Assembly (NCBI GenBank): GCA_015068555.1
Contig: SVKI01000001.1
Coordinates: forward strand, 21,093-85,092
Reading direction: 5' to 3'
Length of the DNA: 64,000 nt
From: Oscillospiraceae bacterium
GTDB lineage: Bacteria > Bacillota > Clostridia > UBA1381 > UBA9506
In this document: positions 1 through 64,000 of the stretch, piece after piece
How the letters are laid out: every line of letters begins with the position of its first letter
Numbering within the stretch: the first letter of the stretch is position 1
The notes under the pieces: generated by a model
What the model saw: the letters and a program-made list of their open reading frames with translations, nothing else
Told to the model about the DNA's origin: nothing
The model's database searches: none
Made by a program: the position numbers and the translations under genes

Positions 1-3000
1 AGCATCATGTAGTTAAGTTTCCACTTATACCCTTGCTTTGTAGATATTTTGAGACGAATATTCCCATCCTTTTCATTGACAAGTGGTAAGACTTTACACT
101 GAAATTTGCCAGCAGGAAGCAGTTCACCTTCTGTTTTTCTGCCGTTTACGACTTCAAGCGTCGTCACGCTTGCAGAATTACTGTCACCGGAGACAACAAA
201 GAGTTCATATTGTCCACGCGGGGCGTCGATAAGAAATTCTACTTCCTCTGTGCCTTCAGCAAAATCCTGACGGAGTATATCCGGACCACCCGGCGCTGCA
301 ATTTGAACAGAATCATTGTTGTTAAAGCCAAAGCCCTGATAGATGGAAAACGGAGGGGTTTCGCTTCCAATTTGCACGAAGGGAAGGGCTATATGCGTAC
401 GTTCCTCGGCAGAGAAGGTGTGGCGCGTCATGCAGGTTTCGTAGGGCTTTTCTGCTTTATTTGTGAAGTCGAATTTATATACCGTATGGTTTTCCATGCG
501 AACATTGCCCACATACCAGTCGCGGATGAAACCGTCAACAGCTTTTTGATAGACTGATTCCGGGTTTTCGCCCAGGAAGATATGACGTTTCAGATAAGAT
601 TCTCTTGATAAAACTTCCGGGTGATAGGTTTGCAATTCATTGTTCTGAACCACGTGTTGTGCTTGGTTGGAAATCACATAAGTGGTGCCGGGTTCTGTTT
701 CAAAGGAGATGAGAGTCCCTTCGTGTTTGATAGGAATAGCGACCTTTTCTGCGTATACCTGATATTCGGCAGTCAGGTACGGAGAGGTGATGCGGATGGT
801 GCCGCCTTTTTGGCTTTCCACCTTGATATAATCAAGTTTACCTTCGGTTAATGAAGCTGAGATAAGGAAAGCACCTTTTGCAAGCAGGCTTTCGAAGTGG
901 AGTGTTGTCCAGGCTTTGTACGTTGTAAAACGGTCATCAAATTCGTTGATGGGGTAGCCATGACGTTGTAAGCGGCCGTATTCCATATCGCCGTCAGGCA
1001 GAGCGGGGAAAACGCGGACAATGCCGTTGTGTGATTGCAGAAGCATTTCGTTGACTGCGGCCAGCATTTCGCCCGTGTATTCCATCATGCAGGGATAGTA
1101 CAGGGGTTGGCGGGGGACTAAGCAGTGGTTTATGAAACGTTCAGTTTCTTCGGCTGTTAAGCCGTTGGTGCGGAGCATGTGGTCGATGCCGCGCTCATAT
1201 AAGAGGCGCAGAGCGGTTTGCCCGCGGCCCAGACGGGCGGCAGCGGCTGCTATCCAGCTGCTTTGGAAGACACCGAGCTCTGTTCTTTCATCTAAGAAAT
1301 CGATGCTGTTTGACCAGTATGCAACCCACTCGGGAGAGCTTTCTAAGTCGAATTCACCAATAGGGAAGAGCGGCATCAACAGGCTTGGATGACGAATCCA
1401 CATATTATCCGGTGCATCGGCAGAATCTTTGACATGTTTGCCGAATGTTCCCTCATTCGAGATGGGATAGGGGGCAAGATGTTCCATCATATGACGGTAT
1501 TCTGCTTCGCGCTTGAGGTCGATTTTTAATATTTCTGCGGATTTAAGGGTAAATTGCAATAAATATTTCACGCAGGCAACTGTGATAACAGTGTCATGCG
1601 CAAAGGGGCCTTGCTCCGGCGAAACATCCGGGAAAATGCTGTAATAGCCCTTTTCTTCATCGAAGTGAAAGACCTGCAAATAGTAGTCGCACAGTTTAAC
1701 AAAGAGGGGAAAGGCCTCGTTTTTCAGGTAGGCTTTGTCGAGACTGTATTCATACAGGAACCAAAGATATTGTGCGCACCAAGCCCACTGGCTATAGTAA
1801 CAACAATGGGGATAATCACCAGCAAGACCGGTTATGGCGTGGACATCATAGGCAAATTTTTCGGCCAGCTTTTCGTAAGAACGCAACCCGTCGGAAAAGA
1901 CCTTTGCCAAATCGAGACGATTGCTGGAAAATACACCCGCAAAGGCCGCCTGGATGTTGACATCCCAATACCACATACTGCCCCAAAGGTTGGGATGTTT
2001 TATATCCCAAAGACCATTTAAGCCGCAGGCGTGGTGTTTCATGACACCGTCCTTACCACTGCTGCAATCTAAGGCATATTGGTTGATATAATACACGTTT
2101 TCTAAGAATGTATCGGGAATAGAAATGGAAGAACGGGAGAAAAACTTGTTCCAATACGATTTGTGTTCTTCATATAAGGTGGAGACAGAAGAAGCAAATT
2201 CTTCGATTTTTGCTACGCCTTCTTCCTGCGTGTTCTGATAGTTCCAATCAGAGAAAACGCCGGTGAGTATATACACCTCGTTTTGCGCAGACTTCAGGTT
2301 GACGGTGGCGCTGTACTCATTTTCGACAAGCGTTCCGGCAGCACCGATCAGTTTTACAACGCCGGAGAAGGTGAAGGCGGATTCTGCATCAAAGTGGCGC
2401 GTGACGGTGTAGGTAAAGGTATTTTCGTTTATTTGTCTATAAGCAACTTGCGGATACTTTAAGTCACGTTGGGGTGAGAGACCGATTTCAATGGAGGTCA
2501 ATAATCCCGGTGTGGTTTGCTTAACATGAGAAATGATGCAATCCTTCCGGGCAACAATGGTGCTCAGCGAAAGTGCGTGTTCGTCATGGGAAAGCGTGAG
2601 CCTTGTTTTGGCATCTTCGATATAGAGAATTAGTTTTTGCTCATCACTTGTCACGGAATCGCTGAAAGCAAAGGAAAGCTCGCCGGTGGGAGGATAACTG
2701 CCTGAGAACCGGTCAATCTTAATCAGGCTTTTATCAAAAGCTTTTTCTCTTTTAAAATCGTAGTTACAAAAAAGCTCCCCTTCCTTAGGGAGGTTTCCAA
2801 TTGCCTGTGCTTTAAATCGGCCGAAACGACCACCGGGATCGGGGACAGGCTGATAGATTTTGAGTAAATTCTCCGGTGTGACATGTTTTGCAATGTTATA
2901 ATATATCTCATAGTGATTCATGGGCATGTGAAGCTGTTCATCTTCGTAATAGAGCATGGCGCCGAAACAACCATTGCCTAAAGGAAGGGCATTATCCCAA

Positions 3001-3038
3001 TGATTATCACAATTTTCAAAGAGAATTGAGTGTTTCAA
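1..3038 (-). CDS. GH95-like (alpha/alpha)6 glycoside hydrolase (putative alpha-L-fucosidase family), cytoplasmic; C-terminus lies beyond the window edge
   Basis: I translated the minus strand by hand from a TTG at 3038 (RBS AAAGGAG 9 nt upstream) and found no stop down to position 1. The N-terminus reads HWDNALPLGNGCFGAML, resembling the GH95 N-domain motif. Further on are WYWDVNIQAAF and LLQSHNGIVRVFPALPD, then a C-terminal beta-sandwich-like tail. No signal peptide. It is missing from the ORF track only because no stop codon falls inside the window. Confidence 0.7.
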   Translation of the reverse strand, partial: MKHSILFENCDNHWDNALPLGNGCFGAMLYYEDEQLHMPMNHYEIYYNIAKHVTPENLLKIYQPVPDPGGRFGRFKAQAIGNLPKEGELFCNYDFKREKAFDKSLIKIDRFSGSYPPTGELSFAFSDSVTSDEQKLILYIEDAKTRLTLSHDEHALSLSTIVARKDCIISHVKQTTPGLLTSIEIGLSPQRDLKYPQVAYRQINENTFTYTVTRHFDAESAFTFSGVVKLIGAAGTLVENEYSATVNLKSAQNEVYILTGVFSDWNYQNTQEEGVAKIEEFASSVSTLYEEHKSYWNKFFSRSSISIPDTFLENVYYINQYALDCSSGKDGVMKHHACGLNGLWDIKHPNLWGSMWYWDVNIQAAFAGVFSSNRLDLAKVFSDGLRSYEKLAEKFAYDVHAITGLAGDYPHCCYYSQWAWCAQYLWFLYEYSLDKAYLKNEAFPLFVKLCDYYLQVFHFDEEKGYYSIFPDVSPEQGPFAHDTVITVACVKYLLQFTLKSAEILKIDLKREAEYRHMMEHLAPYPISNEGTFGKHVKDSADAPDNMWIRHPSLLMPLFPIGEFDLESSPEWVAYWSNSIDFLDERTELGVFQSSWIAAAAARLGRGQTALRLLYERGIDHMLRTNGLTAEETERFINHCLVPRQPLYYPCMMEYTGEMLAAVNEMLLQSHNGIVRVFPALPDGDMEYGRLQRHGYPINEFDDRFTTYKAWTTLHFESLLAKGAFLISASLTEGKLDYIKVESQKGGTIRITSPYLTAEYQVYAEKVAIPIKHEGTLISFETEPGTTYVISNQAQHVVQNNELQTYHPEVLSRESYLKRHIFLGENPESVYQKAVDGFIRDWYVGNVRMENHTVYKFDFTNKAEKPYETCMTRHTFSAEERTHIALPFVQIGSETPPFSIYQGFGFNNNDSVQIAAPGGPDILRQDFAEGTEEVEFLIDAPRGQYELFVVSGDSNSASVTTLEVVNGRKTEGELLPAGKFQCKVLPLVNEKDGNIRLKISTKQGYKWKLNYMM

Positions 3039-3126
3039 AATGCATATCTCCTTTACATGAATTTTTGCTATCAGTATATCATAAACCGCTAAGAAAGGGA
3101 AATGGATTTTGAGGGGAATATGAAAA

Positions 3127-3226
3127 AAAGCATTTTGGTTATAAAACTTGTATACTCCGTACAAAAAAAGACAAAGAAAGCGCATTTTTGTTATATAAAA
3201 ATTATCGAAAAAGCATTTTAGTTATA
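3127..3226. promoter_or_regulatory. Three direct copies of AAAGC(G)CATTTTnGTTATA in the divergent GH95 / AraC-hybrid intergenic region (candidate operator array)
   Basis: Copies are at 3127-3143 (AAAGCATTTTGGTTATA), 3177-3195 (AAAGCGCATTTTTGTTATA) and 3210-3226 (AAAGCATTTTAGTTATA). A fourth related copy, AAAGCATTTTTGTGGTAT, lies at 17062-17079 upstream of the first 520-aa paralog. Confidence 0.4.
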
Positions 3227-3271
3227 TACGAGAGAGGATTTTTCTTGTATGATATAGTTAGAGGTGAAAGT

Positions 3272-4933
3272 ATGCTTATTACAGATAAAGAAAAATTACA
3301 ACAATATACAACGGAGCACAGAGTCTGGCAGGGAATTCCCAGCATAGAAGTGACGAAAAAGGGACGTTTATTTGCCACCTTTTATTCCGGCGGTATCAAA
3401 GAAGATATAGGTAATTTTGTTATACTGGTTAAGTCAGACGATGGTGACACCTTTTCAGAGCCCATTTTGGTTGCTCATAAAGAAGATTACAGATGTTTTG
3501 ACCCCTGCGTTTGGATGGATCCTTTAGGCAGATTATGGCTGACCTGGTCTATGATTCCTGACCACGGTACTTATGCGACAATCTGTGATGACCCTGATGC
3601 TGAAGAACTATCCTTTGGTGAGGTTTTCTTTGTGGGTCATGATGTGATGATGAATAAGCCGACTGTGCTTTCAACAGGCGAATGGTTGTTTCCAATTGCT
3701 GTGTGGAATGACGGTGTGCGTGTTTTGACAAAAGAGTATGATTCGAAAGAGAAAGATAAGAAGTCATTTGTTTATAAAACCGTTGATAATGGCAGAACCT
3801 TTGAAAAATTAGGCGGTGCCGATGTTAAAGAGCGTTCTTACGATGAGCATATGGTTTTGGAACTGGCTGACGGAAGACTGGCTATGTATGTCCGCACCTA
3901 TTATGGTATTGGCGTTTCGTATTCCTTTGATAGGGGTAAAACCTGGACAGACGGAAGAGACAGCGGACTGGGAGGACCTTCTTCACGTTTCTTTATCAGA
4001 CGGCTTCCTTCCGGAAGAATTCTTTTGATTGGTCATGATGACACAAAAGAAAGAAACAATCTGACGGCTTATCTTTCAGAAGACGAGGGCAAAACTTGGC
4101 CTTATAAAATTCTTTTGGATGAACGCATGAAGGTTGCATATCCGGATGCCACAGTGGATGAAGATGGATATATTCATATTACCTATGACCGCGAGCGAGG
4201 TGATTCGCTTAAATCGTTGGATGAGGCATATTCCAAGGCGCGCGAAATACTATATGCCCGCATTACGGAAGATGATATTATAGCGGGTAGACCTCATAGT
4301 GAGAAAAGCATGCTGAAGGGGATTATCTCAAAGCTCGGCAAATATTCAGAGGAGAAGGAGAATCCCTTCCACGAGTTTGAACGGTTTACGGATGCAGAGC
4401 TTGCAGAGCACTTATTGCAAAGTCATCCGGAACACCTTGTTGAAAAGATTTTTGGCTATTATCCCATTAACTGTGTGAATATGCATCAGCTGGAAGCAAC
4501 GCGCTTTGACGAACTGGTTGAAGCTTTGGACAGAGACCGGGGAGACAAACTGAAGATTGTGACAGAGCTTGTCACGATTGTCCGTTCGGTTTCAGAATTT
4601 AAAATTGACAAATTCCCTGTTGTGGAAACGGTGAAGCAGATTATTATGGCCAATAAAGATAAGGATTTATCTGTGACAGAGATTGCGGAAAAAGCCGGCA
4701 TCAGTAAACATTATATGATGCATTTGTTTAAAAAAGTAACAGGCACCACGCTAACGGAATACAAAAACGCGCTGAAAATTGCCTGTGCAAAAAAACTGCT
4801 GATCAGCAGTTCAAAGTCTATGGCGGCCATTTCGCAGGAATGCGGTTTCGGCAGTTCCAGTTATTTTTCTAAGGTGTTTTTGCAAAGTGAAAAAATTTCA
4901 CCTTCTGAATACAGAAGGTTGTTGCAAAAGTGA
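3272..4933 (+). CDS. Hybrid transcriptional regulator: N-terminal Asp-box (BNR/sialidase-like) beta-propeller fused to a C-terminal AraC/XylS HTH domain
   Basis: ATG at 3272 follows the RBS AGAGGTGAAAG; the track start at 3188 is an upstream TTG. Asp-boxes are SDDGDTFS, VDNGRTFE, SFDRGKTWT and SEDEGKTWP. The C-terminus has the AraC double HTH (LSVTEIAEKAGISKHYMMHLFKK ... ISQECGFGSSSYFSKVFLQ). No signal peptide or TM segment. Confidence 0.8.
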   Translation: MLITDKEKLQQYTTEHRVWQGIPSIEVTKKGRLFATFYSGGIKEDIGNFVILVKSDDGDTFSEPILVAHKEDYRCFDPCVWMDPLGRLWLTWSMIPDHGTYATICDDPDAEELSFGEVFFVGHDVMMNKPTVLSTGEWLFPIAVWNDGVRVLTKEYDSKEKDKKSFVYKTVDNGRTFEKLGGADVKERSYDEHMVLELADGRLAMYVRTYYGIGVSYSFDRGKTWTDGRDSGLGGPSSRFFIRRLPSGRILLIGHDDTKERNNLTAYLSEDEGKTWPYKILLDERMKVAYPDATVDEDGYIHITYDRERGDSLKSLDEAYSKAREILYARITEDDIIAGRPHSEKSMLKGIISKLGKYSEEKENPFHEFERFTDAELAEHLLQSHPEHLVEKIFGYYPINCVNMHQLEATRFDELVEALDRDRGDKLKIVTELVTIVRSVSEFKIDKFPVVETVKQIIMANKDKDLSVTEIAEKAGISKHYMMHLFKKVTGTTLTEYKNALKIACAKKLLISSSKSMAAISQECGFGSSSYFSKVFLQSEKISPSEYRRLLQK

Positions 4934-4967
4934 ATTATATAGCGAATTATAAAAGGGAGGAAACATA

Positions 4968-7900
4968 ATGAAAAAGCGAATTTTAGGTTTACTGCTAACG
5001 CTACTTATGATTCTTTCGCTGGTTCCGGTTGGGACAGGCGCGGCAGAAGATGCATGGATGAGCTTTTATGTGAGCCCAACAGGTAGTGACAGCGCTTCCG
5101 GTACACAATCAGCGCCGTTTAAAACGCTTGCTCGTGCGCAGGAAGAAGTTAGAAAGCACAACAAAAATATGCAGGGAGACATTGTTGTTAACCTGATGCC
5201 TGGTCGCTATGAAACGATGAAGCATCTGGTGTTCACCGTTGAAGATTCGGCCACAAACGGTTTTGAAATTATCTGGCAGGGCACAGACAAAAACAACCTT
5301 CCCACAGTTTCCGGCGGTAAGGAAGTGATCGGAACATGGACCGAGGGTGAAAACGGCATCTGGCAGGTTAAGGCTGAGAACTTTGACTTTGTGCGTGAAA
5401 TGTTTGTAAACGACAGGGTTGCCACCCGTGCCCGTTCTGCCAAAAAGGTTTGGGGTACCGGTCTTTACACCGAAGCGGCAAAGTGGATCCACCCGCATTT
5501 TGGTGAGCAGAGCACAAACTATTTAGGCTACTGCTTTGACAAAACCAAGATGGGTCTTTACGAGAACCCGGAGGATGTGGAATTGCATGCTATCATGAAG
5601 TTCAGAACGGCGCTCCTTCGAGTGGATGACATTGTGCAGCATCCTGATCATGAAAATCAGGTTGTTGTTATGATTGACAAGCAGATGTTCAACGAATATA
5701 ACGTTGGCATGAGTAGTGGTGTGCAGGTGAACTACAACCACGCCTTTGTTGTGGAAAATGCCTTTGAGCTTTTGGACGAGCCGGGCGAGTTCTATTTTAA
5801 TAAGAAGACAAAGGTGCTTTATTACATTCCCCGTGAGGGTGAAAACTTAAACAATGCTGAGGTTATTATTCCTGTGAATGAACAGCTTGTGTTTGTTTCG
5901 GGTAACAATGAAAAGGATCTGGTAAAGGGTATCACCTTCCAGAATATCCGTTTTGCTCACGCTACTAACTACGAGCTTGAGGATAACTCCATCACCGGCG
6001 GTCAGGCAGAATATCACTACAGTACATATACGCCATATAGGACCGGTCGTGCAGCGATTTTGTTAGATTGGGCTGACAATGTGAACATCGAGTCATGCGT
6101 GCTTTTTGGCCTCACAGGCAAGGGAATTCACATAAGAAACGGCGTGTTTAACAGCCGCTATGACGGCAACGTGTTTGCAGACCTTGGTTCTGACGGCGTT
6201 GACGTGAGTGTTTCAAACCACGATGATGACATTTACACCGTGGATTATGAAGGCCCCTATGATGTGGCGTGGCATGCGCCTTGGGCATCTTCTTACCATT
6301 ACTGGCCGGCTAGTGCCTATAACTATGGCGCACTTAACACCCAGCGCCAAAGACAGGAAGATATGGCTAAGGGCAGCGGTTGGTATTCAAACCCGTTGGG
6401 TAGCGATTCTCCTGAATGGGTGATGCTGGAGCTTGAGAGAGAATATGATTTGGAAAGCTTTGAGTTTTCCTTCCCGAAAACTGCCACAAGCGAGCAGAGA
6501 AGCAACTTTGAAGTGCAGATTTCAAATGACAGAAAGTTTGGCGATTATAAAACCATTGCGACATTTACTGAGCCGGCAGAATTAACAGAAAAAATTGCTG
6601 TTGACGGCACAGAAAGATATCGCTACATCCGACTGATTAAGACGGATAACGGTCCCTTCTGCTTAAACGCGGTTTGGGCATGGTCGAACGAGGGCGCTCC
6701 CAGCGGTTCGATGGCACCGAGAGAGCTTTCAATCTCTAATAACTATTTCACTCGTGTATCTCAGCATAAGCAGGGCTCTTACCCCATTATGCTGAACTAT
6801 GGTAACAACATTGATGTGCTTCATAACCACATTGAGGATGCTCCTTATGCGGGCATCACCGTTGGTTGGGGTTGGTATTCACCCAACTCGAGCTGTTATG
6901 ACAACAACATCAGCAAAAACAAGATTGAAGACGTTATGCAATATATGGATGACGGTGCCGGCATCTACATCTTGGGTCCTCAGCCAGGCACGAAGGTTGA
7001 AGAAAACCTCATCCGCAACACAGTGCATGATGGTATGGCACTATATTTTGACCAAGGTACAACCGGCGTTACAGCAAACGGCAACGTATCCTACGGTACA
7101 AAAACCTGGATGAATATGAACATCAGAAATAACTATGGTGCGGCAACTTGTCTGGATAACGAGGTTATGAATGCCTACACTGGTGATAATGTGAAGTTTA
7201 ACCTGATGGGTGTTGATGCGACTGACCAGCTAACCAAAGATGGTATGGTAACACTTTCTCATGTCGGTTTGGGTAGCCTGACCCTTTACATGGATGTTCC
7301 CACACAGTTTAACATCACCAATCCGCCGGACGAAGTGGCACGCATCATGGCAGAATCCGGCCTTGAAGAAAATTGGGAATGGATTATGGAGCGTGTACCC
7401 GAAGAGGACGTACAGCGCACCATTCTCTACGGTGAAGATTCTTCCGATGCAAGACAGTTGCTTTCTGCAGGACTTACCGCAAATCTGCGTATTGAAGCAG
7501 ATGTTGATATTGCAAAGAGTATGCTGGCAAATGGCAGCTTCGGTAATCTGCCCTGGCAGTACGACCCGGCAACCAAGGTGGAAATGGAATATTGGATTGC
7601 ATCAACAGAGTATGCCGATGACAGAGCAGATGACAGCACGAAGATTCATCTTGAGGAGCAATACAACCTGCAGAGAGCCATTCGTGCAGCAAATGATTCT
7701 GTTTATCATCCTTCTTTTGATGAGATGCTCACCATGTGTGAAGATTTGGCGAAAGACACAGCTAATTATACGGCGACAGATATTGCGGCCTTTAACAAAA
7801 AGGTTGCTGAAATCCGCGCAACCAATCCCGAAACGAAGGGTGAAAAGGGCGTAGCCGCTAACCAATTGCGTGTAGCTTATATGGATTTATATTCTAAAAC

Positions 7901-8690
7901 TAAGAACCCTGAAGTGATGGCAGTTGTTGTGCGTGGCGGCAAGAGCGAAGTTGATGCCGCTAACAAGAAGGTTACGGTAACTCTTCCTTATGACATGGAT
8001 TATTCTGAAATTGGTGCACCTTTTGTGGCTGTAACACCCGGCAGCAAGTTGGCTGTTGATTCTAAAGAGATTAATTTTGCAAAAGGTAAGGGAATTCTTC
8101 CTATATATAATGAAGCACACAGAACATATAGCTTTTGGAACGTGGAATTTGTTCATGGAGACAAAGAAGGAACGACCGGAGCTATTGATATCGCTCCGGA
8201 GAACTGGACAACGGGCAATATGAACGTGCAGAAAACAATTATTGATGGTGCGCTCACCATTGAGCCCTGGTATCAGCCGACCATGAACAAGGTTTTGACG
8301 GCAAATGAGATTTCGTTTGCACTTAATGTGCCCCGTGCGGATACATTAGATGGCATTGGCATGATTTTTGGTGCACAGACGACAGATTTGGTTTATAACG
8401 GATTTGAAAGCAAGAATACGTACTACATGCTGAAGCTGGTTGACCAGAATCTGACACTTTACAAGGTGAAAGATGGCGTAGCAACAGCCTGCATGACAGC
8501 AGAAGATATCTACTTTAACTATGGCGAGTTCAATCCCTTCACCATTACGGTGACAGAAGAGCACGATTTAAACCGTGTGACGGTGAAAATTGAAAATGAT
8601 GTGATTTTAGATACCCTGGTGGATGAACCAATCAGCAAGACTGGATATTTTGGTATTCTGTCGAAGCACATGGCAGTTAAAGTAAAATAA
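4968..8690 (+). CDS. Secreted right-handed parallel beta-helix protein (polysaccharide hydrolase/lyase-like) with an inserted discoidin (F5/8 type C)-like module
   Basis: RBS AAGGGAGG. Signal peptide MKKRILGLLLTLLMILSLVPVGTGAAED. FYVSPTGSDSASGTQSAPFKTL is the N-terminal cap typical of beta-helix enzymes. Repeated NN-I/V-GxxI turns are present (NNISKNKIED...GAGIYILG...NLIRNTV). The central segment WVMLELEREYDLESFEFSF...YRYIRLIKT looks discoidin-like. Confidence 0.65.
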   Translation: MKKRILGLLLTLLMILSLVPVGTGAAEDAWMSFYVSPTGSDSASGTQSAPFKTLARAQEEVRKHNKNMQGDIVVNLMPGRYETMKHLVFTVEDSATNGFEIIWQGTDKNNLPTVSGGKEVIGTWTEGENGIWQVKAENFDFVREMFVNDRVATRARSAKKVWGTGLYTEAAKWIHPHFGEQSTNYLGYCFDKTKMGLYENPEDVELHAIMKFRTALLRVDDIVQHPDHENQVVVMIDKQMFNEYNVGMSSGVQVNYNHAFVVENAFELLDEPGEFYFNKKTKVLYYIPREGENLNNAEVIIPVNEQLVFVSGNNEKDLVKGITFQNIRFAHATNYELEDNSITGGQAEYHYSTYTPYRTGRAAILLDWADNVNIESCVLFGLTGKGIHIRNGVFNSRYDGNVFADLGSDGVDVSVSNHDDDIYTVDYEGPYDVAWHAPWASSYHYWPASAYNYGALNTQRQRQEDMAKGSGWYSNPLGSDSPEWVMLELEREYDLESFEFSFPKTATSEQRSNFEVQISNDRKFGDYKTIATFTEPAELTEKIAVDGTERYRYIRLIKTDNGPFCLNAVWAWSNEGAPSGSMAPRELSISNNYFTRVSQHKQGSYPIMLNYGNNIDVLHNHIEDAPYAGITVGWGWYSPNSSCYDNNISKNKIEDVMQYMDDGAGIYILGPQPGTKVEENLIRNTVHDGMALYFDQGTTGVTANGNVSYGTKTWMNMNIRNNYGAATCLDNEVMNAYTGDNVKFNLMGVDATDQLTKDGMVTLSHVGLGSLTLYMDVPTQFNITNPPDEVARIMAESGLEENWEWIMERVPEEDVQRTILYGEDSSDARQLLSAGLTANLRIEADVDIAKSMLANGSFGNLPWQYDPATKVEMEYWIASTEYADDRADDSTKIHLEEQYNLQRAIRAANDSVYHPSFDEMLTMCEDLAKDTANYTATDIAAFNKKVAEIRATNPETKGEKGVAANQLRVAYMDLYSKTKNPEVMAVVVRGGKSEVDAANKKVTVTLPYDMDYSEIGAPFVAVTPGSKLAVDSKEINFAKGKGILPIYNEAHRTYSFWNVEFVHGDKEGTTGAIDIAPENWTTGNMNVQKTIIDGALTIEPWYQPTMNKVLTANEISFALNVPRADTLDGIGMIFGAQTTDLVYNGFESKNTYYMLKLVDQNLTLYKVKDGVATACMTAEDIYFNYGEFNPFTITVTEEHDLNRVTVKIENDVILDTLVDEPISKTGYFGILSKHMAVKVK

Positions 8691-8718
8691 AAAGGCACTT
8701 GTCTCATGTGCCTTTTGG
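8691..8718 (+). terminator. Intrinsic terminator-like hairpin after the beta-helix gene
   Basis: AAAGGCAC-ttgtctcat-GTGCCTTTT begins immediately after the TAA at 8688-8690. Confidence 0.55.
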
Positions 8719-8840
8719 GTAACAAGGGATGTTAGCCAGGGGGAGAAGAAAGAGCATACTTCGATTTTCTCCTCTTGGCGCACCCTTCGTCACAAGCACA
8801 GGAGACAGTATAATAGATTCCTTTGAGAAAGGAGATTTTA

Positions 8841-11800
8841 ATGATGAAAAAGATTTTGTCCTTGGTTCTTAGTGCGTTTATGCTTGTATCCTTACTGCCT
8901 ATGACAGCCATGGCGGCCAGTCCACAGGCAACCTACCATCAGGATGGCCCTGCTTTTTCTGTTGCAGCGTCAAATCTCACGGTAGCAGATGCAACAGTTG
9001 TAACGTTTACCGCAACGGCTTATAATAAAGATGGCACGCAGGTGGGCGACGCTTTGAGCCAAAATGCAACAGTAACCGGAGGTGCTCTTGCGGCTTCCGT
9101 TAACTTTGAGTCTGATGGAGCAGAGGCTTCTTCTGCAATTGCATCGGTTAAGGTGGTTGTGAAAAACGGTGATGAGGAAGTTGTTCCGGAGAAGAGCTTC
9201 ACCGTAACGCCGCAGGCGGTTACAGACAATGTGTATAATAACTTCACCAACGGTTTTTATAAGCCGGTTGTGGGAGATGACGTAACGGTCAGTGCACAAA
9301 AGTGGGCGAAATGGATTGATGGCAGTTATGCAACAGGCGGTGATGATTCTAACTTGGCAGACAATAATCCGACGACATACGGCACTTTGAATCAATCCAG
9401 CGGCAATGTTAGCGGACAAGTGCTTATCTGGCAGAAATATGTTACGCTTTCATCTGCTGTAAAGATTGACCGTGTTGTTGCATGGAGTAATAAAACAGTC
9501 AATGAGTATTATCTTGCGAAGACAATAGATATGACATCCCCGGGATACCATACACATGATGATAAATTCCTGGGAACTTCAACTACGGATTCTGCAATTA
9601 AGTATCTTGGCAACAAAGATAGTGCGGCTGTCTGCACGGACGATGTCATTGCCGGCATGCGTCGCATGGTGTTTAATGCTGATGGTGGAGAATATACCCA
9701 TTTGATTCACCACGCTCCGGCAAGCGGCGGTGGTTCAACACGCCTTGCAGATATTCAGGCTTACCAGAAGGTGAAGGTGAGCAAAGAAGCATTTGCGGTT
9801 GCTCCCGGAGCAACATACAGCCAGGAAGGCTCTGCATTTTCGGTTAAAGCTGTACAACTTACTATAGAAGAGGGTACCGAACTGACGTTTGCGGCAACAG
9901 CTTATAAAGCAGACGGTACAACCGTTGTCGGCACACCGCTGACAAAAACCGCAGCGGTGACAGCAGGCGGTGCTTTTGCAGCTTCTGTAGATTTTGAGGC
10001 TGGCGGTACGGAAGCAGACTTTTCAATCGCATCGGTTAAGGTTGTAGTGAAGAATGGTGACGAGGAAGTGATTCCTGAGAAGAACTTCACCGTAACGCCG
10101 CAGGCGGTTACAGACAATGTGTATAATAACTTCACCAACGGTTTTTATAAGCCGGTTGTGGGAGATGGCGTAACGGTCAGTGCACAAAAGTGGGCGAAAT
10201 GGATTGATGGCAGTTATGCAACAGGCGGTGATGATTCTAACCTGGCAGACAATAATCCGACGACATACGGCACTTTGAATCAATCCAGCGGAAATGTTAG
10301 CGGACAAGTGCTTATCTGGCAGAAATATGTTACGCTTTCATCTGCTGTAAAGATTGACCGTGTTGTTGCATGGAGTAATAAAACAGTCAATGAGTATTAT
10401 CTTGCGAAGACAATAGATATGACATCCCCGGGATACCATACACATGATGATAAATTCCTGGGAACTTCAACTACGGATTCTGCAATTAAGTATCTTGGCA
10501 ACAAAGACAGTGCGGCTGTCTGCACAGACGATGTCATTGCCGGCATGCGTCGCATGGTGTTTAATGCTGATGGTGGAGAATATACCCATTTGATTCACCA
10601 CGCTCCGGCAAGCGGCGGCGGTTCAACACGCCTTGCAGATATTCAGGCTTACCAGAAGGTAGTTGTTGATATTGTGGCTTTGGGTGATGGTTATGTTGAG
10701 CCGGATAATGGTAATGACGATAATGAAGAAGAAGAAGAGCCGGTTGTTCCGGATCCGCCGACTCCGCCGCAGATCACAACAGAAGAAGTAGCCCTGAATA
10801 AAGCGGCTTTTTCTTATAATTCTAAGATAGGAACGAATCCTTCCATGGCAATAGATGGTAAGGACTCGACAGCCTGGGAATCCAAGGGTACAGGAACAGT
10901 TGCCGATAACTTTGTGATCGATTTAGGCGCTGATTATGAAGTGCATGCTGTTAAGATTCTGCCGAAGGCTGCAGATTCAGCACAAAATATAACAGTTTAC
11001 GGGACAAAGAAAAATGCAACAAATGCTACTTCTGCCGAAAATCAGGATAAGACGAAGCTGGGTGAAATCGGTACAGAGGCACTTTCTACCACAGAGATGA
11101 AAGAACTTACCGTAGCCACTCCGGCAGCCTATCGTTACATTGTGATTGAACAGGCAGCAGGTGCATCTAAACCGATGGCTCTTTGCGAAGTTGAGGTTTG
11201 GGCTAAGGAATCGGAGGTTGTTTCAACAGCCGTTCCTGTGAGCCTTGTGAGCAAGGGTGCGACTCCTTATTCCGGTCCTAAAGGCTTACCTGCAACGACT
11301 GCTTTTACAAATGTTCAGACACTGACGGATGATGATCCAACGGTTACGGCATATGGCCAGGGTAATGACACAACGGCAGCAAATGGCTTGTATTTATACA
11401 TTGACTTAGGTCAGCCGGTTAAGACAACCCATGTTGCATATCAGGCAATCCTGCACGAGAACAATCTTCGTGGTGCCGAGGGATTTGTTGTTGTTGGTAC
11501 AAACAATGTGGACGATTTTGAAAATGGAACGGCGACTGTACTGGCAACTGCCGGAACAAGTGGTATCGCCGGCACAGTCGGTGCTGACACCGGCTTGTGG
11601 ATGTTCCCGATAAATAGCACAACGGCATATCAATATTACGGTGTTATGAAGAAAACGCCGGCTACAGGGCTTAAGGCTCTTTCTGCAAATACATTACAGG
11701 TGTACAGTAAGGCTTCCGACATGGCGCAGTTGGTGAACGATGCAGGTGTGAGCGCTTTGGTTTCTAATGTTAAGAAGGAAATCGGGGAAAACAGCGTTAC

Positions 11801-13742
11801 CTATTCTGCCAGCTATTTAACCGGCGCCGGCAACGGTGAAGCCATTGGCTTCTTCAGCCGTTATAATAAGGATGGCCAGCTTGTAGATGCATACACCGTA
11901 AATGGTGGTTACATGATGAGTGGCTATTACAATGAAGTTAACTTTACTGTTCCTGATGTTGTAACTGCGGATAAGGACGTTTGGGAACTGATCGTTATTT
12001 GCGGCGATCGTGTGATTGATTACATCACCGATGTAAAGAAGATGACAAGACCTATGGCCTATGCAGGTACAGAAGGTGAAGGTTTAACCTTTACCCAAAC
12101 GGGCCACACCATTACGGCAAGTGGCACAGTGGATGCAAATGTTTTGGCGATGATGGTTCTTGACAAGGATGCCGGCATTGAAGCTTACACGGTAGAGGAT
12201 ATTCTGAGCTGTCAGTTTGCTTATGCACCTGAAGAGGCAATGGCTCCGTGGAATTATAGCTTCCGCTTTACCATGCCGAACAGAACGGCAGGAGAATATC
12301 CTGTTCACTTCCTTTCGGACAACGGAGCGCTTTCTGATGACAATAAGATTATGAATGTTTATGATGTGTCTCAGATTGTGACAGACTTCCAGAGTGTGAT
12401 GCCGGATACCTTCTTAGCTGCTATCAATGATCGGGATAATGCAGGATTCTTTGGTACAGAGCTTGTTACGGCATTAAATGCTGCCGGTGATGACATTGGT
12501 GTGAACTTTATGCTTGCAAAAACAGGCTTTACTTCAGGTCTTTTTGACAAGGACCTGACCCGGTGGAATGATATTAACACCATCGTTGCTGCAGTAGAGG
12601 CGGCTCTGGTGATTGATGCAACCGTTGCAGAGAGTGGTGTTGCAGAGGCTATTTTAGCACACGGCGCCGTCCTGCCGGAGATTTTTGGAACAGATGCATA
12701 TAGTGCGGAAGAGTTCGAAATCATATTACCGGATGTTATGGATATTGTCGGTTCTAACAGCGCAGAAAAGCTGGCCAATGCATATAAACGCACGATTGCT
12801 CTTTCGCTGCTTTATAATGGCAGCCAGGCTGAAAAGGAACGGGCAATCGAAGAGTACAGAGATGCATTGGGTATTGCAGAAGATACATTAGATACAGAAA
12901 TGACGGTACGCGCTATTGCTGAAAAGCTTTCTAACACGCCTTCTGTTGTTACCGGTACTTATGCATACGGCATGAATCAGATAGTTGACGATATCATTAC
13001 GGATTGGGAAGAGAATCAGGATGATTCCAAAGAACTGGGTACCAATGGTAATAAGCGTCCCGGCACTGTCGGTAATGTGACCGCGTCAATACCTCGTGAT
13101 TTTATCGGTACCACAGATACAGCCTTTATTCCCACGCAGGATAAAGTGGAAGCGGAAAATCAGGAAGCATCAGCTCAATTTAATGACATCCAGCATCATG
13201 TCTGGGCGCAGGATGCAATCGGCAAGCTTGCTGCAAAAGGCATTCTGTCCGGTCAGGGTGACGGAAACTTTAATCCGGACGGATTACTAACCCGTGAACA
13301 GGCTGCTAAAATTCTAGTGCTTGTAATGAATTTGCCGACCAGTGCAAATGATAACGGATATCGCGATTGTGCGTACGGCTCCTGGTATTATCCATACATC
13401 ACAGCGGCCAAGGAGCATGACCTTGTTAAGGGCGTTTCCCGCTCCGATTTTGGTGTGGGTCAGCTTGTGACAAGACAGGATCTGGCGGTTATGATTTATC
13501 GTGCGATGGACGGTTTGGATATCGTGGATGCAGAGGTTTCTGCTAAATTTACAGATGATACGGCGACCAGTGATTACGCAAAAGTGGCCGTGAATAAATT
13601 AGGTGGTATGGGTCTTATCTCTGGTTTTGCAGATGGCAGCTTTGGTGCGAATAAGAATACAACCCGTGCACAGGCTGCGGTTATGTTTGCGAGATTGCTT
13701 GAACGAATAGAGAACATGGCAGAGGAGGTGGCTGCTGAATGA
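8841..13742 (+). CDS. Giant secreted cell-surface protein: duplicated 296-aa module, discoidin-like domains, C-terminal triple SLH anchor
   Basis: ATG at 8841 lies 6 nt after GGAG; the track start at 8823 is a TTG. Signal peptide ends ...LLPMTAMA/AS. An acidic/Pro linker (NEEEEEPVVPDPPTPP) follows the duplicated module. Discoidin-like segments include AIDGKDSTAWES...YRYIVIEQ...LCEVEVWA. Three SLH repeats sit at the C-terminus (WAQDAIGKLAAKGILSGQGDGNFNPDGLLTREQAAKIL; YYPYITAAKEHDLVKG...VTRQDLAVMIYRA; YAKVAVNKLGGMGLISGFADGSFGANKNTTRAQAAVMFARLL). Confidence 0.8.
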   Translation: MMKKILSLVLSAFMLVSLLPMTAMAASPQATYHQDGPAFSVAASNLTVADATVVTFTATAYNKDGTQVGDALSQNATVTGGALAASVNFESDGAEASSAIASVKVVVKNGDEEVVPEKSFTVTPQAVTDNVYNNFTNGFYKPVVGDDVTVSAQKWAKWIDGSYATGGDDSNLADNNPTTYGTLNQSSGNVSGQVLIWQKYVTLSSAVKIDRVVAWSNKTVNEYYLAKTIDMTSPGYHTHDDKFLGTSTTDSAIKYLGNKDSAAVCTDDVIAGMRRMVFNADGGEYTHLIHHAPASGGGSTRLADIQAYQKVKVSKEAFAVAPGATYSQEGSAFSVKAVQLTIEEGTELTFAATAYKADGTTVVGTPLTKTAAVTAGGAFAASVDFEAGGTEADFSIASVKVVVKNGDEEVIPEKNFTVTPQAVTDNVYNNFTNGFYKPVVGDGVTVSAQKWAKWIDGSYATGGDDSNLADNNPTTYGTLNQSSGNVSGQVLIWQKYVTLSSAVKIDRVVAWSNKTVNEYYLAKTIDMTSPGYHTHDDKFLGTSTTDSAIKYLGNKDSAAVCTDDVIAGMRRMVFNADGGEYTHLIHHAPASGGGSTRLADIQAYQKVVVDIVALGDGYVEPDNGNDDNEEEEEPVVPDPPTPPQITTEEVALNKAAFSYNSKIGTNPSMAIDGKDSTAWESKGTGTVADNFVIDLGADYEVHAVKILPKAADSAQNITVYGTKKNATNATSAENQDKTKLGEIGTEALSTTEMKELTVATPAAYRYIVIEQAAGASKPMALCEVEVWAKESEVVSTAVPVSLVSKGATPYSGPKGLPATTAFTNVQTLTDDDPTVTAYGQGNDTTAANGLYLYIDLGQPVKTTHVAYQAILHENNLRGAEGFVVVGTNNVDDFENGTATVLATAGTSGIAGTVGADTGLWMFPINSTTAYQYYGVMKKTPATGLKALSANTLQVYSKASDMAQLVNDAGVSALVSNVKKEIGENSVTYSASYLTGAGNGEAIGFFSRYNKDGQLVDAYTVNGGYMMSGYYNEVNFTVPDVVTADKDVWELIVICGDRVIDYITDVKKMTRPMAYAGTEGEGLTFTQTGHTITASGTVDANVLAMMVLDKDAGIEAYTVEDILSCQFAYAPEEAMAPWNYSFRFTMPNRTAGEYPVHFLSDNGALSDDNKIMNVYDVSQIVTDFQSVMPDTFLAAINDRDNAGFFGTELVTALNAAGDDIGVNFMLAKTGFTSGLFDKDLTRWNDINTIVAAVEAALVIDATVAESGVAEAILAHGAVLPEIFGTDAYSAEEFEIILPDVMDIVGSNSAEKLANAYKRTIALSLLYNGSQAEKERAIEEYRDALGIAEDTLDTEMTVRAIAEKLSNTPSVVTGTYAYGMNQIVDDIITDWEENQDDSKELGTNGNKRPGTVGNVTASIPRDFIGTTDTAFIPTQDKVEAENQEASAQFNDIQHHVWAQDAIGKLAAKGILSGQGDGNFNPDGLLTREQAAKILVLVMNLPTSANDNGYRDCAYGSWYYPYITAAKEHDLVKGVSRSDFGVGQLVTRQDLAVMIYRAMDGLDIVDAEVSAKFTDDTATSDYAKVAVNKLGGMGLISGFADGSFGANKNTTRAQAAVMFARLLERIENMAEEVAAE
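8919..10661 (+). repeat. In-frame tandem duplication, period 888 bp (296 codons), two copies inside the giant surface-protein gene
   Basis: Positions 9733 and 10621 align exactly 888 nt apart (gttcaacacgccttgcag). Over about 9190-9773 versus 10078-10661 the copies are near-identical, with only scattered single-base differences. The first ~250 bp of each unit is clearly diverged at both nucleotide and protein level. Confidence 0.95.
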
Positions 13743-16700
13743 AAAAGCTATTAGCACTTATTTTGAGTATAATACTGATTGTAGGCCTTTGCCCCATGCA
13801 AGCGGCCGTTGTTTCAGCTGCTGAAGATGAAAACGTTGCTTTGGGACTAGTGCCAACCTGTAAAGAGGACAGAGAAGGAAATATTATAACAAACTTAACA
13901 GACGGAAATCCGTTAAGCATATGGTCAGGACCTGCCGGAATAGATCAAAACTGGGTTATGCTTGACCTCGGTGTGCCCCATGTTATCAGTCAGGTTATTC
14001 TGCATGTGCGTGTCGATGTAAATGCTGACTATTACCGTGAGGCGGCAAACCTCGAACTTTCTAACACACCGGATTTTGCACAAAAGGTTGTGTATGAAGC
14101 ATTCCCGAGCATTGACCCGGAAACCGGTGAGCCTTATGAAATTACCATTAAAGATAAAAAGGCGTATCGATATGTGCGTGTCATCAAAACCAACAGTGTT
14201 ACTTTGACCTTTAATGAATTTGAGGTGTACGGTTCAGTTCCTACAAATGAACTGAAAATTGGTGACGATATCGTGGGGACTTCTATCGAAGGTCCGGCAA
14301 CCTTACTTGCGCATCTTGGATTGATGGGCATGAAGGATCCGGATAATACCCTGTTTGTAAAGGATGCTATTTTCACCCGTGCAGAGGCTGTTGCAGCTGT
14401 TGTTGATGCGTTTGCGGGCAATGTCAGCTTCTCAGGTGGCATCCCCTTCAACGATGTTGACAAAGCTCATCCTTATTATATGGATGTGATGACAGCTTGT
14501 CATCTGGGTTATATTACGGGCGATAACAATACAACCTTCCGACCGGATGATTATGTAACGACAACTGAATTTTTGTTCATAACGCTCCGTGCTATGGGAT
14601 ATGATGATGTAATTGAGAAGTTATTTGGAAATGACCCGGGTCGCGTGATTAACCTGACAGAGAAGTTAAAGCTGTTAAAGGGTGTTACGGTTGAAAGTTA
14701 TAATGCCCCGGTTACACGCGGTCAGGCGGCAGTTATCTTTTATAACGCACTTTTAGCTCCTGAATTTAATATGTTTGCGGCACAGGAAGGTTTTCTTACC
14801 TTCAGTGATGAAGCCGACATGTTAAGACGCAATCATGGCTTGGTTCTGATTCAGGGTATTGTTGAAGAAAACAGAATCACCAATTTAGAGGGCGATGCGA
14901 AAGCAAACAAAAATTCAGCTAAAATTAGCGGAAGAAAATTTGTAGATCCCGAAGGGAAACTGGATAACTTCTTGGGTAAAGAAGTCATAATTGCAACCGA
15001 TGTTGACGGCTCCGGAGAAATTGTGCTGGCATGGTCTACACAGAAGGAGCAGGAGATTGTCATTCCCGCATCGGCTCTCTGCTCTGATGTAGCGGACATT
15101 GAAGCCGGTCGCATCGTTGCCTACGATGAAGATGGGGATGAAGAGTCTTATGTACTTGAATCACCCGTCAGAGTGATTAAAAATGAACTGTCGTATCCTT
15201 ATTTTGCACCGGAAGACTTGTTGATTACCAACGGCCAGCTGAGGCTATTGGATAATGACCGTGATGGTGTGTATGAGGTTGTGTTCCTTGAAGAGTATTC
15301 TCTGCATTATATAGAAAGTGCTTTCTATGATGATAACACCTTTACCTTTGTTGATTCTGAAGGCGTGCGTAAGGTTTTAGATCGGGAAAATCTGGTTGTG
15401 GCTGCCAGTGACGGGAACAGTATTGGTCTCAGAAGAGTTGCTTCCGGAACAGTTATTAAATTGTTTGCTTCAAATGACGGCTCATTCAATAGAATTGTTC
15501 TATATGATACACCGGTTATTGGAAAACTGACTGCGTATAGTATGACGGAGGCTTCTGTAGATGGTGTTCGTTATGGTTTATCCTTGAGTTACCAAAACAC
15601 GATTCTTGAGAATGAACCCGTTCCGGGTGAGCCGGTTAGTGCGTTTGTTGATGAAGCGGGAGACATTCTGTGGATTGAGCGCGATACAAAAGCAATCAAT
15701 GACGGCTGGGTGATTGCATTTTCACAGCAAACAGCTGTTGGTAGCGGTCTTTCACCCAAGCTCGGCTTCAGAATGTTTACACAAGATGCAAAATGGGTAG
15801 AAGCTTATGTGGGAGACAAGGTTGTTGTTGACGGCGTAAGCACAACGAAGGATAACCTAACCAAGATGATTGCTGATGATAGCGAAAATCGATTTACCGG
15901 CGCATTGCTTCGTTATAAGCTGAATACGGCGGGTCATTTAGCACAGATCGACACGCAGGTAGAAACAGCGGCAGAGGCAAAGCTGGGTGCAAGCTTTGGA
16001 AAAGGCCTGTTGGTTATGGAAGGCATGTATACAAGTGGTTCTGCCGGATTCTGGAACGGCCATACCATGGTTACCCCTGCAAAGAGTGACACACCGACCT
16101 TTGTGATTCCTACAGTGAACAGCGAATTTACAACAGATTCATCTTATGATAGCTTATACTATGTTCGCAACCTTTCCAGCATGCTGACATCGCATCAGCA
16201 GCGTTCTGATTACAATCTGCAATCGTATATGCCGGATGAGGACGGATATCCTGCTTGCTTTATGAAGACGCAGAATTACAGTGCATCTGTTGGTGAATCT
16301 ACCGAGTCAATGGTAGGTATTAACAGCACGAACGCACCGTTTATGTTGGTTGAAAAAGCAGTTTACAGCACAACGCCGGATGGCGAAGTAGGATTTAAGC
16401 TGACCGGACGCGTGATTACAAGTTCCGGTCTGGGAGCAGAAAGTTCCATTATAGCCAATGCGGAATCATCTATGATTGAATCAGGCTTGTTATATCAGGA
16501 ACAGCCGGATTGCCTGAATGAGAGTAATCTTGTTATTGAATCGGCGATTGGTTCTTTGACGCCTACACAGATTGATCGATATGTAAATTCGGTTACAGAT
16601 ATTGGCTTTGGCGATATTATTCGCTATGAGGCCGGTTCTTCGACAGTTCGTACGGTTGAGAGATACTTTGACTATGATGAAAAAGAACCTGCTGGTGCCG

Positions 16701-17017
16701 GTGATAATCCGAAGGGTGCTGTTTGGCATATTTCAGGTAATAATATTTCTCACTACAGCGGCTATTATCGCTTCCAGATTGGTGAAATCATGGATGTGAG
16801 TGATAATGCGATTACAGTTAAAACTGTTTTCGGTAATGAGGAAATATATCCCAAAAATGCATTTGCAAATGTTGTTGTTTGCGAAAAGAGCGGAACCAAA
16901 TATAAAATAGGTTCTGTTACGAATTTGGGACAGTATGAAGGTGCTAATGTACAGATTATGTTGTACTCATACAACGGTGCACCGAGAGCTGCATGTATTT
17001 ATCCATATTATGAATAA
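13739..17017 (+). CDS. Secreted surface protein: N-terminal discoidin-like domain, three SLH repeats, long uncharacterized C-terminal region
   Basis: Its ATG overlaps the upstream stop (ATGA at 13739-13742). Signal peptide MKKLLALILSIILIVGLCPMQAAVVSAAED. The discoidin-like segment reads NLTDGNPLSIWSG...WVMLDLG...YRYVRVIKT...FNEFEVYG. SLH-like repeats follow (FTRAEAVAAVVDAF; HPYYMDVMTACHLGYITGDNNTTFRPDDYVTTTEFLFITLRAMGY; VTRGQAAVIFYNALL). Confidence 0.7.
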   Translation: MKKLLALILSIILIVGLCPMQAAVVSAAEDENVALGLVPTCKEDREGNIITNLTDGNPLSIWSGPAGIDQNWVMLDLGVPHVISQVILHVRVDVNADYYREAANLELSNTPDFAQKVVYEAFPSIDPETGEPYEITIKDKKAYRYVRVIKTNSVTLTFNEFEVYGSVPTNELKIGDDIVGTSIEGPATLLAHLGLMGMKDPDNTLFVKDAIFTRAEAVAAVVDAFAGNVSFSGGIPFNDVDKAHPYYMDVMTACHLGYITGDNNTTFRPDDYVTTTEFLFITLRAMGYDDVIEKLFGNDPGRVINLTEKLKLLKGVTVESYNAPVTRGQAAVIFYNALLAPEFNMFAAQEGFLTFSDEADMLRRNHGLVLIQGIVEENRITNLEGDAKANKNSAKISGRKFVDPEGKLDNFLGKEVIIATDVDGSGEIVLAWSTQKEQEIVIPASALCSDVADIEAGRIVAYDEDGDEESYVLESPVRVIKNELSYPYFAPEDLLITNGQLRLLDNDRDGVYEVVFLEEYSLHYIESAFYDDNTFTFVDSEGVRKVLDRENLVVAASDGNSIGLRRVASGTVIKLFASNDGSFNRIVLYDTPVIGKLTAYSMTEASVDGVRYGLSLSYQNTILENEPVPGEPVSAFVDEAGDILWIERDTKAINDGWVIAFSQQTAVGSGLSPKLGFRMFTQDAKWVEAYVGDKVVVDGVSTTKDNLTKMIADDSENRFTGALLRYKLNTAGHLAQIDTQVETAAEAKLGASFGKGLLVMEGMYTSGSAGFWNGHTMVTPAKSDTPTFVIPTVNSEFTTDSSYDSLYYVRNLSSMLTSHQQRSDYNLQSYMPDEDGYPACFMKTQNYSASVGESTESMVGINSTNAPFMLVEKAVYSTTPDGEVGFKLTGRVITSSGLGAESSIIANAESSMIESGLLYQEQPDCLNESNLVIESAIGSLTPTQIDRYVNSVTDIGFGDIIRYEAGSSTVRTVERYFDYDEKEPAGAGDNPKGAVWHISGNNISHYSGYYRFQIGEIMDVSDNAITVKTVFGNEEIYPKNAFANVVVCEKSGTKYKIGSVTNLGQYEGANVQIMLYSYNGAPRAACIYPYYE

Positions 17018-17137
17018 CAATAAGGACTGTCTCGTTTGCGGGACAGTCCTTATTGTTAAAAAAAGCATTTTTGTGGTATCATTAGTCGGTGATGTTATGT
17101 ATAATACAGATAAAAACAACGAGATGGAGGGAAGCTT

Positions 17138-18700
17138 ATGATTATTGATATTGGTAATCGCAGAGAGGTTTTTTGGGATGATTATCTAGTGGATACGGAG
17201 GCTACGACGGCGGCGCTCACGATGCATAAGCCAGTAAAAAAGGAGATAGCCTATGTGTTTGATAAACCTTGGGAAACGAAGATTTTCAGCTATCCGCATT
17301 ATATTGAGTGGCAGGGTGAATGCCTGATGTATTACATTGCCGGTGTGCCTTGTAAGCAGCCCCTTAGACTTTCGAAGGACTTTAACAAGGAAGTGTCTGC
17401 CTTAAAATGCGTTTGTTTGATGAAGGGGCCGGACCCGTTCCATTTGGAAAGACCTAATTTGGGACTTTATGAAGTGAATGGTAGCAAGGACAATAATGTT
17501 TTGTTACAGCAGCGGTGCGAGGGTGACCTTGAAGAAGAATTTGATAATTTTTACGTATTTATTGATGAGAATCCTGATTGCCCGGCCGATGAGAAAATTA
17601 AAGCGCTGGCGCAGCAGATTAATCACAGCAAAGGTTTCCCAGGATTTCGTGAACTATGGTGCTACACATCAGGTGATGGCATCAACTTTAAGCTCGGCTG
17701 GAAGTTATCGGGTGCTGACGAGCCGTTTGCCGGCCTGTTTGACTCTTTAAACACCGCGCATTATGATAAAGAAGCAGGCGTTTACAGAATGTATGTACGT
17801 GGATTGCATTTAGGCTATGGTGTTGCGGCATCGGCCAACGAAACAGGTCTTGTGACTGCAGAAATGGAGAAAGACTTAGCAGCAGATGGCATTCGCGATA
17901 TCCGTTATATGGAATCAAAAGACTTTAAGACTTGGACCGTGCCCAGACAGATTTCCTACAATGATGATTATGATTTCCCTTTATATACCAATACTGTGCA
18001 GAAATATGCACGCGCGCCACATATGTATCTCGGTTTTCCAACTCGTTATGTAGAGCGTAAGAGATGGACGGGAAATTTCGACCAGTTGGGTGGCGAAGAA
18101 AACGTTGCCTGGAGAAAAGAGAGAATGGAGAGCAGTCCCCGCCACGGTCTAGCTGTTACCGATGCTATTTTTATGAGCTCGAGAGACGGTTTTAACTGGC
18201 ACCGTTTCCCCGAAGCGTTTGCAGGTGCGGAGCCGGAGCATGCTCACAACTGGGTATATGGTGATGCATATTTTATGAATAATGTGATGGAAACGCCTTG
18301 TGAGGCACCGGAGGTTGGGACAGAAATTTCGCTTTTTGCTAAAGAACTTAACCGCGAATACAGAATGCTGCGGCATTACACCTTGCGCCTTGACGGTTTT
18401 GCTTCTTATCATGCTGATTATGATGTGAAGGTGCTTGAGACAAAGCCGATTATCTATGACGGCAGCGAGCTTTCGATTAACTTTAAGACCTCTGCAATCG
18501 GATTTATGTATATTGATATTTTAGATGAGACAGGTAAGCCGATTGACGGTTATCATAGCTGTGAACTTTTTGGCAATACCACCGATAGAACTGTTTACTT
18601 TGGTGATGGTAAGGATGTTTCGGCACTTAGCGGCAGACCAGTGAAACTGCGGTTTACCATGCGTGATGCAGATATCTATTCCTTCATTTTCAGAGATTAG
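17138..18700 (+). CDS. Uncharacterized cytoplasmic protein, paralog A (propeller-plus-beta-sandwich glycosidase-like architecture is only a guess)
   Basis: RBS GGAGGGAAG. 520 aa with no signal peptide. Colinear with 19843-21405 without indels. The N-terminus GNRREVFWDDYLVD...KPWE and the C-terminus LRLDGFASYHA...VKLRFTMRDADIYSFIF resemble poorly characterized glycosidase-like families, but no family is firmly recognised. Confidence 0.4.
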   Translation: MIIDIGNRREVFWDDYLVDTEATTAALTMHKPVKKEIAYVFDKPWETKIFSYPHYIEWQGECLMYYIAGVPCKQPLRLSKDFNKEVSALKCVCLMKGPDPFHLERPNLGLYEVNGSKDNNVLLQQRCEGDLEEEFDNFYVFIDENPDCPADEKIKALAQQINHSKGFPGFRELWCYTSGDGINFKLGWKLSGADEPFAGLFDSLNTAHYDKEAGVYRMYVRGLHLGYGVAASANETGLVTAEMEKDLAADGIRDIRYMESKDFKTWTVPRQISYNDDYDFPLYTNTVQKYARAPHMYLGFPTRYVERKRWTGNFDQLGGEENVAWRKERMESSPRHGLAVTDAIFMSSRDGFNWHRFPEAFAGAEPEHAHNWVYGDAYFMNNVMETPCEAPEVGTEISLFAKELNREYRMLRHYTLRLDGFASYHADYDVKVLETKPIIYDGSELSINFKTSAIGFMYIDILDETGKPIDGYHSCELFGNTTDRTVYFGDGKDVSALSGRPVKLRFTMRDADIYSFIFRD

Positions 18701-18712
18701 GAGAATATTATT

Positions 18713-19831
18713 ATGAGGATTACAAAACACGGTATTATTTATTCAGGTGAACATGAACCTATGTTATCAAGTTGTGCGTTTCCCGGCATTTGTCAGCTTC
18801 ATGATGGGACTATGATGGCTAGCTTTAAGGGTGCCGAAACAAAGGGGCCTTACAATAAGACGGACCGGGCAATGTTTTGCATTTCTACAGATAATGGAGA
18901 GAACTGGAGTGAACCGAGGGCGTTTTTTGAACCACCTGTTGTTGATGGAAAGCCGACCACGATTCGTACCGGATATTTTGTAGAGGTTACACCCGGACAT
19001 GTTATGGCTGTTATAAACGCCGTGGATGCCACGATGGAGGATCTACCTTATTATAATGAGGAAACTGAGGGTTTGAAAGACACCTACATCATGGTTGCAC
19101 ATTCTTTGGATGGTGGTGCAAACTGGTCGGATTTGGAAAGAATACAGGTAAGTACATTCTATGATATGCCTTTGCCGTTGACAGGTGCTCCGTTTGTGAC
19201 TAAGGAGGGCAGAGTCGGCATTCAGTTTGAGGTGAACAAGCCTTATTATGAGACGGCTTATTGGGTGCATCATAGCTGTGCGGTATTCTCTGATGACGGT
19301 GGTTATACCTGGGGAGATGAAGTGGTGATTACGGATTGCCCCACGGTATATTATTGGGATCAGAGGCTTGATACTTTAGCGGATGGCACGGTTACGGATA
19401 TTTTTTGGACATTCGACAGAGATAAGGGTGATTATGTAAATATTCACTATTGTGAAAGCCAAGATGGTGGTCGCACCTTTGGAGATCTGATTGATACCGG
19501 TTTAGTTGGTCAGCCGGGCAATGTGATAGACGGTTTTAACGGAGAAATTTTAGCTGTTTATATTAACCGTGACAGTGTGCCGGAGATCAGACTGGCACAG
19601 AGCCTTGACCATGGCAAAACCTGGGCTGATGTGATGACGGTTTATACCTATGGGAAAGACACAAAAGGCAAGAAGAACGCAGGTATGAATGATGTGTGGA
19701 GTGAGATGGCAGCTTTCTCGATAGGACATCCCTATATGGAACGCATGCAAGACGGCAGCATCTGGGTTTATTTTTACAGCGGTCCTTCTATACACAGAAC
19801 GGATTTTCATTTCATTAAGATTGAACAATAG
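18713..19831 (+). CDS. Cytoplasmic Asp-box (BNR) six-bladed propeller protein, sialidase-like fold; catalytic status doubtful
   Basis: Five Asp-boxes are present: STDNGENWS, SLDGGANWS, SDDGGYTWG, SQDGGRTFG and SLDHGKTWA. There is no signal peptide. The position of the sialidase FRIP motif reads AFPGI, so the arginine is absent. Confidence 0.7.
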   Translation: MRITKHGIIYSGEHEPMLSSCAFPGICQLHDGTMMASFKGAETKGPYNKTDRAMFCISTDNGENWSEPRAFFEPPVVDGKPTTIRTGYFVEVTPGHVMAVINAVDATMEDLPYYNEETEGLKDTYIMVAHSLDGGANWSDLERIQVSTFYDMPLPLTGAPFVTKEGRVGIQFEVNKPYYETAYWVHHSCAVFSDDGGYTWGDEVVITDCPTVYYWDQRLDTLADGTVTDIFWTFDRDKGDYVNIHYCESQDGGRTFGDLIDTGLVGQPGNVIDGFNGEILAVYINRDSVPEIRLAQSLDHGKTWADVMTVYTYGKDTKGKKNAGMNDVWSEMAAFSIGHPYMERMQDGSIWVYFYSGPSIHRTDFHFIKIEQ

Positions 19832-19842
19832 GGAGGAAACTC

Positions 19843-21405
19843 ATGTATATCAATATCGGCAACAGGCGAGAGGTTTTATGGGATGATTTTTTGGTGGATA
19901 CTGAAAAAACAACAGCAAAACTGACACTGCATAAACCGACTAAGAAGGAACAAGTTTATACCTTTGATAAATTTTGGGAAGCAAAAGGTGTGAGTTATTT
20001 CAGCTATATCAAATGGCAGGGAGAGTATTACGTTTATTATACCTGCGGCATTCCCGGTGATGAACAATTTAAGCAAGCCAATGACGTTAATAAAGAAATC
20101 AGCAGTATGCGCGGTTTGTGCCTTATGAAGGGACCGGACTTATTCCACTTGGAACGTTATAATGTCGGCATGTTTGAGGTGAACGGAAGCCGTGAAAACA
20201 ATTTGATTAAGTTGCGGAGAAAAGACGGCACCTTTGAGGAGGAACTGGACAACTTTTTTGTATTTTTAGATGAAAACCCCGATTGTCCGCCGGATGAAAA
20301 AATTAAGGGTATTGCGCAAACGGTGAATCATGAAAAAATATTCCCGGGTTTTCGTGAACTTTGGTGCTACACATCGGGAGATGGCATAAACTTTAAATTG
20401 GGTTGGAAGCTATCCGGTGCTGATGAACCCTTTGCGGGTTTGTTTGACTCGGAAAACACGGCGCATTATGATAAAGAAGCCGGCGTTTACAGAATGTATG
20501 TACGCGGATTGCATTTGGATTATGGTCCGGCGGTTACTGCTAACGAAGATGGCTTGGTGTTAAAGCACATGGAAAAATCTCTGGCGACAGATGGCATTCG
20601 TGATATTCGGTACATGGAGTCGAAGGACTTTAAAACATGGACTGTGCCTCAACGCATTTCTTACAGTGATGCAGATGATTATCCTTTGTACACAAATGGC
20701 ATCAAGCGCTATGAACGTGCGCCGCATATGTATATTGGTACCGCTACACGATATACCGAGCGCAAGAGATGGACAGCCAATTATGATCAGTTGGGTGGTT
20801 CGGAAAATGTTGCCTGGAGAAAAGACAGAATGGCTATTGGACCTCGTATTGGTTTGGCGATTACGGATGCTGTGTTTATGTGTTCGCGCGATGGCTTACA
20901 GTGGACGAGATTTCCTGAGGCCTTTATGGGCGGAGAACCGGAGAGTGCATACAACTGGCTTTATGGCGACGTTTACCTGATGTATAATTTGACAGAGACG
21001 CCTTGTGAGGCGCCCAGCACGGAGACGGAACTTTCGATTTTTGCAGAAGAACATGTGCAGAAAACCTGTAAAGCACTACGTCGCTATACATTGCGTTTGG
21101 ATGGATTTGCTTCGTATCATGCTGACTACGATGTGAAGACTTTAGAAACCAAACCCATCATTTATGATGGACAGGAGCTTTCGATTAACTTCTCGACTTC
21201 TGCAATTGGCTTTGTGTATGTTGACATTTTAGATGAGTCTGGTAAGCCGATTGACGGTTATCATAGCTGTGAACTTTTTGGCAATACCACCGACAGAACT
21301 GTTTACTTTGGTGATGGTAAGGATGTTTCGGCACTTAGCGGCAGACCGGTTAAACTGCGGTTTACTATGCGTGATGCGGATATCTATTCTTATATTTTCA
21401 GATAA
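19843..21405 (+). CDS. Uncharacterized cytoplasmic protein, paralog B of 17138-18700
   Basis: RBS GGGAGGAAAC. Same 520-aa length as paralog A, at a constant offset of 2705 nt. The last ~180 nt are near-identical to the paralog A 3' end. Confidence 0.4.
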   Translation: MYINIGNRREVLWDDFLVDTEKTTAKLTLHKPTKKEQVYTFDKFWEAKGVSYFSYIKWQGEYYVYYTCGIPGDEQFKQANDVNKEISSMRGLCLMKGPDLFHLERYNVGMFEVNGSRENNLIKLRRKDGTFEEELDNFFVFLDENPDCPPDEKIKGIAQTVNHEKIFPGFRELWCYTSGDGINFKLGWKLSGADEPFAGLFDSENTAHYDKEAGVYRMYVRGLHLDYGPAVTANEDGLVLKHMEKSLATDGIRDIRYMESKDFKTWTVPQRISYSDADDYPLYTNGIKRYERAPHMYIGTATRYTERKRWTANYDQLGGSENVAWRKDRMAIGPRIGLAITDAVFMCSRDGLQWTRFPEAFMGGEPESAYNWLYGDVYLMYNLTETPCEAPSTETELSIFAEEHVQKTCKALRRYTLRLDGFASYHADYDVKTLETKPIIYDGQELSINFSTSAIGFVYVDILDESGKPIDGYHSCELFGNTTDRTVYFGDGKDVSALSGRPVKLRFTMRDADIYSYIFR

Positions 21406-21441
21406 GATAGGTGTACGATTGTGCACGTTTTGTGAATAATT

Positions 21442-21470
21442 TTGCATTGTTTTTGCTTGTATTTTAGTAT
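21442..21470 (+). promoter_or_regulatory. Sigma-A-type promoter candidate for the isomerase-like gene
   Basis: TTGCAT (21442-21447), a 17-nt spacer, then TAGTAT (21465-21470). Confidence 0.45.
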
Positions 21471-21516
21471 ACGATAGAAGCACCCTAAAATGTAGATAAA
21501 GAAAGGAATGAACAAT

Positions 21517-22335
21517 ATGGAATTTGGCGTTATTGTTGGTACCCGTGAAGACGAATTTAAGAGGGTTGCCGATCTTGGCATTCCTACCATTCAGATGTGG
21601 ATTTATTGTACTCCTGATAATTTGACTCCTGAGCATATTGAAAGAGTTAAGGAATATCGTGAAAAGTATAATATCAGACTTTCAGCATCCTGGTGCCGTT
21701 GGCCGGGTAATGTGACCTGGAACCTATGTGAAGGACAGCAGACTTTGGGTTTAGTGCCGATTGCTACAAGAGCAGAACGCATTCAGTCGATGAAACTTGG
21801 TGCAGACTTTTCTAAGGAACTGGGTATTACAGATGTTATTACACATGTAGGCTTTATTCCGGAAAATCCGATGACCACAGAGTATTTACAGCTTGTAACG
21901 GATTTACGTGAACTGGCTGAGCATTTAAAGGCTAATGGTCAGTACTTCCTGTTTGAGACAGGTCAGGAAACACCGGTAACCCTGCTTCGCATGATTGAAG
22001 ACATCGGAACAGGCAACCTGGGTGTTAACCTTGACCCGGCTAACCTTTACAGATATGGTAAGGGTAACCCGATTGACGCACTGGACGTTTTCGGAAAGTA
22101 TGTTCGCGGCGTACATATTAAAGATGCAACTTCTCCGACAGAAGGCAGAACACTTGGTCTTGAACTACCGATTGGTGAAGGTGATGTAAACTTCCCTGTA
22201 TTCTTAGACAAACTGAAGAATAAGGTTGGTTATGACGGCGTATTGACTCTTGAACGCGAAATTGAAGGAGAACGTCAGACAATTGAGCTGGAAGCTGCAA
22301 AATCCTTTATTCAGGGTATTTGGGATTCCATCTAA
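21517..22335 (+). CDS. Sugar phosphate isomerase/epimerase (xylose-isomerase-like TIM barrel, AP_endonuc_2 type)
   Basis: MEFGVIVGT... with the typical pattern ITHVGFIPE..., YFLFETGQET, NLGVNLDPANL, HIKDA and LTLEREIEGE. ATG 21517 is better spaced from AAGGA than the track start at 21508. Confidence 0.7.
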   Translation: MEFGVIVGTREDEFKRVADLGIPTIQMWIYCTPDNLTPEHIERVKEYREKYNIRLSASWCRWPGNVTWNLCEGQQTLGLVPIATRAERIQSMKLGADFSKELGITDVITHVGFIPENPMTTEYLQLVTDLRELAEHLKANGQYFLFETGQETPVTLLRMIEDIGTGNLGVNLDPANLYRYGKGNPIDALDVFGKYVRGVHIKDATSPTEGRTLGLELPIGEGDVNFPVFLDKLKNKVGYDGVLTLEREIEGERQTIELEAAKSFIQGIWDSI

Positions 22336-22342
22336 GGAGTAT

Positions 22343-22609
22343 ACAAAAAAAGACAGAGCGCATATGCGGAATATTCTTAAGGACACAAAACCCCTTGATT
22401 TCTATGAAATCAAGGGGTTTTTCAGGCTCCCTTGTGTAATACCCCTTCGGGGCACGCGAGGGAGCAGTCAAATTTTTGATTTGACTGAGGGATTGTAGTT
22501 GACAACCCTTCCGACAAAACCTATGGTTTTGCCACCTTCCCTTACACAGGGAAGGCTATATCTCTGTCCTTAAAGACACTCAGCATACGCGCTCTGTCTT
22601 TTTTTTGTT
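22343..22609. repeat. About 265-bp hairpin-rich intergenic element bounded by ~45-bp imperfect terminal inverted repeats (MITE-like or structured RNA)
   Basis: The left end AAAAAAAGACAGAGCGCATATGC...TTAAGGACA matches the reverse complement of the right end (TGTCCTTAA...GCATACGCGCTCTGTCTTTTTTT). Internal perfect hairpins include CCCCTTGATTTC-tatg-GAAATCAAGGGG, GTCAAAT-ttttg-ATTTGAC and CCTTCCC-ttacaca-GGGAAGG. Confidence 0.6.
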
Positions 22610-22621
22610 CTGGCGTTTTGT

Positions 22622-23257
22622 TTATAGATTTGTTTTGCGGGAGACTGCAAGTGTTTTATAGATAATAGGTGCCAGCAAAACTGTGATAAGGATTTCCGGC
22701 ACCATATAAAGTCCGTTATAAAAGATAGAATAAATAAGTGCCAGTCCCGTTCCGGAGAAGGTATTCATAATCGTGCTTCCTATGGTATAGAACCCATCCT
22801 GGGTAAAAAACCATTCAGCCCAGCTGCCGAAAAAGACAGCACCGGAAATGATATGCAGGATGTAGCGCAGAAGAGGCGCTAGGCATGCACCGAGAGTCAT
22901 AGCGGTTAAACCGTTTTTGACTCTTTTTTTAAATATGCCGCCAAAGCCTAAGACTGTGTAGGCGAGGATGTAATCAATCAAACAAATTAAGATGGCAGCA
23001 AACAGGTTCATCTGGCTTTCGCCGGGCAGGAAAAAGGCGGACACGGTTTTCAGACCGAGCAAAAGCTGTAAAAGACTGAAAATAAAGGCGGAAAACAGGC
23101 CCCAGCGCGTGCCGTAGCAATAGGCGATGACAATGATGGGTAACATGGACCCGATTGTGATGCCGCCGCCAAAAGGCAACTGTAAGGGTTGAAAAATGGA
23201 CAGGACTGTGCCAATAGCAATGAGCATGGCTGTGGTGACAAGGCGTTTTGTTTTCAT
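22622..23257 (-). CDS. thiT: ECF-transporter S component for thiamine (ThiT-like)
   Basis: ATG at 23257 follows the RBS GGAGAAATCACC. It is a multi-TM protein starting MKTKRLVTTAMLIAIGTVLS and containing LRYILHIISGAVFFGSWAEW. A TPP riboswitch lies directly upstream. The track ORF start at 23380 would run through the riboswitch terminator and is rejected. Confidence 0.75.
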   Translation of the reverse strand: MKTKRLVTTAMLIAIGTVLSIFQPLQLPFGGGITIGSMLPIIVIAYCYGTRWGLFSAFIFSLLQLLLGLKTVSAFFLPGESQMNLFAAILICLIDYILAYTVLGFGGIFKKRVKNGLTAMTLGACLAPLLRYILHIISGAVFFGSWAEWFFTQDGFYTIGSTIMNTFSGTGLALIYSIFYNGLYMVPEILITVLLAPIIYKTLAVSRKTNL

Positions 23258-23299
23258 GGTGATTTCTCCGTTTTTTAGGGGTGGCGCATCTGATTCCTT

Positions 23300-23345
23300 G
23301 CAAAAAAAAGCAGAAATTGCGTGGGGCAATTTCTGCTTTTTTTTG
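23300..23345 (-). terminator. Intrinsic terminator acting as the expression platform of the TPP riboswitch
   Basis: The minus strand reads AAAAAAAAGCAGAAATTGC-cccac-GCAATTTCTGCTTTTTTTT, between the aptamer and the thiT RBS. Confidence 0.8.
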
Positions 23346-23349
23346 CAAT

Positions 23350-23432
23350 GTGAAATATTCCCTACGTTGGCATTACCCAAATCAGGTTGCGGGTCGAATA
23401 TAATTCCTCTCAGTCTTGCGACTCCCCGATAC
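23350..23432 (-). promoter_or_regulatory. TPP (THI-box) riboswitch aptamer
   Basis: The minus strand reads TATCGGGGAGTCGCAAGACTGAGAGGAATTATATTCGACCCGCAACCTGATTTGGGTAATGCCAACGTAGGGAA. It contains the conserved CUGAGA, ACCUGAU and GGUAAUGCC..CGUAGGGAA blocks. Confidence 0.9.
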
Positions 23433-23449
23433 TTATTTAACTTGGCTAT

Positions 23450-23478
23450 AGTATATCATACTTGCCTTGCAATGTCAA
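23450..23478 (-). promoter_or_regulatory. Sigma-A promoter for the riboswitch-thiT transcript
   Basis: On the minus strand: TTGACA (23478-23473), a 17-nt spacer, then TATACT (23455-23450), about 20 nt upstream of the aptamer. Confidence 0.7.
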
Positions 23479-23618
23479 GCCTTGCAAAAAACAACAAAGG
23501 TTTTGTTTTTGGGGTAAAACGGTGTAGGTTTCTATGCGATAACTATACAATTTTGATGTTTTGCATTTTGGGAAATTTTTTTTTGCTATACTGTCAGCGC
23601 GATGAGGGAGGTGATAGC

Positions 23619-25073
23619 GTGCAAGGTACAGGCAGTAATTTAGGGCATTATGTAATGGAGCTTTTGGCAAGACCGGTTATGGAGCTTGATGAACAAGACG
23701 CAAGTCAAGGTGGAGAAGACAGCGAGATGAATATAGCGCGGGCGTTGGTGAAAAAGGCAAGTGCAGGGGATCTACAGGCTATCAAAGAGATTAGAAGCCT
23801 GACTGAAAATTTGGGGATTCAGGAAAAACAAGAATTTCAGATGCCGGCTAAGATGCTTGCTGAACCGTATCTTTCCGTATGGCGTGACATCAAAAACAGG
23901 ATGCATACAGAATATGTTTTATACGGCGGACGTGGTAGTGCGAAATCGACCTTTATCAGCCTGATGATTGTAGACCTTTTACTTTCGAATCCTACGCTTC
24001 ATGCGGTTTTATGCAGGCGCGTTAAAGACACCTTACGGGATAGTGTTTATGCACAGATGAAGTGGGCTATTGCAGAGCTCGGGTACGAGGCGGAATTTGA
24101 GTGTCGTGTGAATCCTATGGAGATTATTTACAAGCCAACAGGGCAGAAAATCTATTTTCGAGGCGCGGATGATCCGGCAAAATTAAAATCCATTAAGGTG
24201 CCCTTTGGTTATATCGGCATTTTATGGTTTGAGGAGCTTGACCAGTTTTGTGGGGAGGAGGAAATCAGAAGTATTGAGCAATCGGTGATACGCGGTGGTG
24301 ACGAGGCCTACATTTTTAAATCCTTTAATCCCCCCAAAACAGCAGGCAATTGGGCAAATCAATATGTGTTATTGCCTAAGGAGAACCGGTTGGTAAAAAA
24401 AACAACCTATCTGGAGATTCCGCCGGAATGGTTAGGCAGGGTGTTTTTAGAGGAAGCAGAGCATTTGCGGGAAACAAATCCCCTGGCGTATGAACACGAA
24501 TACGAAGGGGTGGCAAATGGCGCCGGTGGGAACGTGTTTACCAATTTGACTGTTAGGGAAATTACGGATGCAGAAATTAACAGCTTTGACAGAATATATA
24601 ATGGCATTGACTGGGGCTGGTATCCGGATCCGTTTCGATTTCATCGGATGGCACATCTGGCTTCTGAAAGAAAGTTGTTTATTTTTGACGAGGTGAGCGG
24701 TAATAAATTGCCAAACCGAGAGATTGCAAATCTTTTGCGACAAAAGGGAATTGGACAGACAGATAAAATTACGGCTGATTCAGGCGGGGAAGGATTAAAA
24801 TCAATTGCAGATCTCAGGGAGATGGGCTTCTCTGTTCGTAGGGCAAAAAAGGGGCCGGGAAGCGTTGACTATTCGATGAAATGGCTTTCTTCACTACAGG
24901 AGATTATTATTGACCCGAAGCGATGTCCGGAGGCGTCAAAAGAGTTTATGCACTATGAATATGAGATGACAGAAAGTGGTGCGGTGGTGAGCGGATATCC
25001 GGACCGTGACAACCATTCCATTGATGCTGTGCGGTATGCATTAGAGGAAGTTTGGAGGAGAAGAGGAAAATGA
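23619..25073 (+). CDS. Phage terminase large subunit (PBSX-type) with an unusually long N-terminal extension
   Basis: GTG at 23619 lies 8 nt after GGGAGG. The Walker A motif reads VLYGGRGSAKST, and a C-terminal nuclease-like region reads DNHSIDAVRYALEE. The track ORF from 23196 is an antisense read-through across thiT and the riboswitch. Confidence 0.85.
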   Translation: MQGTGSNLGHYVMELLARPVMELDEQDASQGGEDSEMNIARALVKKASAGDLQAIKEIRSLTENLGIQEKQEFQMPAKMLAEPYLSVWRDIKNRMHTEYVLYGGRGSAKSTFISLMIVDLLLSNPTLHAVLCRRVKDTLRDSVYAQMKWAIAELGYEAEFECRVNPMEIIYKPTGQKIYFRGADDPAKLKSIKVPFGYIGILWFEELDQFCGEEEIRSIEQSVIRGGDEAYIFKSFNPPKTAGNWANQYVLLPKENRLVKKTTYLEIPPEWLGRVFLEEAEHLRETNPLAYEHEYEGVANGAGGNVFTNLTVREITDAEINSFDRIYNGIDWGWYPDPFRFHRMAHLASERKLFIFDEVSGNKLPNREIANLLRQKGIGQTDKITADSGGEGLKSIADLREMGFSVRRAKKGPGSVDYSMKWLSSLQEIIIDPKRCPEASKEFMHYEYEMTESGAVVSGYPDRDNHSIDAVRYALEEVWRRRGK

Positions 25074-26422
25074 TGGAATTAGAAACAAGTTACGCAATGA
25101 TGATGCAAAGCATTGAAAAAGTTCTTGGGAAAAAGGTTTTGGTATCTGACAAGATGAAAGATGCAATGATTCTGTGGGATAAGCTCTACAGATGTCAGGC
25201 ACCATGGCAAAAGGAAGAAGTGAAGAGCTTGTGTTTGGCGCCTACAGTGGTAAGTGAATTGGCCTGTCAGACAACGCTGGATTTTTCTTCTGTTATTTCC
25301 GGCAGCGAGCGCGCAGATTACCTAAATGAAAGTGTGTATCAGGAAACACTTGCAGATATCAGACAATGTGTGGAATACGCGTGTGCCTGTGGGGGATTGG
25401 TTTTTAAGCCCTATGTAGATAATGGCAAGCTTGCTGTTGAATATGTGCGTGCCAATGCGTTTTTTCCTATAGAGGTAGATTGTCGCGGGAAAATTATTTC
25501 TGCTGTCTTCACAGAGCAAAGAAGAAAAGGACTTCGATTGTTTACAAGGCTGGAGGTACACACGTTAGAAAAAGAAGGCGTTCGCACTCGAAATCTTGTT
25601 TTAGAAGGCGGGGCGTTTGTAGGCGGCGGTCGTCTAACTACCTTGCGCGAAGTGGAGGAATGGGCAGACCTTGCGGAAGAGGTTCTGCTTACCGGTGTCA
25701 AACAGCCACTGTTTTCATACCTTAAGATGCCGATAGCCAATACGGTTGATCCACAGTCGGCGCTCGGTGTTTCCATCTATTCACGAGCCGTTGGGCTTAT
25801 GGAGGAGGCAGATTTGCAGTTTTCGCGCTTATTGTGGGAATATGAAGGTGGCGAACTGGCCGTTGATGCAAGCGTGGATGCCCTGTTGATGGAAAATGGC
25901 GATATAAAGATGCCGGGATTAAAAAAACGTTTATTCCGGGCGTTGGATGTGGACACAGGCGGTGGTGATCTTTACAGTGTGTTTGCACCGCCGCTCAGAG
26001 ACGAATCCTATTTGAACGGATTGATGGAACTACTTATGCGAGTGGAAGATTTATGCGGTCTTGCACGCGGTACCTTTTCCAATTTAAATGGGTCTGCCAG
26101 GACGGCTACAGAGTTGAATATTCTCAGGCAGAGATCGTATTCCACGGTAACAGATATTCAAAAAGCCGTAGAAAGATCCTTACGTGACCTGGTTAAGGCT
26201 TTGGAAACAATGGCAACTGTTTTTGATCTTGTGCCGGAAGGACATTGTGATATTACCTTTTCCTTTGATGATAGCGTTGTGACAGACAGGGCATCTCAGT
26301 TTGAAGAAATGCAGCTTTTGGTATCACAGGGAATTCTGGATAAGTGGGAATTACGCAGTTGGTATTTAGGTGAAACGGAAGAACAGGCGAAAAAGAATTT
26401 GCCTGTTATAGAAAAAGAATAA
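25070..26422 (+). CDS. Phage portal protein (SPP1 gp6-like)
   Basis: An ATGA overlap joins it to the terminase stop, with RBS GGAGGAG. Its size (~450 aa) and position directly after the terminase fit a portal. The segment SLCLAPTVVSELACQTTLDF is typical of portals in Firmicute siphophages. Confidence 0.7.
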   Translation: MMELETSYAMMMQSIEKVLGKKVLVSDKMKDAMILWDKLYRCQAPWQKEEVKSLCLAPTVVSELACQTTLDFSSVISGSERADYLNESVYQETLADIRQCVEYACACGGLVFKPYVDNGKLAVEYVRANAFFPIEVDCRGKIISAVFTEQRRKGLRLFTRLEVHTLEKEGVRTRNLVLEGGAFVGGGRLTTLREVEEWADLAEEVLLTGVKQPLFSYLKMPIANTVDPQSALGVSIYSRAVGLMEEADLQFSRLLWEYEGGELAVDASVDALLMENGDIKMPGLKKRLFRALDVDTGGGDLYSVFAPPLRDESYLNGLMELLMRVEDLCGLARGTFSNLNGSARTATELNILRQRSYSTVTDIQKAVERSLRDLVKALETMATVFDLVPEGHCDITFSFDDSVVTDRASQFEEMQLLVSQGILDKWELRSWYLGETEEQAKKNLPVIEKE

Positions 26423-26554
26423 AGAAAATGTGCCTCTTGTCTTTGGGCAAAAGACGTTAAACAGGCCCACATGCCGCCTGTGTCGGCGGCTTAAAAATAG
26501 ACGGTGTTTTACGGAGCGGCCGGCCGAGAGACATCAGAATAGAAAGGAGACGTA

Positions 26555-27088
26555 ATGATTGAGCTGATTAAGGAGTTATTTGGTGAGGAAGTAACAGAAG
26601 AAAAAGTTTTAAAGCTACAAGAAATGCTCGAACAAAACTATGTATCACGCGCTGATTTTGAAAAGCTGCAGTCCGAATTCACAGATATGAAAACGCAGCA
26701 TGCTACAGAATTGGCAGAGAAAGAAGAGCAGGCAGACCAAGAAAAATTTATGATCCTGCTACAGCATGCCTTAGAAAAGGCAGGTGCAAAGAATCAGAAA
26801 GCTGTTTTAGCTCTGCTATCTATGGAAGGCTTGCGTTATGAAAACGGACAGATCAAAGGTCTTTTAGAACAGCTGGAGGAATTAAAGCGTGAAAACGGTT
26901 ACTTGTTTGAGGAAAAAGCCGGTTTTGTACAGTTTGTGCGTCCGGGGTCTTCCAGTCGTTCAGAGATTACAGAGGAAGATTTCAGAAATATGAGCTACAT
27001 GGAAAAGTTAAAGCTCAAAAAGGAACAACCGGCTTTGTATCAGGAATTTATAAAAAAAACAGGAGGTAAATCATGTCGACTTATTTAA
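26555..27088 (+). CDS. Phage scaffolding protein (GP20-like coiled coil)
   Basis: RBS AAAGGAGA. The 177-aa protein is strongly charged and helical, and lies between the portal and capsid genes. Confidence 0.6.
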   Translation: MIELIKELFGEEVTEEKVLKLQEMLEQNYVSRADFEKLQSEFTDMKTQHATELAEKEEQADQEKFMILLQHALEKAGAKNQKAVLALLSMEGLRYENGQIKGLLEQLEELKRENGYLFEEKAGFVQFVRPGSSSRSEITEEDFRNMSYMEKLKLKKEQPALYQEFIKKTGGKSCRLI

Positions 27089-28092
27089 ACTTTCCATTTG
27101 ATCAGGAGATTTTCTTACACAGTTGGGAGGCTGCACCCGATCCGACAAAAACAGCTATGATTGATAGTGGTGCACTGGTAGAGGATGCTATGATTGAGGC
27201 ACGCATTCAAAATGATGGTTGCCTTTACACCATTCCTTTTTACAGTGCGTTAGACGGTGAACCGGACAATTATGACGGTGCAACAGATATTATGGCTCAG
27301 GAACCCGTGGGTGGCAGTCAGACCGGTGTTGTATACGGCCGCGGTAAAGGCTTTACGGCGCGCAATTTTGCGGCAGAACTTTCCGGTGGTGATCCGCTTG
27401 GCCATATTGCCACTACAATCGGCAAATATTGGGCAAAACAGCGCCAGAAAAACCTGCTTGCCATTTTAGAAGCAATTTTTGGTATTACCGGTAGCGGCAA
27501 TGCTAAGAAGTGGCAGGAAAATCACGTAGTTGATTTAACCAAGGAAGCATCTGCTGCCTATACCATCGGTGCAACAGATTTAAACGATTTGGCTACAAAA
27601 GCATTGGGCGACAACAAGAATCTGTTTTCTCTGGCTATTATGCATTCTGATGTTGCTAAGACCCTGGAAAATCTGCAGCTTTTAGAGTTCTGGAAGTACA
27701 CAGATGCAAATGGTATTCAAAGACCTGCGTCTATTGCCTCTGTAAGCGGCTTTACCGTTGTGATTGATGATGGCGTACCTGTTGACCGCACCAGCGAAAG
27801 CGGTACACCTGCTTACACCACATACCTTTTGGGTGAAGGTGCTATCAGAACTGCTAAAGCCAGAGTGGATGTACCGGCTGAGGTACATCGCGATCCCAGT
27901 GTTAACGGTGGTCAGGATACATTATATACCAGAATTCGCGAGACAATTCATCCGAACGGTTTCTCGTTTAATGTACCTGGTAGCGATTGGACCAATAGCC
28001 CGACCGATGCACAATTAGGTGCAACAGCAAACTGGTCAATCTCCTTTGATCCTAAGGCAATTCCTATTGCTAAGCTTGTAACAAACGGTTAA
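27073..28092 (+). CDS. Phage major capsid protein (putative HK97-fold)
   Basis: RBS GGAGG 7 nt upstream. It overlaps the scaffold gene by 16 nt. Its size (339 aa) and position fit a capsid, but no specific family is recognised by eye. Confidence 0.6.
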   Translation: MSTYLNFPFDQEIFLHSWEAAPDPTKTAMIDSGALVEDAMIEARIQNDGCLYTIPFYSALDGEPDNYDGATDIMAQEPVGGSQTGVVYGRGKGFTARNFAAELSGGDPLGHIATTIGKYWAKQRQKNLLAILEAIFGITGSGNAKKWQENHVVDLTKEASAAYTIGATDLNDLATKALGDNKNLFSLAIMHSDVAKTLENLQLLEFWKYTDANGIQRPASIASVSGFTVVIDDGVPVDRTSESGTPAYTTYLLGEGAIRTAKARVDVPAEVHRDPSVNGGQDTLYTRIRETIHPNGFSFNVPGSDWTNSPTDAQLGATANWSISFDPKAIPIAKLVTNG

Positions 28093-28217
28093 TGTTGAAT
28101 GTGGGGCGGGAGGGAGGAAAGAGCGTATGATAGATTATTCATATTATAAAGATACATGGTAAAATAATTCTCACAAGCACAGCAACAACAGGTGTTGTAT
28201 ACGCTAAAATCGGTAGC

Positions 28218-28688
28218 GTGTTTTTTGAAAAGGGAAAAACATATCATAGAGCAATTTTAGAACAGGAAAATACATTCAGTTATCCTTATTTTAAGAAAAA
28301 CGATTTTATGCCGTATTATCCTACCTTTCCGATAGAGGAAGATATCTCGCTGGATGTGGGTGTATATATGGAAGATATTAGTCAAGTCGGTAATGTTGCA
28401 AGCATTTATATTCAAATTGAGGAAGGGCCGGAAGCTCCGGTCGAATATACAAAGTACATAGAAGATATAACCGAAGTTACTGTAACGAAACAGACGGATG
28501 GCGGAGTGGAGGAAGCTTATACACCGCGTGCTGACGGCGTTGTGGAGGGCGTTATGTCTTCCTCGCCTTCTATGTTGCTTTCTGCAAATACAAACGATGC
28601 TGTTATAAACTGTACATATAATGTTGATACAAACAAGGCGATTGAGCGCCTGACAGATGCGATTATTTCATTAGGAGGGAACGTATAA
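28218..28688 (+). CDS. Phage hypothetical protein, possibly the 3' remnant of a tail-fiber/baseplate-region gene
   Basis: The GTG start has no convincing RBS. The gene lies just before an XkdX-like ORF, as in PBSX-type late regions. The true N-terminus is uncertain. Confidence 0.35.
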   Translation: MFFEKGKTYHRAILEQENTFSYPYFKKNDFMPYYPTFPIEEDISLDVGVYMEDISQVGNVASIYIQIEEGPEAPVEYTKYIEDITEVTVTKQTDGGVEEAYTPRADGVVEGVMSSSPSMLLSANTNDAVINCTYNVDTNKAIERLTDAIISLGGNV

Positions 28689-28891
28689 TGTTTAATTTGA
28701 GAGATTTTATTAAAAAGGGCTTACTGGATGCAATAGGTAAAATGGCGGATTATCAGGTTATCTTACATGCGGTTGGCTGGCATGAGAAGGGCGTTTTGAC
28801 AGAAGATGACCTGGCTGAAATTAACGCAGTCATTGGGGAGCAACACCTGAATATAGAAGAGGCTCCGCACCAAGCAGAAGGGAGCCAATAA
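28688..28891 (+). CDS. XkdX-like small phage protein
   Basis: 67 aa. The ...GWHEKGVLTEDDLAEINAVIGE pattern resembles XkdX-family proteins, which sit between tail-fiber genes and the lysis cassette. The start overlaps the upstream stop. Confidence 0.45.
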   Translation: MFNLRDFIKKGLLDAIGKMADYQVILHAVGWHEKGVLTEDDLAEINAVIGEQHLNIEEAPHQAEGSQ

Positions 28892-28907
28892 GGGAGGTTG
28901 ATTGGTC

Positions 28908-30122
28908 ATGAAGGTGTTTATTGACGCCGGACACAATTATACGGGTCATGATACCGGTGCTCAGGGCAACGGCTTAAAAGAGCAGGAGGTTAGTTTTACC
29001 ATCGCCGACTATTTGCGTTTGTTGCTTTTAGAGGCTGGTCATAATGTTAAAATGAGCCGGAACAGTATGACAGATTCTGTAGGGAATACGGTTTCTTCCA
29101 GCATAGGCGGTCGTGCAGCGCAGGCAAATGAATGGGGAGCAGATGTATTTCTTTCCATTCATTGCAATGCCGGGGGCGGACGCGGAACAGAGTGCCTGAT
29201 ATATGGCCGTGGCGGAACATCAGAAGAATATGCTACCGGGATTCAAAGAACCATTGTAGATAGATTGGGCACTATGAACAGGGGTGTAAAAGTCAGAGCC
29301 GAACTGGGCGTTTGGCGATTGACTTCCATGCCGGCAGTTTTGATTGAAACGGCTTTTATCGACAATGAAGCAGATGCAAGACTTTTGCGAGATCAGCCGG
29401 AGAATTTTGCCCTTGCCATTTTTGAAGGATTACTTGAAAAAATGGATCAGAAATCCATAGAAAACAATACGAACCAAACAGTTATGAGGTTACCTTCTGA
29501 GGTTTATGTACAGGAAATAGAGCCGGAAAACTTTGATATTTTGGTATGTGATGCAAAAAAACGAAGCGTAGCTAAAAACAGATATTTTAACGGCGGTTAT
29601 TTTGCAGTGCAGGCAGACGGCAGCACAATACCGGTAGGAAATCTGGCATCAGAAGGTGTTATTGTGGCGCAGGCAAAGGACAATCCGGCATGGATTAATC
29701 TGTCACAAAAGGCCCTCACGACGATCTACACGGTTAAAGACTATGAAAAGGACCGTTTTTTTTGCTATATATCAAAGACTGACAGGTTAGAGAATATTCC
29801 GGGATTAAGATCTGCGATTTCCGGCATTCCCATTATTTTTAACGGAAAATTCGTACCTTATGAAGCGATTTTAGCAGAAGGTTATTTTGGTAATGAACTA
29901 TATGATACATGGCATGGATTTTTGGGTATACGTAACCAAAAGCTTTGTTATGTTGCTATGAAATGCGGTTTTGAAGAAATGTGTTGGGCATTGGTTGCTT
30001 TGGGTATCTACGATGCCATTAAGTTAGACGGTGGCGGTTCATTTATTCTGCATGACATAAAAGAGCTTTCCGGTACTTATGAAAACAGAAGAATTCACAA
30101 TGTGGGAGTGTGGACCTCATGA
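28908..30122 (+). CDS. Endolysin: N-terminal N-acetylmuramoyl-L-alanine amidase (Amidase_3) plus C-terminal phosphodiester-glycosidase-like (NAGPA/DUF2233-like) domain
   Basis: ATG at 28908 follows GGGAGG. The amidase part reads FIDAGHNYTGHDTGA...LSIHCNAGGGRGTE...IETAFIDNEADA. The C-terminal part reads FNGGYF...LGIRNQKLCYVAMK...ALGIYDAIKLDGGGSFIL. Confidence 0.75.
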   Translation: MKVFIDAGHNYTGHDTGAQGNGLKEQEVSFTIADYLRLLLLEAGHNVKMSRNSMTDSVGNTVSSSIGGRAAQANEWGADVFLSIHCNAGGGRGTECLIYGRGGTSEEYATGIQRTIVDRLGTMNRGVKVRAELGVWRLTSMPAVLIETAFIDNEADARLLRDQPENFALAIFEGLLEKMDQKSIENNTNQTVMRLPSEVYVQEIEPENFDILVCDAKKRSVAKNRYFNGGYFAVQADGSTIPVGNLASEGVIVAQAKDNPAWINLSQKALTTIYTVKDYEKDRFFCYISKTDRLENIPGLRSAISGIPIIFNGKFVPYEAILAEGYFGNELYDTWHGFLGIRNQKLCYVAMKCGFEEMCWALVALGIYDAIKLDGGGSFILHDIKELSGTYENRRIHNVGVWTS

Positions 30123-30382
30123 ATGAAGCATATCGTCCCATTCGAAGAGAATGCAAGGAAGAATTTGAGAAACTTCATAAGCGGATTGATAAGAGAGATA
30201 AGCTTTTGGGTGAGCAGGAGGACAGATTACAGGCACACGGTGAATCTCTGGCGCGCATGAGTGAGGATGTGATTCATGTAACACAATCTATTAGTGGTCT
30301 TACAAAAGCATTGTGGGGTGTGACGGGTTCATTGCTTGCTACTTTGTTCGGATTTTTAATCTGGTATGTGCAGTCAATATAG
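30119..30382 (+). CDS. XhlA-like lysis accessory protein (coiled coil plus C-terminal TM helix)
   Basis: An ATGA overlap joins it to the endolysin stop. The N-terminus is charged and helical, and the C-terminal TM helix reads LWGVTGSLLATLFGFLIWYV. Confidence 0.55.
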   Translation: MNEAYRPIRRECKEEFEKLHKRIDKRDKLLGEQEDRLQAHGESLARMSEDVIHVTQSISGLTKALWGVTGSLLATLFGFLIWYVQSI

Positions 30383-30394
30383 AAGGAGGATTCT

Positions 30395-30703
30395 ATGTAC
30401 GATTACATGAAAGAATTCATTAAACCGGAGTTTTTAATTCTGGTTCCGGTACTTTACGTTTTGGGTATGTCATTAAAAAAATCAAAACTGCAGGATCATT
30501 TAATTCCTTTGATTTTAGGTGTTGTTTCTGTTGCGCTTGTAATACTTTACATAGTAGCAACAAGCAGCGTTGACAATTGGCAAAGTATCTTGCTAGCGGT
30601 TTTTTCAGGGTTGACCCAAGGGATTCTTTGCGCCGGTGCCAGCGTGTATGTGAACCAGCTAATTAGACAACGGCAAAAGAAAAATGACAGTGAAAAATCG
30701 TAA
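30395..30703 (+). CDS. Phage holin
   Basis: RBS GAAGGAGG. 102 aa with predicted TM helices (FLILVPVLYVLGM, LIPLILGVVSVALVILYIV, ILLAVFSGLTQGILCAGA) and a basic tail. Confidence 0.65.
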   Translation: MYDYMKEFIKPEFLILVPVLYVLGMSLKKSKLQDHLIPLILGVVSVALVILYIVATSSVDNWQSILLAVFSGLTQGILCAGASVYVNQLIRQRQKKNDSEKS

Positions 30704-30704
30704 A

Positions 30705-30740
30705 AGAAAAAGAGAAGTCACTTGGTGACTTCTCTTTTAT
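30705..30740. terminator. Bidirectional intrinsic terminator shared by the holin (+) and tkt (-) genes
   Basis: AAAAGAGAAGTCAC-ttgg-GTGACTTCTCTTTT. Confidence 0.8.
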
Positions 30741-30751
30741 ATTGTTTTTAA

Positions 30752-31693
30752 TTATTTCTTCAGTTTGATAACTTCTTCAACCTGTTTTGCGATGTTCTTT
30801 GCAGTCAGGCCGTATTCTTCAAGCAGAACAGCGGGTTTACCGGACTTACCAAACTTATCCTGTGTACCTACGCGACGCATGGGAACAGGGCAGTTTTCGC
30901 AGAGAACTTCTGCAACAGCACTACCTAAACCGCCAATGATGTTATGTTCTTCAGCGGTTACAATAGCACCGGTTTCGCTGGCAGCCTTGATTAAGATATC
31001 CTTATCAATCGGTTTGATTGTGTGGATGTTAATCACTCTGGCATTGATGCCGGACTCTGCCAAAATCTTTTTAGCCTCCAAAGCTTCGGGAACCATCAGA
31101 CCTGTAGCAACGATGGTTGCATCGGTACCGGGTTCAAGTTCAATACCTTTACCCAGTTCGAATTTGTATGTAGCACGATCAAAGAGTTCCGGAACAGCCA
31201 GACGGCCAAAACGGAGGTAAACAGGACCGTGATGCTTGATAGCAGCTTCAACAGCCAGGATAGCTTCGGTAGCATCTGCGGGGTTGATTACAACCATGTT
31301 GGGGATGGTACGCATGATGCCGATGTCTTCCAGACATTGGTGAGATGCACCGTCTTCACCAACAGAGATACCTGCATGGGTAGCACCAATCTTTACATTC
31401 AGATTGGGGTAACCAATGGAGTTTCTAATCTGTTCAAAAGCTCTGCCTGCCGCAAACATAGCAAAGGAGCTTGCAAAAACAGTTTTGCCGCAAGTAGCAA
31501 GACCGGCAGCGGTTGTTACCATGCTTGCTTCTGCAATACCGGCGTTAAAGAAACGCTCGGGAAATTTCTTTTTAAATGTATCGGTTTTTGTTGATTTGGA
31601 AAGGTCAGCGTCTAAAACGATCAAATCTTTATAAGTTTCGCCGAATTCTGCTAAAGCCAATCCGTAAGCTTCACGTGTTGCAATCTTACCCAT
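30752..31693 (-). CDS. Transketolase, C-terminal subunit
   Basis: 313 aa. The split transketolase pyrimidine-binding and C-terminal domains are present (FFNAGIAEASMV..., GEDGASHQ). Confidence 0.9.
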   Translation of the reverse strand: MGKIATREAYGLALAEFGETYKDLIVLDADLSKSTKTDTFKKKFPERFFNAGIAEASMVTTAAGLATCGKTVFASSFAMFAAGRAFEQIRNSIGYPNLNVKIGATHAGISVGEDGASHQCLEDIGIMRTIPNMVVINPADATEAILAVEAAIKHHGPVYLRFGRLAVPELFDRATYKFELGKGIELEPGTDATIVATGLMVPEALEAKKILAESGINARVINIHTIKPIDKDILIKAASETGAIVTAEEHNIIGGLGSAVAEVLCENCPVPMRRVGTQDKFGKSGKPAVLLEEYGLTAKNIAKQVEEVIKLKK

Positions 31694-32541
31694 TAGGCTT
31701 CTACCTCCAATTCTTTGATTTGAGCGTCGAGCTCGCTGATTGCCTGGTTATACTGCTCTTCGTTGGGAGCATTACCATGCCAGCCAGCCTGATTTTCCAT
31801 AAAGGAAACACCTTTACCCTTAACGCTCTTCATGATGATAACGGTCGGCTTGCCTTTTGTGGCTTTAGCTTCGCAAATTGCATCATACAGCTTTTCGGGG
31901 TCATGTGCATCGGTTACGATAACATGCCAGTTGAAGGCTTTGAACTTTTCATCAATGGGCAGAGGAGACATAACCTTTTCAATGTCACCATCAATCTGCA
32001 GACCATTAAAGTCAACAAATGCGGTCAGGTTGTCTAGTTTGTAGTGAGCAGCAAACATAGCAGCTTCCCAAACCTGACCTTCTTCTAATTCACCATCGCC
32101 CAGAATGGAGTACACGCGGTAATCTTTATTATCAATTTTACCAGCCAGCGCCATGCCGTTAGCGGCACAGATGCCCTGACCCAATGAACCGGTTGACATA
32201 TCTACGCCGGGAACGCCCTTCATATCGGGATGACCCTGCAGGTAGCTGTCTGCTTTACGGAAAGTAGCACAATCTGCAACAGGGAAGAAACCGCGTTCTG
32301 CTAAGGTTGCATACAGTGCGGGGGAACAGTGACCCTTTGAAAGAACAAATCTGTCTCTGTCCTCTTTTTTTGGATTGCTCGGGTCAACATTCATGACCTC
32401 AAAATACAATACGGACAACGCGTCCGCGATGGATAATGAACCTCCCGGATGGCCGGATGAGGCGCTGTAAACAGCCGTGAGAGCATTTTTTCTAATCTTG
32501 TTAGCCAGGATTTTGAGCTCTCTGACTCTATTCTTATCCAC
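31693..32541 (-). CDS. Transketolase, N-terminal (TPP-binding) subunit
   Basis: SSGHPGGSLS, GHCSPALYA and GDGELEEGQVWEA motifs are present. I prefer the GTG at 32541 (RBS AAAGGGG) over the track TTG at 32559. Confidence 0.9.
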   Translation of the reverse strand: MDKNRVRELKILANKIRKNALTAVYSASSGHPGGSLSIADALSVLYFEVMNVDPSNPKKEDRDRFVLSKGHCSPALYATLAERGFFPVADCATFRKADSYLQGHPDMKGVPGVDMSTGSLGQGICAANGMALAGKIDNKDYRVYSILGDGELEEGQVWEAAMFAAHYKLDNLTAFVDFNGLQIDGDIEKVMSPLPIDEKFKAFNWHVIVTDAHDPEKLYDAICEAKATKGKPTVIIMKSVKGKGVSFMENQAGWHGNAPNEEQYNQAISELDAQIKELEVEA

Positions 32542-32562
32542 GTTTTTCGCCCCTTTCAAAAG

Positions 32563-33426
32563 TTAATTTATGGGATAATTTTTAAAACCTTCACCGGAAA
32601 CCGAACGGGCGCCGGTAAAGATAATAAACGCTGTTGGGTCGTGCGCCAAGACGATTTTTTTAAGCTTGGGGATTTCATGCTTTTTAATCACGCACAACAA
32701 TACCAGACCGTCTTTTTGTGTATACATTCTTTTGCAGTAGAGACCTGTGGCGCCACGATCTAAAACGCGCATGGTCTCCTGTGCGATTTGCTCTGCTTTA
32801 GGTGAAACAATATAAACAACCTTGGCAAAGTTCGCGCCTTGTATCATTAAATCAATTAATATGCTGTTTGTTGTAGCTGCGATTACGCCGTAGAGGCAGG
32901 CTTCGGCATGACCTGCGGCAAAAGCAGCACAGAGAATGATGACGCCATCCGTCACCAAGAGCCATTTACCTACATCAAGACCCGGAAACAGGCGATGCAA
33001 AAGATGTGCGGCAATATCACTGCCACCGGTTGTGGCACCAGTTAAAAAAATGATACCCATACCGATTCCAACCAGTCCGCCACCAAACAGGGCACATAGC
33101 ATGAGATTGTTTGTTATCGCCGGAAAGAATGACAGTACATCTGTTAATACCGAAAAGATAAAGGCACCATACATAGAGCGAAATAAAAAGCCGCTTCCCA
33201 AATGTTTATAGCCGAGGATAAACAACGGAATATTTAACAGAAGCATCAAAAGGCCGACAGGGAAGCCGGTGTAGCCATGCACGAGCACACCGATGCCGGA
33301 AAGCCCGCCGGCGACTAAGTTAACCGGTGCGAAAAACAGGCTGATTCCTAAAGCAGCTAAAAAAGCTCCAAAAGTAATTATACCATAAATTTTCAAAAAT
33401 CCCAATACTTTTTTCAAAAAAATCAC
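32563..33426 (-). CDS. YitT-family membrane protein (DUF2179 C-terminal domain)
   Basis: A multi-TM N-terminus (APVNLVAGGLSGIGVLV) with a soluble C-terminal domain. Confidence 0.75.
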   Translation of the reverse strand: MIFLKKVLGFLKIYGIITFGAFLAALGISLFFAPVNLVAGGLSGIGVLVHGYTGFPVGLLMLLLNIPLFILGYKHLGSGFLFRSMYGAFIFSVLTDVLSFFPAITNNLMLCALFGGGLVGIGMGIIFLTGATTGGSDIAAHLLHRLFPGLDVGKWLLVTDGVIILCAAFAAGHAEACLYGVIAATTNSILIDLMIQGANFAKVVYIVSPKAEQIAQETMRVLDRGATGLYCKRMYTQKDGLVLLCVIKKHEIPKLKKIVLAHDPTAFIIFTGARSVSGEGFKNYPIN

Positions 33427-33469
33427 TCCAATTGTAAATTAATATGTAAAAAAGAGTGATTTTTCTGAA

Positions 33470-33892
33470 TTAAATGGTTTTTGCAGCAGAGATAACCTCG
33501 TAGGCTTGTTCCATAATAAGTGTTAAGCGCTCTTCCTGTCCGGTTAAGTACAAATATCCCAGCAAGGCTTCAAATCCCGTTGCATACCGGTAATCGGTTA
33601 CACTGGCGTGCTTAGGTGTTGTGGCCGAGTGTGCATTACGACCACGTTTAAACACACTATCCTCTTCTTCTGTAAGTGTGCTCATCAATTCTCTTACAAC
33701 CATGCTTTGGGCTTCAGCACGGACATACCTAACGGCTTCTTTGTGCAATTTATTGGCTGAGGTATTGGCTTTTAGCAAAACCTTTGTGCGAATAAATGTT
33801 TCATACACGCCATCTCCCACAAAGGCAAGAGCCAGGGGAGAGTAGCCACGGGCCTCACTGATGGTCATATGTGGAAGGGATTTACTGTTCAT
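33470..33892 (-). CDS. mrnC: Mini-ribonuclease III
   Basis: LALAFVGDGVYETFIR and ATGFEALLGYLYL motifs. It sits in the conserved position downstream of cysS. Confidence 0.85.
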   Translation of the reverse strand: MNSKSLPHMTISEARGYSPLALAFVGDGVYETFIRTKVLLKANTSANKLHKEAVRYVRAEAQSMVVRELMSTLTEEEDSVFKRGRNAHSATTPKHASVTDYRYATGFEALLGYLYLTGQEERLTLIMEQAYEVISAAKTI

Positions 33893-35297
33893 CCTGCACC
33901 TTCTTGATGTTTAATTTCATGCCCTGGCGTGTATCAAGAACTTCTACGCCTAACGCCTTTAATTCATCACGTAAGCGGTCAGAAAGTGCCCAGTCTTTGT
34001 TCTGACGAGCTTCTGCGCGTTGCTTTAAAAGTTCTTTTACTTCATCGCTGACGGAGTCTTCTTGTTTCTTGTAGAGGACACCCAGAACCGTGCCCAGTTC
34101 TTTTAATTTATTGATGGAAGCATCAATAACTGCAAGAGGAGATTCAGCACGAATGCCGGAATTTAAGAATCTGGCCAAATCAAACAGAACAGAAATGGCA
34201 TCAGCGGTGTTTACGTCATCATCCATAGCGGCCACAAAGCGATCACCAAATTCTTCTATCTGCTTCAAGATTGCTTCGTCTTCTTCTGTTAAGGCTTTTT
34301 TCTGTGCTTTTGCCTGTAAAAATTCGAGATTATACAGGCAGGTATATAAGCGCTCAAGACCGGCCTGCGACTGCTTTAAAAGCTCATCTGAAAAGTTGAT
34401 GGCGCTGCGGTAATGGGCAGAAAGCATGAAGAAACGAATCACTTCGTAATCATATTTCTTAGAAACATCGCGAACGGTAAAGAAGTTACCCTTGGATTTT
34501 GCCATTTTTTCGTTGTTAACATTGATATAGCCGTTGTGGAGCCAATAGCGGGCAAAGGGCTTGCCGTTTGCGCATTCGCTTTGTGCAATTTCGTTTTCAT
34601 GGTGCGGGAAGATAAGGTCTTGACCACCGGAGTGAATATCAATGGTTTCACCTAAATAACGATTTGCCATGGCGGAGCATTCGATATGCCAACCGGGACG
34701 GCCTTCACCCCAGGGACTTTGCCATGCGGGCTCACCTTCTTTTTTGTTTTTCCAGAGCGCGAAATCCATGGGATTTTTTTTGCGCTCATCCACATCGATT
34801 CTGGCGCCGGCTTCCAACTCCTCTAAAGGCTGACCGGAGAGTTTGCCGTATTCAGAAAAACGGTGAATGTCAAAATACACATCGCCATCAGCTTCGTAAG
34901 CATATCCCTTTTCGATTAAGCGGCTGACGATATCGATGATAGCGTCAATATTATCGGTTGCACGGGGATGCACGCTGGCTTCTGTAATGGAAAGCCCCTT
35001 TGCATCAATGAAATACTCTTCGATAAATTTGTCTGCCAGCTGGCGAACGGTAACGCCCTGCTCGTTGGCGTTTTTAATCATTTTATCGTCAATATCCGTA
35101 AAGTTCTGAACAAACTTTACCTGATAGCCGCGGTATTCAAAATAGCGGCGCAGTGTATCGAAAATAATAAAGGGCCGTGCGTTACCGATGTGGAAAAAAT
35201 TATATACGGTCGGTCCGCAGGAATACATTTTAACTTCGCCGGGGACCAACGGAATAAACTCTTCTTTTTTTCGTGTCATAGTGTTGTACAGTTTCAT
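33882..35297 (-). CDS. cysS: Cysteine--tRNA ligase
   Basis: CGPTVYNFFHIGNARP (HIGH region) and KMAKSKGN (KMSKS region). Confidence 0.95.
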   Translation of the reverse strand: MKLYNTMTRKKEEFIPLVPGEVKMYSCGPTVYNFFHIGNARPFIIFDTLRRYFEYRGYQVKFVQNFTDIDDKMIKNANEQGVTVRQLADKFIEEYFIDAKGLSITEASVHPRATDNIDAIIDIVSRLIEKGYAYEADGDVYFDIHRFSEYGKLSGQPLEELEAGARIDVDERKKNPMDFALWKNKKEGEPAWQSPWGEGRPGWHIECSAMANRYLGETIDIHSGGQDLIFPHHENEIAQSECANGKPFARYWLHNGYINVNNEKMAKSKGNFFTVRDVSKKYDYEVIRFFMLSAHYRSAINFSDELLKQSQAGLERLYTCLYNLEFLQAKAQKKALTEEDEAILKQIEEFGDRFVAAMDDDVNTADAISVLFDLARFLNSGIRAESPLAVIDASINKLKELGTVLGVLYKKQEDSVSDEVKELLKQRAEARQNKDWALSDRLRDELKALGVEVLDTRQGMKLNIKKVQDEQ

Positions 35298-35312
35298 ATA
35301 ATTGACCTTCCT

Positions 35313-35969
35313 TTAATCAATGGATTCTTCATGTTGCGTCTCGTTTGTTTGGGCAAGACGTTTTTCCAGCTTTTCGAGCCTTGCCTGAAGTCGGCAGAGT
35401 TCCTGCGAGACAGGGTCGGGGATATGTATTTGGTCTAAATCGGATACTCTTTTATTGTTAATTTTAACAATCCGGGCGGGCACACCAACACAAGTGGAGT
35501 TGGGCGGCACTTCTCTTAAAACCACGGCGCCGGCAGCAATTTTGGAATTATCGCCCACGGTAAAGGGGCCTAATACCTTAGCGCCGCTTCCGACCGTTAC
35601 ATTGTTGCCTAAGGTAGGGTGACGTTTGCCGCTTTCCTTACCGGTACCACCTAAGGTAACGCCTTGATACAGCGTGCAGTTGTCGCCAATTTCGGTGGTT
35701 TCACCAATCACAACACCCATGCCGTGGTCGATAAAAAGACCGCGACCGATTTTGGCACCGGGATGAATTTCGATGCCTGTGAAAAAACGGCATGTTTGTG
35801 AAATGAAACGAGCCAACCCGAAACAGTGCTTTTTATATAACCAATGTGCAAAACGATACCAGCAAACTGCATGAAATCCTGAATACATAAAAAAGACTTC
35901 AAATCCGTTACGGGCTGCAGGATCCCGCTCGCGAATTGCGCGGATATCTGCTCTCATTCGACTAAACAA
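35313..35969 (-). CDS. cysE: Serine O-acetyltransferase
   Basis: The N-terminal SATase helix region is followed by hexapeptide repeats ([41 protein letters not shown]). Confidence 0.9.
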
Positions 35970-36094
35970 ACACTCACCTCATTGCCAATTTGTACTTAAA
36001 TGACTTCACTTTAATCAACATAGAAGCTATTCTCAAATAGTATATCAAAATTTTGAGGAAATAGCAATATTTATCTGCTAATAACTCATTATTT

Positions 36095-36141
36095 TTTGAA
36101 AAAATTATCCCCACTGCTAATGGAACATCGGCAGTGGGGAT
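36095..36141 (-). terminator. Intrinsic terminator of the Cys-rich gene
   Basis: The minus strand reads ATCCCCACTGC-cgatgttccatta-GCAGTGGGGAT followed by AATTTTTT. Confidence 0.8.
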
Positions 36142-36162
36142 TTTAGCTTACCGTCAGTCAGG

Positions 36163-36510
36163 CTAACAGTCGCAATTTTGATTGCATCTGCTGTTACAGG
36201 ATGTGCCACATTCTGTATAGGGCATCGGGCAGCAACAGCCAGAACAATCTGTGCGGTGATTTGTCAGTTCTCTGACTTTATCTAACGCTTCATCAGCACA
36301 ATCAGCAGCACGTTTAGCCTGGCAAGCAGCTTGCTCAGCGGCTTGTGCGGCTTCTCGTGCGGCACAAGAGAGTGCTTCAGAACGATGAGCCGCTCTTTCA
36401 GCTACCTTTGCTGCTTTAGCGGCCTCGCAGGCAGCTGCTTCTGCTTCTCTTAGTGCACACTGCAGAGCGCGATTCATAGCACCGCATGCAGAACAGTTAC
36501 AACAACACAT
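36163..36510 (-). CDS. Orphan 115-aa protein: Cys-rich termini flanking an Ala/Glu-rich helical core
   Basis: RBS GGAGG 7 nt upstream, and it has its own terminator. The sequence runs MCCCNCSACG...(AEAAACEAAKAAKVAERAA...AAQAAEQAACQAKRAADCADEA)...CSGCCCPMPYTECGTSCNSRCNQNCDC. No family is recognised. Confidence 0.6.
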   Translation of the reverse strand: MCCCNCSACGAMNRALQCALREAEAAACEAAKAAKVAERAAHRSEALSCAAREAAQAAEQAACQAKRAADCADEALDKVRELTNHRTDCSGCCCPMPYTECGTSCNSRCNQNCDC

Positions 36511-36638
36511 AAAAAAACCTCCGTTTCATACTTTAAATTCTGCTGTTTATGAGGGAGGAATGCCCTCAGTTTCACTATATGCAAAGAATGATTTGGGGTG
36601 ACAATTATGTCTAAATTAATAATTTATTGTCATCAGAC

Positions 36639-36667
36639 TTGCGAAATATATAAAAATATGTTATAGT
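36639..36667 (+). promoter_or_regulatory. Sigma-A-type promoter candidate for the amidase gene
   Basis: TTGCGA (36639-36644), a 17-nt spacer, then TATAGT (36662-36667). Confidence 0.5.
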
Positions 36668-36705
36668 AAAAAATATTTTATGAAGTGTGAAAGTGATATA
36701 CGATT

Positions 36706-37386
36706 ATGATAGAAAATACATACCAGGCCATAGAGCGTGCACGTGCGGAGAGAAGACGCAAGCGACAGCAGAGAAGGAAAAGAGAATGGCTTGTTTTAAT
36801 TGGTGTTGTTATATGTTTGTTTGTTGTTTTGTTGGTGGTTTCACTCCGAAAACCGGCACAACCACCCAAAGACAATATAGACAATCCTTTGCAAATTGCC
36901 TATAACCGCACGCCGCAAAGTAGGTCAAAAAATGACATCCGCTATATTGTTATACATGATACGGCGAATAAGGAAAAAAACGCTGATGCAAAAAGCCATT
37001 ATGATTTTTTTAACAGTGGTGCCCAGGGCATGAGTGCAGATTTTTTTGTAGATGATGAAGAGATCCTGCAGGTGAATAACTACTACCAATATTACACCTG
37101 GCATTGTGGTGATGGGAGTGCGCAAAATGAAATTACAAATATGAACAGTATCGGCGTGGAGATTTGCGTCAACCGCGATGGAAATTATGAAAAAGCTGTA
37201 GATAATGCGGTGTTATTGGTTCGAAAACTGATGCACGAGCTTTCAATTGATGCTTCCTGCGTTGTGCGACATTACGATGCAAGCGGGAAGGAATGTCCCG
37301 CTTCTATGAGCGCACATGGTTGGAAGAAATGGGAGCAACTTAAAAAGAAAATTATGGAAATGCCAACACAAAGAACCGAAGAGTGA
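36706..37386 (+). CDS. Membrane-anchored N-acetylmuramoyl-L-alanine amidase (Amidase_2/PGRP type)
   Basis: A basic N-terminus is followed by a TM helix (WLVLIGVVICLFVVLLVV). The catalytic region reads IRYIVIHDTAN...WHCGDG...IGVEICVN...VVRHYDASGKECP. Confidence 0.8.
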   Translation: MIENTYQAIERARAERRRKRQQRRKREWLVLIGVVICLFVVLLVVSLRKPAQPPKDNIDNPLQIAYNRTPQSRSKNDIRYIVIHDTANKEKNADAKSHYDFFNSGAQGMSADFFVDDEEILQVNNYYQYYTWHCGDGSAQNEITNMNSIGVEICVNRDGNYEKAVDNAVLLVRKLMHELSIDASCVVRHYDASGKECPASMSAHGWKKWEQLKKKIMEMPTQRTEE

Positions 37387-37402
37387 TTTTTTATGTAAAC
37401 TC

Positions 37403-37431
37403 TTGACATTGACAGAGTTATGTTTTAAAAT
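37403..37431 (+). promoter_or_regulatory. Sigma-A promoter for citrate synthase
   Basis: TTGACA (37403-37408), a 17-nt spacer, then TAAAAT (37426-37431). Confidence 0.6.
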
Positions 37432-37457
37432 AATAAGATATAAGTAAAAACAGGCTG

Positions 37458-38822
37458 GTGATATTTTTGGAAAATAATGCAACCTTTAAAGAGGCGCTTG
37501 AACATTATCGTGATGTCGTTTTGGACAACACGAAAATTGCGCCCGAATCATATAATAACTATAAGGTTAAGCGGGGCCTTCGTAACAGTGATGGTACAGG
37601 TGTTTTGGCCGGCTTGACGAATATTGGTAACGTACATGGTTATGTGTTATCAGAAGACGAGAAAACAGCAGATGAGGGCCGCTTGCGTTATCGTGGTATC
37701 AATGTAGCTGATATAGTGGCTGATTGCGAGAAGGACAAACGCTTTGGCTACGAAGAAGTTTGTTATTTGATTTTGTTCGGCAAACTTCCAACTAAAGATG
37801 AACTGAAAAAGTTTAACGAATTAATGGGAAGCCTGCGCCCCGTTCCTTATAACTTCCGTGAAGATGTGATTATGAAAAATCCCAGTCCGGATATTATGAA
37901 TAAGCTGGCGCGTGCGGTTCTTTCTACCTATTCATTTGACCCTGACCCGGATAACACCGGTCTTTTAAACATCATTCGTCAGTCCATGCTGCTTGTGGCA
38001 CGCGTGCCGACCATGGTGGCCTATGCCTACCAGGCAAAACTGCATTATTATGATTCAAAAAGCTTATATATTCACCATCCTCAGGCAGAACTCAGCACGG
38101 CGGAGAACTTTTTATATATGATTCGTCCGGATAATCGGTATACTAAAATAGAAGCTGAGATTCTGGATCTGGCGCTGATTTTGCATGCAGAACATGGTGG
38201 CGGTAATAACTCTGCCTTTACGACGCGAGTTGTATCTTCTTCCGGTAGTGATACCTATTCTGCAATCGCTGCGGCAATCGGCTCCTTAAAAGGACCCAGA
38301 CACGGCGGCGCCAATAAAAAGGTTATGGGCATGATTGATGATTTTAAAGAGCATATTGAGGATATCACCGATCCTGATCAGGTTGCTGCGCATATTGAAA
38401 AAACTTTGCGCAAGGAAACCTATGATGGTTCCGGTCTTGTGTATGGTATGGGCCATGCTATTTACACATTATCAGACCCTCGTGCTGTGATGCTTAAGAA
38501 AAAGGCAGAAGAACTTGCCAAAATTACCGGTAATGAAGATGAATTCAAGTTATATAGTTTGATAGAAGAGCTCACGCCGGATATCTTCCACAGAATGCGC
38601 GGGCCGAAAGATATGTGCGCCAATGTTGACCTGTATTCCGGCTTTGTGTATAAAATGCTGAACATTCCGGAAGAATTATACACCCCCATGTTTGCTATTG
38701 CTCGTATGGCGGGGTGGTGTGCACATCGAATAGAGGAAGTCACCTATGGCGGTCGTATTATCAGACCGGCCTACAAAAGCGTTTGTAAAAAGCGGGAGTA
38801 CATTCCCTTTGCTGAAAGATAA
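37458..38822 (+). CDS. Citrate synthase (citrate/2-methylcitrate synthase family)
   Basis: HAEHGGGNNSAFTTRVVSS, GSLKGPRHGGANKKV and YGMGHAIY motifs. The start codon is uncertain (GTG 37458 or TTG 37467). Confidence 0.85.
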   Translation: MIFLENNATFKEALEHYRDVVLDNTKIAPESYNNYKVKRGLRNSDGTGVLAGLTNIGNVHGYVLSEDEKTADEGRLRYRGINVADIVADCEKDKRFGYEEVCYLILFGKLPTKDELKKFNELMGSLRPVPYNFREDVIMKNPSPDIMNKLARAVLSTYSFDPDPDNTGLLNIIRQSMLLVARVPTMVAYAYQAKLHYYDSKSLYIHHPQAELSTAENFLYMIRPDNRYTKIEAEILDLALILHAEHGGGNNSAFTTRVVSSSGSDTYSAIAAAIGSLKGPRHGGANKKVMGMIDDFKEHIEDITDPDQVAAHIEKTLRKETYDGSGLVYGMGHAIYTLSDPRAVMLKKKAEELAKITGNEDEFKLYSLIEELTPDIFHRMRGPKDMCANVDLYSGFVYKMLNIPEELYTPMFAIARMAGWCAHRIEEVTYGGRIIRPAYKSVCKKREYIPFAER

Positions 38823-38873
38823 AAGGGAAAAATACACCTTCTTTTGCGTCTATTCCTAACATATAATAAATAT

Positions 38874-38905
38874 CCACCCGCATAGCGGGTGGTATTTCAT
38901 TTTCG
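38874..38905 (+). terminator. Intrinsic terminator after citrate synthase
   Basis: CCACCCGC-ata-GCGGGTGG followed by TATTTCATTTT. Confidence 0.65.
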
Positions 38906-39100
38906 GGCATAGCCCTACCCTTTACTGGCTGCGCACAAGTGCGCTTTTTATTGGCCTGCCAGCCACGCAAATATTATTTGCTACCCATAAATGGGTTATC
39001 TTTTCGCAGGCTTCTCCTTGAGGAGAGGCTCCGTCGCAGACGGTGGTGAGGTGTAGATTGCGAATACAATCGTTAGCCGTTTATTACCACACCACCTCAT

Positions 39101-39150
39101 CCGAGTTTTGCTACGCAAAACCCACCTTCCCCTCCCACAGGGGAAGGCTT
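39101..39150. repeat. Two-hairpin intergenic module shared with 22511-22557
   Basis: CCGA-GTTTTGC-tac-GCAAAAC-CCACCTTCCCCTCCCACAGGGGAAGGCT here, versus CCGA-CAAAACC-tat-GGTTTTG-CCACCTTCCCTTACACAGGGAAGGCT at 22511-22557, in the same orientation. Confidence 0.6.
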
Positions 39151-39284
39151 TTCGACAACATGCGTTTAAACAAAAGCTTTCATATTTTAACAAACTTTTA
39201 ATTTATAAATTACATCTAATTTGTTTTCTGTTCATCGGTTAACCTTTACCGAACCACGCGACTATCGCGTGGTATTCTGTATAC

Positions 39285-39320
39285 AAAAAGAGCAGTTGCT
39301 TTAAGCAACTGCTCTTTTTA
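39285..39320. terminator. Bidirectional terminator hairpin downstream of the yhcH-like gene
   Basis: AAAAAGAGCAGTTGC-tttaa-GCAACTGCTCTTTTT. Confidence 0.75.
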
Positions 39321-39329
39321 TATTAAACA

Positions 39330-39785
39330 TTAGATAAGAACCTTGAAAACGATTTTTACAACGGGAGCTGATTCACCGTATTTAAGACCCGGCTTGTGTA
39401 GGTCTTCAGGATACAAAATAGCAAATGTGCCGGCCTCTAAAATAGCGTCTGTTGCATTAGGTCCCGGATATACATAGCAATCACCGTCTTCGTTATAGGT
39501 TTGGTCTGCGGGCAGATGATTAATGGAGTCCCAGCTCATGATTTCAGTGCCTTCAAAAACGAACTGAATATCAATGTATTTTTTATGAGCTTCCCATTTG
39601 CCTGCTTCAACTTCTTTTGTGTTGTAGTGCTGAACCATATAGAATAATTTGTTGCCGTCAAGCTCATGGCGGCCGGTTTCGGCTACATCTTCCTTCGTCA
39701 GCTTCTTTAAGCAATCAAAAGCTACTTTAAAGCCGGGGTGGAGTGATTCGTAGCGTGCGCTGTTTTGTAAGATGTCGATAATCAC
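39330..39785 (-). CDS. YhcH/YjgK/YiaL (DUF386, NanQ-like cupin) family protein
   Basis: MIIDILQNSARYESLHPGFKVAFDCL..., IDIQFVFEGTE and FAILYPEDLHKP are typical of this family. Confidence 0.75.
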   Translation of the reverse strand: MIIDILQNSARYESLHPGFKVAFDCLKKLTKEDVAETGRHELDGNKLFYMVQHYNTKEVEAGKWEAHKKYIDIQFVFEGTEIMSWDSINHLPADQTYNEDGDCYVYPGPNATDAILEAGTFAILYPEDLHKPGLKYGESAPVVKIVFKVLI

Positions 39786-39821
39786 TGTGACACATTCCTT
39801 TCTTTTATGTAATTTAAAAAA

Positions 39822-41006
39822 CTATTTAATTTCATGTCCGCCGTCTTCAATACTGGAAAGATAGAAGGAGGCTTCGTAACCGATTTTTTCTTTGTAGGCT
39901 TTTCCAACGGCATCAATGATAGATTGGCAGGCCTCTGTTTTAGCCAAAGTTACAGTACATCCGCCAAAACCGGCGCCGGTCATGCGGGAACCGATTACAC
40001 CATCAATTTTGCGCGTTTCGGCCACTAAGGTATCCAGCTCAATGCCGGTTACCTCGTAGTCATCACGCAAACTATCATGCGAGGCGTTCATTAAGGCGCC
40101 AAAGGTTTCCATATCGCCTGCCTTTAACGCTGCAATACTTTGCAACACGCGGGCATTTTCATACACAACATGCTTCGCACGTCGGCAAACAACTTCGCTC
40201 TTAATCACCTGCTTGTTTGCCTCGAAATCCTCGACCGAGATATCGGTCAGATTTTGCATGTCAGGGAAGACGGATTGCAATTCTTTTACAGCCTCTTCAC
40301 ACTCAGCGCGTCGTTCATTATATTTAGAATCAGCCAAACCACGCTTTTTGTTGGTGTTGGCAACCAGCAGAGAATAGCCGTTCATCTGCAGGGGTATCAA
40401 ATCATAATCAAGCGTACTGCACTGCAGGAAAATGGCGTGATTCTGTTTGCCCATAGCTGAGGCAAATTGATCCATAATACCACAATTTACACCGATGTAA
40501 TGGTTCTCGGCACGCTGGCCGATTAAGGCCATGTCTACCATGTTAACGGGCTCGTTGATGCCTTTTTCTTCGTTAGATAAGGTGGCAAAGGCCAAAGCTG
40601 TTGCAACTTCAATTGCGGCAGAGGAGGAAAGACCGCCACCGTGAGGGATAGTATCATCATAGAGCATATCACATCCCACTAAGATATGGCCATCTTTTTG
40701 CAACTCGTCCATAATGCCAACCTGGTAGTTACCCCAGAAGAGATCTTTATAACCGGAAAGGTCTTCCAAATCTACGGTTACCATATCCGGCAGGTCGGTG
40801 GCCTTCATGCGTACAATTTTATCTGTTCGTTTGCGCAGCGCAATTGTGGTGCCCATAGAAAGCGCAGCCGGGAACACATATCCGCCGTTATAGTCGGTGT
40901 GTTCGCCAATTAAATTAACACGGCCGGGAGAGTGGAACAAACGAATCTCTCCGCCTTCACCATAGAGCTCGCAAAATGTGCGAATCAGTTCATTATTTGT
41001 CATCAT
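39822..41006 (-). CDS. galK: Galactokinase
   Basis: GRVNLIGEHTDYNGGYVFP and GGGLSSSAA (GHMP kinase) motifs. Confidence 0.95.
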   Translation of the reverse strand: MMTNNELIRTFCELYGEGGEIRLFHSPGRVNLIGEHTDYNGGYVFPAALSMGTTIALRKRTDKIVRMKATDLPDMVTVDLEDLSGYKDLFWGNYQVGIMDELQKDGHILVGCDMLYDDTIPHGGGLSSSAAIEVATALAFATLSNEEKGINEPVNMVDMALIGQRAENHYIGVNCGIMDQFASAMGKQNHAIFLQCSTLDYDLIPLQMNGYSLLVANTNKKRGLADSKYNERRAECEEAVKELQSVFPDMQNLTDISVEDFEANKQVIKSEVVCRRAKHVVYENARVLQSIAALKAGDMETFGALMNASHDSLRDDYEVTGIELDTLVAETRKIDGVIGSRMTGAGFGGCTVTLAKTEACQSIIDAVGKAYKEKIGYEASFYLSSIEDGGHEIK

Positions 41007-41353
41007 GATTGCTCCTTGCTTTTATATTTTTCGTAAGCGGCACGCAGTTCTTCAGCTAGCATGTCGCAGATGAGACAATGCTTTGTTTCTTCATAGTGCT
41101 CACGGCAGGAGGCAAGCTCAAGCTCTAATTTTTTAGGAATGAAGGAGTAACCGTAAATCTGCCCGTGCGGATGGGGCATAGTAACGCCGACAACCTCGCC
41201 ACGGTTCTCAAAAATAAAGACGTATTTAATCTTTTCGTCTTTACGGATGTCGTTGAACCGGTCAGTCCATCAATCCACAATCTTGCGGATATGGGGAACG
41301 GACAAATCAGATAAGGTAGCTGTATGGTCGGGTGAGTATAACACAACCTCTGT
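41003..41353 (-). pseudogene. galT: Internal fragment of galactose-1-phosphate uridylyltransferase (galT) with an in-frame stop
   Basis: The minus-strand translation is TEVVLYSPDHTATLSDLSVPHIRKIVD*WTDRF...IKYVFIFENRGEVVGVTMPHPHGQIYGYSFIPK...CLICDM. It matches only roughly residues 105-210 of class-I GalT, including the HPHGQ active site. A TGA at 41272-41270 sits where Leu is expected. The N-terminal ~100 aa and C-terminal ~140 aa are absent. Confidence 0.85.
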
Positions 41354-41354
41354 A

Positions 41355-41726
41355 TTAGTGATGCTCAGCCTGAAAATAGTTTTCGAGCGAGAGTACATAT
41401 TCATTATCTTCCTTTTTAAAGCGCAACCGAATATAGAGCGCATCAAGGGCGGGATTGCTCCCGTAAATGGTTTTCATACCGCGCAAATCGGCCATGTTTA
41501 ACAGGGATTTTGCAAGACCGTGCATAAGCATATCAGAGCCGTCTTCAACATGGATAAAGTTCATGTAAACTTTATAGCCAACAAGGGAAAGGCTACCTAA
41601 ACCGAGAGTTTTGTCGCCTTCTGTCATGGCCATAACCTGTTCGTTTGTTATATCGTGCGTGATGCCGTGCGCGTTAAGATACGCGATAGCATCAGATGTA
41701 TTTTCAATTTTTTTTATGGTCAGCAT
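41355..41726 (-). CDS. Hypothetical 123-aa protein (possible minimal GNAT-like fold)
   Basis: The ORF overlaps the rluB stop by 23 nt. The segment YMNFIHVEDGSDMLMHGLAKSLLNMADLRGMKTIY loosely resembles an acetyltransferase core, but no clear CoA-binding motif is present. Confidence 0.35.
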   Translation of the reverse strand: MLTIKKIENTSDAIAYLNAHGITHDITNEQVMAMTEGDKTLGLGSLSLVGYKVYMNFIHVEDGSDMLMHGLAKSLLNMADLRGMKTIYGSNPALDALYIRLRFKKEDNEYVLSLENYFQAEHH

Positions 41727-42447
41727 GTAGCTTTCCTCCTAATGTGCGCACTTCATCGGCGGTTAAATGGCGGAAACTGCCGACGGGGAGATCGCCCAAA
41801 CGGAGTGAACCTTCGGCAATTCGACGCAGAAACACAACCGGATGACCAATGGCATTACACATCTTTCTCACCTGCCGGTTGCGGCCTTCGTGAATGGTGA
41901 TGGCCAAAACCGTACTCGTTTCGTTTTTATGTTTAACAAGCACCTGGGCGGGGTGTGTTTTCCTTCCATCCACCAACACCCCTGTGCGTAGTTGCTTAAG
42001 CGCACGATCATCAGGCACACCGCGCACCTTGGCTAAATAGGTTTTGGAAACCTCGTGGCTGGGATGCGTCAAACGTTGGGTAAAGTCGCCGTCGTTCGTC
42101 AGCAGAAGAAGACCTTCCGTATCATAGTCGAGACGCCCGATAGGGTAAATACGGCCTAATTCTGCGGGCAGTAAATCCATAACAGTCGGTCGGCCCTGTT
42201 CATCATGCACAGTGGTGATATAGCCCCGTGGCTTGTTGAGCATAATATATACATGCTGCGTTTGCAGAAAGACAGGCTTTCCGTCAACCGTAACAGCATC
42301 TTGTTCCGGGTCAATTTTTATGCCGAGCGTACTTACCACCGCGTCATTAACTGTAACCCGACCGGAGGAGATAATTTCCTCGGCGGCGCGCCGGGATGTG
42401 ATGCCGCACAGTGCCAAAAATTTTTGTAAACGCATTGGTTCTGCCAT
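41704..42447 (-). CDS. rluB: Pseudouridine synthase, RsuA/RluB family (S4 domain plus catalytic domain)
   Basis: The S4 motif reads RLQKFLALCGITSRRAAEEII, and the catalytic motif reads GRLDYDTEGLLLLTNDG. Confidence 0.85.
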   Translation of the reverse strand: MAEPMRLQKFLALCGITSRRAAEEIISSGRVTVNDAVVSTLGIKIDPEQDAVTVDGKPVFLQTQHVYIMLNKPRGYITTVHDEQGRPTVMDLLPAELGRIYPIGRLDYDTEGLLLLTNDGDFTQRLTHPSHEVSKTYLAKVRGVPDDRALKQLRTGVLVDGRKTHPAQVLVKHKNETSTVLAITIHEGRNRQVRKMCNAIGHPVVFLRRIAEGSLRLGDLPVGSFRHLTADEVRTLGGKLHADHKKN

Positions 42448-42585
42448 AGCGACTCCTTTTATCTATATACTGGCAATTATTACGTCTATATTATATCGCA
42501 TCAGAAAGCTATTTTCAACTGATTTCCATGTTTTTTTTGAACTTTTTTCATGGCAAAATGTAAAAAAACAGGTCAGGAGGGCAGC

Positions 42586-43710
42586 TTATGAAAAAAAGGA
42601 TAAAAAATTTCTGAATATTTCCCAAAATCCAGGTTTTATGGGCTCTCGATAGCGAGTATCAACGGCGGAAACGAGAGGAATTTCTGCTAATAGCTGTTTA
42701 TCATAAAGGACTTTGACAGTACCAATTTGTGCACCTTTTGACATAGGTGCCGGAACATTTGACGGAAGCTTGTAGATAAGCGTCAGCTTTTGTTGTTCCT
42801 GCTCGTCTAATGAGATAAAAAAATCTTGGGTGGGTACAAGCTCTGCCGTTTGGCAATCTCCGTTTTTAACCGGTATGCTTTTTATGGGCATATCCTTTAT
42901 CAGCAAGGGTTTTGCCTGTCGGTTACTGAAGCCATAGTCTAAAAGCCTTGTGTGGTCGTTCCAATCATCCGGTGCTTGCAGGGTGACGCAAATTAAAGAG
43001 ACGTGATTTTTTGTGGCAGAAGAGACCAAACAGCGTCCAGTTTTTTTAGTAAAGCCGGTTTTAACGCCGGTGCAGCCCGTGTACATAGAAAGCATTTTAT
43101 TATGATTAAAAAAGCTGCGCACAGTTGAACCATTTGTGCCTTCGGTGGTTTTTCGTTTAGTGGAAACAATTTCACGAAAGAGGTCATTTTGCATAGCATG
43201 CCTTGTGATAAGAGCCAGGTTATAGGCTGTTGTAAAGTGGCCTTCAGCGTCAAGACCGTTTGGATTTTTAAAACCTGTTTGTGTGGCACCAATTTCGTGG
43301 GCGCGTTTTGTCATCATATCGGCAAAGGTTTCTACATCGCCGCCTATATGTTCAGCAATGGCAACGGCGGCATCGTTGCCGGATTCTAACATAAGACCGT
43401 ACAAAAGGTCACCCATAGGCAGCTTTTCTCCGCTTTTTAAGTAGATGCTGGAGCCCTCTGTTCCGGCGGCGTTGGGGCTGACGGTGACAAGATCTTCAGG
43501 TCTACTGTTTTCAATGGCTAAAAGTGCAGTCATAATTTTGGTTGTACTGGCCATGGAATGTGTTTCGTGGGCATTTTTTTCATACACGATTTGTCCGGTT
43601 TGCATATCAATGACACAGGCGTATTTTGCCGAAACAGACAGGGCATGAGCGCAGAGCGGCATCGCATGCAGTAGGCAAAAAACAAGCAGAAGAGAAAGCA
43701 TTTTTTTCAT
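42586..43710 (-). CDS. D-alanyl-D-alanine carboxypeptidase (PBP5-type serine peptidase)
   Basis: A signal peptide is present, along with SxxK (SMASTTK), SGN (ESGNDAA) and KTG (VKTGFT) motifs. Confidence 0.9.
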   Translation of the reverse strand: MKKMLSLLLVFCLLHAMPLCAHALSVSAKYACVIDMQTGQIVYEKNAHETHSMASTTKIMTALLAIENSRPEDLVTVSPNAAGTEGSSIYLKSGEKLPMGDLLYGLMLESGNDAAVAIAEHIGGDVETFADMMTKRAHEIGATQTGFKNPNGLDAEGHFTTAYNLALITRHAMQNDLFREIVSTKRKTTEGTNGSTVRSFFNHNKMLSMYTGCTGVKTGFTKKTGRCLVSSATKNHVSLICVTLQAPDDWNDHTRLLDYGFSNRQAKPLLIKDMPIKSIPVKNGDCQTAELVPTQDFFISLDEQEQQKLTLIYKLPSNVPAPMSKGAQIGTVKVLYDKQLLAEIPLVSAVDTRYREPIKPGFWEIFRNFLSFFS

Positions 43711-43857
43711 AATGGGTATCTCCTTTGGACTTTTTACCTTTCTACTATATGAAATTTTGCATAGGAAAATGAAAATTTATGTTTAAGGCAGGGTAAATGA
43801 GGGTATAAAGAGAGTAGAGAGATACTTTCTCTAATACACAGTTGAGGAGTGGTACAT

Positions 43858-44394
43858 ATGAAAATCACAATGACCGGTAAACAGATTGAATTAACAGAGG
43901 GCTTAAAGAGTCGTATCAACGATCGCTTTAAAAAGCTGGATCGCTATTTTTCAAAAGAGCCCGAAGCAATTGTGACACTCTCTGTTCAGCGAGAAAAACA
44001 AGTTGTGGAAGCTACTATTTATTCCGGCAGCCTGATTGTCAGAGTGGAAGAAGCAACAGAAGATATGTATGTGAGCATTGACAACGCCGTTGATATTTTA
44101 GAGCGTCAGCTCAGAAAACATAAAACCAGAATAGAGAAAAAATTAAAGAAGGAAACGTTTGAAGCAGCAGCCTTAGAGCAGATTCCATACGGCGAAGCCG
44201 TGGAGGAGGAAACAGAGTTTAAAATCGTCAGAAGAAAGAAGTTCACCAACAAACCTATGAGTGCTGAAGAAGCCATCCTGCAAATGAATTTGTTAGGCCA
44301 TCAGTTCTATTTATTTAATAACGATGAAACAGGCGAACCCAACTTGGTTTACAAAAGAAAAACAGGCGATTACGGTTTGATTGAGTTGGTATAA
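43858..44394 (+). CDS. hpf: Ribosome hibernation promoting factor (long HPF)
   Basis: ATG at 43858 lies 8 nt after GAGGAG. It starts MKITMTGKQIELTEGLK and has the C-terminal dimerisation domain FYLFNNDETGEPNLVYKRKTGDYGLIE. Confidence 0.9.
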   Translation: MKITMTGKQIELTEGLKSRINDRFKKLDRYFSKEPEAIVTLSVQREKQVVEATIYSGSLIVRVEEATEDMYVSIDNAVDILERQLRKHKTRIEKKLKKETFEAAALEQIPYGEAVEEETEFKIVRRKKFTNKPMSAEEAILQMNLLGHQFYLFNNDETGEPNLVYKRKTGDYGLIELV

Positions 44395-44395
44395 C

Positions 44396-44436
44396 AAAAA
44401 AGAGCGGTGTAAACTAAGTTTACACCGCTCTTTTTC
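44396..44436. terminator. Bidirectional terminator between hpf and the ytxH-like gene
   Basis: AAAAAAGAGCGGTGTAAAC-taa-GTTTACACCGCTCTTTTT. Confidence 0.85.
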
Positions 44437-44605
44437 AATGGGCCATTGTTTCTAAGACGGCCCCAATCGTTTTAAACATAGAATTTGCGCCTTTGTATAG
44501 CTTTTTTCTCTGTTTGTCGCTGATAGGGTCAACAACTAAGGTTAAAGCCGAGCCGACTATGGCACCTGCAATCATACCACCAACAAAGCTCATTTTCATT
44601 TTCAT
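44435..44605 (-). CDS. YtxH-like small membrane/stress protein
   Basis: MKMKMSFVGGMIAGAIVGSALTLVVDPISDKQRKKL. The start is taken at the ATG after the RBS GGAAAGGTGG. Confidence 0.55.
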   Translation of the reverse strand: MKMKMSFVGGMIAGAIVGSALTLVVDPISDKQRKKLYKGANSMFKTIGAVLETMAH

Positions 44606-44673
44606 GCGCCACCTTTCCAATCATGATTTGTTTATCTATAGTATGTGGCGCTTTGTAAAAATTATACGGCTTC

Positions 44674-45474
44674 TTACAGATTGTTTGCCTTGTTTGTGCA
44701 CGCTTCCATGGCATCCATAATGGCGTTTCTGAACCCGTTTTCTTCCAATTTTTTAACGGCCTCAATCGTTGTTCCGCGAGGGGAGCAAACCATATCCTTC
44801 AATTCACCGGGATGCTTACCTGTTTCAAGCAAAAGCTTGGCAGAGCCTAAGATGGATTGTGCGGCTAAGCGGTAAGCGGCAGTGCGAGAGATTCCGTCGC
44901 GCACGGCTGCATCAGCCATAGCTTCAATCATCATAAACACATAGGCAGGACTGCTGCCGGATACGGCAATTACAGAGTTAAGTAAAGCTTCCGGAAGGAT
45001 TTCAACCTCCCCGACGGAACTAAATATGTTCAGTACGGTTTCGTATTCTTCGGCATTTGCGGGTGCGTGTTCACTGGTAACCACGCTCATGCCGGCCAGG
45101 GCCATGGCAGGCGTGTTGGGCATAACACGAACGACTTTTGCATCATAGCCTAAAGCGTCTTTTATCGTTTGAATCTCTATGCCGGCGGCAATGGTAATTA
45201 ACACCTTGTTTTGCAGTTTATCCTGAAAGCGTTCTTTCAGTTCTGCCAACACAATCGGCATAATAAAGGGCTTAATTGCTAAAATAACAAAGTCGGCGCA
45301 CAACGCAGTTTCACTTGTCGTACCGGTATTAACACCCATTTTTGAAAATTTTTTCAAAGCTTCCGGATTCGGATCGCTGACATACAGCTCATTTTCAGAA
45401 CAAAGCTCTGAGGCAAGTACACCGCCGGCAATAGCAAAAGCCATATTGCCACCGCCGATAAAACCTAATTTCAT
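44674..45474 (-). CDS. proC: Pyrroline-5-carboxylate reductase
   Basis: MKLGFIGGGNMAFAIAGG (Rossmann motif) and SPRGTTIEAV (C-terminal signature). Confidence 0.9.
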   Translation of the reverse strand: MKLGFIGGGNMAFAIAGGVLASELCSENELYVSDPNPEALKKFSKMGVNTGTTSETALCADFVILAIKPFIMPIVLAELKERFQDKLQNKVLITIAAGIEIQTIKDALGYDAKVVRVMPNTPAMALAGMSVVTSEHAPANAEEYETVLNIFSSVGEVEILPEALLNSVIAVSGSSPAYVFMMIEAMADAAVRDGISRTAAYRLAAQSILGSAKLLLETGKHPGELKDMVCSPRGTTIEAVKKLEENGFRNAIMDAMEACTNKANNL

Positions 45475-45532
45475 AATTCATAACCTTTCCTGTGCCAAAA
45501 TCAGCACATCCGTTGTCATCTCATTGGTTTGC

Positions 45533-45919
45533 TTATTCTTCGGTTGCATCTACCGCAGGTTTTTTGGATTCCTTTACAAAATTGATACCGTCAACAAAGA
45601 TGTTTACAGCGGTAACAGTTAAATCCGTCATGGTTTCAATGTTGCGTTTAACAGCATCCTGCAGTTCGGTGGAGATGGGGGTGATTTTCACGCCGTAATC
45701 CACTAAAATATGAACTTCCAAAGCTACTTCTTTTTCGTTCATTTCAATTTTAACGCTTTTAAAGCTCTTTTTAACAAATTTTTCTACCAAACCATCAGCT
45801 AAGGTAGTGGCCAAAGCGATGCCCTTGATTTCGCGAACAGCCATGCCGGCAATCGCCTGCACAACCTCTTCAGAAATGTTTACAGCGCCTGTTTCCGTAT
45901 ATGTTGTATTTTCACTCAT
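45533..45919 (-). CDS. Asp23/Gls24-family alkaline shock protein
   Basis: ISEEVVQAIAGMAVREIKGI and VEVHILVDYGVKI patterns. Confidence 0.85.
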   Translation of the reverse strand: MSENTTYTETGAVNISEEVVQAIAGMAVREIKGIALATTLADGLVEKFVKKSFKSVKIEMNEKEVALEVHILVDYGVKITPISTELQDAVKRNIETMTDLTVTAVNIFVDGINFVKESKKPAVDATEE

Positions 45920-46012
45920 AGTAACAGCCTCCTTGAAATATGATATACTTATTTATTATAGTATATCACTTTTGCAATAAAAAATCAAGAATTTTACAAA
46001 TAAGATGTAAAC

Positions 46013-46049
46013 AAAAAGAGTCTGTAGCATTTTGCTACAGACTCTTTTT
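46013..46049. terminator. Terminator hairpin after the phosphohexomutase gene
   Basis: AAAAAGAGTCTGTAGCA-ttt-TGCTACAGACTCTTTTT. Confidence 0.85.
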
Positions 46050-46051
46050 GT

Positions 46052-47554
46052 TTACGCAAGCGCTGATATATCAATGCAGTCAAAGCCGGATAGGAATGTT
46101 TTTAAGAAGGAGTAGATGTCTTTTAGACATGCTTCAGAGTCACATTGAATATCAAGCGGCATTAAGGGATCGTGCAGAGACAGACGTAATAAGAACCAGC
46201 CGTCGCCGATATTAACGCGAACACCTTCGTAGTTGGGTTCTTCCAAACTCATGCCTTCTGTTTTTTGAACAGTCTCAGTGAGGGCAGAAAGAATCTTTTG
46301 ACCATCCTCTTTAAAGTTTTCGTTCAAGAGATTCAAACGATGACCGGCAGCCAGTTTGGGCTCTTTTAAGCTTGCGATAAGTTCTGTGAGCTTACGACCT
46401 TCGGCACGCATCTTAACAGCCTTAATCAAAAGTTTTGTCACAAGATACGCTCCGTCATCTAAAAAGTAGTTTTCCAATAGAGCTGCGTGGCCACTTGTTT
46501 CAATGGCAAGCGGGCAGTAGGTACCTTCGGAGTTTAAGCGCTTGGCTTCATTGATAACATTTTTATAGCCACGTTTAAAACGGTGATGTACGCCGCCCAA
46601 ATCGTTGTTGATAAATTCACCTAAACCACTGGAAGTAACAGAGTCTGTTACCACCGTGCCCTTTTTCTCTTCCATTAAAACGGCGGAGATTAGAGCAATC
46701 AGCTTGTTTTTGTTAATTTCGCGACCGGTATCATCCACGATGGCAGCACGGTCAACGTCGGTATCGAAAATAACGCCCAAATCAGAACCGGAATCTAAAA
46801 CAGCCTTTGAAATAGCCTTCATGGCGTCTTTATCTTCAGGGTTGGGAATGTGATTGGGGAAAGTGCCGTCGGGCTCTAAAAAACAACTTCCGGAAACATC
46901 AGCACCCAGCGCATGAAGCACCTTTTCAGCGTAGAATCCGCCGGCACCATTACCGGCATCAACAGCGATTTTCATACCGCTAAAGGGTTTATCAAGCTTT
47001 GTTTCGGTACAAATGATGTTTGCAATGTGTGATGCATATTTTGTTAAAAAGTCAAAGGTTTTAACGGTTCCGTTACCGGTTCCAATCTGTTTATCTTCTT
47101 GTGCATAGGTGAGGATTTCTGTGATATCGCTACCTTCTAAACCGCCTTCGGGTGTAAAGAACTTAAGACCGTTACGGTTAAAGGGAAGGTGGCTGGCTGT
47201 CAGCATCACAGAACCGGTTACGTTAAGGTCGGTGTCAATTGTGCTCATAAACATAGCCGGGGTGGTACACAGACCAAAGTCAACGACATGCGCACCGGTT
47301 GCGGTAATCGCGCGGATGCATGCGTTTTTGATACGCTGCGCAGAAATGCGGCTGTCATGACCGATGGCAACCGTAATTTCGCTTGCAGAAAGATTATATT
47401 TTACATGTAAAAAAGCGACAAAGCCTTTAGCGATAGCTTCCACAACAGGGTCAGTTAAGTTAACTTCTGCCCCGGGAATACCTTCGCTTGCTACGCCGCG
47501 GATGTCACTACCGTTTTTAAGTGCAGCCCATTCTTTTGAAAGCATGTTCATCAT
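46052..47554 (-). CDS. Alpha-D-phosphohexomutase (phosphomannomutase/phosphoglucomutase family)
   Basis: The active-site loop reads TASHLPFNRNG, and the metal-binding loop reads FDTDVDRAAIV. Confidence 0.85.
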   Translation of the reverse strand: MMNMLSKEWAALKNGSDIRGVASEGIPGAEVNLTDPVVEAIAKGFVAFLHVKYNLSASEITVAIGHDSRISAQRIKNACIRAITATGAHVVDFGLCTTPAMFMSTIDTDLNVTGSVMLTASHLPFNRNGLKFFTPEGGLEGSDITEILTYAQEDKQIGTGNGTVKTFDFLTKYASHIANIICTETKLDKPFSGMKIAVDAGNGAGGFYAEKVLHALGADVSGSCFLEPDGTFPNHIPNPEDKDAMKAISKAVLDSGSDLGVIFDTDVDRAAIVDDTGREINKNKLIALISAVLMEEKKGTVVTDSVTSSGLGEFINNDLGGVHHRFKRGYKNVINEAKRLNSEGTYCPLAIETSGHAALLENYFLDDGAYLVTKLLIKAVKMRAEGRKLTELIASLKEPKLAAGHRLNLLNENFKEDGQKILSALTETVQKTEGMSLEEPNYEGVRVNIGDGWFLLRLSLHDPLMPLDIQCDSEACLKDIYSFLKTFLSGFDCIDISALA

Positions 47555-47667
47555 TTCCTATCTTTGTAAAATTTGGTGCATAGCACCATGTATTAGTATA
47601 TCAAACATTCATCAGTAATGCAAGTGATTGCCCAGCTTTTTTAGATAAAAGATTTTGATTAATTCTC

Positions 47668-47695
47668 TTGCTTTTTTTTACGTTTGTGTTATACT
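47668..47695 (+). promoter_or_regulatory. Extended -10 sigma-A promoter candidate driving the candidate small RNA
   Basis: TTGCTT (47668-47673), a 16-nt spacer ending in TGT, then TATACT (47690-47695). Confidence 0.5.
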
Positions 47696-47701
47696 ATTTT
47701 T

Positions 47702-47935
47702 GCGACACAATATAATAAAGCTTAATAGTGTGTATTTTTATACCTTTTGGTAAAAGTACACGCCTATTATAGTCATACTATTATTAAGTTTTAATTGTGT
47801 CGCAACAATGAACTGAGGCTGTGTATTTTTCGGTGCATGGCTTTAGTCATGAACTTTTTTTGTGGCTATCACACACTTATCATACACCGAAGGGTATGCC
47901 CTGGCGCACGACAAAAGTCGTGCGCCGAATTTTTT
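47702..47935 (+). ncRNA. Candidate ~230-nt structured small RNA of unknown class
   Basis: It is bounded by the promoter above and by the terminator GGCGCACGAC-aaaa-GTCGTGCGCC-gaaTTTTTT (47903-47935). The 5' half can form a ~105-nt imperfect hairpin closed by TTGCGACACAAT (47699/47700-47711) pairing with ATTGTGTCGCAA (47794-47805). There is no convincing ORF, and no + strand gene follows. Confidence 0.4.
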
Positions 47936-47937
47936 GC

Positions 47938-47975
47938 ATAAAAAAAGGTCCTCGATTTAATATCGGGGACCTTTG
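47938..47975 (-). terminator. Intrinsic terminator of ispH-rpsA
   Basis: The minus strand reads AAAGGTCCCCGA-tattaaa-TCGAGGACCTTTTTTT. Confidence 0.8.
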
Positions 47976-47985
47976 ATAATCAATC

Positions 47986-49998
47986 TTATTCTTCAACAGG
48001 TGCTACAGCATCAGCAATGGTGTCAGCTTCTACTTCGTCGTGATAGGAAGTAGGAACTTCTTCCTCTGCCGGTGCAGCTTCTGCTGCAGGAGCTTCTTCT
48101 ACAGCTGGTTCTTCAGGTAAAAGAGCGCGGATAGAAAGAGCAATTTTTTTGTTTTCCCAATCGATTTCGGTAATCTTTACATCAACTTCCTGACCGATGG
48201 AAAGCTCGTCCTGGGGTTTAGCGATGCGCTTATTGGCGATCTGAGAAATGTGAATCAAACCGTCAACAGTGGGGAGAATTTCAGCAAAAGCACCAAAGGG
48301 CAGCATGCGCACGATTTTTGCTTTTACAACATCCTCAACATTCAGTTTAGCTTTAGCCATTTCCCAAGGATTTTCAGCGGGGTTTTTATAACCTAAAGAA
48401 ATCTTCTTGGTTTCTTCATTAATATCTTTGATATATACTTCGATAGCATCGCCAACGCTGACAACATCAGAAGGATGCTTGATTCTTGCCCAGCTCAGTT
48501 CAGAGATGTGCACCAAGCCGTCAACGCCGCCGATATCTACAAATGCTCCGAAATTGGTGATAGACTTAACGATGCCGTTATATTTCTTGCCAACTTCTGC
48601 ACTTTCCCAGAAAGCCTTTAACAGCTCTTGCTTCTGTGCGGCAAGAACAGCCTTAACACTGCCGACAATGCGTTTTCTTCTTTCGTTTACATCAATGATT
48701 TTGAAGGGAACAACTTTTCCAACAAGTTCGTTCAGGTCAGAAAGATATCTGTCGTTTGCCAGTGATGCGGGAACGAACACGCGATAGCTTTTATATGTAA
48801 CAATAACGCCACCGTTAACGAGGCCGGATACTTTACCTTCAAGAATTTCGCCGTCTTCTGCTGCCTTTAAGATAGCCTCCCATGTTTTGATGGAATCAAG
48901 CTTTTTCTTAGAAAGCATGATGTTACCGTCTGCGTCGTTTACACGAACAACAAATACCTGCACTTCATCACCCGGTTTTACAATATCTGCGGGGGAGAGT
49001 GAGGGATCATCAGAAATTTCTGATGCGGGAATGATACCGTCCTGTTTGACTTGTAAATCCACGATAACCTCTGTGGGTCTAACTTCAATTACAGTACCGG
49101 TAACGACGTCTCCTGTATTTAAAGTTTTCAGGGATTCCTCAAATAGTGTTGCAAAGTTTTGGTCCTGGTTTTCCATTTTGTTGATAGCCTCCTTTATTAT
49201 AACAGCCGGCGTTGATGCACCGGCAGTAATGCCGATTTTTTTGTTTTTGAATCGGGAGAGATCTCCCAGTTCATTGATGGACTCGGCACAGTAAGCCTCG
49301 TCGCAAACGCTTTTACATATTTGATATAGCTTTTGCGTGTTGGAGCTGTTTTGCCCGCCGAGGACTAACATAACATCCACCTCTGCAGCTAAGGAGCGGG
49401 ATTCAGTTTGCCGCTCTTCAGTCGCATTACATATTGTATCAAATATGACCGTGTTTTGGCAAGTTTTTTTTAAAAAAAATATTATTTTTTTGTAAATATT
49501 TTGGTTAAATGTGGTTTGTGCCACAATACAAAGGGGTTTTTGGTCTGATTTTAAGGTTTTTGCCTCTTCCGGAGTCTGAATGATAAGGGCCGAATTGTCA
49601 CACCAACCGTTAATGCCGATGACTTCCGGATGGGTTGGGTCACCGATAATGACAATCTGATATCCATCCTGCCTGTGACGATCCACCAGATTGTGAATCT
49701 TTTTGACAAAGGGGCAGGTTAAATCAAGATACGGAATATGCTGTGCTTCTAACTTTTGATACATAGCTTTTGGAACACCATGCGTGCGAATGATAACGGT
49801 TGCGCCACTTGGCAAATCTTCTATATTTTCTATCACTGTCACACCCTTTTGGCACAAATCTTCCACCACCTGTGCGTTGTGGATAATGGGACCCAAGGTG
49901 CAATATTTGGTTTCCTCGTTTGCGCATTGGTAAGCTCTGTCGACGGCGCGTGCCACGCCAAAGCAAAATCCGGCGGTTTTGGCAAGTTTAATGTCCAA
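47986..49998 (-). CDS. ispH: Bifunctional IspH (4-hydroxy-3-methylbut-2-enyl diphosphate reductase) / ribosomal protein S1 fusion
   Basis: The N-terminal ~280 aa are LytB/IspH (AGFCFGVARAV, DLTCPFV, TICNAT). Four S1 domains follow (e.g. GAFVDIGGVDGLVHISE). Confidence 0.9.
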   Translation of the reverse strand: MDIKLAKTAGFCFGVARAVDRAYQCANEETKYCTLGPIIHNAQVVEDLCQKGVTVIENIEDLPSGATVIIRTHGVPKAMYQKLEAQHIPYLDLTCPFVKKIHNLVDRHRQDGYQIVIIGDPTHPEVIGINGWCDNSALIIQTPEEAKTLKSDQKPLCIVAQTTFNQNIYKKIIFFLKKTCQNTVIFDTICNATEERQTESRSLAAEVDVMLVLGGQNSSNTQKLYQICKSVCDEAYCAESINELGDLSRFKNKKIGITAGASTPAVIIKEAINKMENQDQNFATLFEESLKTLNTGDVVTGTVIEVRPTEVIVDLQVKQDGIIPASEISDDPSLSPADIVKPGDEVQVFVVRVNDADGNIMLSKKKLDSIKTWEAILKAAEDGEILEGKVSGLVNGGVIVTYKSYRVFVPASLANDRYLSDLNELVGKVVPFKIIDVNERRKRIVGSVKAVLAAQKQELLKAFWESAEVGKKYNGIVKSITNFGAFVDIGGVDGLVHISELSWARIKHPSDVVSVGDAIEVYIKDINEETKKISLGYKNPAENPWEMAKAKLNVEDVVKAKIVRMLPFGAFAEILPTVDGLIHISQIANKRIAKPQDELSIGQEVDVKITEIDWENKKIALSIRALLPEEPAVEEAPAAEAAPAEEEVPTSYHDEVEADTIADAVAPVEE

Positions 49999-50605
49999 GG
50001 GTATGACTCTCCTTTATATAGTTGCTGTCTGTACCGGCTAAATGCAGAATTTTAAGCATCAAATCATCGCTGATTGCCTGCAATTGCTCGGAGGAAAGAC
50101 GCTTTCCGTCCTCGCTTTTAACATACACGGGTGCCTCGATAAACAAATCGATTTTTGAAAAAATTCGATATCCACCGCGAATTGCAACCGGCAGGATAGG
50201 AGCCCCTGTTTTTTCGGCTATGAATGCAACGCCGGCCTTAGCGCTGTGTGGCTGATTGCCCTTGATACGTGTGCCTTCGGGGAAAATACCCAGTGCTTTC
50301 CCGGCTTTTAAAGCCGAGAGGGCGGCTTTAATGGCCCCTATATCTCCTGTCCCACGCGCCACGGGAAAGGCACCCGCCCACTGGATAATGGCACCTAACA
50401 GGGGAACGTCGAATAATTCTTTTTTAGCCATAAAGGTTAACTGCCTGGGCATAAAGCCTGCTATTAAAACGGCGTCCCAAAAGCTTTTGTGGTTGATGGC
50501 GACAATCACTGCGCCCTCATTCGGGCAGTTTTCTCTGCCGTGAATCTTTATGCGGAAAATAAGGCGCAAAAAGACCTTGAGTATGCCTTGTATAAAACGA
50601 AACAT
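49988..50605 (-). CDS. plsC: 1-acyl-sn-glycerol-3-phosphate acyltransferase
   Basis: NHKSFWD (HX4D motif) and FPEGTR. The ATG at 50605 abuts the cmk stop. The track start at 50659 overlaps cmk and is rejected. Confidence 0.85.
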   Translation of the reverse strand: MFRFIQGILKVFLRLIFRIKIHGRENCPNEGAVIVAINHKSFWDAVLIAGFMPRQLTFMAKKELFDVPLLGAIIQWAGAFPVARGTGDIGAIKAALSALKAGKALGIFPEGTRIKGNQPHSAKAGVAFIAEKTGAPILPVAIRGGYRIFSKIDLFIEAPVYVKSEDGKRLSSEQLQAISDDLMLKILHLAGTDSNYIKESHTLGH

Positions 50606-50606
50606 G

Positions 50607-51272
50607 TTAACACATTCTTTCTTTAATAATAGAGAGGAGCTTCTGCAGGGATTCTTCATATGTAAGTGCAGAGGTATCTACCAAAACACTGTCTTCCGCT
50701 GGTTTCAGAGGAGAGAAGGCACGCGTGGAATCGTTATAATCCCGCTCTTTTAATTCTGCCAAAACGGTCTCGTAATCGCACTTCATTCCTTTTTCTGTAA
50801 GTTCTATAAAGCGACGCTGTGCGCGAGTTTCAGGCGTAGCGGTTAAGAAAATTTTAATGGGCGCATCGGGCAAAACATAGGTGCCGATGTCGCGCCCATC
50901 CATAATTACATCACGCGTTTTAGCAAGGTCGCGTTGCAGGTCAACAAGAACCAAACGCACCTCGGGAATAGCTGAAACGGCAGAAGCGCCCATAGAAATT
51001 TCAGGTGTGCGAATGAGGGTTGTGACATCTTCGCTGTTCAGGAAAATATGCTGACCATCTTTCTCGTTGGACAAATCAATCGTGCAGGCTTTAACAGCCT
51101 CAACAGCCCGTTCGGGCTCTTCCTTAATGGAAATGCCGGCACGCAGGCAGGCAAGAGCTGCTGCGCGGTACATAGCGCCGGTGTCAATATAAACAATGCC
51201 GAGCGTTTTCGCAATGTCTTTTGAAAGGGTGCTTTTACCGGCACCACTGGGACCATCAACTGCAATTTTCAT
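50607..51272 (-). CDS. cmk: Cytidylate kinase
   Basis: MKIAVDGPSGAGKST P-loop; RBS GGAGG 9 nt upstream of the ATG at 51272. Confidence 0.9.
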   Translation of the reverse strand: MKIAVDGPSGAGKSTLSKDIAKTLGIVYIDTGAMYRAAALACLRAGISIKEEPERAVEAVKACTIDLSNEKDGQHIFLNSEDVTTLIRTPEISMGASAVSAIPEVRLVLVDLQRDLAKTRDVIMDGRDIGTYVLPDAPIKIFLTATPETRAQRRFIELTEKGMKCDYETVLAELKERDYNDSTRAFSPLKPAEDSVLVDTSALTYEESLQKLLSIIKERMC

Positions 51273-51369
51273 AGAATTGACCTCCTGTTTATTTTCTAAT
51301 GAACGCATACCTTATCAAAGCTTAATCGGTTGCGTTCATGGCACCATAATTTTTATATGGCATAGAGGA

Positions 51370-52017
51370 TTATTGCAAAAAGTTAAGCAAGAAATTCTGG
51401 TTGTACATCTGAGAAACGATTTTAGAGTTAAGAACGATTTCAGTTGCTATGTTCAATACGCTAAAGGTGGTAAAGAGCGTCAGCAGGGCAAGAATCAGAT
51501 AAATCGCCAAAACACCGTAAAGCACGCCGAGAGCGCCACCTAACAGTTTGTTGGCACTATGTATCACAGGCAGTTTTGACACCACATCCAGGAAGCGTAA
51601 AACCACCCACAAAATCAGTTTAACCAAAATGAACACAATCACGATTCCCAAAAGCTTCATAGCCAAGGTCGCAATGCTTTCGGCCATGGTGTTAGCTGCG
51701 GCGTTGGTTACATCTGTTGCCGCCGCTGCGAGATTGTTTGTTATGGTTTGCGGCAGATTCAGGGGCGCCTCCGGATTGGCAGCCTGCGGATTCTGAGATT
51801 CCTTAACCAGCAAGGCATGAATATTTGAGCGCACCGCAACGCCAACGGCACTGTTATCAATAAAATCGGTAACAGGCTGGTAGAGCGTAACGGCCAGAAT
51901 AAGAGATAAGACCAAAGAACCCAGCGAATAGATAGAACGAACGAATCCTTTTTTCATGCCCCAACCACCCAAAAGGATGATGATGCAAAGAGCGATGATA
52001 TCTGCAAGATTAATCAT
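51370..52017 (-). CDS. cvpA: CvpA-family membrane protein
   Basis: The N-terminal pattern LADIIALCIIILLGGWGMKKGFVRSIYSL and the multi-TM layout fit the family. Confidence 0.75.
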   Translation of the reverse strand: MINLADIIALCIIILLGGWGMKKGFVRSIYSLGSLVLSLILAVTLYQPVTDFIDNSAVGVAVRSNIHALLVKESQNPQAANPEAPLNLPQTITNNLAAAATDVTNAAANTMAESIATLAMKLLGIVIVFILVKLILWVVLRFLDVVSKLPVIHSANKLLGGALGVLYGVLAIYLILALLTLFTTFSVLNIATEIVLNSKIVSQMYNQNFLLNFLQ

Positions 52018-52031
52018 ATTTACCTCCTGAT

Positions 52032-53180
52032 TTACGCACCAAGCTTTATAATTTCAGCACCCGTTGCTGTGATGCCGATGCCGTGGCGGTCATTCCCGAT
52101 AAAGGAAAAGTCACGCAGGTCAATGGCCGGCTTAACACGAAACCGTTCCCGGCATCTTCCGTTTAATATGGAAATACCATGTGCGTTGCTGACGGCGATG
52201 GTTCCTTCCTTAATATCTAAAAAGAGAATGTCCTGATCAATCACAAAGCTGCCGGATTCTTCACCCTTATGTGTATAGGATTTAATCTCCGCCACGCCGC
52301 CTTCTTTAGACGTGCCCGTAAAACCAAGAACCATTAAATCATCAGCGATGGCTACATGGGTCAGCTCGCGATTGTCATAGGTGGCGCTGCCGACGCATTT
52401 GCCGTAGAGATTATAGATTTTTGCACCGGTTGTGCCGATACAATATACATGGCTGCCACTATAATGCACCCGGGAGAAAATATCGTTTTCGTATACATCG
52501 TTTGTAAACGGTTTATCTTTGGACAGGTTAAACATGATGATATTGCTTTTAATCACGGCTGAATCGGTGTTCATCGTAGAAATCGCGATTTCTTTGTTAT
52601 TATCAGCGATATCGGCAGCAACAACCGATAAGCCACCGGAATTCCACTTAAAAATCTCTTCGCCGTTTGGATTATACACGCTGACGGCACATTTGTGTAA
52701 ATCGCCTTCGGTTACAACCAGCAGATAGCCGCCGGAACTGACAGAAGCCAATACGATGTTCGATTCTAATGAGAGCTCGCTGACCTGTTTTTCGCCTAGA
52801 AAGGTAATCAGTCTGCGACCGCCAAGGTCATAAAACAGAGCGTATTCACCGCGTATTGAGATTTTCGGTTGAGCAAGTCGCAATGTTAAATCCTTTAAAA
52901 GAGTACCGCTTTTATCGGTAATTTTAATGTTTTCAGCACTGTAAAAATAGAGTTTACTGTTGCCGGAAGCGTTTTCATAGTTAACGCCCGGGTCGAGTTC
53001 AAAGCTAATCGGTGTTGAGTGAGGCTGATCGTTCATAGGGGCATCGTTTTCGCGGTCCGGCAGATATTTTGCGGCAAGAATGTTAGCCAGAAATACAACA
53101 GCCAAAACCACGGCGATAATCAGGATAACCCACAGGATTCGCTTTCCTATATTCGGTTTGTAAAAAATAGGAGAACGCAT
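52032..53180 (-). CDS. Membrane-anchored hypothetical protein with a repetitive beta-rich ectodomain (DUF5711-like)
   Basis: An N-terminal TM helix (ILWVILIIAVVLAVVFLANIL) is followed by a ~330-aa beta-rich region. No catalytic motif is recognised. Confidence 0.4.
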   Translation of the reverse strand: MRSPIFYKPNIGKRILWVILIIAVVLAVVFLANILAAKYLPDRENDAPMNDQPHSTPISFELDPGVNYENASGNSKLYFYSAENIKITDKSGTLLKDLTLRLAQPKISIRGEYALFYDLGGRRLITFLGEKQVSELSLESNIVLASVSSGGYLLVVTEGDLHKCAVSVYNPNGEEIFKWNSGGLSVVAADIADNNKEIAISTMNTDSAVIKSNIIMFNLSKDKPFTNDVYENDIFSRVHYSGSHVYCIGTTGAKIYNLYGKCVGSATYDNRELTHVAIADDLMVLGFTGTSKEGGVAEIKSYTHKGEESGSFVIDQDILFLDIKEGTIAVSNAHGISILNGRCRERFRVKPAIDLRDFSFIGNDRHGIGITATGAEIIKLGA

Positions 53181-53184
53181 ACAT

Positions 53185-53946
53185 TCACGCCCTTTCAGCG
53201 GTGATAGAATAGTCGTTACAGTTTGCTTTGTATAGGGTCAGGCCTTGTGGGGGAGCCGTCATGCCTGCCCGGGTGCGGTCACAGGAGGCGATGATGGCGG
53301 GAATCTCATCCGGTTGGATTTTACCTTTTCCCACGGCAACTAAGGTACCCGTTATGATACGCACCATGTTATATAAAAATCCGTTGCCTGTTACGTAATA
53401 AGAAAGCATATGGTCACGCACTTCAAGACGCGATTCATAGATTTCGCGCACAAAGGTTTTAGCCGTGCCGCCTTGTGACATAAAGGCAGAAAAATCGTGA
53501 CTTCCTATAAAATGGCCTGCGGCTTTTTGCATGGCCTCTGTGTTTAGCTGATGCGGCACATGCCAGGCAAAATTTCTGTAAAACACATCTCCATACAAAG
53601 AGGTGTCAATTTGATATAAATAGGTTTTGGAGATTGCATCAAAGCGTGCTGAAAAATCCTCACGACAGGGCTCTGCGGAAATCACCCGGATATCTTTGGG
53701 CAAAAGGGCGTTTAACCCTCGGCAAAGCCGATACATATCAAGGGGTGTATCGATATGAAAATTGGCGATATAGTCATTAGCATGCACGCCGGCATCCGTA
53801 CGGCTAATGCCGGTGACCGAGAGAGGAGAGCGGGTAATCACGGCAAGAGCCTGCTCTAATTCTCCTTGTACAGTTGCGGCATTTTGTTGGCGTTGCCAAC
53901 CGGCGTAGCGGGTACCTTCATACATAAGACGCAATGCGTAGTTCAT
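53185..53946 (-). CDS. truA: tRNA pseudouridine(38-40) synthase
   Basis: YEGTRYAGWQRQ and GISRTDAGVHA motifs. Start is taken at the ATG 53946. Confidence 0.9.
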   Translation of the reverse strand: MNYALRLMYEGTRYAGWQRQQNAATVQGELEQALAVITRSPLSVTGISRTDAGVHANDYIANFHIDTPLDMYRLCRGLNALLPKDIRVISAEPCREDFSARFDAISKTYLYQIDTSLYGDVFYRNFAWHVPHQLNTEAMQKAAGHFIGSHDFSAFMSQGGTAKTFVREIYESRLEVRDHMLSYYVTGNGFLYNMVRIITGTLVAVGKGKIQPDEIPAIIASCDRTRAGMTAPPQGLTLYKANCNDYSITAERA

Positions 53947-53957
53947 GATGCAACATC

Positions 53958-54761
53958 CTACAGATATATTTTTATGATAATGAGTGCTGCTAAAAAGGCT
54001 AAACATGAAAGGGCAGCAAACACATCTGTCTTTCTAAAGCAAATTTCATTAAGCCTCGTACGCGTGGAGCCGCCCTGGTAACAACGGCTTTCCATAGCAA
54101 CGGCCAGTTCATCGGCTCGGCGAAACGCGCTGATGAATAAGGGGACAAGCATCGGCGCCATAGCTTTTACCCGTTTAAACACGGAGCCGGAATCAAAATC
54201 AGCCCCTCTGGCTTTTTGTGCCTTCATAATTTTATCGGTTTCCTCAATTAAAGTGGGGATAAAACGGATGGCAATGCTCATCATCATGGCAAGCTCATAC
54301 GTGGGAACGCCCAACTTTGAAAGAGGTTTTAAAAGCTTTTCGATGCCGTCGGTCAAAACAATGGGAGAGGTTGTGTAGGTCAGGGCAGAGCTTGCCATAA
54401 TCAAAAGCACCAAACGAAGTGCCATTTTACCGGCAAGCAGTAAGCCTTCCCATGTCACAGGCGTGGTATAATCACCAATTTGGATTTTTGTTCCAGGGGT
54501 TAGAAACATGTTCAACGCGGCTGTAAATATAATGACAAACCAAATGGGCTTAAGACCCTTAAAGTATAGTTTAACAGGCACGCGTGAGAGCACTATAACA
54601 AGCACCGTAAACAGTGTTACAAGTGCATAACCGGCCGGGTTTCCTGCTATAAAGATAGCGGTAATTAAAAGAATCAGCGCTAATATCTTGGTGCGGGGGT
54701 CCATTTTATGAAGGGGCGAGTCAATAGGGAAGTACTGCCCAAGTGTTATATCTTTTAACAT
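53958..54761 (-). CDS. ecfT: ECF transporter transmembrane (T) component
   Basis: Multi-TM protein with the conserved ARGAD-type motif ([10 protein letters not shown]), located downstream of two EcfA genes. Confidence 0.9.
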
Positions 54762-55630
54762 AATGAATCCTCCTGATTCTGGCTTTGCTTCAGCAGCATA
54801 AGCAGCGAGGCTTTGGCGCGCTCGATGGTATAAATACGGCTGTCAATGGGGACGCCCTTTTCCCTGAGCAGGGTTATCAGCTGCGTAATCTGCGGCACAT
54901 CAAGCCCCATACTCCGCAGTTCTTCGGCATGGGAAAAAACCTCGCCGGGTTTTCCATCTAAAGCCACCTGACCGCGGTTCATAACAATGATACGGCCGGC
55001 AACGCGAGCCACATCCTCCATGGAGTGTGAAACGAAAATAACCGTCATTTTACGGGCTAAATAAAGGGCTCTGATTTGTGTTAGAATTTCCTCGCGACCC
55101 GCGGGGTCAAGGCCGGCGGCCGGTTCATCCAAAATTAAAACGTCAGGACGCATAGCCAAAACGCCGGCAATGGCAACCCTTCTTTTTTGCCCGCCGGAAA
55201 GCTCAAAGGGGGAGCGGTTCATATATTTTTCTGAAAGCCCCACATAATTCATGGCTTCCTTCACACGCTCATCAATTTCTTCGGTGGAAAGATGCATGTT
55301 TTTGGGACCGTATGCGATATCTTTATACACGGTTTCTTCAAATAATTGATGCTCCGGATACTGGAAAACCAAACCCACCTTCTGGCGTAGTTTCTTAAGG
55401 TCAGCACCCTTTTGTGTAATGTCTATGTCATCGACTAAGATGCTGCCGGAGGCAGGCATAAGCAACCCGTTCAGGTGTTGAATCAAGGTTGATTTGCCGG
55501 AACCTGTATGCCCGATAATGCCGATAAACTCTCCGTCTTCAATGGTCAGATTGATATCGTTTAAGGCATGCTTTTCAAACGGGCTGCCTTGCATGTATAT
55601 ATAATGTAAATTGTTTATTTTGATAGCCAT
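54755..55630 (-). CDS. ecfA2: ECF transporter ATPase
   Basis: Walker [10 protein letters not shown], signature [12 protein letters not shown] and Walker B ILDEP. Confidence 0.9.
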
Positions 55631-55651
55631 ACTAACGCTCCGTTCCGTCAG

Positions 55652-56485
55652 TTACATAAGTTTCATAAGTTCCTGTGCACATTCTTCTACGGTTAACACA
55701 TTATGGTTAATGGGAAGGCCTGCTTTTTTAAGCAGATAACAAAGTTCAGTTACCTGTGGTACATCCAGCCCCAATCCCTTTAAAAAGCTGACCTCGGAAA
55801 AAATATTCCGGGGTACATCGTCACGCAAAACCTTTCCTTTATCCATCACGATAACGCGGTCAGCCATGACTGCCTCATCCATATAGTGCGTAATGAGAAC
55901 AACCGTCATCTTTTTCTCTGTCTTTAGCTTGATGATGGTTTCGAGCACCTCTTTCCGCCCCTTAGGGTCGAGCATGGCGGTGGGTTCATCAAACACAATG
56001 CATTTGGGGTCCATGGCAATGGCACCCGCAATGGCAACGCGTTGCTTTTGACCGCCGGACAGAAGGTGAGGAGCATGATGTCGCATTTCGTACATATCAA
56101 CGGTTTTCAGGGCTTCGTCAACACGTTTGCGGATTTCTTTTGAGGGCACGCCCAAATTTTCCGGCGCAAACGCAACATCTTCTTCTACTACTGTAGCCAC
56201 AATCTGATTATCAGGATTCTGAAAAACCATACCAACAGATTTTCGGATATCCCAATAATGGCTTTCTTGTTTTGTATCCATATTGTCAACGTAAACTGTG
56301 CCGCCGGTTGGGAGCAAAAGTCCGTTAAACTGTTTGGCGAGTGTTGACTTTCCACAACCGTTATGGCCGAGCACGGCAACAAATTCACCTGGTTGAATCA
56401 AAATGCTCACATCGTCCAGTACGAATTTGATGTCTTCATTCTCACCAGCGTTATAAGCAAAGTGTAGATTTTCTGTTTTAATCAT
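55652..56485 (-). CDS. ecfA1: ECF transporter ATPase
   Basis: Walker [10 protein letters not shown], signature [12 protein letters not shown] and Walker B VFDEP. Confidence 0.9.
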
Positions 56486-56500
56486 ACGTGTCAGCTTCCT

Positions 56501-57742
56501 TTATTCTCTCACTTGTCCATTTCCATACACAATGTATTTGGTGGAGGTCAGTGCCTCAAGACCCATGGGTCCGCGGGCATGGAGTTTTTGCGTGCTGATA
56601 CCAATCTCAGCACCAAAACCAAATTCATCTCCGTCGGTAAAGCGGGTAGAGGCGTTTACATACACAGCCGCTGCATCAATACTGTCTAAAAACAGGTTAG
56701 CTGATGTATAGTCGCTGGTGATGATAGCCTCGGAATGTCCGGTTCCATGCGTATTAATATGTGCGATTGCCTCGTGTATATCCTCAACCACTTTAATGGA
56801 AAGAATATAATCATTGTATTCTGTGTAAAAATCCTCTTCCGTGGCGGTTTTTATCTCAGGAAGAATCTCTCTGGTTTTATCGCAACCACGCAATTCAACC
56901 TGCTTTTCAGCCATTGAAAGAGCAATCTGAGGTAGCACCTCTTTTGCTATTAAGCGATCGACCAAAAGTGACTCTGCCGCGTTACAAACAGAGGGTCGGC
57001 TTGTTTTCGCATTATAAAGGATGCGAACAGCCATATCCATGTCGGCTGTTTTTTCAATGTAAATATGGCAATTGCCCGTACCTGTTTCAATCACAGGAAC
57101 AGTCGCATTTTGCACAACGGATTGAATCAATCCCTTGCCGCCGCGCGGAATGAGAACATCCAGGTATTCATTCAGGCGCATGAGGTTAACCACAGTTTCC
57201 CGGGAGGTGTCCCGAACAAGCTGCAAAGAGCCATCCGGAAAACCAGCGCTATGCAAGGCTTTTGTCATAATATCAGTTAAAATAGAGTTAGAGAAAATGG
57301 CCTCACTTCCACCGCGTAAAATACAGGCGTTGGAGGTTTTCAGGCATAACACGGCCGCATCCACGGTGACATTGGGGCGTGCTTCATAAATCATACCAAT
57401 AACGCCCAGCGGCACACGCTTTTTGCCAATCACAAGGCCGTTGGGGCGCTTGGTCATGCCCAGCACTTCACCGACCACTTCAGGCAGCGCATTAACCTTT
57501 AAAACGCCTTCAGCCATAGCGGCGATGCGTTCTTTGGTGAGACGCAAACGATCGGCCATGGCGGCGGAGCCGCCTTTTTCTAAAAAGGCATCCACATCCT
57601 TTTTGTTTTCTGCCAAAATTTCGTCAGTATGGGCGGTCAATGCGTTTGCAATGGCCACAAGACCGGCACTTTTGGTGGCGGCATCTAAATTCATCAAAGT
57701 AAGACTTGCCTCTTTGGCTCGTCTTCCCATTTCTCGCAGCAT
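56501..57742 (-). CDS. proA: Glutamate-5-semialdehyde dehydrogenase
   Basis: Aldehyde dehydrogenase fold with VCNAAESLLV and NASTRFTDG. Confidence 0.9.
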   Translation of the reverse strand: MLREMGRRAKEASLTLMNLDAATKSAGLVAIANALTAHTDEILAENKKDVDAFLEKGGSAAMADRLRLTKERIAAMAEGVLKVNALPEVVGEVLGMTKRPNGLVIGKKRVPLGVIGMIYEARPNVTVDAAVLCLKTSNACILRGGSEAIFSNSILTDIMTKALHSAGFPDGSLQLVRDTSRETVVNLMRLNEYLDVLIPRGGKGLIQSVVQNATVPVIETGTGNCHIYIEKTADMDMAVRILYNAKTSRPSVCNAAESLLVDRLIAKEVLPQIALSMAEKQVELRGCDKTREILPEIKTATEEDFYTEYNDYILSIKVVEDIHEAIAHINTHGTGHSEAIITSDYTSANLFLDSIDAAAVYVNASTRFTDGDEFGFGAEIGISTQKLHARGPMGLEALTSTKYIVYGNGQVRE

Positions 57743-57744
57743 GT

Positions 57745-58554
57745 TTACACCTCTTGTCTTTTTCCGTTAAATAAGGTACCGACGCGCTTACCGTCTAACA
57801 CATCATAAATCACAGCTGGCCTCTGACCGTTTGTGATAATCATAGGAATGCCATTTTCCATTACGCGTTGTGCGGCAATGAGTTTGGTGCTCATGCCACC
57901 GGTGCCGCGTGATGAGCCGGCACCACCGGCAATGCGGAACAGGTCATCGGTGATTTCGTCAATTTCATCAATCAGCTTAGCATCTTCTGATTTGTGCGGG
58001 TCTGCGCTGTATAAGCCATCAATGTCAGAAAGGATAATCAATAGGTCAGCCTGAACCAGACAGGCTACCATGGCAGATAAAGTGTCATTATCGCCGAATT
58101 CAATTTCTTCTGTGGAGATGGCGTCGTTTTCGTTAACAATCGGAATAACGCCCCATTCCAGCAAGGTGTTAAAGGTGGTGATGGCATTATTTTTTCGTTT
58201 TTCATCTTCTATAACATTTTTTGTCAGCAAAATCTGCGCTACATCACAACCGTATTCGCCAAATAACTTGCCGTAAATACTCATTAATTCACTTTGGCCG
58301 ACGGCAGAGGCAGCCTGTTTTTCACGTGTTGTTTTCGGACGCTCGGCAAGGCCTAATTTGCTCATGCCGACACCTACGGCACCGCTTGTGACCAGGATGA
58401 TTTCACGGCCTTCGTGGCTTAAATCTGCCAGCGCGCGCGAAAGCTGTTCGATACGGCGCAGGTTAATGCGACCGGTGCTATAGGTGAGGGTAGAGGTACC
58501 CACCTTAACCACAATGCGCTTAGCATGTTTAATTTTAGAAATTGCACTTTGCAT
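57745..58554 (-). CDS. proB: Glutamate 5-kinase (short form without PUA domain)
   Basis: RIVVKVGTSTLT, ILVTSGAVGVG and FGDNDTLSA. Confidence 0.9.
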   Translation of the reverse strand: MQSAISKIKHAKRIVVKVGTSTLTYSTGRINLRRIEQLSRALADLSHEGREIILVTSGAVGVGMSKLGLAERPKTTREKQAASAVGQSELMSIYGKLFGEYGCDVAQILLTKNVIEDEKRKNNAITTFNTLLEWGVIPIVNENDAISTEEIEFGDNDTLSAMVACLVQADLLIILSDIDGLYSADPHKSEDAKLIDEIDEITDDLFRIAGGAGSSRGTGGMSTKLIAAQRVMENGIPMIITNGQRPAVIYDVLDGKRVGTLFNGKRQEV

Positions 58555-58556
58555 GA

Positions 58557-59081
58557 TTATTCACCTACAATTTCGGTAATAGTTTCAAGAACCGGGGTTG
58601 TTTGAATGCGAGTTGTTTTAATGGTTAGACTGGAATCATACACAAGCTGCACATTATCTGCCGTGAAGTATCCGCCTTCTAATCGGCTGCCCGGTACATG
58701 AACGGTTAAAATAACATCCTTTTTTTCCGGAATCTCAGCTTCGTGGGGCTGACCGGACAGGTCATAAATCAGCTTGGTTGCAGGTTCTGTTGCAACGGCC
58801 GTAATCGTGCCTAAAAATTTGCCTGTATCATTAGCGAACACTTCATCTCCTACCTGCAGTGCATCCACCGTTATATCCCGTACATCTTTAACGCGCATCT
58901 GAACTTCTAAAGTGTTTAAGGCGCTATTTTGTAAAAGTGCCTTATTTTCAGTTAAAACAATTTTGTTGCTGAGTTTTTGGTAGGTTGAAAAGGCACCCAA
59001 AACGGCAACAATTAAAACGAGTACGATAAGCAGGTCGACAATGCTGACTTTGCCAAATAGTTTTCCTCTTTTATCTAACAT
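58557..59081 (-). CDS. DUF4330-like membrane-anchored protein
   Basis: N-terminus KGKLFGKVSIVDLLIVLVLIVAVLG; paralogous to the upstream gene. Confidence 0.5.
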   Translation of the reverse strand: MLDKRGKLFGKVSIVDLLIVLVLIVAVLGAFSTYQKLSNKIVLTENKALLQNSALNTLEVQMRVKDVRDITVDALQVGDEVFANDTGKFLGTITAVATEPATKLIYDLSGQPHEAEIPEKKDVILTVHVPGSRLEGGYFTADNVQLVYDSSLTIKTTRIQTTPVLETITEIVGE

Positions 59082-59584
59082 TATCTCATCTCCTTCAACA
59101 AGTCTGCATCATAATCCATTCCAACGATGTAGCCGTGAATCGCGGCGCTTTCGGAGCGAATAGCCATGGATTTACCGATTTTAATGGCTTCTTTACCCAC
59201 CATCAGGTCGGGGTATGAGACGCTTGCATTGGCCTTAATATTCACATAACCGTCCAGCTTGTCTTCGATATTGACAGAAATCAGCGTATCGTCAGCCTGT
59301 GCGACACTGACAGCCGGCTGGGTGGTAACAGAAACTATTTCGCCTAAAGCTTCTTTGGTAACGCCGTCGATCACCTTTTCGCCTTCAATGAGATGTGCAA
59401 AATAGCCGGCGTCCTTGTTTTTAACTTCCACGGTGTAGGTAAGAGGTATACTGTTTCCGTCTTTTGCGCTACCGACTTTTGAGAGGATAACGGCTGCTGC
59501 AATCACGCACACAACGAGGAGCACAATCAAGCAGTCTAACAGGTTGATTTTTCCAAACAGTTTTCCTTTTTCATCAACAATCAT
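59081..59584 (-). CDS. DUF4330-like membrane-anchored protein (paralog)
   Basis: N-terminus KGKLFGKINLLDCLIVLLVVCVIAAAV, the same architecture as 58557-59081. Confidence 0.5.
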   Translation of the reverse strand: MIVDEKGKLFGKINLLDCLIVLLVVCVIAAAVILSKVGSAKDGNSIPLTYTVEVKNKDAGYFAHLIEGEKVIDGVTKEALGEIVSVTTQPAVSVAQADDTLISVNIEDKLDGYVNIKANASVSYPDLMVGKEAIKIGKSMAIRSESAAIHGYIVGMDYDADLLKEMR

Positions 59585-60684
59585 TTCTGAGAGACCTCCT
59601 TATAAAGAGTTTCAAGGTTTGATACCATTTTTTGTACGGTATAGGATGTATAAAACTTTTCGCCTGCGGCGCTGCCGTAGCGCTGACGAAGCAGTGGATC
59701 AAGGAGCAGTTGCTTCATCGCGAGCGCTAAAGAGGCACTGTCGGCATAGCCAACCAGCAGGCCGTTCACACCGTTTTGAATCAGTTCGCTGTTGCCGGGG
59801 TTACGGGTTGCAACAGACGCTTTTGAAAGGCTCATAGCCTCCAGGACAGAAAGACTCATGGCCTCTGATTCTGAGGCGTTTACATTAACATCTGCTATGT
59901 TAAGCAGTTCAGCGGTGTTGGTTACAAAACCGGTAAAAATAACATGGTTTTGCAGGTTATAGCGAACGACGCGCTCTTTGAGTTCGTTTTCCAGGCTACC
60001 GCTTCCCACAATCAAGAACCTGGTGTTGGGATAGGATTTTACAACCTCCCGCGCGGCTTTGATAAAATATTTGTGCCCTTTAATGGGCTCTAACCGACCA
60101 AAAATACCAAACACCGTTTCGTCAGAACCAATGCCATAGGATTCTCTGATTTTGCTGATTTCTTCAGTCGAAAACACCTGAACCGGTTCAACACCGTTAT
60201 TGACGGTTTTGATTTTTTGAGGCTTAATACCACAATCCAGCAAATTGGTTACAACGGCTTGGGAAACCGCAATATAATAATCACATAAATAATTGTTTAA
60301 AACGCTGTATGCAAGAGCCTTGAGTCCATGGGGCAGGGGCTCGATGCAATGCCGCGTGGCAATGATGACCGGAACTTTAGCCTGTCTGCCCGCAATGCGA
60401 GCTGATAGGCAGGCATGCGTATGTAAAATGTCCGGTTTGAGCTGTGCAAACAGTGTGCGCAGATATTTGACGCAATGCTTGTTATAGGAACAGTCGGCCA
60501 TGAAGGGCGCTTCGTAAAATGTGACATCGTGAAATTCCTTCATGTAGTCCATCAGTTGACTGCTTTGCGGTAACACAACAGAAACCTTGAAGCTTGTGCG
60601 ATCAAAGTATTTTAAATAATTGATTAGATATTTACCGGCACCGCCGATGTTGGTATCGGTTAACACCTGAACGACATGCTTCAT
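59581..60684 (-). CDS. Glycosyltransferase family 4 (GT-B)
   Basis: N-terminus VLTDTNIGGAGKY. The C-terminal region contains the EX7E-like motif (ESEAMSLSVLEAMS). Confidence 0.8.
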   Translation of the reverse strand: MKHVVQVLTDTNIGGAGKYLINYLKYFDRTSFKVSVVLPQSSQLMDYMKEFHDVTFYEAPFMADCSYNKHCVKYLRTLFAQLKPDILHTHACLSARIAGRQAKVPVIIATRHCIEPLPHGLKALAYSVLNNYLCDYYIAVSQAVVTNLLDCGIKPQKIKTVNNGVEPVQVFSTEEISKIRESYGIGSDETVFGIFGRLEPIKGHKYFIKAAREVVKSYPNTRFLIVGSGSLENELKERVVRYNLQNHVIFTGFVTNTAELLNIADVNVNASESEAMSLSVLEAMSLSKASVATRNPGNSELIQNGVNGLLVGYADSASLALAMKQLLLDPLLRQRYGSAAGEKFYTSYTVQKMVSNLETLYKEVSQK

Positions 60685-62576
60685 TTTCCGTCACCTCCGT
60701 TATAGTCTGATGCCGAAACGGAACCCGCCAAGGCAAGCATAATCCAGAAAATCAGCACCATTTTATAATTATACCATACATTATCCGTCAAGCCCTGGAA
60801 CAAAAATCCCAAAACGCCGGCGGTCATAGCCATCGATAAAGCATTATCTAATCCATTGCGGGAACGGTAGATAGTGCCGGAAAAGTTTTGCTTCACAAAC
60901 ATTAGAACTAAAATGAGGAAGGAAGTAATTCCGGCAATACCTGTTTCCGCCCAAAGTTGCAGGAACAGGTTGTGGGCATGCAGGGCATAGTTGGCACCTG
61001 CAAGGGCATATTTGGGGTAAATGCTTGCAAAGGCGTCAGAGCCAAGGCCAATGCCGCTTAACCAAAAATCATGAATCATGTTAATCGAAGCACGCCAGAT
61101 GGAAACCCGGTAGGCCGTGGATGTATCGGCCGTGTTACCGATGCTCAGCAACCGGTTCACAATAGCTGAGTCAGAACCGAGGAACATGGGCAGCATACAT
61201 AGGCCGACAAGTCCCAAAAGCCAAAAGTGCTTATCCATAATCACGCAGTAAAGTATGAGAGCCAACGCCATACCGAGCCACGCACCGCGTGACCAGGTGA
61301 AGATAAGGCAAACGCCCAGCATTGCCAAAAGACCTGAATAGGTAAGCTTTTGACCGTCCGTGCGGGACTTCCACACAAAGGCAAAGGCAACCGGAATTAG
61401 CAGCACCAAAAATTCACCCAGAACATTGGGGTTATCAAAGGTTGAGTAAACGCGCACCTTTATATTTTTAAACATGTCACTGTCTACCCAGGATTGGGTA
61501 GAGGAAACGCCGGCGAAATTCTGATAAATGCCATAGAGTGCCACTAAAGCCGCTACCATAACAAACGAAACAACAGCAGCACGCCATTTTTTTGGTGTGT
61601 CAAGGGTTTGAAACGCCACAAAGTAAAATAACATAAAGGCATAATATATTAACAGAATCTGCATGCTTTTAATAAAGGTAAAAGAATTAACAGCGCCAAG
61701 CGCCAGTGTTAGCGCAAACACGGCGATATATCCGGCAAGCGGCACCTTACGAAGTGGCATTTTAGGGTTGGCAAGCAGGCGAAGCAAAAAGGAAGCAACG
61801 GTTAAAAGAGATAAGCCTACAAGTACCATGGTCGGCAGAACGGGCGCAGTGATTAAAACCGTGAACACACAAAACGTCGTGCTTTTTAAAGCAAAGGCCA
61901 GGAAAATGATGCCGCCAAACAGTAAGATTGCCATAACGGGTGACATAAAAGAAGCGGCGAGTGCTGATAAGAGTCCAATCAGCAAAGCAATGACAGGGCG
62001 AGACAAGGAAATCTCCGGATCCTTTAAGAACAGCTTGCTGTCAACATCCTTACGAATGGTACAGAACAGACCACCGAAACTTGTTAACAACGTGCTTCCT
62101 TTAAACAGAGACTTTAAACTACGATTAACGATAATAGCCAAAAGTGCCACCACAATCATAAGACCAACACAGATTCTCTCAGTTGTCGTCGGTTCTGCCC
62201 AAAGGGTGCGAAAAATGCCATAAAACAGTGAGAAAAATAAAAGAATAAGTCCATACGCTCTGATGCTGATGGTATGCCAGGCAGATAATAACCAGTATAT
62301 ACTGCTTGTCTCCGTCATTGGTGTAATACTGTGGAGAGCTTCACCTAAACGTCGTATCAGCTTTACAGGTAGCGCGAGCAATTGGCCAAAAATACTTTCT
62401 GAAAAAACATGGCCCTCACCATGTGTATCAAAAAAACGACCCAAAAGACTACCGGCAAATACCTTTGCACAAAAGGTGGCTACGCGGTTAAAACCACGGC
62501 CAAACAAGCTGGCGCCAAACCAGTCAGCCAGGCTATGAAATATGCGTGCAAAAAAATGAAAAATAGAACTTTGCAT
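60681..62576 (-). CDS. O-antigen ligase/polymerase-like (Wzy_C) polytopic membrane protein
   Basis: More than 10 TM helices with a SRGAWLGMALALILY loop region. Confidence 0.7.
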   Translation of the reverse strand: MQSSIFHFFARIFHSLADWFGASLFGRGFNRVATFCAKVFAGSLLGRFFDTHGEGHVFSESIFGQLLALPVKLIRRLGEALHSITPMTETSSIYWLLSAWHTISIRAYGLILLFFSLFYGIFRTLWAEPTTTERICVGLMIVVALLAIIVNRSLKSLFKGSTLLTSFGGLFCTIRKDVDSKLFLKDPEISLSRPVIALLIGLLSALAASFMSPVMAILLFGGIIFLAFALKSTTFCVFTVLITAPVLPTMVLVGLSLLTVASFLLRLLANPKMPLRKVPLAGYIAVFALTLALGAVNSFTFIKSMQILLIYYAFMLFYFVAFQTLDTPKKWRAAVVSFVMVAALVALYGIYQNFAGVSSTQSWVDSDMFKNIKVRVYSTFDNPNVLGEFLVLLIPVAFAFVWKSRTDGQKLTYSGLLAMLGVCLIFTWSRGAWLGMALALILYCVIMDKHFWLLGLVGLCMLPMFLGSDSAIVNRLLSIGNTADTSTAYRVSIWRASINMIHDFWLSGIGLGSDAFASIYPKYALAGANYALHAHNLFLQLWAETGIAGITSFLILVLMFVKQNFSGTIYRSRNGLDNALSMAMTAGVLGFLFQGLTDNVWYNYKMVLIFWIMLALAGSVSASDYNGGDGK

Positions 62577-64000
62577 CAGTTCACCTTCTTTGTTTTTTGT
62601 TGTAACAATCCCATCACATCTTTTGCCTCATCTGTACGGAACAGGAAAATAAGAAAAAGGTAGACGGCCACGCCGACACATCCGGGTAGAACCACCGCCC
62701 ATAGGCGGCCGAGCAGACCGTTTGAAAATGTGCAGAGGCCCATGCTATAATATGTGATAACGCCCATGATAAGGGCGGAGGCAATCAATTTTAAAACATT
62801 GCATGCGTCGTGCAGGTGAAACAGGGAGAGTCTTTTGTTTAACACCAAAAGCAGAGCCACGGCAATTAAATTTGCGGCGATTGAGGCGGCTAAGGCTAAT
62901 CCCCAAAGCCCTACACACAGACCTCGCACAAATACAAAGCTTAAAACGATGTTGACAGAAATACCAGCCATAGCAATGTACATAGGGGTTTTGCCGTCTT
63001 TTAAGGCATAAAAGGCCTTGTTGGCTATTTCACTAACGCCGAAGCCTGCCATGCCCAGGGAATAAAACAAGAGGGCAGAGGCCGTGAGAGCGGTGCTTTC
63101 TGCATTAAATTCACCACGCTCATACACAAAGCGAACGATGGGCGTGCGAAGTAGTAAAAACAGAGTCATAACCGGAAGGATAATTGCAAACACGACCTTA
63201 ACAGCCTTGGCAACTACAGCAGCAAGTTCTGCGCGGTTATTACCGGCGGCAAAGCGAGAGATGGAAGGAAAAATCAGATTTGAGACCGCATAGGTTAAAA
63301 CACCGACAAAAATGATGTATAATTTATTGGCATAGTCCAGGGCCGCCACTGCCTGTCCTTCATTCAAAAATGACCCCAGATAAATGTTAACGGTGGAATT
63401 GATAGGCTGTACCCAGGAACTGATTAAAATAGGCAGTGCCAGACGAACTGTTTTTTTGATGCCGCTGCTTTTCAAATCGAGCATCAGGGCATAGCGAAAT
63501 CCTTTTTTGTGTAGGGAAGGGAGCTGTACCAAAATCTGAAAGCCCCAGGCAATCAGCATGGCAAAAGCCACACCGTGAATTCCAAACGCATCGCCGGCCA
63601 CAAGCAAGTACACAACCATGATGCCATTAGAGACTAAACTGATGGCGGCAGGAATATTAAATTCCCCATGCGATTGCAGGATGCCTGTTAAGGCGTAGGC
63701 GAGAGCCGTAAAAATCATCGTAGGAAATAAGATGACAACGAGCTGCGCGGCCAGCTCCTTTTCTCCGTCACCTAAGCCGTTGCCGATAATAGAGGCTAAA
63801 GGGCGGGAAAAGAGAATACCTAAAGCGCACATAGCACCGGTGATCAACAAAATTAAATTTATAAAGCTGTTGGCATAGCGGTGAGCATCGGTTAACTGAT
63901 TGTTTTCCAGATATTCGTTATACACAGGAATAAAGGAAGAAGAAACCGCTGCGCCCAATGTGATATCAAAAAATAAAAGCGGAATTCTGCTGGCTGTTAA
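62576..64000 (-). CDS. murJ: Lipid II flippase MurJ (MviN family); N-terminus lies beyond the window edge
   Basis: A polytopic MOP-superfamily pattern (FIPVYNEYL..., PSISRFAAG...). The reading frame stays open to the window edge, so the track Met at 63958 is internal. Confidence 0.8.
   Translation of the reverse strand, partial: LTASRIPLLFFDITLGAAVSSSFIPVYNEYLENNQLTDAHRYANSFINLILLITGAMCALGILFSRPLASIIGNGLGDGEKELAAQLVVILFPTMIFTALAYALTGILQSHGEFNIPAAISLVSNGIMVVYLLVAGDAFGIHGVAFAMLIAWGFQILVQLPSLHKKGFRYALMLDLKSSGIKKTVRLALPILISSWVQPINSTVNIYLGSFLNEGQAVAALDYANKLYIIFVGVLTYAVSNLIFPSISRFAAGNNRAELAAVVAKAVKVVFAIILPVMTLFLLLRTPIVRFVYERGEFNAESTALTASALLFYSLGMAGFGVSEIANKAFYALKDGKTPMYIAMAGISVNIVLSFVFVRGLCVGLWGLALAASIAANLIAVALLLVLNKRLSLFHLHDACNVLKLIASALIMGVITYYSMGLCTFSNGLLGRLWAVVLPGCVGVAVYLFLIFLFRTDEAKDVMGLLQQKTKKVN

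Follow-up and report, generated by a model that had tools for sequence, protein, structure and literature searches.

The window analysed here is a stretch of 64,000 nucleotides of DNA from an Oscillospiraceae bacterium. Near its start lies a complete gene that joins a sialidase-fold propeller to an AraC/XylS DNA-binding domain within a single open reading frame (ORF). The gene and its surroundings comprise the following features, with positions counted from the first letter of the window.

3–3038, minus strand: GH95-like hydrolase gene, divergent from the regulator gene, with Pfam GH95 catalytic and C-terminal domains and no signal peptide; it runs off the start of the window
3124–3228, plus strand: candidate operator of three ~22-nt direct repeats (3124–3145, 3176–3197, and 3207–3228) with the core AGCATTTTNGTTATA
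3246–3253, plus strand: extended -10-like element TGTATGAT of the regulator promoter
3272–4933, plus strand: complete gene of the propeller-AraC fusion regulator (ORF, translation, Pfam domains, full-length homologues)
3272–4336, plus strand: residues 1–355, six-bladed sialidase-fold (BNR_2) propeller (Pfam, AlphaFold2, Foldseek, alignments)
4337–4618, plus strand: residues 356–449, helical linker of about five helices (AlphaFold2 secondary structure)
4619–4930, plus strand: residues 450–553, AraC/XylS DNA-binding domain with two HTH motifs (Pfam, NCBIfam, PDB matches)
4968–8690, plus strand: gene for a secreted 1240-aa beta-helix GH141-like protein with an F5/8-type-C module
8823–17017, plus strand: genes for two large secreted proteins of 1639 and 1092 aa with S-layer-homology (SLH) and F5/8-type-C domains
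17061–17105, plus strand: weaker repeat copy (core 17064–17078, two mismatches) with TGTATAAT at 17098–17105, again 20 nt on
17138–22335, plus strand: cytoplasmic sub-operon encoding a 520-aa protein of unknown type, a 372-aa BNR_2 protein, a second 520-aa paralog, and a xylose-isomerase-like TIM-barrel protein

An earlier note on this DNA had described the regulator gene as divergent from a GH95-type gene and as the head of a glycan locus, and both descriptions hold; the divergent arrangement recurs in the ortholog L089. The GH141-like gene starts 34 nt past the regulator stop codon, and its product shares 46% identity over its full length with a 1240-aa protein encoded in the operon of another ortholog, L009, where a homologue of the 1639-aa SLH protein also comes after the GH141-like gene. 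Within the sub-operon, the two 520-aa proteins have no NCBIfam model. The 372-aa BNR_2 protein (18713–19831) was considered as a paralog of the sensor and rejected, as its similarity is confined to the Asp-boxes (E about 0.001), and it belongs to a different BNR_2 family than the regulator propeller. Nor does the window hold a close relative of the C-terminal propeller of long forms.

The regulator ORF is free of stop codons and encodes 553 aa. Its start is placed at the ATG at 3272 rather than at the TTG upstream at 3188, because AGAGGTGAAAGTATG, comprising the ribosome-binding site and start, is kept in four orthologous loci and homologues begin with MLITDK.... Only two kinds of domain in the protein exceed the Pfam thresholds: BNR_2 (PF13088; residues 31–303, E 4.6e-24, 85.7 bits against a cut-off of 31.4) and the AraC-type HTH, seen both as HTH_18 (PF12833; residues 471–549, E 2.8e-19, profile positions 1–79 of 80) and as HTH_AraC in two stretches. 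An AraC_binding or cupin domain was not found in this search, and the linker (356–449) matches no Pfam family. At least 25 NCBIfam AraC-type models, including AraC, MelR, and RhaS, match residues 450–552, and the AraC-type domains 3oio and XylR 4fe7 are among the PDB sequence matches of the protein. By its C-terminal double-HTH domain of ~100 aa, the protein is a member of the AraC/XylS family, and its N-terminal domain is a six-bladed propeller of the BNR_2, or sialidase, fold.

The same architecture had been read from the letters in the earlier note, and it is upheld by an AlphaFold2 model of good quality (mean pLDDT 92.8, pTM 0.82), in which an all-beta N-terminal domain (strands 20–354) is followed by helices, with seven helices between residues 450 and 552. 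The four Asp-box-like motifs are likewise present (SDDGDTFS at 55–62, VDNGRTFE at 171–178, SFDRGKTW at 218–225, and SEDEGKTW at 269–276), and inspection of the N-terminus revealed neither a hydrophobic signal nor a transmembrane segment, in agreement with the cytoplasmic location originally proposed. In Foldseek, all 50 of the matches listed are sialidase-fold propellers, the majority being characterised GH33 sialidases with TM-scores of at most 0.66 (against the target) and identities of 17–19%. The listed matches also include a designed protein at rank 1 (4j9t) and the uncharacterised 5hx0. Residues 1–355 are presumed to serve as the effector-binding domain, and are possibly catalytic too.

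Propeller-AraC fusions are carried by hundreds of uncultured gut Clostridia. Both PF13088 and PF12833 occur in all of the best 120 clusters, which are 55–100% identical at 99–100% coverage and were drawn from NCBI, JGI, ENA, and Logan assemblies, and a survey of GTDB species representatives yielded 40 fusion loci. The carriers include MAGs of Oscillospiraceae, Ruminococcaceae, and Lachnospiraceae from ruminant and human sources, and the residues of the DNA-binding domain are conserved across the fusion family. Thus the question raised by the note, whether relatives keep the fusion, is answered in the affirmative. Variants do exist; for example, locus L003 encodes shortened paralogs of 508–511 aa that retain the linker and end after the first HTH. 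The propeller itself belongs to a much wider family of 613 representative clusters (E<1e-30; clusters at 50% identity), in which it is partnered with GH51, GDSL/CE2 esterases, a sulfatase, CBM32-type modules, dockerin, and SLH domains. Complete standalone propellers (~365 aa) are up to ~63% identical to regulator propellers, and neither the propeller nor its standalone relatives are represented by an NCBIfam model. In public records, the fusion proteins are named either “exo-alpha-sialidase” or “helix-turn-helix domain-containing protein”, and either name misses half of the protein. In the literature library searched, no description of a sialidase-fold propeller fused to an AraC domain came to light, in line with the earlier note, whose author knew of no characterised AraC regulator with a BNR propeller.

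The residues of the putative active site were compared across 90 family members, including 42 of ~300–440 aa without an HTH (a few of which end at a contig edge) and five large multi-module enzymes. Invariant in regulators and non-regulators alike are G21, E44, N48, R74, D77, E192, R208, R239, R261, R285, Y290, D292, D306, and R309, with R17 and D83 near-invariant, and the regulator retains the complete family-invariant set. When profile-aligned to solved sialidases, E192 corresponds to the catalytic Glu, R208 to Arg2, R261 to Arg3, and Y290 to the nucleophilic Tyr, and D306 aligns with the acidic residue that holds Arg1 in sialidases. In 4BBW, 4FJ6, NanB, and RgNanH, the Tyr and Glu align with Y290 and E192, both of them invariant in the family, so that the Tyr and partner Glu expected of GH33 are in place. 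The N-terminal blades are another matter, as they could not be usefully aligned to any solved sialidase with profiles built from the N-terminal 165 or 236 residues. The invariant E44 and D77 are candidates for the acid/base Asp by position only.

At the motif level, the RIP position of sialidases is read as Gly21 in QGIP, part of QGIPS at residues 20–24 of the regulator, and this glycine is invariant in 90 of 90 family members. The Arg triad of GH33, including the Arg of (F/Y)RIP, thus appears to be incomplete, and the vacant space may be taken by another conserved Arg of the family (R17, R74, R239, R285, or R309). The note had taken QGIPS as the mark of a propeller repurposed from catalysis to binding. 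This does not stand, because Gly21 is shared with standalone propellers and secreted multi-module enzymes and is therefore a family trait rather than decay in the regulator. The note had also regarded a complete sialidase constellation as the sign of an enzyme rather than a sensor, and here the outcome is divided: the canonical set is incomplete, since the RIP Arg is missing, but the set of the family itself is complete.

The intergenic region upstream of the regulator gene suggests how the protein may act. The cores of the three direct repeats are spaced 52 and 31 nt apart, and the extended -10 element TGTATGAT follows the core of the proximal repeat (AAAAAGCAYTTTNGTTATA) at a distance of 20 nt, so that the repeat would occupy the -35 position. 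L089 has a matching triple-repeat layout, with spacings of 58 and 31 nt and an exact copy of the core, and L009 keeps the proximal copy; in both, TGTATAAT aligns with TGTATGAT at an equal distance from the repeat. Elsewhere in the window, the weaker copy at 17061–17105 is located after a terminator-like hairpin and before the gene at 17138. The core pattern was found five times in the window versus 1.02 expected, three of these in the candidate operator, and one of 100 shuffles reached five, which makes for modest pattern statistics. Support for the motif comes from three related loci, namely the window, L089, and L009; the L090 copy, at 76% identity, has no such motif upstream. The exact core does not occur in any of 88 loci, all of ~71% identity or less. 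Its absence from these loci and presence in L089 suggest that the motif is lineage-specific, as expected for AraC sites.

Gene neighbourhoods in relatives offer a clue to the ligand. A pyruvate aldolase of the KDPG/KHG type (PF01081) lies directly downstream of the regulator in L001, L009, L011, L023, and L091/L092, while in L028, L031, L032, and L034 the next gene downstream encodes a DGOK kinase (for KDG or KDGal). ABC importers also adjoin the regulator in close relatives, and a sister clade of standalone propellers is located in KDPG-aldolase-propeller-PfkB operons. The regulator is the first gene of its operon, 19–34 nt from the next. Neighbourhoods are heterogeneous, however, with an aldolase or kinase within 10 kb in only 11 of the 40 fusion loci, and some loci, such as L006, have no carbohydrate-active enzymes (CAZymes) at all. 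Pfam annotation of the neighbours in L060 and L012 yielded no further substrate clue. In 10 of the 11 loci with an aldolase or kinase, the regulator is the sole family member within 10 kb, and a separate family member lies near the regulator in six fusion loci, directly downstream in five of them. Taken together, these neighbourhoods point to 2-keto-3-deoxy acids as the ligand class, and the fucose, rhamnose, and galactose suggested in the earlier note fit them less well. The window contains no counterparts of the KDPG aldolase, kinase, substrate-binding protein, and permease genes found in the orthologous operons, so the ligand assignment for this regulator is transferred from orthologs that are 57–71% identical to it.

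On balance, and with modest confidence, the protein is best explained as a cytoplasmic one-component activator of the AraC/XylS family that is gated by an acidic sugar of the 2-keto-3-deoxy type through its sialidase-fold propeller. As part of the same explanation, the sensor propeller would have been taken, essentially unchanged, from a widespread and uncharacterised family of GH33-related modules of glycan degradation. The secreted enzymes of the locus (GH141-like and SLH-anchored) would release fragments of a complex, probably plant-wall, glycan, which would then be imported into the cell. The ligand may be a carboxylate sugar of the 2-keto-3-deoxy (ulosonic) or 4,5-unsaturated-uronate type, either free or at the end of an oligosaccharide. 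Its binding in the Arg-rich centre of the propeller would alter how the linker and AraC domain are held. The regulator, probably a dimer, would occupy the direct repeats and switch on both its own operon (the regulator, GH141-like, and SLH genes) and the GH95 gene that diverges from it, and probably also the promoter ahead of 17138.

A second explanation, which seems possible but doubtful, is that the protein is a trigger enzyme, i.e., that the propeller has remained active, as a hydrolase of an ulosonic-acid ketoside or a hydratase of an unsaturated uronate, and that substrate or product in the active site controls the activity of the AraC domain. The operon of regulator, aldolase, and ABC genes might then constitute a “nan-like” module, comparable to the set of sialidase, pyruvate aldolase, and transporter but dedicated to a 2-keto-3-deoxy acid other than sialic acid, with Kdo and Dha as examples. 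Several observations are in its favour. The family-invariant residues are all retained, among them the Tyr290/Glu192 pair and two triad Arg, and complete standalone members share up to ~63% identity with regulator propellers. In the 10 loci where it is the only family member near the aldolase or kinase, the regulator takes the place that the standalone propeller has in the sister operons. As the first gene, closely followed by the next, it could also be made in quantity once induced. On the other hand, enzyme-derived sensors such as MocR/GabR often retain active-site residues merely for binding the same ligand, and a hydrolase that consumes its own inducer makes an awkward sensor. The separate family members in six fusion loci suggest that enzyme work at those loci does not fall to the regulator alone, and since the contigs are fragmentary, a standalone paralog may lie elsewhere in the genome where none is seen nearby.

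A possible parallel for catalysis comes from the degradation of RG-II by B. thetaiotaomicron. The Kdo-hydrolase module of BT1013 is sialidase-like, and a structure of BT1020 is deposited in the PDB. According to a review, the N-terminus of BT1020 is a GH143 Dha-hydrolase, the C-terminus of BT1013 has a Kdo hydrolase activity without a CAZy family, and other linkages of RG-II need GH95 and GH141 enzymes (PMC13501991). The BT1013 entry counts in favour of the trigger-enzyme reading. These ulosonic-acid hydrolases remove 2-keto-3-deoxy acids from a plant glycan, and the window regulator adjoins GH95 and GH141-like genes. No chain named BT_1020 was present among the PDB matches of the family profile (E up to 10) or the 50 Foldseek matches listed, a weak test for GH143 that leaves room for a distant relationship.

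Far less probable is a sialic-acid sensor, with a true sialidase in degenerate form as its propeller and sialic-acid or mucin foraging under its control. GH33 sialidases do provide the closest solved structures and sequence matches, and NCBI labels some members of the family “exo-alpha-sialidase”, but the likeness is distant, at TM-scores of about 0.6 and the low identities given above, and the RIP Arg is Gly family-wide. Genes of the nan type (NanA-type lyase, NanK, and NanE) are absent from the recurring or annotated neighbour families of 83 loci, where KDPG/KHG aldolase, PfkB, and DGOK kinases and plant-glycan CAZymes (GH95, GH141-like, GH51, GH78, and GH28-like) recur instead. Finally, the notion of an artefact or decaying gene, in which an assembly error or frameshift joins two genes or an enzyme bears a vestigial HTH tail, might draw on the close standalone propellers and the truncated L003 copies, but it is effectively refuted by conservation data, as the fusion occurs in >100 independent clusters and 40 GTDB species, and the HTH_18 match, well above threshold, spans nearly the whole profile with conserved DNA-binding residues.

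The regulator shares features with several known systems and differs from each. With classical AraC/XylS regulators (AraC, RhaS/RhaR, MelR, and XylS), it has in common the C-terminal double-HTH domain, a one-component, sugar-linked logic, candidate direct-repeat sites that abut the -35, and apparent self-regulation of its gene. Whereas the classical sensor is a cupin or jelly-roll (AraC_binding), the sensor here is a 355-aa six-bladed propeller with a helical linker. E. coli XylR (PDB 4FE7) also couples an AraC DNA-binding domain to a non-cupin sugar-binding domain, and is the second-best PDB sequence match (residues 419–549, including part of the linker; E about 5e-10). Its sensor, however, has a LacI/PBP-type fold that is unrelated to the propeller and has no catalytic ancestry in its present form.

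Beta-propellers are also found in the hybrid two-component systems (HTCS) of Bacteroides. HTCS proteins sense glycan fragments with beta-propeller (Reg_prop) or PBP domains, have an AraC-type HTH as output, and control polysaccharide-utilisation loci. The likeness extends to the DNA-binding domain, as that of an HTCS (12aw) is among the PDB matches of the regulator. In contrast, HTCS are membrane-spanning proteins with periplasmic sensing that signal through histidine-kinase and receiver domains, none of which is present in the cytoplasmic window regulator, and its six-bladed propeller is of the enzyme type, unlike that of HTCS. The protein is thus not an HTCS. With the GH33 exo-sialidases (e.g., 1EUS of M. 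viridifaciens, 4BBW of B. thetaiotaomicron, and NanH of C. perfringens), it shares the six-bladed fold, the Asp-boxes, and the aligned E192, R208, R261, Y290, and D306. It differs from them in the replacement of the RIP Arg by Gly, in an N-terminal half that lacks detectable sequence similarity, and in having keto-deoxy-hexonate rather than nan neighbours.

A comparable principle is that of the enzyme-derived or enzyme-fused regulators (trigger enzymes) PutA, BirA, Ada, and MocR/GabR, in which a catalytic fold reports metabolite occupancy to a fused DNA-binding domain. The regulator similarly combines a catalytic fold, with its active-site residues retained, and a DNA-binding domain. Among these trigger enzymes, Ada is the only one with an AraC-type DNA-binding domain, and it senses DNA methylation damage; to our knowledge, none of them uses a propeller of the glycoside-hydrolase type.

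AraC/XylS proteins are among the largest families of bacterial transcription factors, with few sensor folds characterised, and the present fusion adds a glycoside-hydrolase-type propeller to these folds. Glycan sensing in gut Clostridia is poorly understood in comparison with the HTCS and SusR systems of Bacteroides. The finding also flags the large and uncharacterised CAZyme-like family to which the propeller belongs, with a gene neighbourhood that points to the catabolism of 2-keto-3-deoxy acids. A regulator that retains the whole active-site signature of its enzyme relatives provides a clean test case of an enzyme becoming a sensor, or staying both. If the trigger-enzyme reading is true, a single protein may both process an acidic sugar and report on it.

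The reading frame at 3272–4933 (+) runs through 553 codons without interruption. Upstream of its ATG at 3272 stands AGAGGTGAAAGT; four orthologous loci carry an identical block of ribosome-binding site plus start, and all homologues start with an MLITDK-like sequence. On paper, an alternative TTG start at 3188 would lengthen the ORF. The N-terminus carries no hydrophobic segment. Pfam places BNR_2 at residues 31–303 (E 4.6e-24) and HTH_18 at residues 471–549 (E 2.8e-19), plus HTH_AraC in two stretches, and the NCBIfam AraC, MelR, RhaS, and SoxS models all hit residues 450–552. An AlphaFold2 model built with 103 homologues is confident (pLDDT 92.8, pTM 0.82) and consists of beta strands to residue 354, ~5 linker helices, and the seven helices of the AraC DNA-binding domain. 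In a Foldseek comparison of this model with the PDB, all 50 matches listed are sialidase-fold propellers, mostly characterized GH33 sialidases (TM-score ≤0.66 on target, 17–19% identity); the 50 also include the first match, 4j9t, a designed protein, and 5hx0, which is uncharacterized. The earlier note had read four Asp-box motifs and a propeller fused to an AraC domain from the sequence; the motifs are present in the translation, and the single ORF, domain models, predicted structure, and fold matches all bear out the architecture. Its N-terminal domain makes the protein a member of the BNR_2 sialidase-fold superfamily, and its DNA-binding domain places it in the AraC/XylS family.

The propeller-AraC fusion is genuine. 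Both PF13088 and PF12833 occur in each of the 120 best clusters from a collection of 5.8 billion proteins, at 55–100% identity and 99–100% query coverage, with members from NCBI, JGI, ENA, and Logan assemblies. The exact protein is on record from a Ruminococcaceae MAG. A GTDB scan using one genome per species returned >521 relatives, and the 80 loci kept from it, together with loci fetched earlier, contain 40 distinct fusion loci. Their hosts are mainly Clostridia, Oscillospiraceae, Lachnospiraceae, and Eubacteriales MAGs, with goat, deer, sheep, buffalo, and human gut as sources. Automated annotation already recognizes both halves of the fusion, one member being named “AraC-like DNA-binding protein/predicted neuraminidase” by JGI.

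Length varies among these proteins, as 17 of the 120 nearest clusters exceed 600 aa, most at ~917 aa. In three long forms examined, a second, unrelated BNR_2 propeller follows the AraC domain, which places the DNA-binding domain between two propellers. One long form (P0031; 10001–12754 of homologous locus L006) has no CAZyme genes nearby. Shorter forms also exist. Locus L003 carries tandem paralogs of 508–511 aa (13777–15312 and 15322–16848), also present in L013, L004, and L005, that keep the propeller, linker, and first HTH and end before the second; they share 48% identity with the window protein over residues 1–502. Such copies could be anti-activators or could have reverted to enzymes.

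The regulator lies in the following glycan locus:

3..3038, divergent from the regulator: GH95-like gene, cytoplasmic product
3272–4933 (+): regulator
34 nt downstream of the regulator: secreted 1240-aa GH141-like beta-helix protein
downstream, after the GH141-like gene: two very large SLH-anchored proteins (1639 and 1092 aa)
beyond a terminator-like hairpin: four genes with cytoplasmic products, encoding a 520-aa protein of unknown type, a 372-aa BNR_2 protein, a second such 520-aa protein, and a xylose-isomerase-like TIM barrel

The divergent GH95-like hydrolase described in the earlier note is thus in place, and the same arrangement is kept in L089 (77% identity). The two 520-aa proteins (17138–18700 and 19843–21405) are paralogs that both start M-I-x-I-G-N-R-R-E-V and have no match in Pfam or NCBIfam; the BNR_2 protein that they flank (18713–19831) belongs to a family different from that of the regulator’s sensor. 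Prophage head-morphogenesis genes (large terminase, SPP1-type portal) occupy 23196–30122, a short distance beyond the final gene of the locus, and mobile-element genes adjoin the regulator in several homologous loci (L002, L006). Housekeeping genes fill the rest of the window; in its right half, a single 670-aa ORF at 47986–49998 (−) combines IspH/LytB with four S1 RNA-binding domains.

The 233-nt region between the GH95 gene and the regulator contains three direct repeats of ~22 nt, GAAAAAGCATTTTNGTTATATA, at 3124, 3176, and 3207, followed by a degenerate fourth. Across the 64-kb window the 15-nt repeat core occurs five times against 1.02 expected, and three of the five lie in this region. 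Since the proximal core ends 20 nt upstream of an extended -10-like element, TGTATGAT (3246–3253), the proximal repeat falls where a -35 element of the regulator promoter would be expected, an arrangement known from class II AraC-type promoters. All three copies recur in L089 in the same layout; their spacings are 58 and 31 nt there, compared with 52 and 31 nt for the window, and in both L089 and L009 the proximal copy stands at the same distance from TGTATAAT as in the window. The repeat is absent from L090 (76% identity, different neighbours). A fourth core match in the window, with two mismatches, lies at 17064–17078, after the hairpin and in the gap upstream of gene 17138, exactly 20 nt upstream of another TGTATAAT. 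Taken from three related loci, the repeats are a reasonable candidate phylogenetic footprint for autoregulation plus a second regulated promoter.

In L009 (71% identity), the regulator shares its operon with a PF01081 aldolase, two ABC permeases, an SBP, a 1240-aa GH141-like gene whose product is 46% identical to its window orthologue over the full length, and an SLH-protein homologue. Synteny in L089 and L009 supports a functional link. All-against-all BLAST clustering of neighbour genes from all loci, with annotation of recurrent clusters, recovered KDPG/KHG aldolase (11 loci), xylose-isomerase-like TIM barrels and SDR (7 each), PfkB kinase (6), GFO/IDH/MocA oxidoreductases and DUF4432 (5 each), 2-keto-3-deoxy-galactonokinase (DGOK; 5, all fusion loci), and ABC transporter components (several loci). 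The gene directly 3′ of the regulator is the aldolase in L001, L009, L011, L023, and L091/L092, DGOK in L028, L031, L032, and L034, and a second propeller-family member in L012, L022, L027, L036, and L050. The window’s closest relatives share a module of regulator, pyruvate aldolase, and ABC importer, with neither kinase nor other propeller. By analogy, this module may do for another 2-keto-3-deoxy acid what the sialidase/NanA/transporter set does in nan clusters. Standalone propellers, which have no HTH, sit within compact KDPG aldolase-propeller-PfkB kinase operons in L060 (9242–13214), L061, L079, and L077, followed by a DUF4432 gene in L060 and L061; this points to a short catabolic pathway fed with a 2-keto-3-deoxy-hexonate by the propeller. 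Another unusual AraC sensor architecture occurs in the same genomes: a 506-aa protein with AraC HTH and B12-binding domains (L092, 4746–6266) adjoins a regulator ortholog, upstream of a URO-D/RACo-type methyltransferase-activation cluster.

Residues 1–372, run in a full HMMER scan against 1.84 billion representatives, match 613 clusters at E<1e-30. Architectures include standalone proteins of 350–400 aa, tandem propellers, and large secreted multi-module proteins. For example, L022 (2574–7685) joins the propeller to a GH51 arabinofuranosidase in 1704 aa, and other partners are GDSL/CE2 esterases with CBM32-type modules, a BD-FAE esterase, sulfatase, dockerin, and SLH domains. Multi-module fusions were noted in P0263, P0258, P0207, P0246, P0226, and P0130. 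With these varied enzyme-fused architectures, the module behaves like an unclassified catalytic CAZyme module and is not a one-off sensor domain. Standalone members come from, among other taxa, Hungatella hathewayi, Ruthenibacterium lactatiformans, Paenibacillus phytorum, Ruania, Planctomycetota, and Lentisphaerae, and complete ones reach ~63% identity to regulator propellers. Neighbour-joining groups the regulators into one broad clade, within which a few standalone proteins are scattered; its sister is a set of standalone proteins encoded in KDPG-aldolase-propeller-PfkB operons. NCBIfam has no model for the family, no solved structure from it was detected among PDB sequence matches to its profile (the best being GH33 sialidases at E 1e-7 or weaker), and a literature search found no description of the family or the fusion.

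Profile-to-PDB alignments, which agree across several sialidases and cover blades 4–6, equate five residues with sialidase positions:

E192 (motif fDEhmilE): catalytic Glu
R208 (16 residues C-terminal to E192): Arg2 of the triad
R261 (ahead of the last Asp-box): Arg3 of the triad
Y290 (motif vsYPD): nucleophile Tyr
D306 (motif itYDre): Glu holding the first Arg

For the N-terminal half, no alignment to any solved sialidase was obtained. Read at motif level, Gly21 takes the position of the RIP arginine. The earlier note saw this glycine, within QGIPS, and suggested that the propeller may have been repurposed from catalysis to binding; the glycine stands, but the inference fails, as Gly21 is invariant in 90/90 family members compared, including HTH-less proteins and multi-module enzymes. 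Regulators and non-regulators share an invariant polar set (G21, E44, N48, R74, D77, E192, R208, R239, R261, R285, Y290, D292, D306, R309), so the regulator propeller appears free of decay relative to enzyme-like relatives; R17, D83, and H193 are near-invariant. The family as a whole is related to GH33, and its centre is modified and rich in Arg.

On balance, the regulator is probably a ligand-gated one-component AraC activator. The secreted enzymes of the locus would cut a complex glycan, whose fragments would be imported; a carboxylate-bearing sugar would bind the Arg-rich propeller centre, and the linker and AraC domain would be released or re-oriented. The regulator would then bind the direct repeats and activate the operon that it heads together with the divergent GH95 gene and, probably, the 17138 sub-operon. 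This ligand class is proposed because the retained sialidase-type residues recognize a carboxylate beside the anomeric centre, because aldolases and kinases are neighbours, and because the locus holds RG-II-type enzymes (GH95, GH141-like). RG-II contains Kdo and Dha, both of which B. thetaiotaomicron removes with dedicated hydrolases (PMC13501991). Since the window has none of the orthologs’ aldolase, kinase, or transporter genes, the assignment for its own copy is indirect. A 4,5-unsaturated uronate may be another candidate, as it resembles the sialidase inhibitor DANA.

The main alternative, a possible but rather unlikely one, is that the regulator is still an enzyme and acts as a trigger enzyme, a reading that extends to a nan-like Kdo/Dha pathway. 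The residue set is intact, the regulator is the first gene of its operon, and it is the sole family member in 10/11 aldolase- or kinase-containing fusion loci; however, separate paralogs adjoin it in six loci, and enzyme-derived sensors generally keep binding residues. A sensor of sialic acid itself is improbable, and an artefact behind the fusion is hardly conceivable.

With respect to known systems, identities as a GH33 sialidase, whose full catalytic definition the regulator falls short of, and as an HTCS were rejected, and GH143 membership was not detected. The nearest analogues in function are XylR, whose AraC domain carries a sugar sensor of non-cupin type; Bacteroides HTCS, which likewise sense glycans by a propeller with AraC output but are periplasmic and signal through a phosphorelay; and the enzyme-derived regulators of MocR/GabR or PutA type.

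Follow-up and report, generated by a model that had tools for sequence, protein, structure and literature searches.

A head-and-lysis gene module beside thiT in an Oscillospiraceae genome: probably a young deletion derivative of a vertically inherited, GTA-like operon

The window examined here comprises 64,000 nucleotides of an Oscillospiraceae genome, and a run of phage-type genes is found on its forward strand. Positions 23619-30703 hold intact genes for a terminase large subunit (TerL), portal, scaffold, capsid protein, a small XkdX-like protein, an endolysin, a weakly XhlA-like protein and a holin. An earlier note, made from the letters alone, had listed all of these except the small XkdX-like protein, and Pfam and PHROG matches confirm TerL, portal, scaffold, major capsid protein (MCP), endolysin and holin; its description of the genes as full length with good ribosome-binding sites also stands, a Shine-Dalgarno sequence preceding every retained gene and the TerL stop overlapping the portal start as ATGA. 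Moreover, integrase, repressor, replication gene, small terminase, connector and tail are all missing from the module, as that note had said, and no other phage genes were found elsewhere within the 64-kb window. A search for att-like flanking direct repeats, of which the note had seen none, also gave none, and no tRNA was found.

The module proper extends from about 23540 (promoter) to 30738 (terminator). Its left end is placed there, and not at 23480, because positions 23450-23478 are the promoter of the divergent thiT gene (TTGACA-17-TATACT in a promoter scan) and 23342-23438 its TPP riboswitch (Rfam RF00059, 65.9 bits). This thiT-type thiamine transporter neighbour (22622-23478, reverse strand, gene start near 23257) lies outside the element, and the 180 nt separating the riboswitch from TerL contain no TerS ORF. 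At the right end, a bidirectional intrinsic terminator with a 14-bp stem (30708-30738) closes the operon and is common to the convergent transketolase genes.

The same operon, with a complete adaptor-to-fibre block (~14 kb), is present in about 20 species-level MAGs of uncultured gut Oscillospiraceae/Clostridia, and IMG/VR delimits the element as 13-14-kb units classed as viral. The gene order in these relatives is promoter, TerL, portal, scaffold, capsid, adaptor and head-completion genes, tube, short tape measure, Dit, Tal, fibre, small protein, endolysin and holin. The loci of the family always begin at TerL behind a promoter box, with host genes directly upstream; they usually adjoin thiT, and Thia_YuaJ lies next to TerL in most of them. 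The conserved promoter region of the window copy (23561-23592, forward strand) consists of the box TTGCATTTTGGGAAA (23561-23575), a T-run and an extended -10-like element, TGcTATACT (23584-23592). The box is unchanged in 16 family members, 45-60 nt upstream of TerL, and has a single copy in the window and in each family locus, with no other occurrence in the 255 loci examined. All members carry it upstream of TerL, together with the imperfect palindrome TGCAA-N-TTGCA.

TerL (23619-25073, forward strand, 484 aa) starts with GTG after the ribosome-binding site GGGAGGTGA and carries the Pfam domains Terminase_3 and Terminase_3C (E 3e-38). An upstream ATG of the long ORF was rejected as its start, GTG 23619 being the start in all relatives, where the protein measures 481-485 aa. 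Its first ~97 aa form an N-terminal extension conserved across the family; residues 1-72 match TerS weakly (phrog_2412, E 0.035), the hhalign comparison not being significant. In the closest phage TerLs (55-59% identity), TerS is fused to TerL and the N-terminus carries HTH and Terminase_2 domains; the family TerL has neither of these domains, and the packaging specificity of the family terminase appears to have been lost.

The head genes follow on the same strand. The portal protein (25070-26422, 450 aa; phrog_533, E 1.4e-102; PF05133) is of the SPP1 type, like gp6, and its ATG lies in the overlap with the TerL stop. The scaffolding protein (26555-27088, 177 aa; PF06810, E 3e-20; phrog_194) matches in length its counterparts in L012 and L014, the closest relatives. 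The MCP (27073-28092, 339 aa; phrog_247, E 2.8e-78; PF20036) is SPP1 gp13-like, and is 76-85% identical to those of family members. It shares 38% identity with cultured phages and 60-68% with uncultured gut prophages on 30-48 kb IMG/VR viral contigs; because of the latter match, the heads may hold more DNA than the 14-kb operon, and the head capacity below own coding length that is classically expected of a GTA may not apply. Private changes of the window copy at family-invariant sites (3/251 in TerL, 6/166 in the portal and 0/191 in the MCP) show no excess.

The right part of the module holds the lysis cassette, also on the forward strand. It is preceded by a gene for a conserved protein of 67 aa (28688-28891). 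Relatives have this gene between fibre and endolysin, and the ORF found there in L005, L010, L015, L024 and L046 (61-64 aa) shares 74-86% identity with it; the protein has no match in Pfam or PHROG, and XkdX-like is a reading of its sequence. The endolysin (28908-30122, 404 aa) is an N-acetylmuramoyl-L-alanine amidase (Amidase_3, PF01520, E 2.7e-36; phrog_435) with a weakly NAGPA-like C-terminal domain, and alignment with relatives shows the motifs DAGHN, SIHCNA, GTE and ETAFIDN, read as zinc/catalytic motifs, to be intact. The product of 30110-30382 is a small coiled-coil protein, 42% identical to the ORF at the same position in L023; the XhlA-like label given to it earlier finds weak support in a phrog_1193 'hemolysin' match (E 0.0045) and a C-terminal TM segment. 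Finally, the holin (30395-30703, 102 aa) belongs to the Hol44 family (PF16079, E 4.6e-24; phrog_1129) and shares 59-73% identity with the holins of relatives, which measure 97 aa.

Between the capsid gene and this cassette two scars are found, both overlooked in the earlier note. The first is a stub at 28127-28162 (forward strand), left from the gene for the head-tail adaptor, the first of the head-completion genes; it is made up of a ribosome-binding site and 11 codons, MIDYSYYKDTW*, which align with adaptor gene starts in L012, L014 and L015. The second is the 3' remnant of a tail-fibre/receptor-binding gene (28158-28688, forward strand), with 176 codons in a frame that is still open, the last 55-85 aa of which share 45-60% identity with the C-terminal ends of fibre proteins that measure 403-552 aa in relatives. 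Its earliest possible start is GTG 28218, and no SD sequence was found when a ribosome-binding site was looked for; the 156-aa ORF 28218-28688 was rejected as a gene, since it is part of this remnant. The left breakpoint lies at 28157|28158, and a deletion of about 7.3 kb extends from adaptor codon 11 up to the last 176 fibre codons, which remain. The complete adaptor-to-fibre block is present in all relatives, including the closest (85% MCP identity). The proposal that the connector-to-tail block was lost by deletion is thus borne out by the two scars, by the block kept in the closest relatives and by one apparently un-deleted conspecific contig.

The deletion junction is identical in six other assemblies (three independent metagenome contigs and contigs of runs X1, X2 and X3), and every contig with the deletion allele shows 100% identity to the window, whereas differences of 1-2% are seen in conspecific strains. 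In run X8, a 179-nt contig matches window positions 28039-28157 exactly and then continues into an in-frame adaptor N-terminus (...YHGREVSEED), while further contigs of the same run are 98-100% identical to the module and host genes of the window. The allele without the deletion thus seems to be present in a conspecific strain, represented by that one low-depth contig with 30/60 extra bases seen. Because the junction is identical in six assemblies and a conspecific contig runs past 28157 into the adaptor gene, the deletion looks young and polymorphic within the species; the unexpressed fibre remnant, open over all 176 codons, also counts toward recency. The intactness of the retained genes fits both a deletion too young for decay and continued selection, and is most likely due to too little time to decay.

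In the family, gene lengths are conserved, and left-flank synteny is common within sub-clades. The more alike two elements are, the more alike are their thiT genes (Mantel r 0.66, p 0.0006). Synonymous sites have reached saturation (pS 0.68-0.79), with pN at 0.12-0.15 for MCP and TerL compared with 0.17 for thiT; dN/dS is about 0.05-0.3, values which are only upper-bound-like since dS is saturated. The comparison with relatives and the dN/dS measurement that the earlier note had called for thus yielded an intact ~14-kb operon under strong purifying selection. Furthermore, its proposal that a decaying prophage had lost its left arm finds no support in the relatives: in all of the about 20 species, integrase, replication, repressor and free-standing TerS modules are absent and the locus starts at TerL. 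Since its genes are length-conserved, under purifying selection and co-diverging with flanking host genes, the parent operon is best read as a domesticated, vertically inherited and GTA-like element, distinct from FpGTA.

Judged from these sequence comparisons, the module is, with a probability of roughly 0.7, a young internal-deletion derivative of such a domesticated operon of siphovirus origin, and the window copy is probably a fresh loss-of-function variant rather than a new tail-less system. In the parent, a host-controlled promoter would drive the operon in a subpopulation of cells; TerL, devoid of a DNA-recognising TerS domain, would load host DNA into SPP1-type heads by the headful mechanism, tails would join the heads, and holin and endolysin would free the particles. 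In the genome of the window, a single deletion has removed the adaptor-to-fibre block, leaving packaging, head and lysis genes and their signals intact. This copy would yield proheads or heads and cell lysis at most, and would be a non-producer allele for transfer, because without adaptor and stopper the heads would dock no tail and, by analogy with SPP1 gp15/gp16, would lose their DNA. The suggestion of a domesticated element, raised as an alternative in the earlier note, therefore fits the parent but not the tail-less state, against which stand the fresh scar, the absence of connectors and the apparent within-species polymorphism.

It is unlikely that the tail-less element is functional, either forming capsids (possibly DNA-filled) released by the linked lysis genes or having its heads completed by an unlinked locus or a helper phage, in the manner of a multi-locus GTA or a capsid-forming satellite. 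The retained genes, ribosome-binding sites, promoter box and terminator are all intact, head and tail functions of FpGTA and RcGTA are split over separate loci (PMC12946183), and a head-plus-lysis cluster without tails has been noted in Butyricicoccaceae (bioRxiv 10.64898/2026.07.08.737213); moreover, the part of the genome inspected is 64 kb, and a relocated tail locus could sit elsewhere. However, stub and remnant point to deletion in place and not to transfer of a block, the adaptor/head-completion genes needed for joining any tail are also gone, the un-deleted allele seemingly co-exists in the species, and no diversity at all is seen in the deletion lineage. A function for the tail-less state is unsupported. 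The comparison with a satellite or with a helper that supplies tails breaks down because integrase, att sites and connectors are absent, as is a replication module. Although the window copy superficially resembles cf-PICIs in having its own terminase, portal, scaffold and capsid and no tail, those elements possess an integrase, regulation and replication modules, TerS, head-tail connectors to receive helper tails and att sites, and carry no lysis genes; none of this fits the window copy, in which no recombinase or replication domain and no direct repeats were found and the connectors are deleted.

Improbable, too, is an ordinary prophage remnant, whose parent would be functionless debris under vertical descent and whose window copy would be one step further decayed. 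The missing integration, replication and lysogeny genes, the clear deletion scar and the absence of the sequence from every RNA run searched would agree with it, but about 19 genes are intact and length-conserved in about 20 species despite saturated synonymous sites, the invariant promoter box and ribosome-binding site are kept, and at the protein level MCP and TerL change more slowly than the product of the adjacent host gene thiT. The lysogeny, replication and complete morphogenesis modules of an inducible temperate prophage were found neither in the window nor in any family member. That all members of the family belong to a mobile phage satellite or mini-phage targeting the thiT region is highly improbable: outer flanks do differ among distant members and IMG/VR classes the clusters as viral, but recombinase, replication gene and att repeats are absent, sub-clades share left-flank synteny with host-gene identity tracking element identity, L033 keeps the conserved left-flank genes with thiT alone missing, and in L023 the promoter is bordered directly by unrelated host genes.

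Among the known systems close to the family are GTAs of the RcGTA type (Rhodobacter capsulatus; Caulobacter CcGTA), with which it shares a ~14-15-kb siphovirus-derived head-tail cluster free of integration, excision and replication genes (in the window and about 20 relatives, host genes abutting both ends), vertical inheritance under purifying selection (seen at family level in synteny, the Mantel correlation, pN << pS and conserved lengths) and a presumed host control. RcGTA TerS has no DNA-binding domain, and in the family the TerS part with its HTH, to which related phage TerLs are fused, is absent. The complete gene set for a transfer particle is found in relatives, but not in the window copy within its 64 kb. 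The family differs from RcGTA in its proteins, which are of unrelated lineage (SPP1 gp13-like MCP, Terminase_3), in its Bacillota host, in having no separate TerS gene and in carrying lysis genes inside the operon; its capsid capacity is possibly phage-sized, and the window copy has neither connectors nor tail.

FpGTA of Faecalibacterium prausnitzii (PMC12946183) is likewise GTA-like, from gut Oscillospirales, with a TerL-portal-scaffold-MCP operon and holin/endolysin, and some of its strains also do not have the second (tail/lysis) locus. It possesses an N4-gp56-family MCP, a Prp protease, a Terminase_6-like TerL, a separate TerS and podovirus-like tail genes in two loci about 125 kb apart (PMC12946183). 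Compared by annotation, the family shows none of these features, but an SPP1-type MCP, a Terminase_3 TerL and a sipho-type Dit/Tal/TMP tail in one operon. Since MCP type, TerL type, tail type and locus number differ, the family is evidently a domestication independent of FpGTA. GTA-like packaging has been reported in Oscillospiraceae and relatives, mostly without identified loci (PMC12946183), and host-DNA packaging of ~35 kb has been reported in Oscillospiraceae. It may tentatively be proposed, at somewhat less than even odds, that the thiT-linked 14-kb operon is a previously undescribed GTA (or PBSX-like particle system) of uncultured gut Oscillospiraceae, independent of FpGTA, and that the window allele is a recent natural 'cheater'. 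If so, the operon could explain part of the host-DNA packaging in gut VLPs that lacks an assigned locus, and a non-producer allele that keeps head and lysis genes would be segregating within a species.

Among Gram-positive hosts, PBSX/skin of Bacillus subtilis is also phage-derived and chromosomally fixed, and shares with the family the PBSX-type (Terminase_3) TerL, a lysis cassette in the XhlA/holin/amidase style and a small XkdX-like gene before the lysis genes. PBSX, however, measures about 28 kb and has a contractile tail, its own repressor (xre), sigma-like regulators and XtmA (TerS), whereas the family operon measures about 14 kb, with a non-contractile tail and no regulators in the cluster. 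Finally, temperate siphophages with an SPP1-gp13-like MCP (phiCD38-2/phiCD146 of C. difficile, Roseburia phage Jekyll and the 30-48 kb IMG/VR contigs) have complete ~40-47 kb genomes with TerS (or TerS-TerL fusions) and lysogeny and replication modules, none of which the family has; MCP, portal, scaffold and the architecture of the tail module are homologous.

The main interest of the tail-less module at ~23540-30738, running from TerL to holin, lies in the parent operon to which it belongs, a candidate for a new GTA-like family in uncultured gut Oscillospiraceae, of which the window copy is a natural deletion allele. The gene content described in the earlier note was borne out by ORF listing and profile searches of the window. 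All genes lie on the + strand: TerL (Terminase_3 and Terminase_3C) starts with a GTG at 23619 behind the RBS GGGAGGTGA, both exactly the same in every relative, and its stop overlaps the ATG (25070) of an SPP1-type portal gene (phrog_533, E 1e-102) as ATGA; a scaffold protein (PF06810) stands between the portal and an SPP1 gp13-like major capsid protein (MCP; phrog_247, E 3e-78). The lysis genes encode an endolysin, with intact Amidase_3 conserved motifs and a weak NAGPA-like C-terminal domain, a weakly XhlA-like protein of 90 aa (E 0.0045) and a Hol44 holin; the 156-aa and 67-aa ORFs had no family match in the profile searches. Every retained gene is preceded by a Shine-Dalgarno sequence.

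The left neighbour is a thiT-type thiamine transporter gene on the opposite (-) strand, with its own TPP riboswitch (23342-23438, -, RF00059, 65.9 bits) and promoter (23450-23478, -). A perfect 23-bp hairpin between the TPP aptamer and the thiT start codon (23298-23348) is probably the expression-platform terminator of this riboswitch. The right end of the operon is a bidirectional terminator with a 14-bp stem (30708-30738), common to the convergent transketolase genes. The window shows no step in GC content and no tRNA in its 64 kb, and the remainder holds no further phage genes, only host housekeeping and glycan-related ones. The search for att sites and direct repeats flanking the module gave short chance matches only, in agreement with the earlier reading that flanking repeats are absent.

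Homologues of the MCP number in the hundreds. Those with 75-87% identity belong to about 20 species-level genomes of a GTDB-based collection, in MAGs named Oscillospiraceae or Clostridia bacterium, the labelled sources being sheep, goat and water-buffalo colon or caecum, together with uncultured human-gut MAGs; all relatives are MAGs. Locus contexts and a tblastn synteny map revealed a single ~14-kb operon layout in all of them: TerL (481-485 aa), portal, scaffold and MCP; four small genes, which PHROGs assigned as head-tail adaptor, one without assignment, tail-completion protein and probable tube protein (163 aa); a Gp15-like protein (190 aa); a 377-390-aa protein with weak tape-measure similarity; Dit, Tal and one to three fibre genes; and, at the end, a 61-64-aa ORF, endolysin and holin. 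No relative's locus contains an integrase, a repressor, a replication gene or a separate small terminase, so the left arm which the earlier note supposed to have been lost from this module was not lost in this lineage in particular. In IMG/VR the cluster is stored as 13-14-kb 'viral' units. MCPs with 60-68% identity occur on 30-48-kb viral contigs, for which complete temperate siphophages, likely of the ancestral type, are the simplest reading. The best MCP match in the phage database (57% identity) is L004 (MT836094.1, 18,988 bp), an unannotated 'Bacteriophage sp.' from human faeces.

The thiT gene lies directly upstream wherever a relative's contig reaches, with the exception of loci L023 and L033, and the further-removed loci L031 and L052 gave no thiT match; the arrangement of thiT and the phage-derived operon is divergent in most of the ~20 related species. 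That thiT is cargo of the element was discarded: L033 lacks only thiT and keeps the 316-aa/PIG-L/C_GCAxxG flank common to L010, L022, L024 and L026, unrelated host genes (HPr kinase, ACT and DUF711) directly precede the same promoter box in L023, and genes from GAPDH through an HTH gene stand upstream in the distant L052. Several findings speak for retention of the parent operon by its host. The sub-clade formed by L010, L022, L024, L026 and L033 has three left-flank host genes in common, two of them 81-100% identical and the faster-evolving C_GCAxxG protein 57-92%, and L008 and L018 have four left-flank genes in common. Moreover, pairwise identity of thiT correlates with that of TerL+portal+MCP (Mantel r 0.66, p 0.0006), and gene lengths are near-constant throughout the family. 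By the Nei-Gojobori method synonymous differences are saturated (pS 0.68-0.79), with pN values of 0.12 for MCP, 0.15 for TerL and 0.17 for the host gene thiT.

The loss of the tail block, also proposed in the earlier note, is recorded in the window by two scars, an adaptor stub and a fibre remnant, and the relatives carry the complete block. After the MCP stop, an RBS and 11 codons (MIDYSYYKDTW, then stop) have been kept, aligning with the adaptor gene start of relatives, and from 28158 on the sequence continues in the fibre-gene frame; the last 55-85 residues of this remnant are 45-60% identical to the C-termini of fibre proteins of 403-552 aa, and the conserved 67-aa ORF and the lysis genes come after it. 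Judging from the geometry of L010 and L015, ~7.3 kb are missing, from adaptor codon 11 to fibre codon about -176, with the left breakpoint at 28157|28158. Three contigs from other metagenomes cross the junction at 100% identity and contigs of metagenome runs X1, X2 and X3 cross it unchanged; since independent contigs cross it identically, the junction is real and not an assembly artefact.

Some minor features lie close to the junction. Three loci from different metagenome assemblies (L001, L002, L003) end at the same base, 28236, 144 nt past the MCP stop; this was treated as an assembly coincidence, since contigs of other runs cross it unchanged. Just ahead of that base, at 28199-28229, is a weak hairpin that resembles a terminator and has a T-run. 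A low-depth Logan contig of run X7 connects 35272 with 28143 through 10 extra letters; it may be a chimeric unitig, or another strain may be rearranged close to the deletion junction. Two direct copies of a 16-nt sequence, matching at 15/16 positions, lie at 27322-27337 inside the MCP gene and at 28188-28203, 30 nt right of the breakpoint, probably by chance.

An un-deleted allele within the species is represented by one short, low-depth contig of 179 nt from run X8 (a 2024 gut metagenome), which reads as window 28039-28157 and then ACCACGGCAGAGAGGTTTCTGAAGAAGATT. Translated in the adaptor frame it gives ...KDT-YHGREVSEED, fitting the adaptor N-termini of relatives, such as MVQVDYEFYSETYGGTDVPREVF in L015. 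As other contigs of the run are 98-100% identical to the window (portal, scaffold/MCP, endolysin and host genes), X8 evidently contains a conspecific strain with the adaptor gene still present. Divergence from the window is ~1-2% for the conspecific strains of X7, X8, X9 and X11 and nil for every deletion-allele sequence; thus, the deletion looks young and polymorphic. Scans of metagenomes and IMG/VR, which gained few close family members, returned no other tail-less copy. The possibility, raised in the earlier note, of a functional tail-less system found no evidence in its favour in the 64 kb of the genome covered, the tail-less architecture being a fresh deletion rather than an evolved capsid-only system.

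As regards the fate of the retained genes, the fibre remnant, promoterless and RBS-less, still has 176 codons open, and private changes at family-invariant sites (TerL 3/251, portal 6/166, MCP 0/191) are no more frequent than in tail-bearing members. These observations are what one would expect if the deletion is too young for secondary decay to have set in; alternatively, the remaining genes may still be under selection. SNPs within the species in TerL+portal+MCP comprise 10 synonymous and 3 non-synonymous changes, in strains whose allele state is mostly not known. The dN/dS comparison recommended in the earlier note was informative for the family, with nominal values of 0.05-0.3, at saturated dS, in every gene including the tail genes, but yielded no extractable signal of post-deletion relaxation in the window copy, dS being saturated between species and the deletion-allele contigs mutually identical.

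With respect to packaging, the nearest bona fide phage TerLs (L073, L072 and L057; 55-59% identity) are TerS-TerL fusion ORFs, with HTH (Terminase_5), Terminase_2 or phrog_509 domains at their N-termini (E down to 6.5e-88). The family TerL has a conserved N-terminal extension of 97 residues without HTH, Terminase_2 or phrog_509 domains, the absence of the first two being solid. Profile comparison of TerL residues 1-72 with the Terminase_2 and phrog_509 parts of the fusions was not significant, and the N-terminus gave a weak phrog_2412 match (E 0.035); it may tentatively be taken for a TerS remnant. The TerS of RcGTA is deficient in DNA binding, and in the family TerL the DNA-recognition domain is likewise missing, which suggests, by analogy, sequence-independent headful packaging. 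Several Clostridia prophages related to the family TerL encode one uninterrupted ORF of 548-712 aa, from an HTH/Terminase_2/phrog_509 N-terminus to Terminase_3 (L072:3445-5583, L073:3003-4925, L057:3513-5282 and L055:501-2147), apparently TerS-TerL fusions of natural origin.

Within the 60 nt upstream of TerL, the family has an invariant box, GC-N2-TTTGGGAAA. An imperfect palindrome (TGCAA-N-TTGCA) stands before this box, and after it come a T-run and an extended -10-like TGnTAGGAT. The 15-mer searched, TTGCRYTTTGGGAAA (23561-23575, +), occurs once in the window and once per family locus, always in the same place, and is absent elsewhere in the 255 fetched loci. That a non-coding motif is conserved in genomes whose synonymous sites are saturated speaks for regulated expression of the operon, and the box offers a handle for a regulator search. 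A sigma-H-like promoter reading was dropped on account of ambiguous spacing, and the capsid gene had no match in public RNA runs.

With the gene content, the two scars, the conservation and the promoter box established, a mechanism can be proposed in which the parent operon would be expressed under host control in a fraction of cells, its TerL, without a DNA-recognition subunit, would perform headful packaging, short-tailed siphovirus-like particles would be assembled, and holin and endolysin would release them, in a GTA-like or PBSX-like life style. In SPP1-type phages, once packaging is over, gp15 and gp16 (adaptor and stopper) seal the portal, and it is to them that the tail docks. If its promoter still fires, the window allele would yield TerL, portal, scaffold and capsid and lead to lysis of the cells; in the absence of adaptor and stopper, filled heads would leak DNA and bind no tail, their own or a helper's, so that the allele is best read as a non-producer. 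Non-producer variants are expected in GTA-producing populations, a 'cheater' argument cited in bioRxiv 10.64898/2026.07.08.737213. The allele amounts to a natural knock-out, the segment deleted within the species being precisely the connector-tail block, and could reveal the cost or benefit of particle production when compared with un-deleted conspecifics.

Among known systems, the analogy with capsid-forming PICI does not hold with regard to integrase, att sites, TerS and connectors. PBSX has terminase type and lysis-cassette style in common with the family, but is twice as large, with a contractile tail and its own regulators. GTA-like packaging of 4.6-8.9-kb fragments has been reported in Ruminococcaceae, Oscillospiraceae (Onthomonas) and Christensenellaceae, as have ~35-kb 'generalised transduction' fragments from Oscillospiraceae scaffolds, the locus (FpGTA) having been pinned down in Faecalibacterium only (Nat Commun 2026, PMC12946183, where the DNA-binding-deficient TerS of RcGTA is also mentioned). 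Identity with FpGTA was discarded on comparison of annotations: since in FpGTA the MCP belongs to the N4-gp56 family, TerS is separate, a Prp protease and podovirus-like tail genes are present, and the genes occupy two loci (PMC12946183), the thiT-linked family is a different, independently domesticated element. No paper describing a thiT-linked sipho-type operon was found, an absence of evidence only, given incomplete literature coverage. A second family unrelated to FpGTA, sipho-type, in a single operon, spread over ~20 species, with a recognisable promoter box and a TerL lacking the DNA-recognition domain, would give a testable genetic basis to the packaging reported in Oscillospiraceae, Ruminococcaceae and Christensenellaceae.

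Finally, other observations concern the rest of the window. Inverted repeat arms of 41 nt (22345-22385 and 22565-22605), 85% complementary and enclosing ~180 nt, sit in the gap between a sugar-phosphate isomerase gene and the thiT end, together with a second, perfect hairpin of 16 bp (22387-22421); these structures could represent a MITE-like insert or a terminator pair. Further upstream, two 520-aa paralogues (17138-18700 and 19843-21405), with near-identical N-termini (M.I.IGNRREV.WDD.LVDTE...), lie on either side of a 372-aa gene, downstream of genes for three secreted proteins of very large size (1092-1639 aa) at 4968-17017, the whole being probably a glycan-degradation locus. At the other end, AT skew rises to +0.21 to +0.31 over 61000-64000, where long minus-strand membrane-protein genes are located.

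Follow-up and report, generated by a model that had tools for sequence, protein, structure and literature searches.

A cysteine-rich protein family of uncultured gut Clostridia with a predicted alanine-zipper helix, a candidate component of the spore surface

The minus strand of the window, the whole 64-kb stretch of Oscillospiraceae DNA that was analysed, carries at positions 36163 to 36510 a coding sequence for a small protein of 115 residues, closed by a TAG stop codon (36165-36163). The assignment rests on the list of open reading frames and its translation, on homologues and on their alignment, and the translation is exactly the one quoted in a preliminary description of this DNA. The protein had been credited there with about 20 cysteines; it is indeed Cys-rich, and the exact count is 19 of 115 residues (16.5%), with Ala contributing another 25%. 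A Shine-Dalgarno sequence, GGAGG, is located 7 nt 5' of the ATG (36518-36522, minus strand), and its position is identical in all homologue loci. Folding of the region beyond the stop codon detects an intrinsic terminator (36099-36141, minus strand) in which a hairpin of 11 + 4 bp (36107-36141) is followed by a U-tract (36099-36104). The hairpin has a dG of -26.5 kcal/mol (z = -4.63, with none of 200 shuffled sequences equally stable); a simple terminator scan overlooked it because its loop is long. GC-rich hairpins also occur 3' of the homologous genes. The strong ribosome-binding site and the separate terminator had both been proposed earlier and are borne out, as is the divergent amidase neighbour (36706-37386, plus strand), whose product is of the Amidase_2 type and has a hydrophobic segment at its N-terminus. 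Downstream of the Cys-rich gene, on the same strand, are cysE (35313-35969) and cysS (33882-35297). Paralogues of the Cys-rich protein were not found in the 64-kb window. As read from these signals, the gene is a monocistronic unit consisting of a sigma-K-type promoter, a 5' hairpin, a strong ribosome-binding site, the reading frame and a terminator.

The promoter (36574-36599, minus strand) was located by pattern search. It is composed of a -35 AC (36599-36598), a 16-nt spacer and the -10 element CATATAGT (36581-36574). The sigma-K consensus of C. difficile and B. subtilis has AC at -35 and a CATATAAT-like -10, and sigma-E promoters carry ATA at -35 (PMC3789822). When sigma-K-type promoters are defined from this consensus as a -35 AC, a spacer of 16-17 nt and a -10 of the form CATA(TA)nT (PMC3789822), the window element qualifies, in agreement with the consensus of both species. 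The strict pattern is found twice in the 64-kb window, with 0.4 matches expected. Besides the window, 10 of the 12 other homologue loci examined have the arrangement AC-N16-CATATANT, at distances of 67-89 nt from the ATG overall and 67-87 nt in the homologues; one of the two remaining loci has the variant CATATCAT, the other a rearranged 5' end. In the 92 kb of fetched homologue loci, 10 of 13 strict pattern matches are the promoter sites before family genes. Gene neighbourhoods vary from locus to locus, the window included, and contain cysE, parE-uvrB, citrate synthase, NlpC/P60, aconitase and HSP90. Because they differ between loci, the promoter is conserved with the gene and not with its context. 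What had been described as a loose resemblance to a sigma-K promoter is thus a real element, strictly conserved before homologues, although the coordinates quoted for it were 2 nt off. The family is assigned a sigma-K promoter by sequence only.

In most loci the sigma-K-type promoter is followed by a covarying 5' hairpin. For example, in the window UGAGGG-cauuccu-CCCUCA (36550-36568, minus strand), identified by folding and pairing, begins 6 nt downstream of the -10, where the 5' end of the mRNA is predicted to lie or close to it, and its motif CATATANTGAAANTGAG is unique in the 64-kb stretch. The hairpin folds in nine of nine loci tested. Across 10 loci all 60 of 60 stem cells are paired, with pairs 5 and 6 switching between GC and AU. 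The stem pairs were tabulated by script; a MAFFT alignment of the 5' UTRs put the 3' arm in the wrong place, owing to unequal loop lengths. Transcription probably starts near this hairpin. A T(C/T)GACA(A/T) box can also be recognized by eye in most loci, either about 8-10 nt 5' of the AC or within the spacer. The window copy, AGACAT (36606-36611, minus strand), lies just 5' of the -35. The box may be the site of an auxiliary regulator, possibly one like SpoIIID.

Sporulation genes have been observed next to homologues in related metagenome-assembled genomes (MAGs). sigG adjoins homologue P0004, where the SigG match is above the cut-off. Close to homologue P0010 are YlmC/YmxH, also above the cut-off, and BofA, a Pfam match that falls just under the NCBIfam cut-off. 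The 64-kb window itself yielded no sporulation-specific gene (matches to CwlD and SpoVB are far below the cut-offs), so that spore formation is supported only for relatives carrying homologues. sigK is not among the genes seen in the window or in the homologue neighbourhoods.

Full HMMER and profile searches identify about 45 homologue clusters, all of them unnamed and all from metagenomes and MAGs of uncultured Oscillospiraceae, Ruminococcaceae and Clostridia. The earlier label of 'orphan' has to be dropped, and the concern that homologues might be missing even in close relatives is not borne out, since they are distributed through uncultured gut Clostridia. A full, unindexed HMMER scan with the single sequence returned five homologues; profile searches raised this to 37 clusters and then added nine more. 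The proteins range from 81 to 129 residues. Word-indexed phmmer with the single sequence gave no matches, missing even the protein's own cluster, because of the composition-bias correction (a 48.7-bit term in hmmsearch). The exact window protein sequence is absent from the cluster table. Searches of genome contigs depended on the query: the single protein produced 461 pattern matches with no relative among them, alignment A2 offered no usable conserved stretch, and alignment A3 recovered at least three loci. The gene is present with identical DNA in five metagenomes; because the copies are 100% identical they are uninformative on purifying selection. No family in Pfam, NCBIfam or PHROGs matches above threshold and there is no PDB homologue. 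The matches seen in Pfam, NCBIfam and PHROGs are all sub-threshold and compositional (DUF3450, GARP, Alanine_zipper, a Ser-Ala repeat, TolA and tail-fibre coiled coils). On comparative sequence evidence, the Cys-rich reading frame is a real gene of an undescribed, unnamed family of uncultured gut Clostridia.

The window protein has an N-terminal Cys cluster (residues 1-9), an Ala/Glu-rich heptad helix (about 6-88) and a Cys-rich tail (89-115). Structure prediction, one of the checks proposed in the preliminary description, gives for the AlphaFold (AF2) monomer one long helix spanning residues 6-88 with pLDDT above 90 over most of its length. Homologue P0010 is likewise modelled as a single uninterrupted helix (13-91) with high pLDDT. 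The predicted helix is continuous, and its roughly 80 residues would extend about 12 nm. The power spectrum of Ala peaks at 3.5 residues, indicating heptad periodicity, and in 36 sequences the a, d and e positions are 78, 67 and 68% Ala, with the remainder L, V, I or M. Ala at the core positions makes up a seam like that of an Ala-zipper or 'Alacoil'. Indels in the core of the family alignment are solely 7 or 21 residues long. The 19 Cys are distributed as five in MCCCNCSAC, five single residues in the core (C18, C28, C49, C63 and C71) and nine in the last 27 residues. About 97% of helix Cys occupy the solvent-facing b, c, f and g positions; in the 36 sequences the Cys frequencies at a, d and e are 0%, 1.2% and 0.6%, compared to 7.6-18% at b, c, f and g. 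Both ends are dense in Cys, with MCxCC at the N-terminus and GCGC...DCDC together with Tyr, Asn and His at the C-terminus, regions where AF2 confidence is low. Many coat proteins have tails rich in Cys, Tyr, Asn and His like those of this family. A lipoprotein signal peptide is absent from the sequence. The family protein is predicted to be a stiff, Ala-cored helical rod with exposed Cys.

Heptads with Ala at core and flanking positions, a repeat that gives tight bundles, are shared with Rop, with Lpp-56 (Braun lipoprotein) and with honeybee and hornet silks. Weak profile matches are limited to Rop, the Lpp alanine zipper and designed antiparallel four-helix coiled coils. In the PDB sequence profile search the best match is Rop (E = 0.0098), followed by designed helical proteins, and this does not amount to homology. 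The Rop, Lpp and designed-bundle matches are compositional and under every family threshold. Alanine_zipper (PF11839) is matched by 8 of 36 members with a best E of 0.0089, below threshold, and NF040598 by 3 of 36, which does not place the family in Alanine_zipper or in Lpp/OprI. Foldseek against the PDB with the single-helix model gave no matches. The silks are structural proteins in which a central Ala-rich coiled coil is flanked by unstructured ends (PMC12284834). Unlike the family protein, Rop, Lpp-56 and the silks have neither Cys on the exposed face nor Cys-rich termini. Trichocyte (hard) keratins and the keratin-associated proteins combine a coiled-coil rod with Cys-rich head and tail regions in a hard material cross-linked by disulfides. 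The likeness to hard keratin, a helical rod with Cys-rich ends, is an analogy of design principle only: hard keratins are eukaryotic and unrelated in sequence, with far longer rods, and are obligate heterodimers.

The explanation we favour, with a probability of roughly 0.55, is that the protein is an Ala-zipper rod with Cys-rich ends, made late in the mother cell and cross-linked into the coat or exosporium. A disulfide cross-linked coat or exosporium component was among the roles suggested earlier, and the strict conservation of AC-N16-CATATANT in unrelated genomic contexts speaks for it, as do SigG, BofA and YlmC/YmxH in genomes that carry the family. In this proposal sigma-K RNA polymerase would transcribe the gene late, in the mother cell, and the 5' hairpin would stabilise the mRNA. 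Through their Ala seams the helices would associate as small coiled-coil bundles, perhaps tetramers of antiparallel chains, and the rods would be deposited on the spore surface, whether coat, crust or exosporium. Once conditions turn oxidising, exposed helix thiols and the Cys-rich ends could form intermolecular disulfides, and metal-thiolate bridges may also connect rods. A protective lattice or fibre that is insoluble would be the outcome. A point against the proposal is that in an anaerobe the mother-cell cytoplasm is reducing, so disulfides would be possible only after release.

Cys-rich self-assembling proteins are well represented on the surfaces of other spores, e.g., CdeC and CdeM of C. 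difficile, CsxA of C. sporogenes/botulinum, ExsY/CotY of the B. cereus group and CotY/CotZ of B. subtilis. CdeC, CsxA, ExsY/CotY and CotY are self-assembling spore-surface proteins, and Cys-rich coat and exosporium proteins of this kind are produced late in the mother cell and fixed in the outermost layers of the spore by disulfides (PMC7677010, PMC7333573, PMC5434927, PMC4950064). The family shares with CdeC, CsxA, ExsY and CotY a sigma-K-type promoter and a Cys density that is comparable or higher. It differs from them in its much smaller protein, for which one Ala-core coiled-coil helix flanked by disordered Cys tails is predicted in place of a globular lattice-forming subunit. Searches of Pfam, NCBIfam, the PDB and Foldseek showed no similarity in sequence or fold to any known coat or exosporium protein.

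A bolder form of the spore-surface proposal can be offered only tentatively. The family might correspond, in bacteria, to hard keratin or coiled-coil silk, with rods kept reduced and assembly-competent inside the cell of an anaerobe that harden the spore shell upon contact with oxygen, a fold new to spore integuments. Lysis of the mother cell and the first exposure to oxygen would then cause the rods to snap into a disulfide-bonded fibre or lattice.

A different role, which we consider a reasonable but minority possibility, is metal binding. The Cys/His/Asp tails, perhaps with the exposed thiols of the helix, would serve as ligands for Zn, Cu(I), Ni, Cd or an Fe-S-like cluster, and the protein would act as a metallothionein-like sink or reservoir, possibly in sporulation. 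CxC, CC and DCDC motifs are near-universal in the family, terminal DCDC is common, and C92 and C94 are present in at least 90% of members. Several tails are rich in His, e.g., those of P0024-26 and P0038 (...HHDHSHDCC), and P0017 has HDCDCDCDC. Tails of this kind, rich in His, Asp and Cys (HDCDCDCDC, HHDHSHDCC), would suit metal binding as well as they suit a spore shell, which counts against the latter. Metal handling and sporulation can be linked, as in B. subtilis, where a Csp3 delivers copper to an enzyme of the coat during sporulation (PMC9484137). The family also resembles Csp1 and Csp3 in its small size, its Ala-rich helices and its very high Cys content, and its proposed tie to sporulation has a parallel in the B. 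subtilis Csp3 (PMC9484137). Set against this, none of 36 members matches DUF326/Csp or any metallothionein model, the core Cys do not face the core, metal-homeostasis genes such as those of the copA, csoR, czrA or arsR type adjoin none of the 12 loci, and helix Cys shift position from clade to clade, which is unlike a fixed metal site. To judge from their sequence, the terminal Cys/His/Asp clusters could bind metal, and the metal-binding and structural readings are not mutually exclusive.

The more specific suggestion in the preliminary description, a Cys-lined metal-storage bundle like Csp or DUF326, fails on several counts. Csp proteins are four-helix bundles whose Cys are directed at the core (PMC5171941). 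The core positions of the family are Ala, its Cys point outward and the chain is one predicted helix, unlike Csp1 and Csp3. A Cys-lined core of this type is ruled out because about 97% of helix Cys face solvent and none is found at a. DUF326 matched neither the window protein at E<=10 nor the 36 members at E<=1. AF2 predicts a single helix and not a four-helix-bundle monomer; being a monomer prediction, this is still compatible with an intermolecular bundle.

A redox buffer was also among the roles suggested earlier. It is unlikely, though not far-fetched, that the protein is simply a soluble reserve of thiol, redox capacity or cysteine that the mother cell makes late, either a sacrificial antioxidant or a Cys/Ala store adsorbed to the spore, and bears no load. 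The composition (16.5% Cys, 25% Ala), the exposed thiols and the promoter of late-sporulation type would all be in keeping with a reserve. The strict heptad register with its Ala seam and the whole-heptad indels point instead to selection for a precise rod geometry. In addition, the known amino-acid reserves of spores, the SASPs, are forespore proteins of the sigma-G regulon.

Very little speaks for a RiPP precursor of the SCIFF/ranthipeptide or sactipeptide-like type, in which a helical leader would precede a Cys-rich core peptide. SCIFF/ranthipeptide precursors are small clostridial peptides with a C-terminal run of Cys of the CxxxC type. The C-terminal CGTSCNSRCNQNCDC recalls what we take to be the Cys spacing of Clostridia SCIFF peptides, a lead only. 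However, a radical-SAM maturase, a protease and an exporter are found beside none of 12 loci, the NCBIfam SCIFF model is unmatched, and the supposed leader is an unusually long, strictly heptad-periodic helix of 80 residues that itself carries Cys. Unlike SCIFF precursors, the family protein is two to three times longer, has a conserved coiled-coil body and lacks a neighbouring radical-SAM maturase.

The position of the gene directly upstream of cysE and cysS, on the same strand, suggested a Cys-rich leader ORF in which ribosomes stalling at Cys codons near the terminator control cysE-cysS, an attenuation mechanism that would replace a T-box. Nine Cys codons fall in the last 27 and the hairpin begins 22 nt past the stop. 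No T-box or other riboswitch was detected between the ORF and cysE at gathering or E-value thresholds. The idea is nonetheless effectively refuted by the unconserved synteny, with cysE/cysS downstream in no homologue locus from other organisms; the conserved features are the protein sequence, its heptad pattern and the sporulation-type promoter, and the hairpin with its U-tract is an ordinary terminator that also occurs after homologues. Finally, a spurious ORF in low-complexity, GC-rich DNA, which the composition, the empty routine phmmer search and the absence of the exact sequence from the cluster table might have suggested, is refuted by conservation: start, length class, ribosome-binding site, promoter and terminator are retained across about 45 homologue clusters, whose indels are whole heptads.

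To our knowledge, almost nothing has been described of the coats and exosporia around the spores of gut Oscillospiraceae and Ruminococcaceae, which are abundant and for the most part uncultured, and we know of few Bacillus or C. difficile coat proteins with homologues in these bacteria. The family described here, concealed from routine searches by its composition, is a candidate surface component with a simple and designable architecture: a single predicted Ala-zipper helix, outward thiols and Cys-rich ends. Should the protein bind metal instead, it would represent a bacterial metallothionein of a new type, with a tie to sporulation. If it is a spore-surface rod, it would be a new structural solution among Cys-rich self-assembling spore shells and possibly a useful scaffold for cross-linkable protein materials, and the gene with its sigma-K promoter and 5' hairpin would provide a marker of late sporulation genes in these lineages.

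The 115-residue cysteine-rich protein is encoded at 36163-36510 (-), and translation of this interval (MCCCNCSACGAMNRALQCALREAEAAACEAAKAAKVAERAAHRSEALSCAAREAAQAAEQAACQAKRAADCADEALDKVRELTNHRTDCSGCCCPMPYTECGTSCNSRCNQNCDC) confirms the ORF and residues of the preliminary description. Its Cys richness also stands, with 19 Cys (16.5%) in place of the approximately 20 first reported, alongside 29 Ala. The claimed ribosome binding site GGAGG lies at 36518-36522 (-), 7 nt 5' of the ATG, and the claimed terminator, 3' of the stop codon, is a strong hairpin (36107-36141 (-), dG -26.5 kcal/mol, z = -4.6) with a U-tract. The divergent neighbour, said to be a membrane-anchored amidase, is indeed an Amidase_2 protein whose N-terminus includes a hydrophobic segment (36706-37386 (+)). 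Downstream of the ORF on the same strand are cysE, cysS and the gene for mini-RNase III; the CysS of this contig is MBE7009900.1, from an uncultured 'Ruminococcaceae/Oscillospiraceae bacterium' MAG. A strain with 100% identical DNA is present in five metagenomes.

The protein had been called an orphan, which is wrong. A word-indexed phmmer search with the single sequence gave zero matches and missed even the query's own cluster, because the HMMER composition-bias correction on this protein is 48.7 bits. When 1.8 billion representatives were scanned with unindexed HMMER, five homologues emerged (E 4e-22 to 1e-4), and profile searches, of the kind that had been recommended, extended the family to about 45 clusters with members of 81-136 aa. 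None carries a name other than 'hypothetical', and they come exclusively from metagenomes or MAGs labelled Ruminococcaceae, Oscillospiraceae or Clostridia. The taxonomic range is narrow. No member has an above-threshold match in Pfam, NCBIfam, PHROGs or PDB families. Routine searches are nearly blind to the family; the exact protein is missing from the cluster table, yet present in JGI and ENA gene calls. Different subfamilies share metagenomes (loci L006/L012 in JGI 3300029305, L011 and the contig of homologue P0030 in JGI 3300031555, L001/L009 in JGI 3300032167), the co-occurring types being a long form in citrate-synthase context, a form in parE-uvrB context and a short form of 81-91 aa. 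One homologue, P0036 (L019, 170-580), has an aberrant N-terminus (MDSERSKKICTQRDKRNSNCFNGG... replacing MCNCFNGG) and lacks the promoter; decay of this copy, or a contig end that is rearranged or chimeric, is the probable explanation.

In the family alignment (A2) an M-C-x-C-C-like N-terminus precedes a centre of 70-80 residues rich in Ala, Glu, Lys and Arg. The C-terminal tail opens with G-C-x-C, which is almost invariant (C92 and C94 occur in at least 90% of members). Its usual ending is DCDC, CC-D or C-C-N, and the stretch in between contains Tyr, Asn, His and Asp. Metal chelation by such Cys-rich tails alone would be compatible with a coat location; we consider it an unlikely account of the family.

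A sigma-K-type promoter (AC, 16 nt, CATATAGT) is found at 36574-36599 (-); the element had been recognized before, at coordinates 2 nt off. Twelve homologue loci from different organisms were compared for promoter and neighbourhood. The strict pattern AC-N16-CATATANT occurs 67-87 nt 5' of the ATG in ten of them (89 nt in the window copy), another has the variant AC-N16-CATATCAT, and the last has a rearranged 5' end. Both strands of the 92 kb of fetched DNA hold 13 strict matches, 10 of which are family promoters; the chance expectation in the window is 0.4. Saujet et al. (2013) describe a -10 common to sigma-E and sigma-K, a -35 that is ATA for sigma-E versus AC for sigma-K, and a sigK P2 promoter of CATATAAT/AC (PMC3789822). 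Judged by sequence, the family pattern is the sigma-K consensus, and the Cys-rich gene is probably a sporulation gene under sigma-K. Genes that point to a spore-forming background lie beside some homologues: a sigG gene adjoins that of P0004 (above the NCBIfam cut-off), and near P0010 are BofA, an inhibitor of pro-sigma-K processing (Pfam match, slightly below the NCBIfam cut-off), and the sporulation protein YlmC/YmxH. sigK itself was not among the genes seen, and no sporulation-specific genes were identified within the 64-kb window.

A T(C/T)GACA(A/T) box recurs at these promoters (window copy 36606-36611 (-)). It lies 8-10 nt 5' of the -35 'AC' in L006, L009, L010, L011, L012 and L015, and within the spacer in L008, L010, L013, L016, L017 and L018. 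The box is similar to a portion of the sequence recognized by B. subtilis SpoIIID, and it may mark an auxiliary mother-cell regulator.

Directly 3' of the -10, ten loci (the window, 36550-36568 (-), and L006, L008-L013, L015 and L016) carry GAAAnUGAG and then a 6-bp hairpin, UGAGnn, a 4-7 nt loop and nnCUCA. This is the MFE structure in 9/9 sequences tested; 60/60 stem cells pair, with pairs 5 and 6 alternating between G-C and A-U. The distant clade L017 and L018 keeps the promoter but not the hairpin sequence. Given the usual -10-to-start distance, the predicted start site would place the hairpin at the extreme 5' end of the mRNA. Stem-loops at the 5' terminus, e.g., that of the aprE leader, are known to stabilize mRNA (work listed among the references of PMC3997798), and we infer the same role here.

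At every locus the family gene stands alone with its own hairpin terminator, and the neighbourhoods vary: the two closest clades have citrate synthase and Amidase_2 nearby, another has parE...uvrB, and others have NlpC/P60, aconitase or HSP90. This bears on whether the ORF is a Cys-sensing leader controlling cysE-cysS, as their shared strand, nine Cys codons beside the hairpin and the lack of a detectable T-box might indicate. That reading fails because cysE/cysS lie downstream in the window organism only, and at none of the twelve loci from other organisms.

Elsewhere in the window, a phage-like cluster (23196-30122 (+)), about 6 kb from the Cys-rich gene, holds a terminase large subunit (PF04466, 23196-25073), an SPP1-type portal (PF05133, 25052-26422), three further ORFs (26555-28688) and an Amidase_3/NAGPA protein (28902-30122), all (+). 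The cluster may represent a GTA-like element or what little is left of a small prophage. The sole Rfam match at gathering threshold in the window, a TPP riboswitch (RF00059, 23342-23438 (-), 65.9 bits), overlaps a mechanical 5' extension of the terminase ORF and the 5' end of the mechanically called ORF 22622-23380 (-), whose true start probably lies further downstream. A block of very large surface/glycan-related proteins (3188-21405 (+)) includes a BNR/sialidase-like AraC fusion, a 1240-aa GH141/beta-helix protein, two proteins of 1639 and 1092 aa that combine SLH and F5/8 type C domains, and a pair of 520-aa ORFs without Pfam matches.

The recommended monomer structure prediction gave one long helix. 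AlphaFold2 with the family alignment models residues 6-88 of the window protein as a single unbroken helix (pLDDT 92-98 across 11-80) with low-confidence tails, and an independent prediction for P0010 places the helix at 13-91. In 36 sequences, Ala fills 78, 67 and 68% of coiled-coil positions a, d and e, where Cys is 0, 1.2 and 0.6% and the remainder L/V/I/M. Positions b, c, f and g are 9-26% Ala and 7.6-18% Cys, the remainder mainly charged (E/K/R/D) or Gln, and hold 177 of about 183 helix Cys. Ala recurs with a power-spectrum peak at 3.5 residues, and core indels are 7 or 21 residues without exception. The heptad pattern and indel sizes are characteristic of an Ala-zipper ('Alacoil'-like) coiled coil. 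Rop, the Lpp alanine zipper, GARP and designed antiparallel four-helix coiled coils are the only database entries with any similarity, in each case weak. The a/d/e seam suggests a tight, higher-order bundle, the monomer models being silent on partner number or orientation; Ala-rich insect coiled-coil silks provide a precedent (PMC12284834). A Cys-lined storage bundle of the Csp/DUF326 type (PMC5171941), the first option proposed earlier, fails on three defining features: there is no DUF326 match, a single helix is predicted in place of the four-helix monomer, and the Cys are predicted to face outward, not into a core. No maturase neighbours the gene at any locus examined, which makes a RiPP precursor very unlikely, and conservation rules out a spurious ORF.

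The disulfide cross-linked spore coat or exosporium component, also among the original options, is the reading favoured by the conserved promoter, outward Cys and Cys-dense ends. The conserved monocistronic gene, its sigma-K-type promoter and the Cys-dense termini are established; the long amphipathic helix with an Ala core and outward Cys is predicted. The protein would be produced late, in the mother cell, assemble along its Ala seam into bundled rods of about 12 nm, and be deposited on the spore surface, where its outward thiols and Cys/Tyr/His-rich ends would form intermolecular disulfides, possibly with additional metal or dityrosine links. We give this full structural, cross-linking reading a probability of about 0.55.

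Cys-rich coat proteins are already established as a general idea, and the Cys-rich spore-surface strategy has been described for CdeC, CsxA, ExsY/CotY and CotY (PMC7677010, PMC7333573, PMC5434927, PMC4950064). The family would be like these in function, but it belongs to none of their families, and its fold is unrelated and much simpler. Its structural resemblance is to alanine-zipper coiled coils and, by analogy, to keratin/silk-like materials. The family is previously undescribed and its predicted architecture is distinct; a role at the spore surface is plausible.
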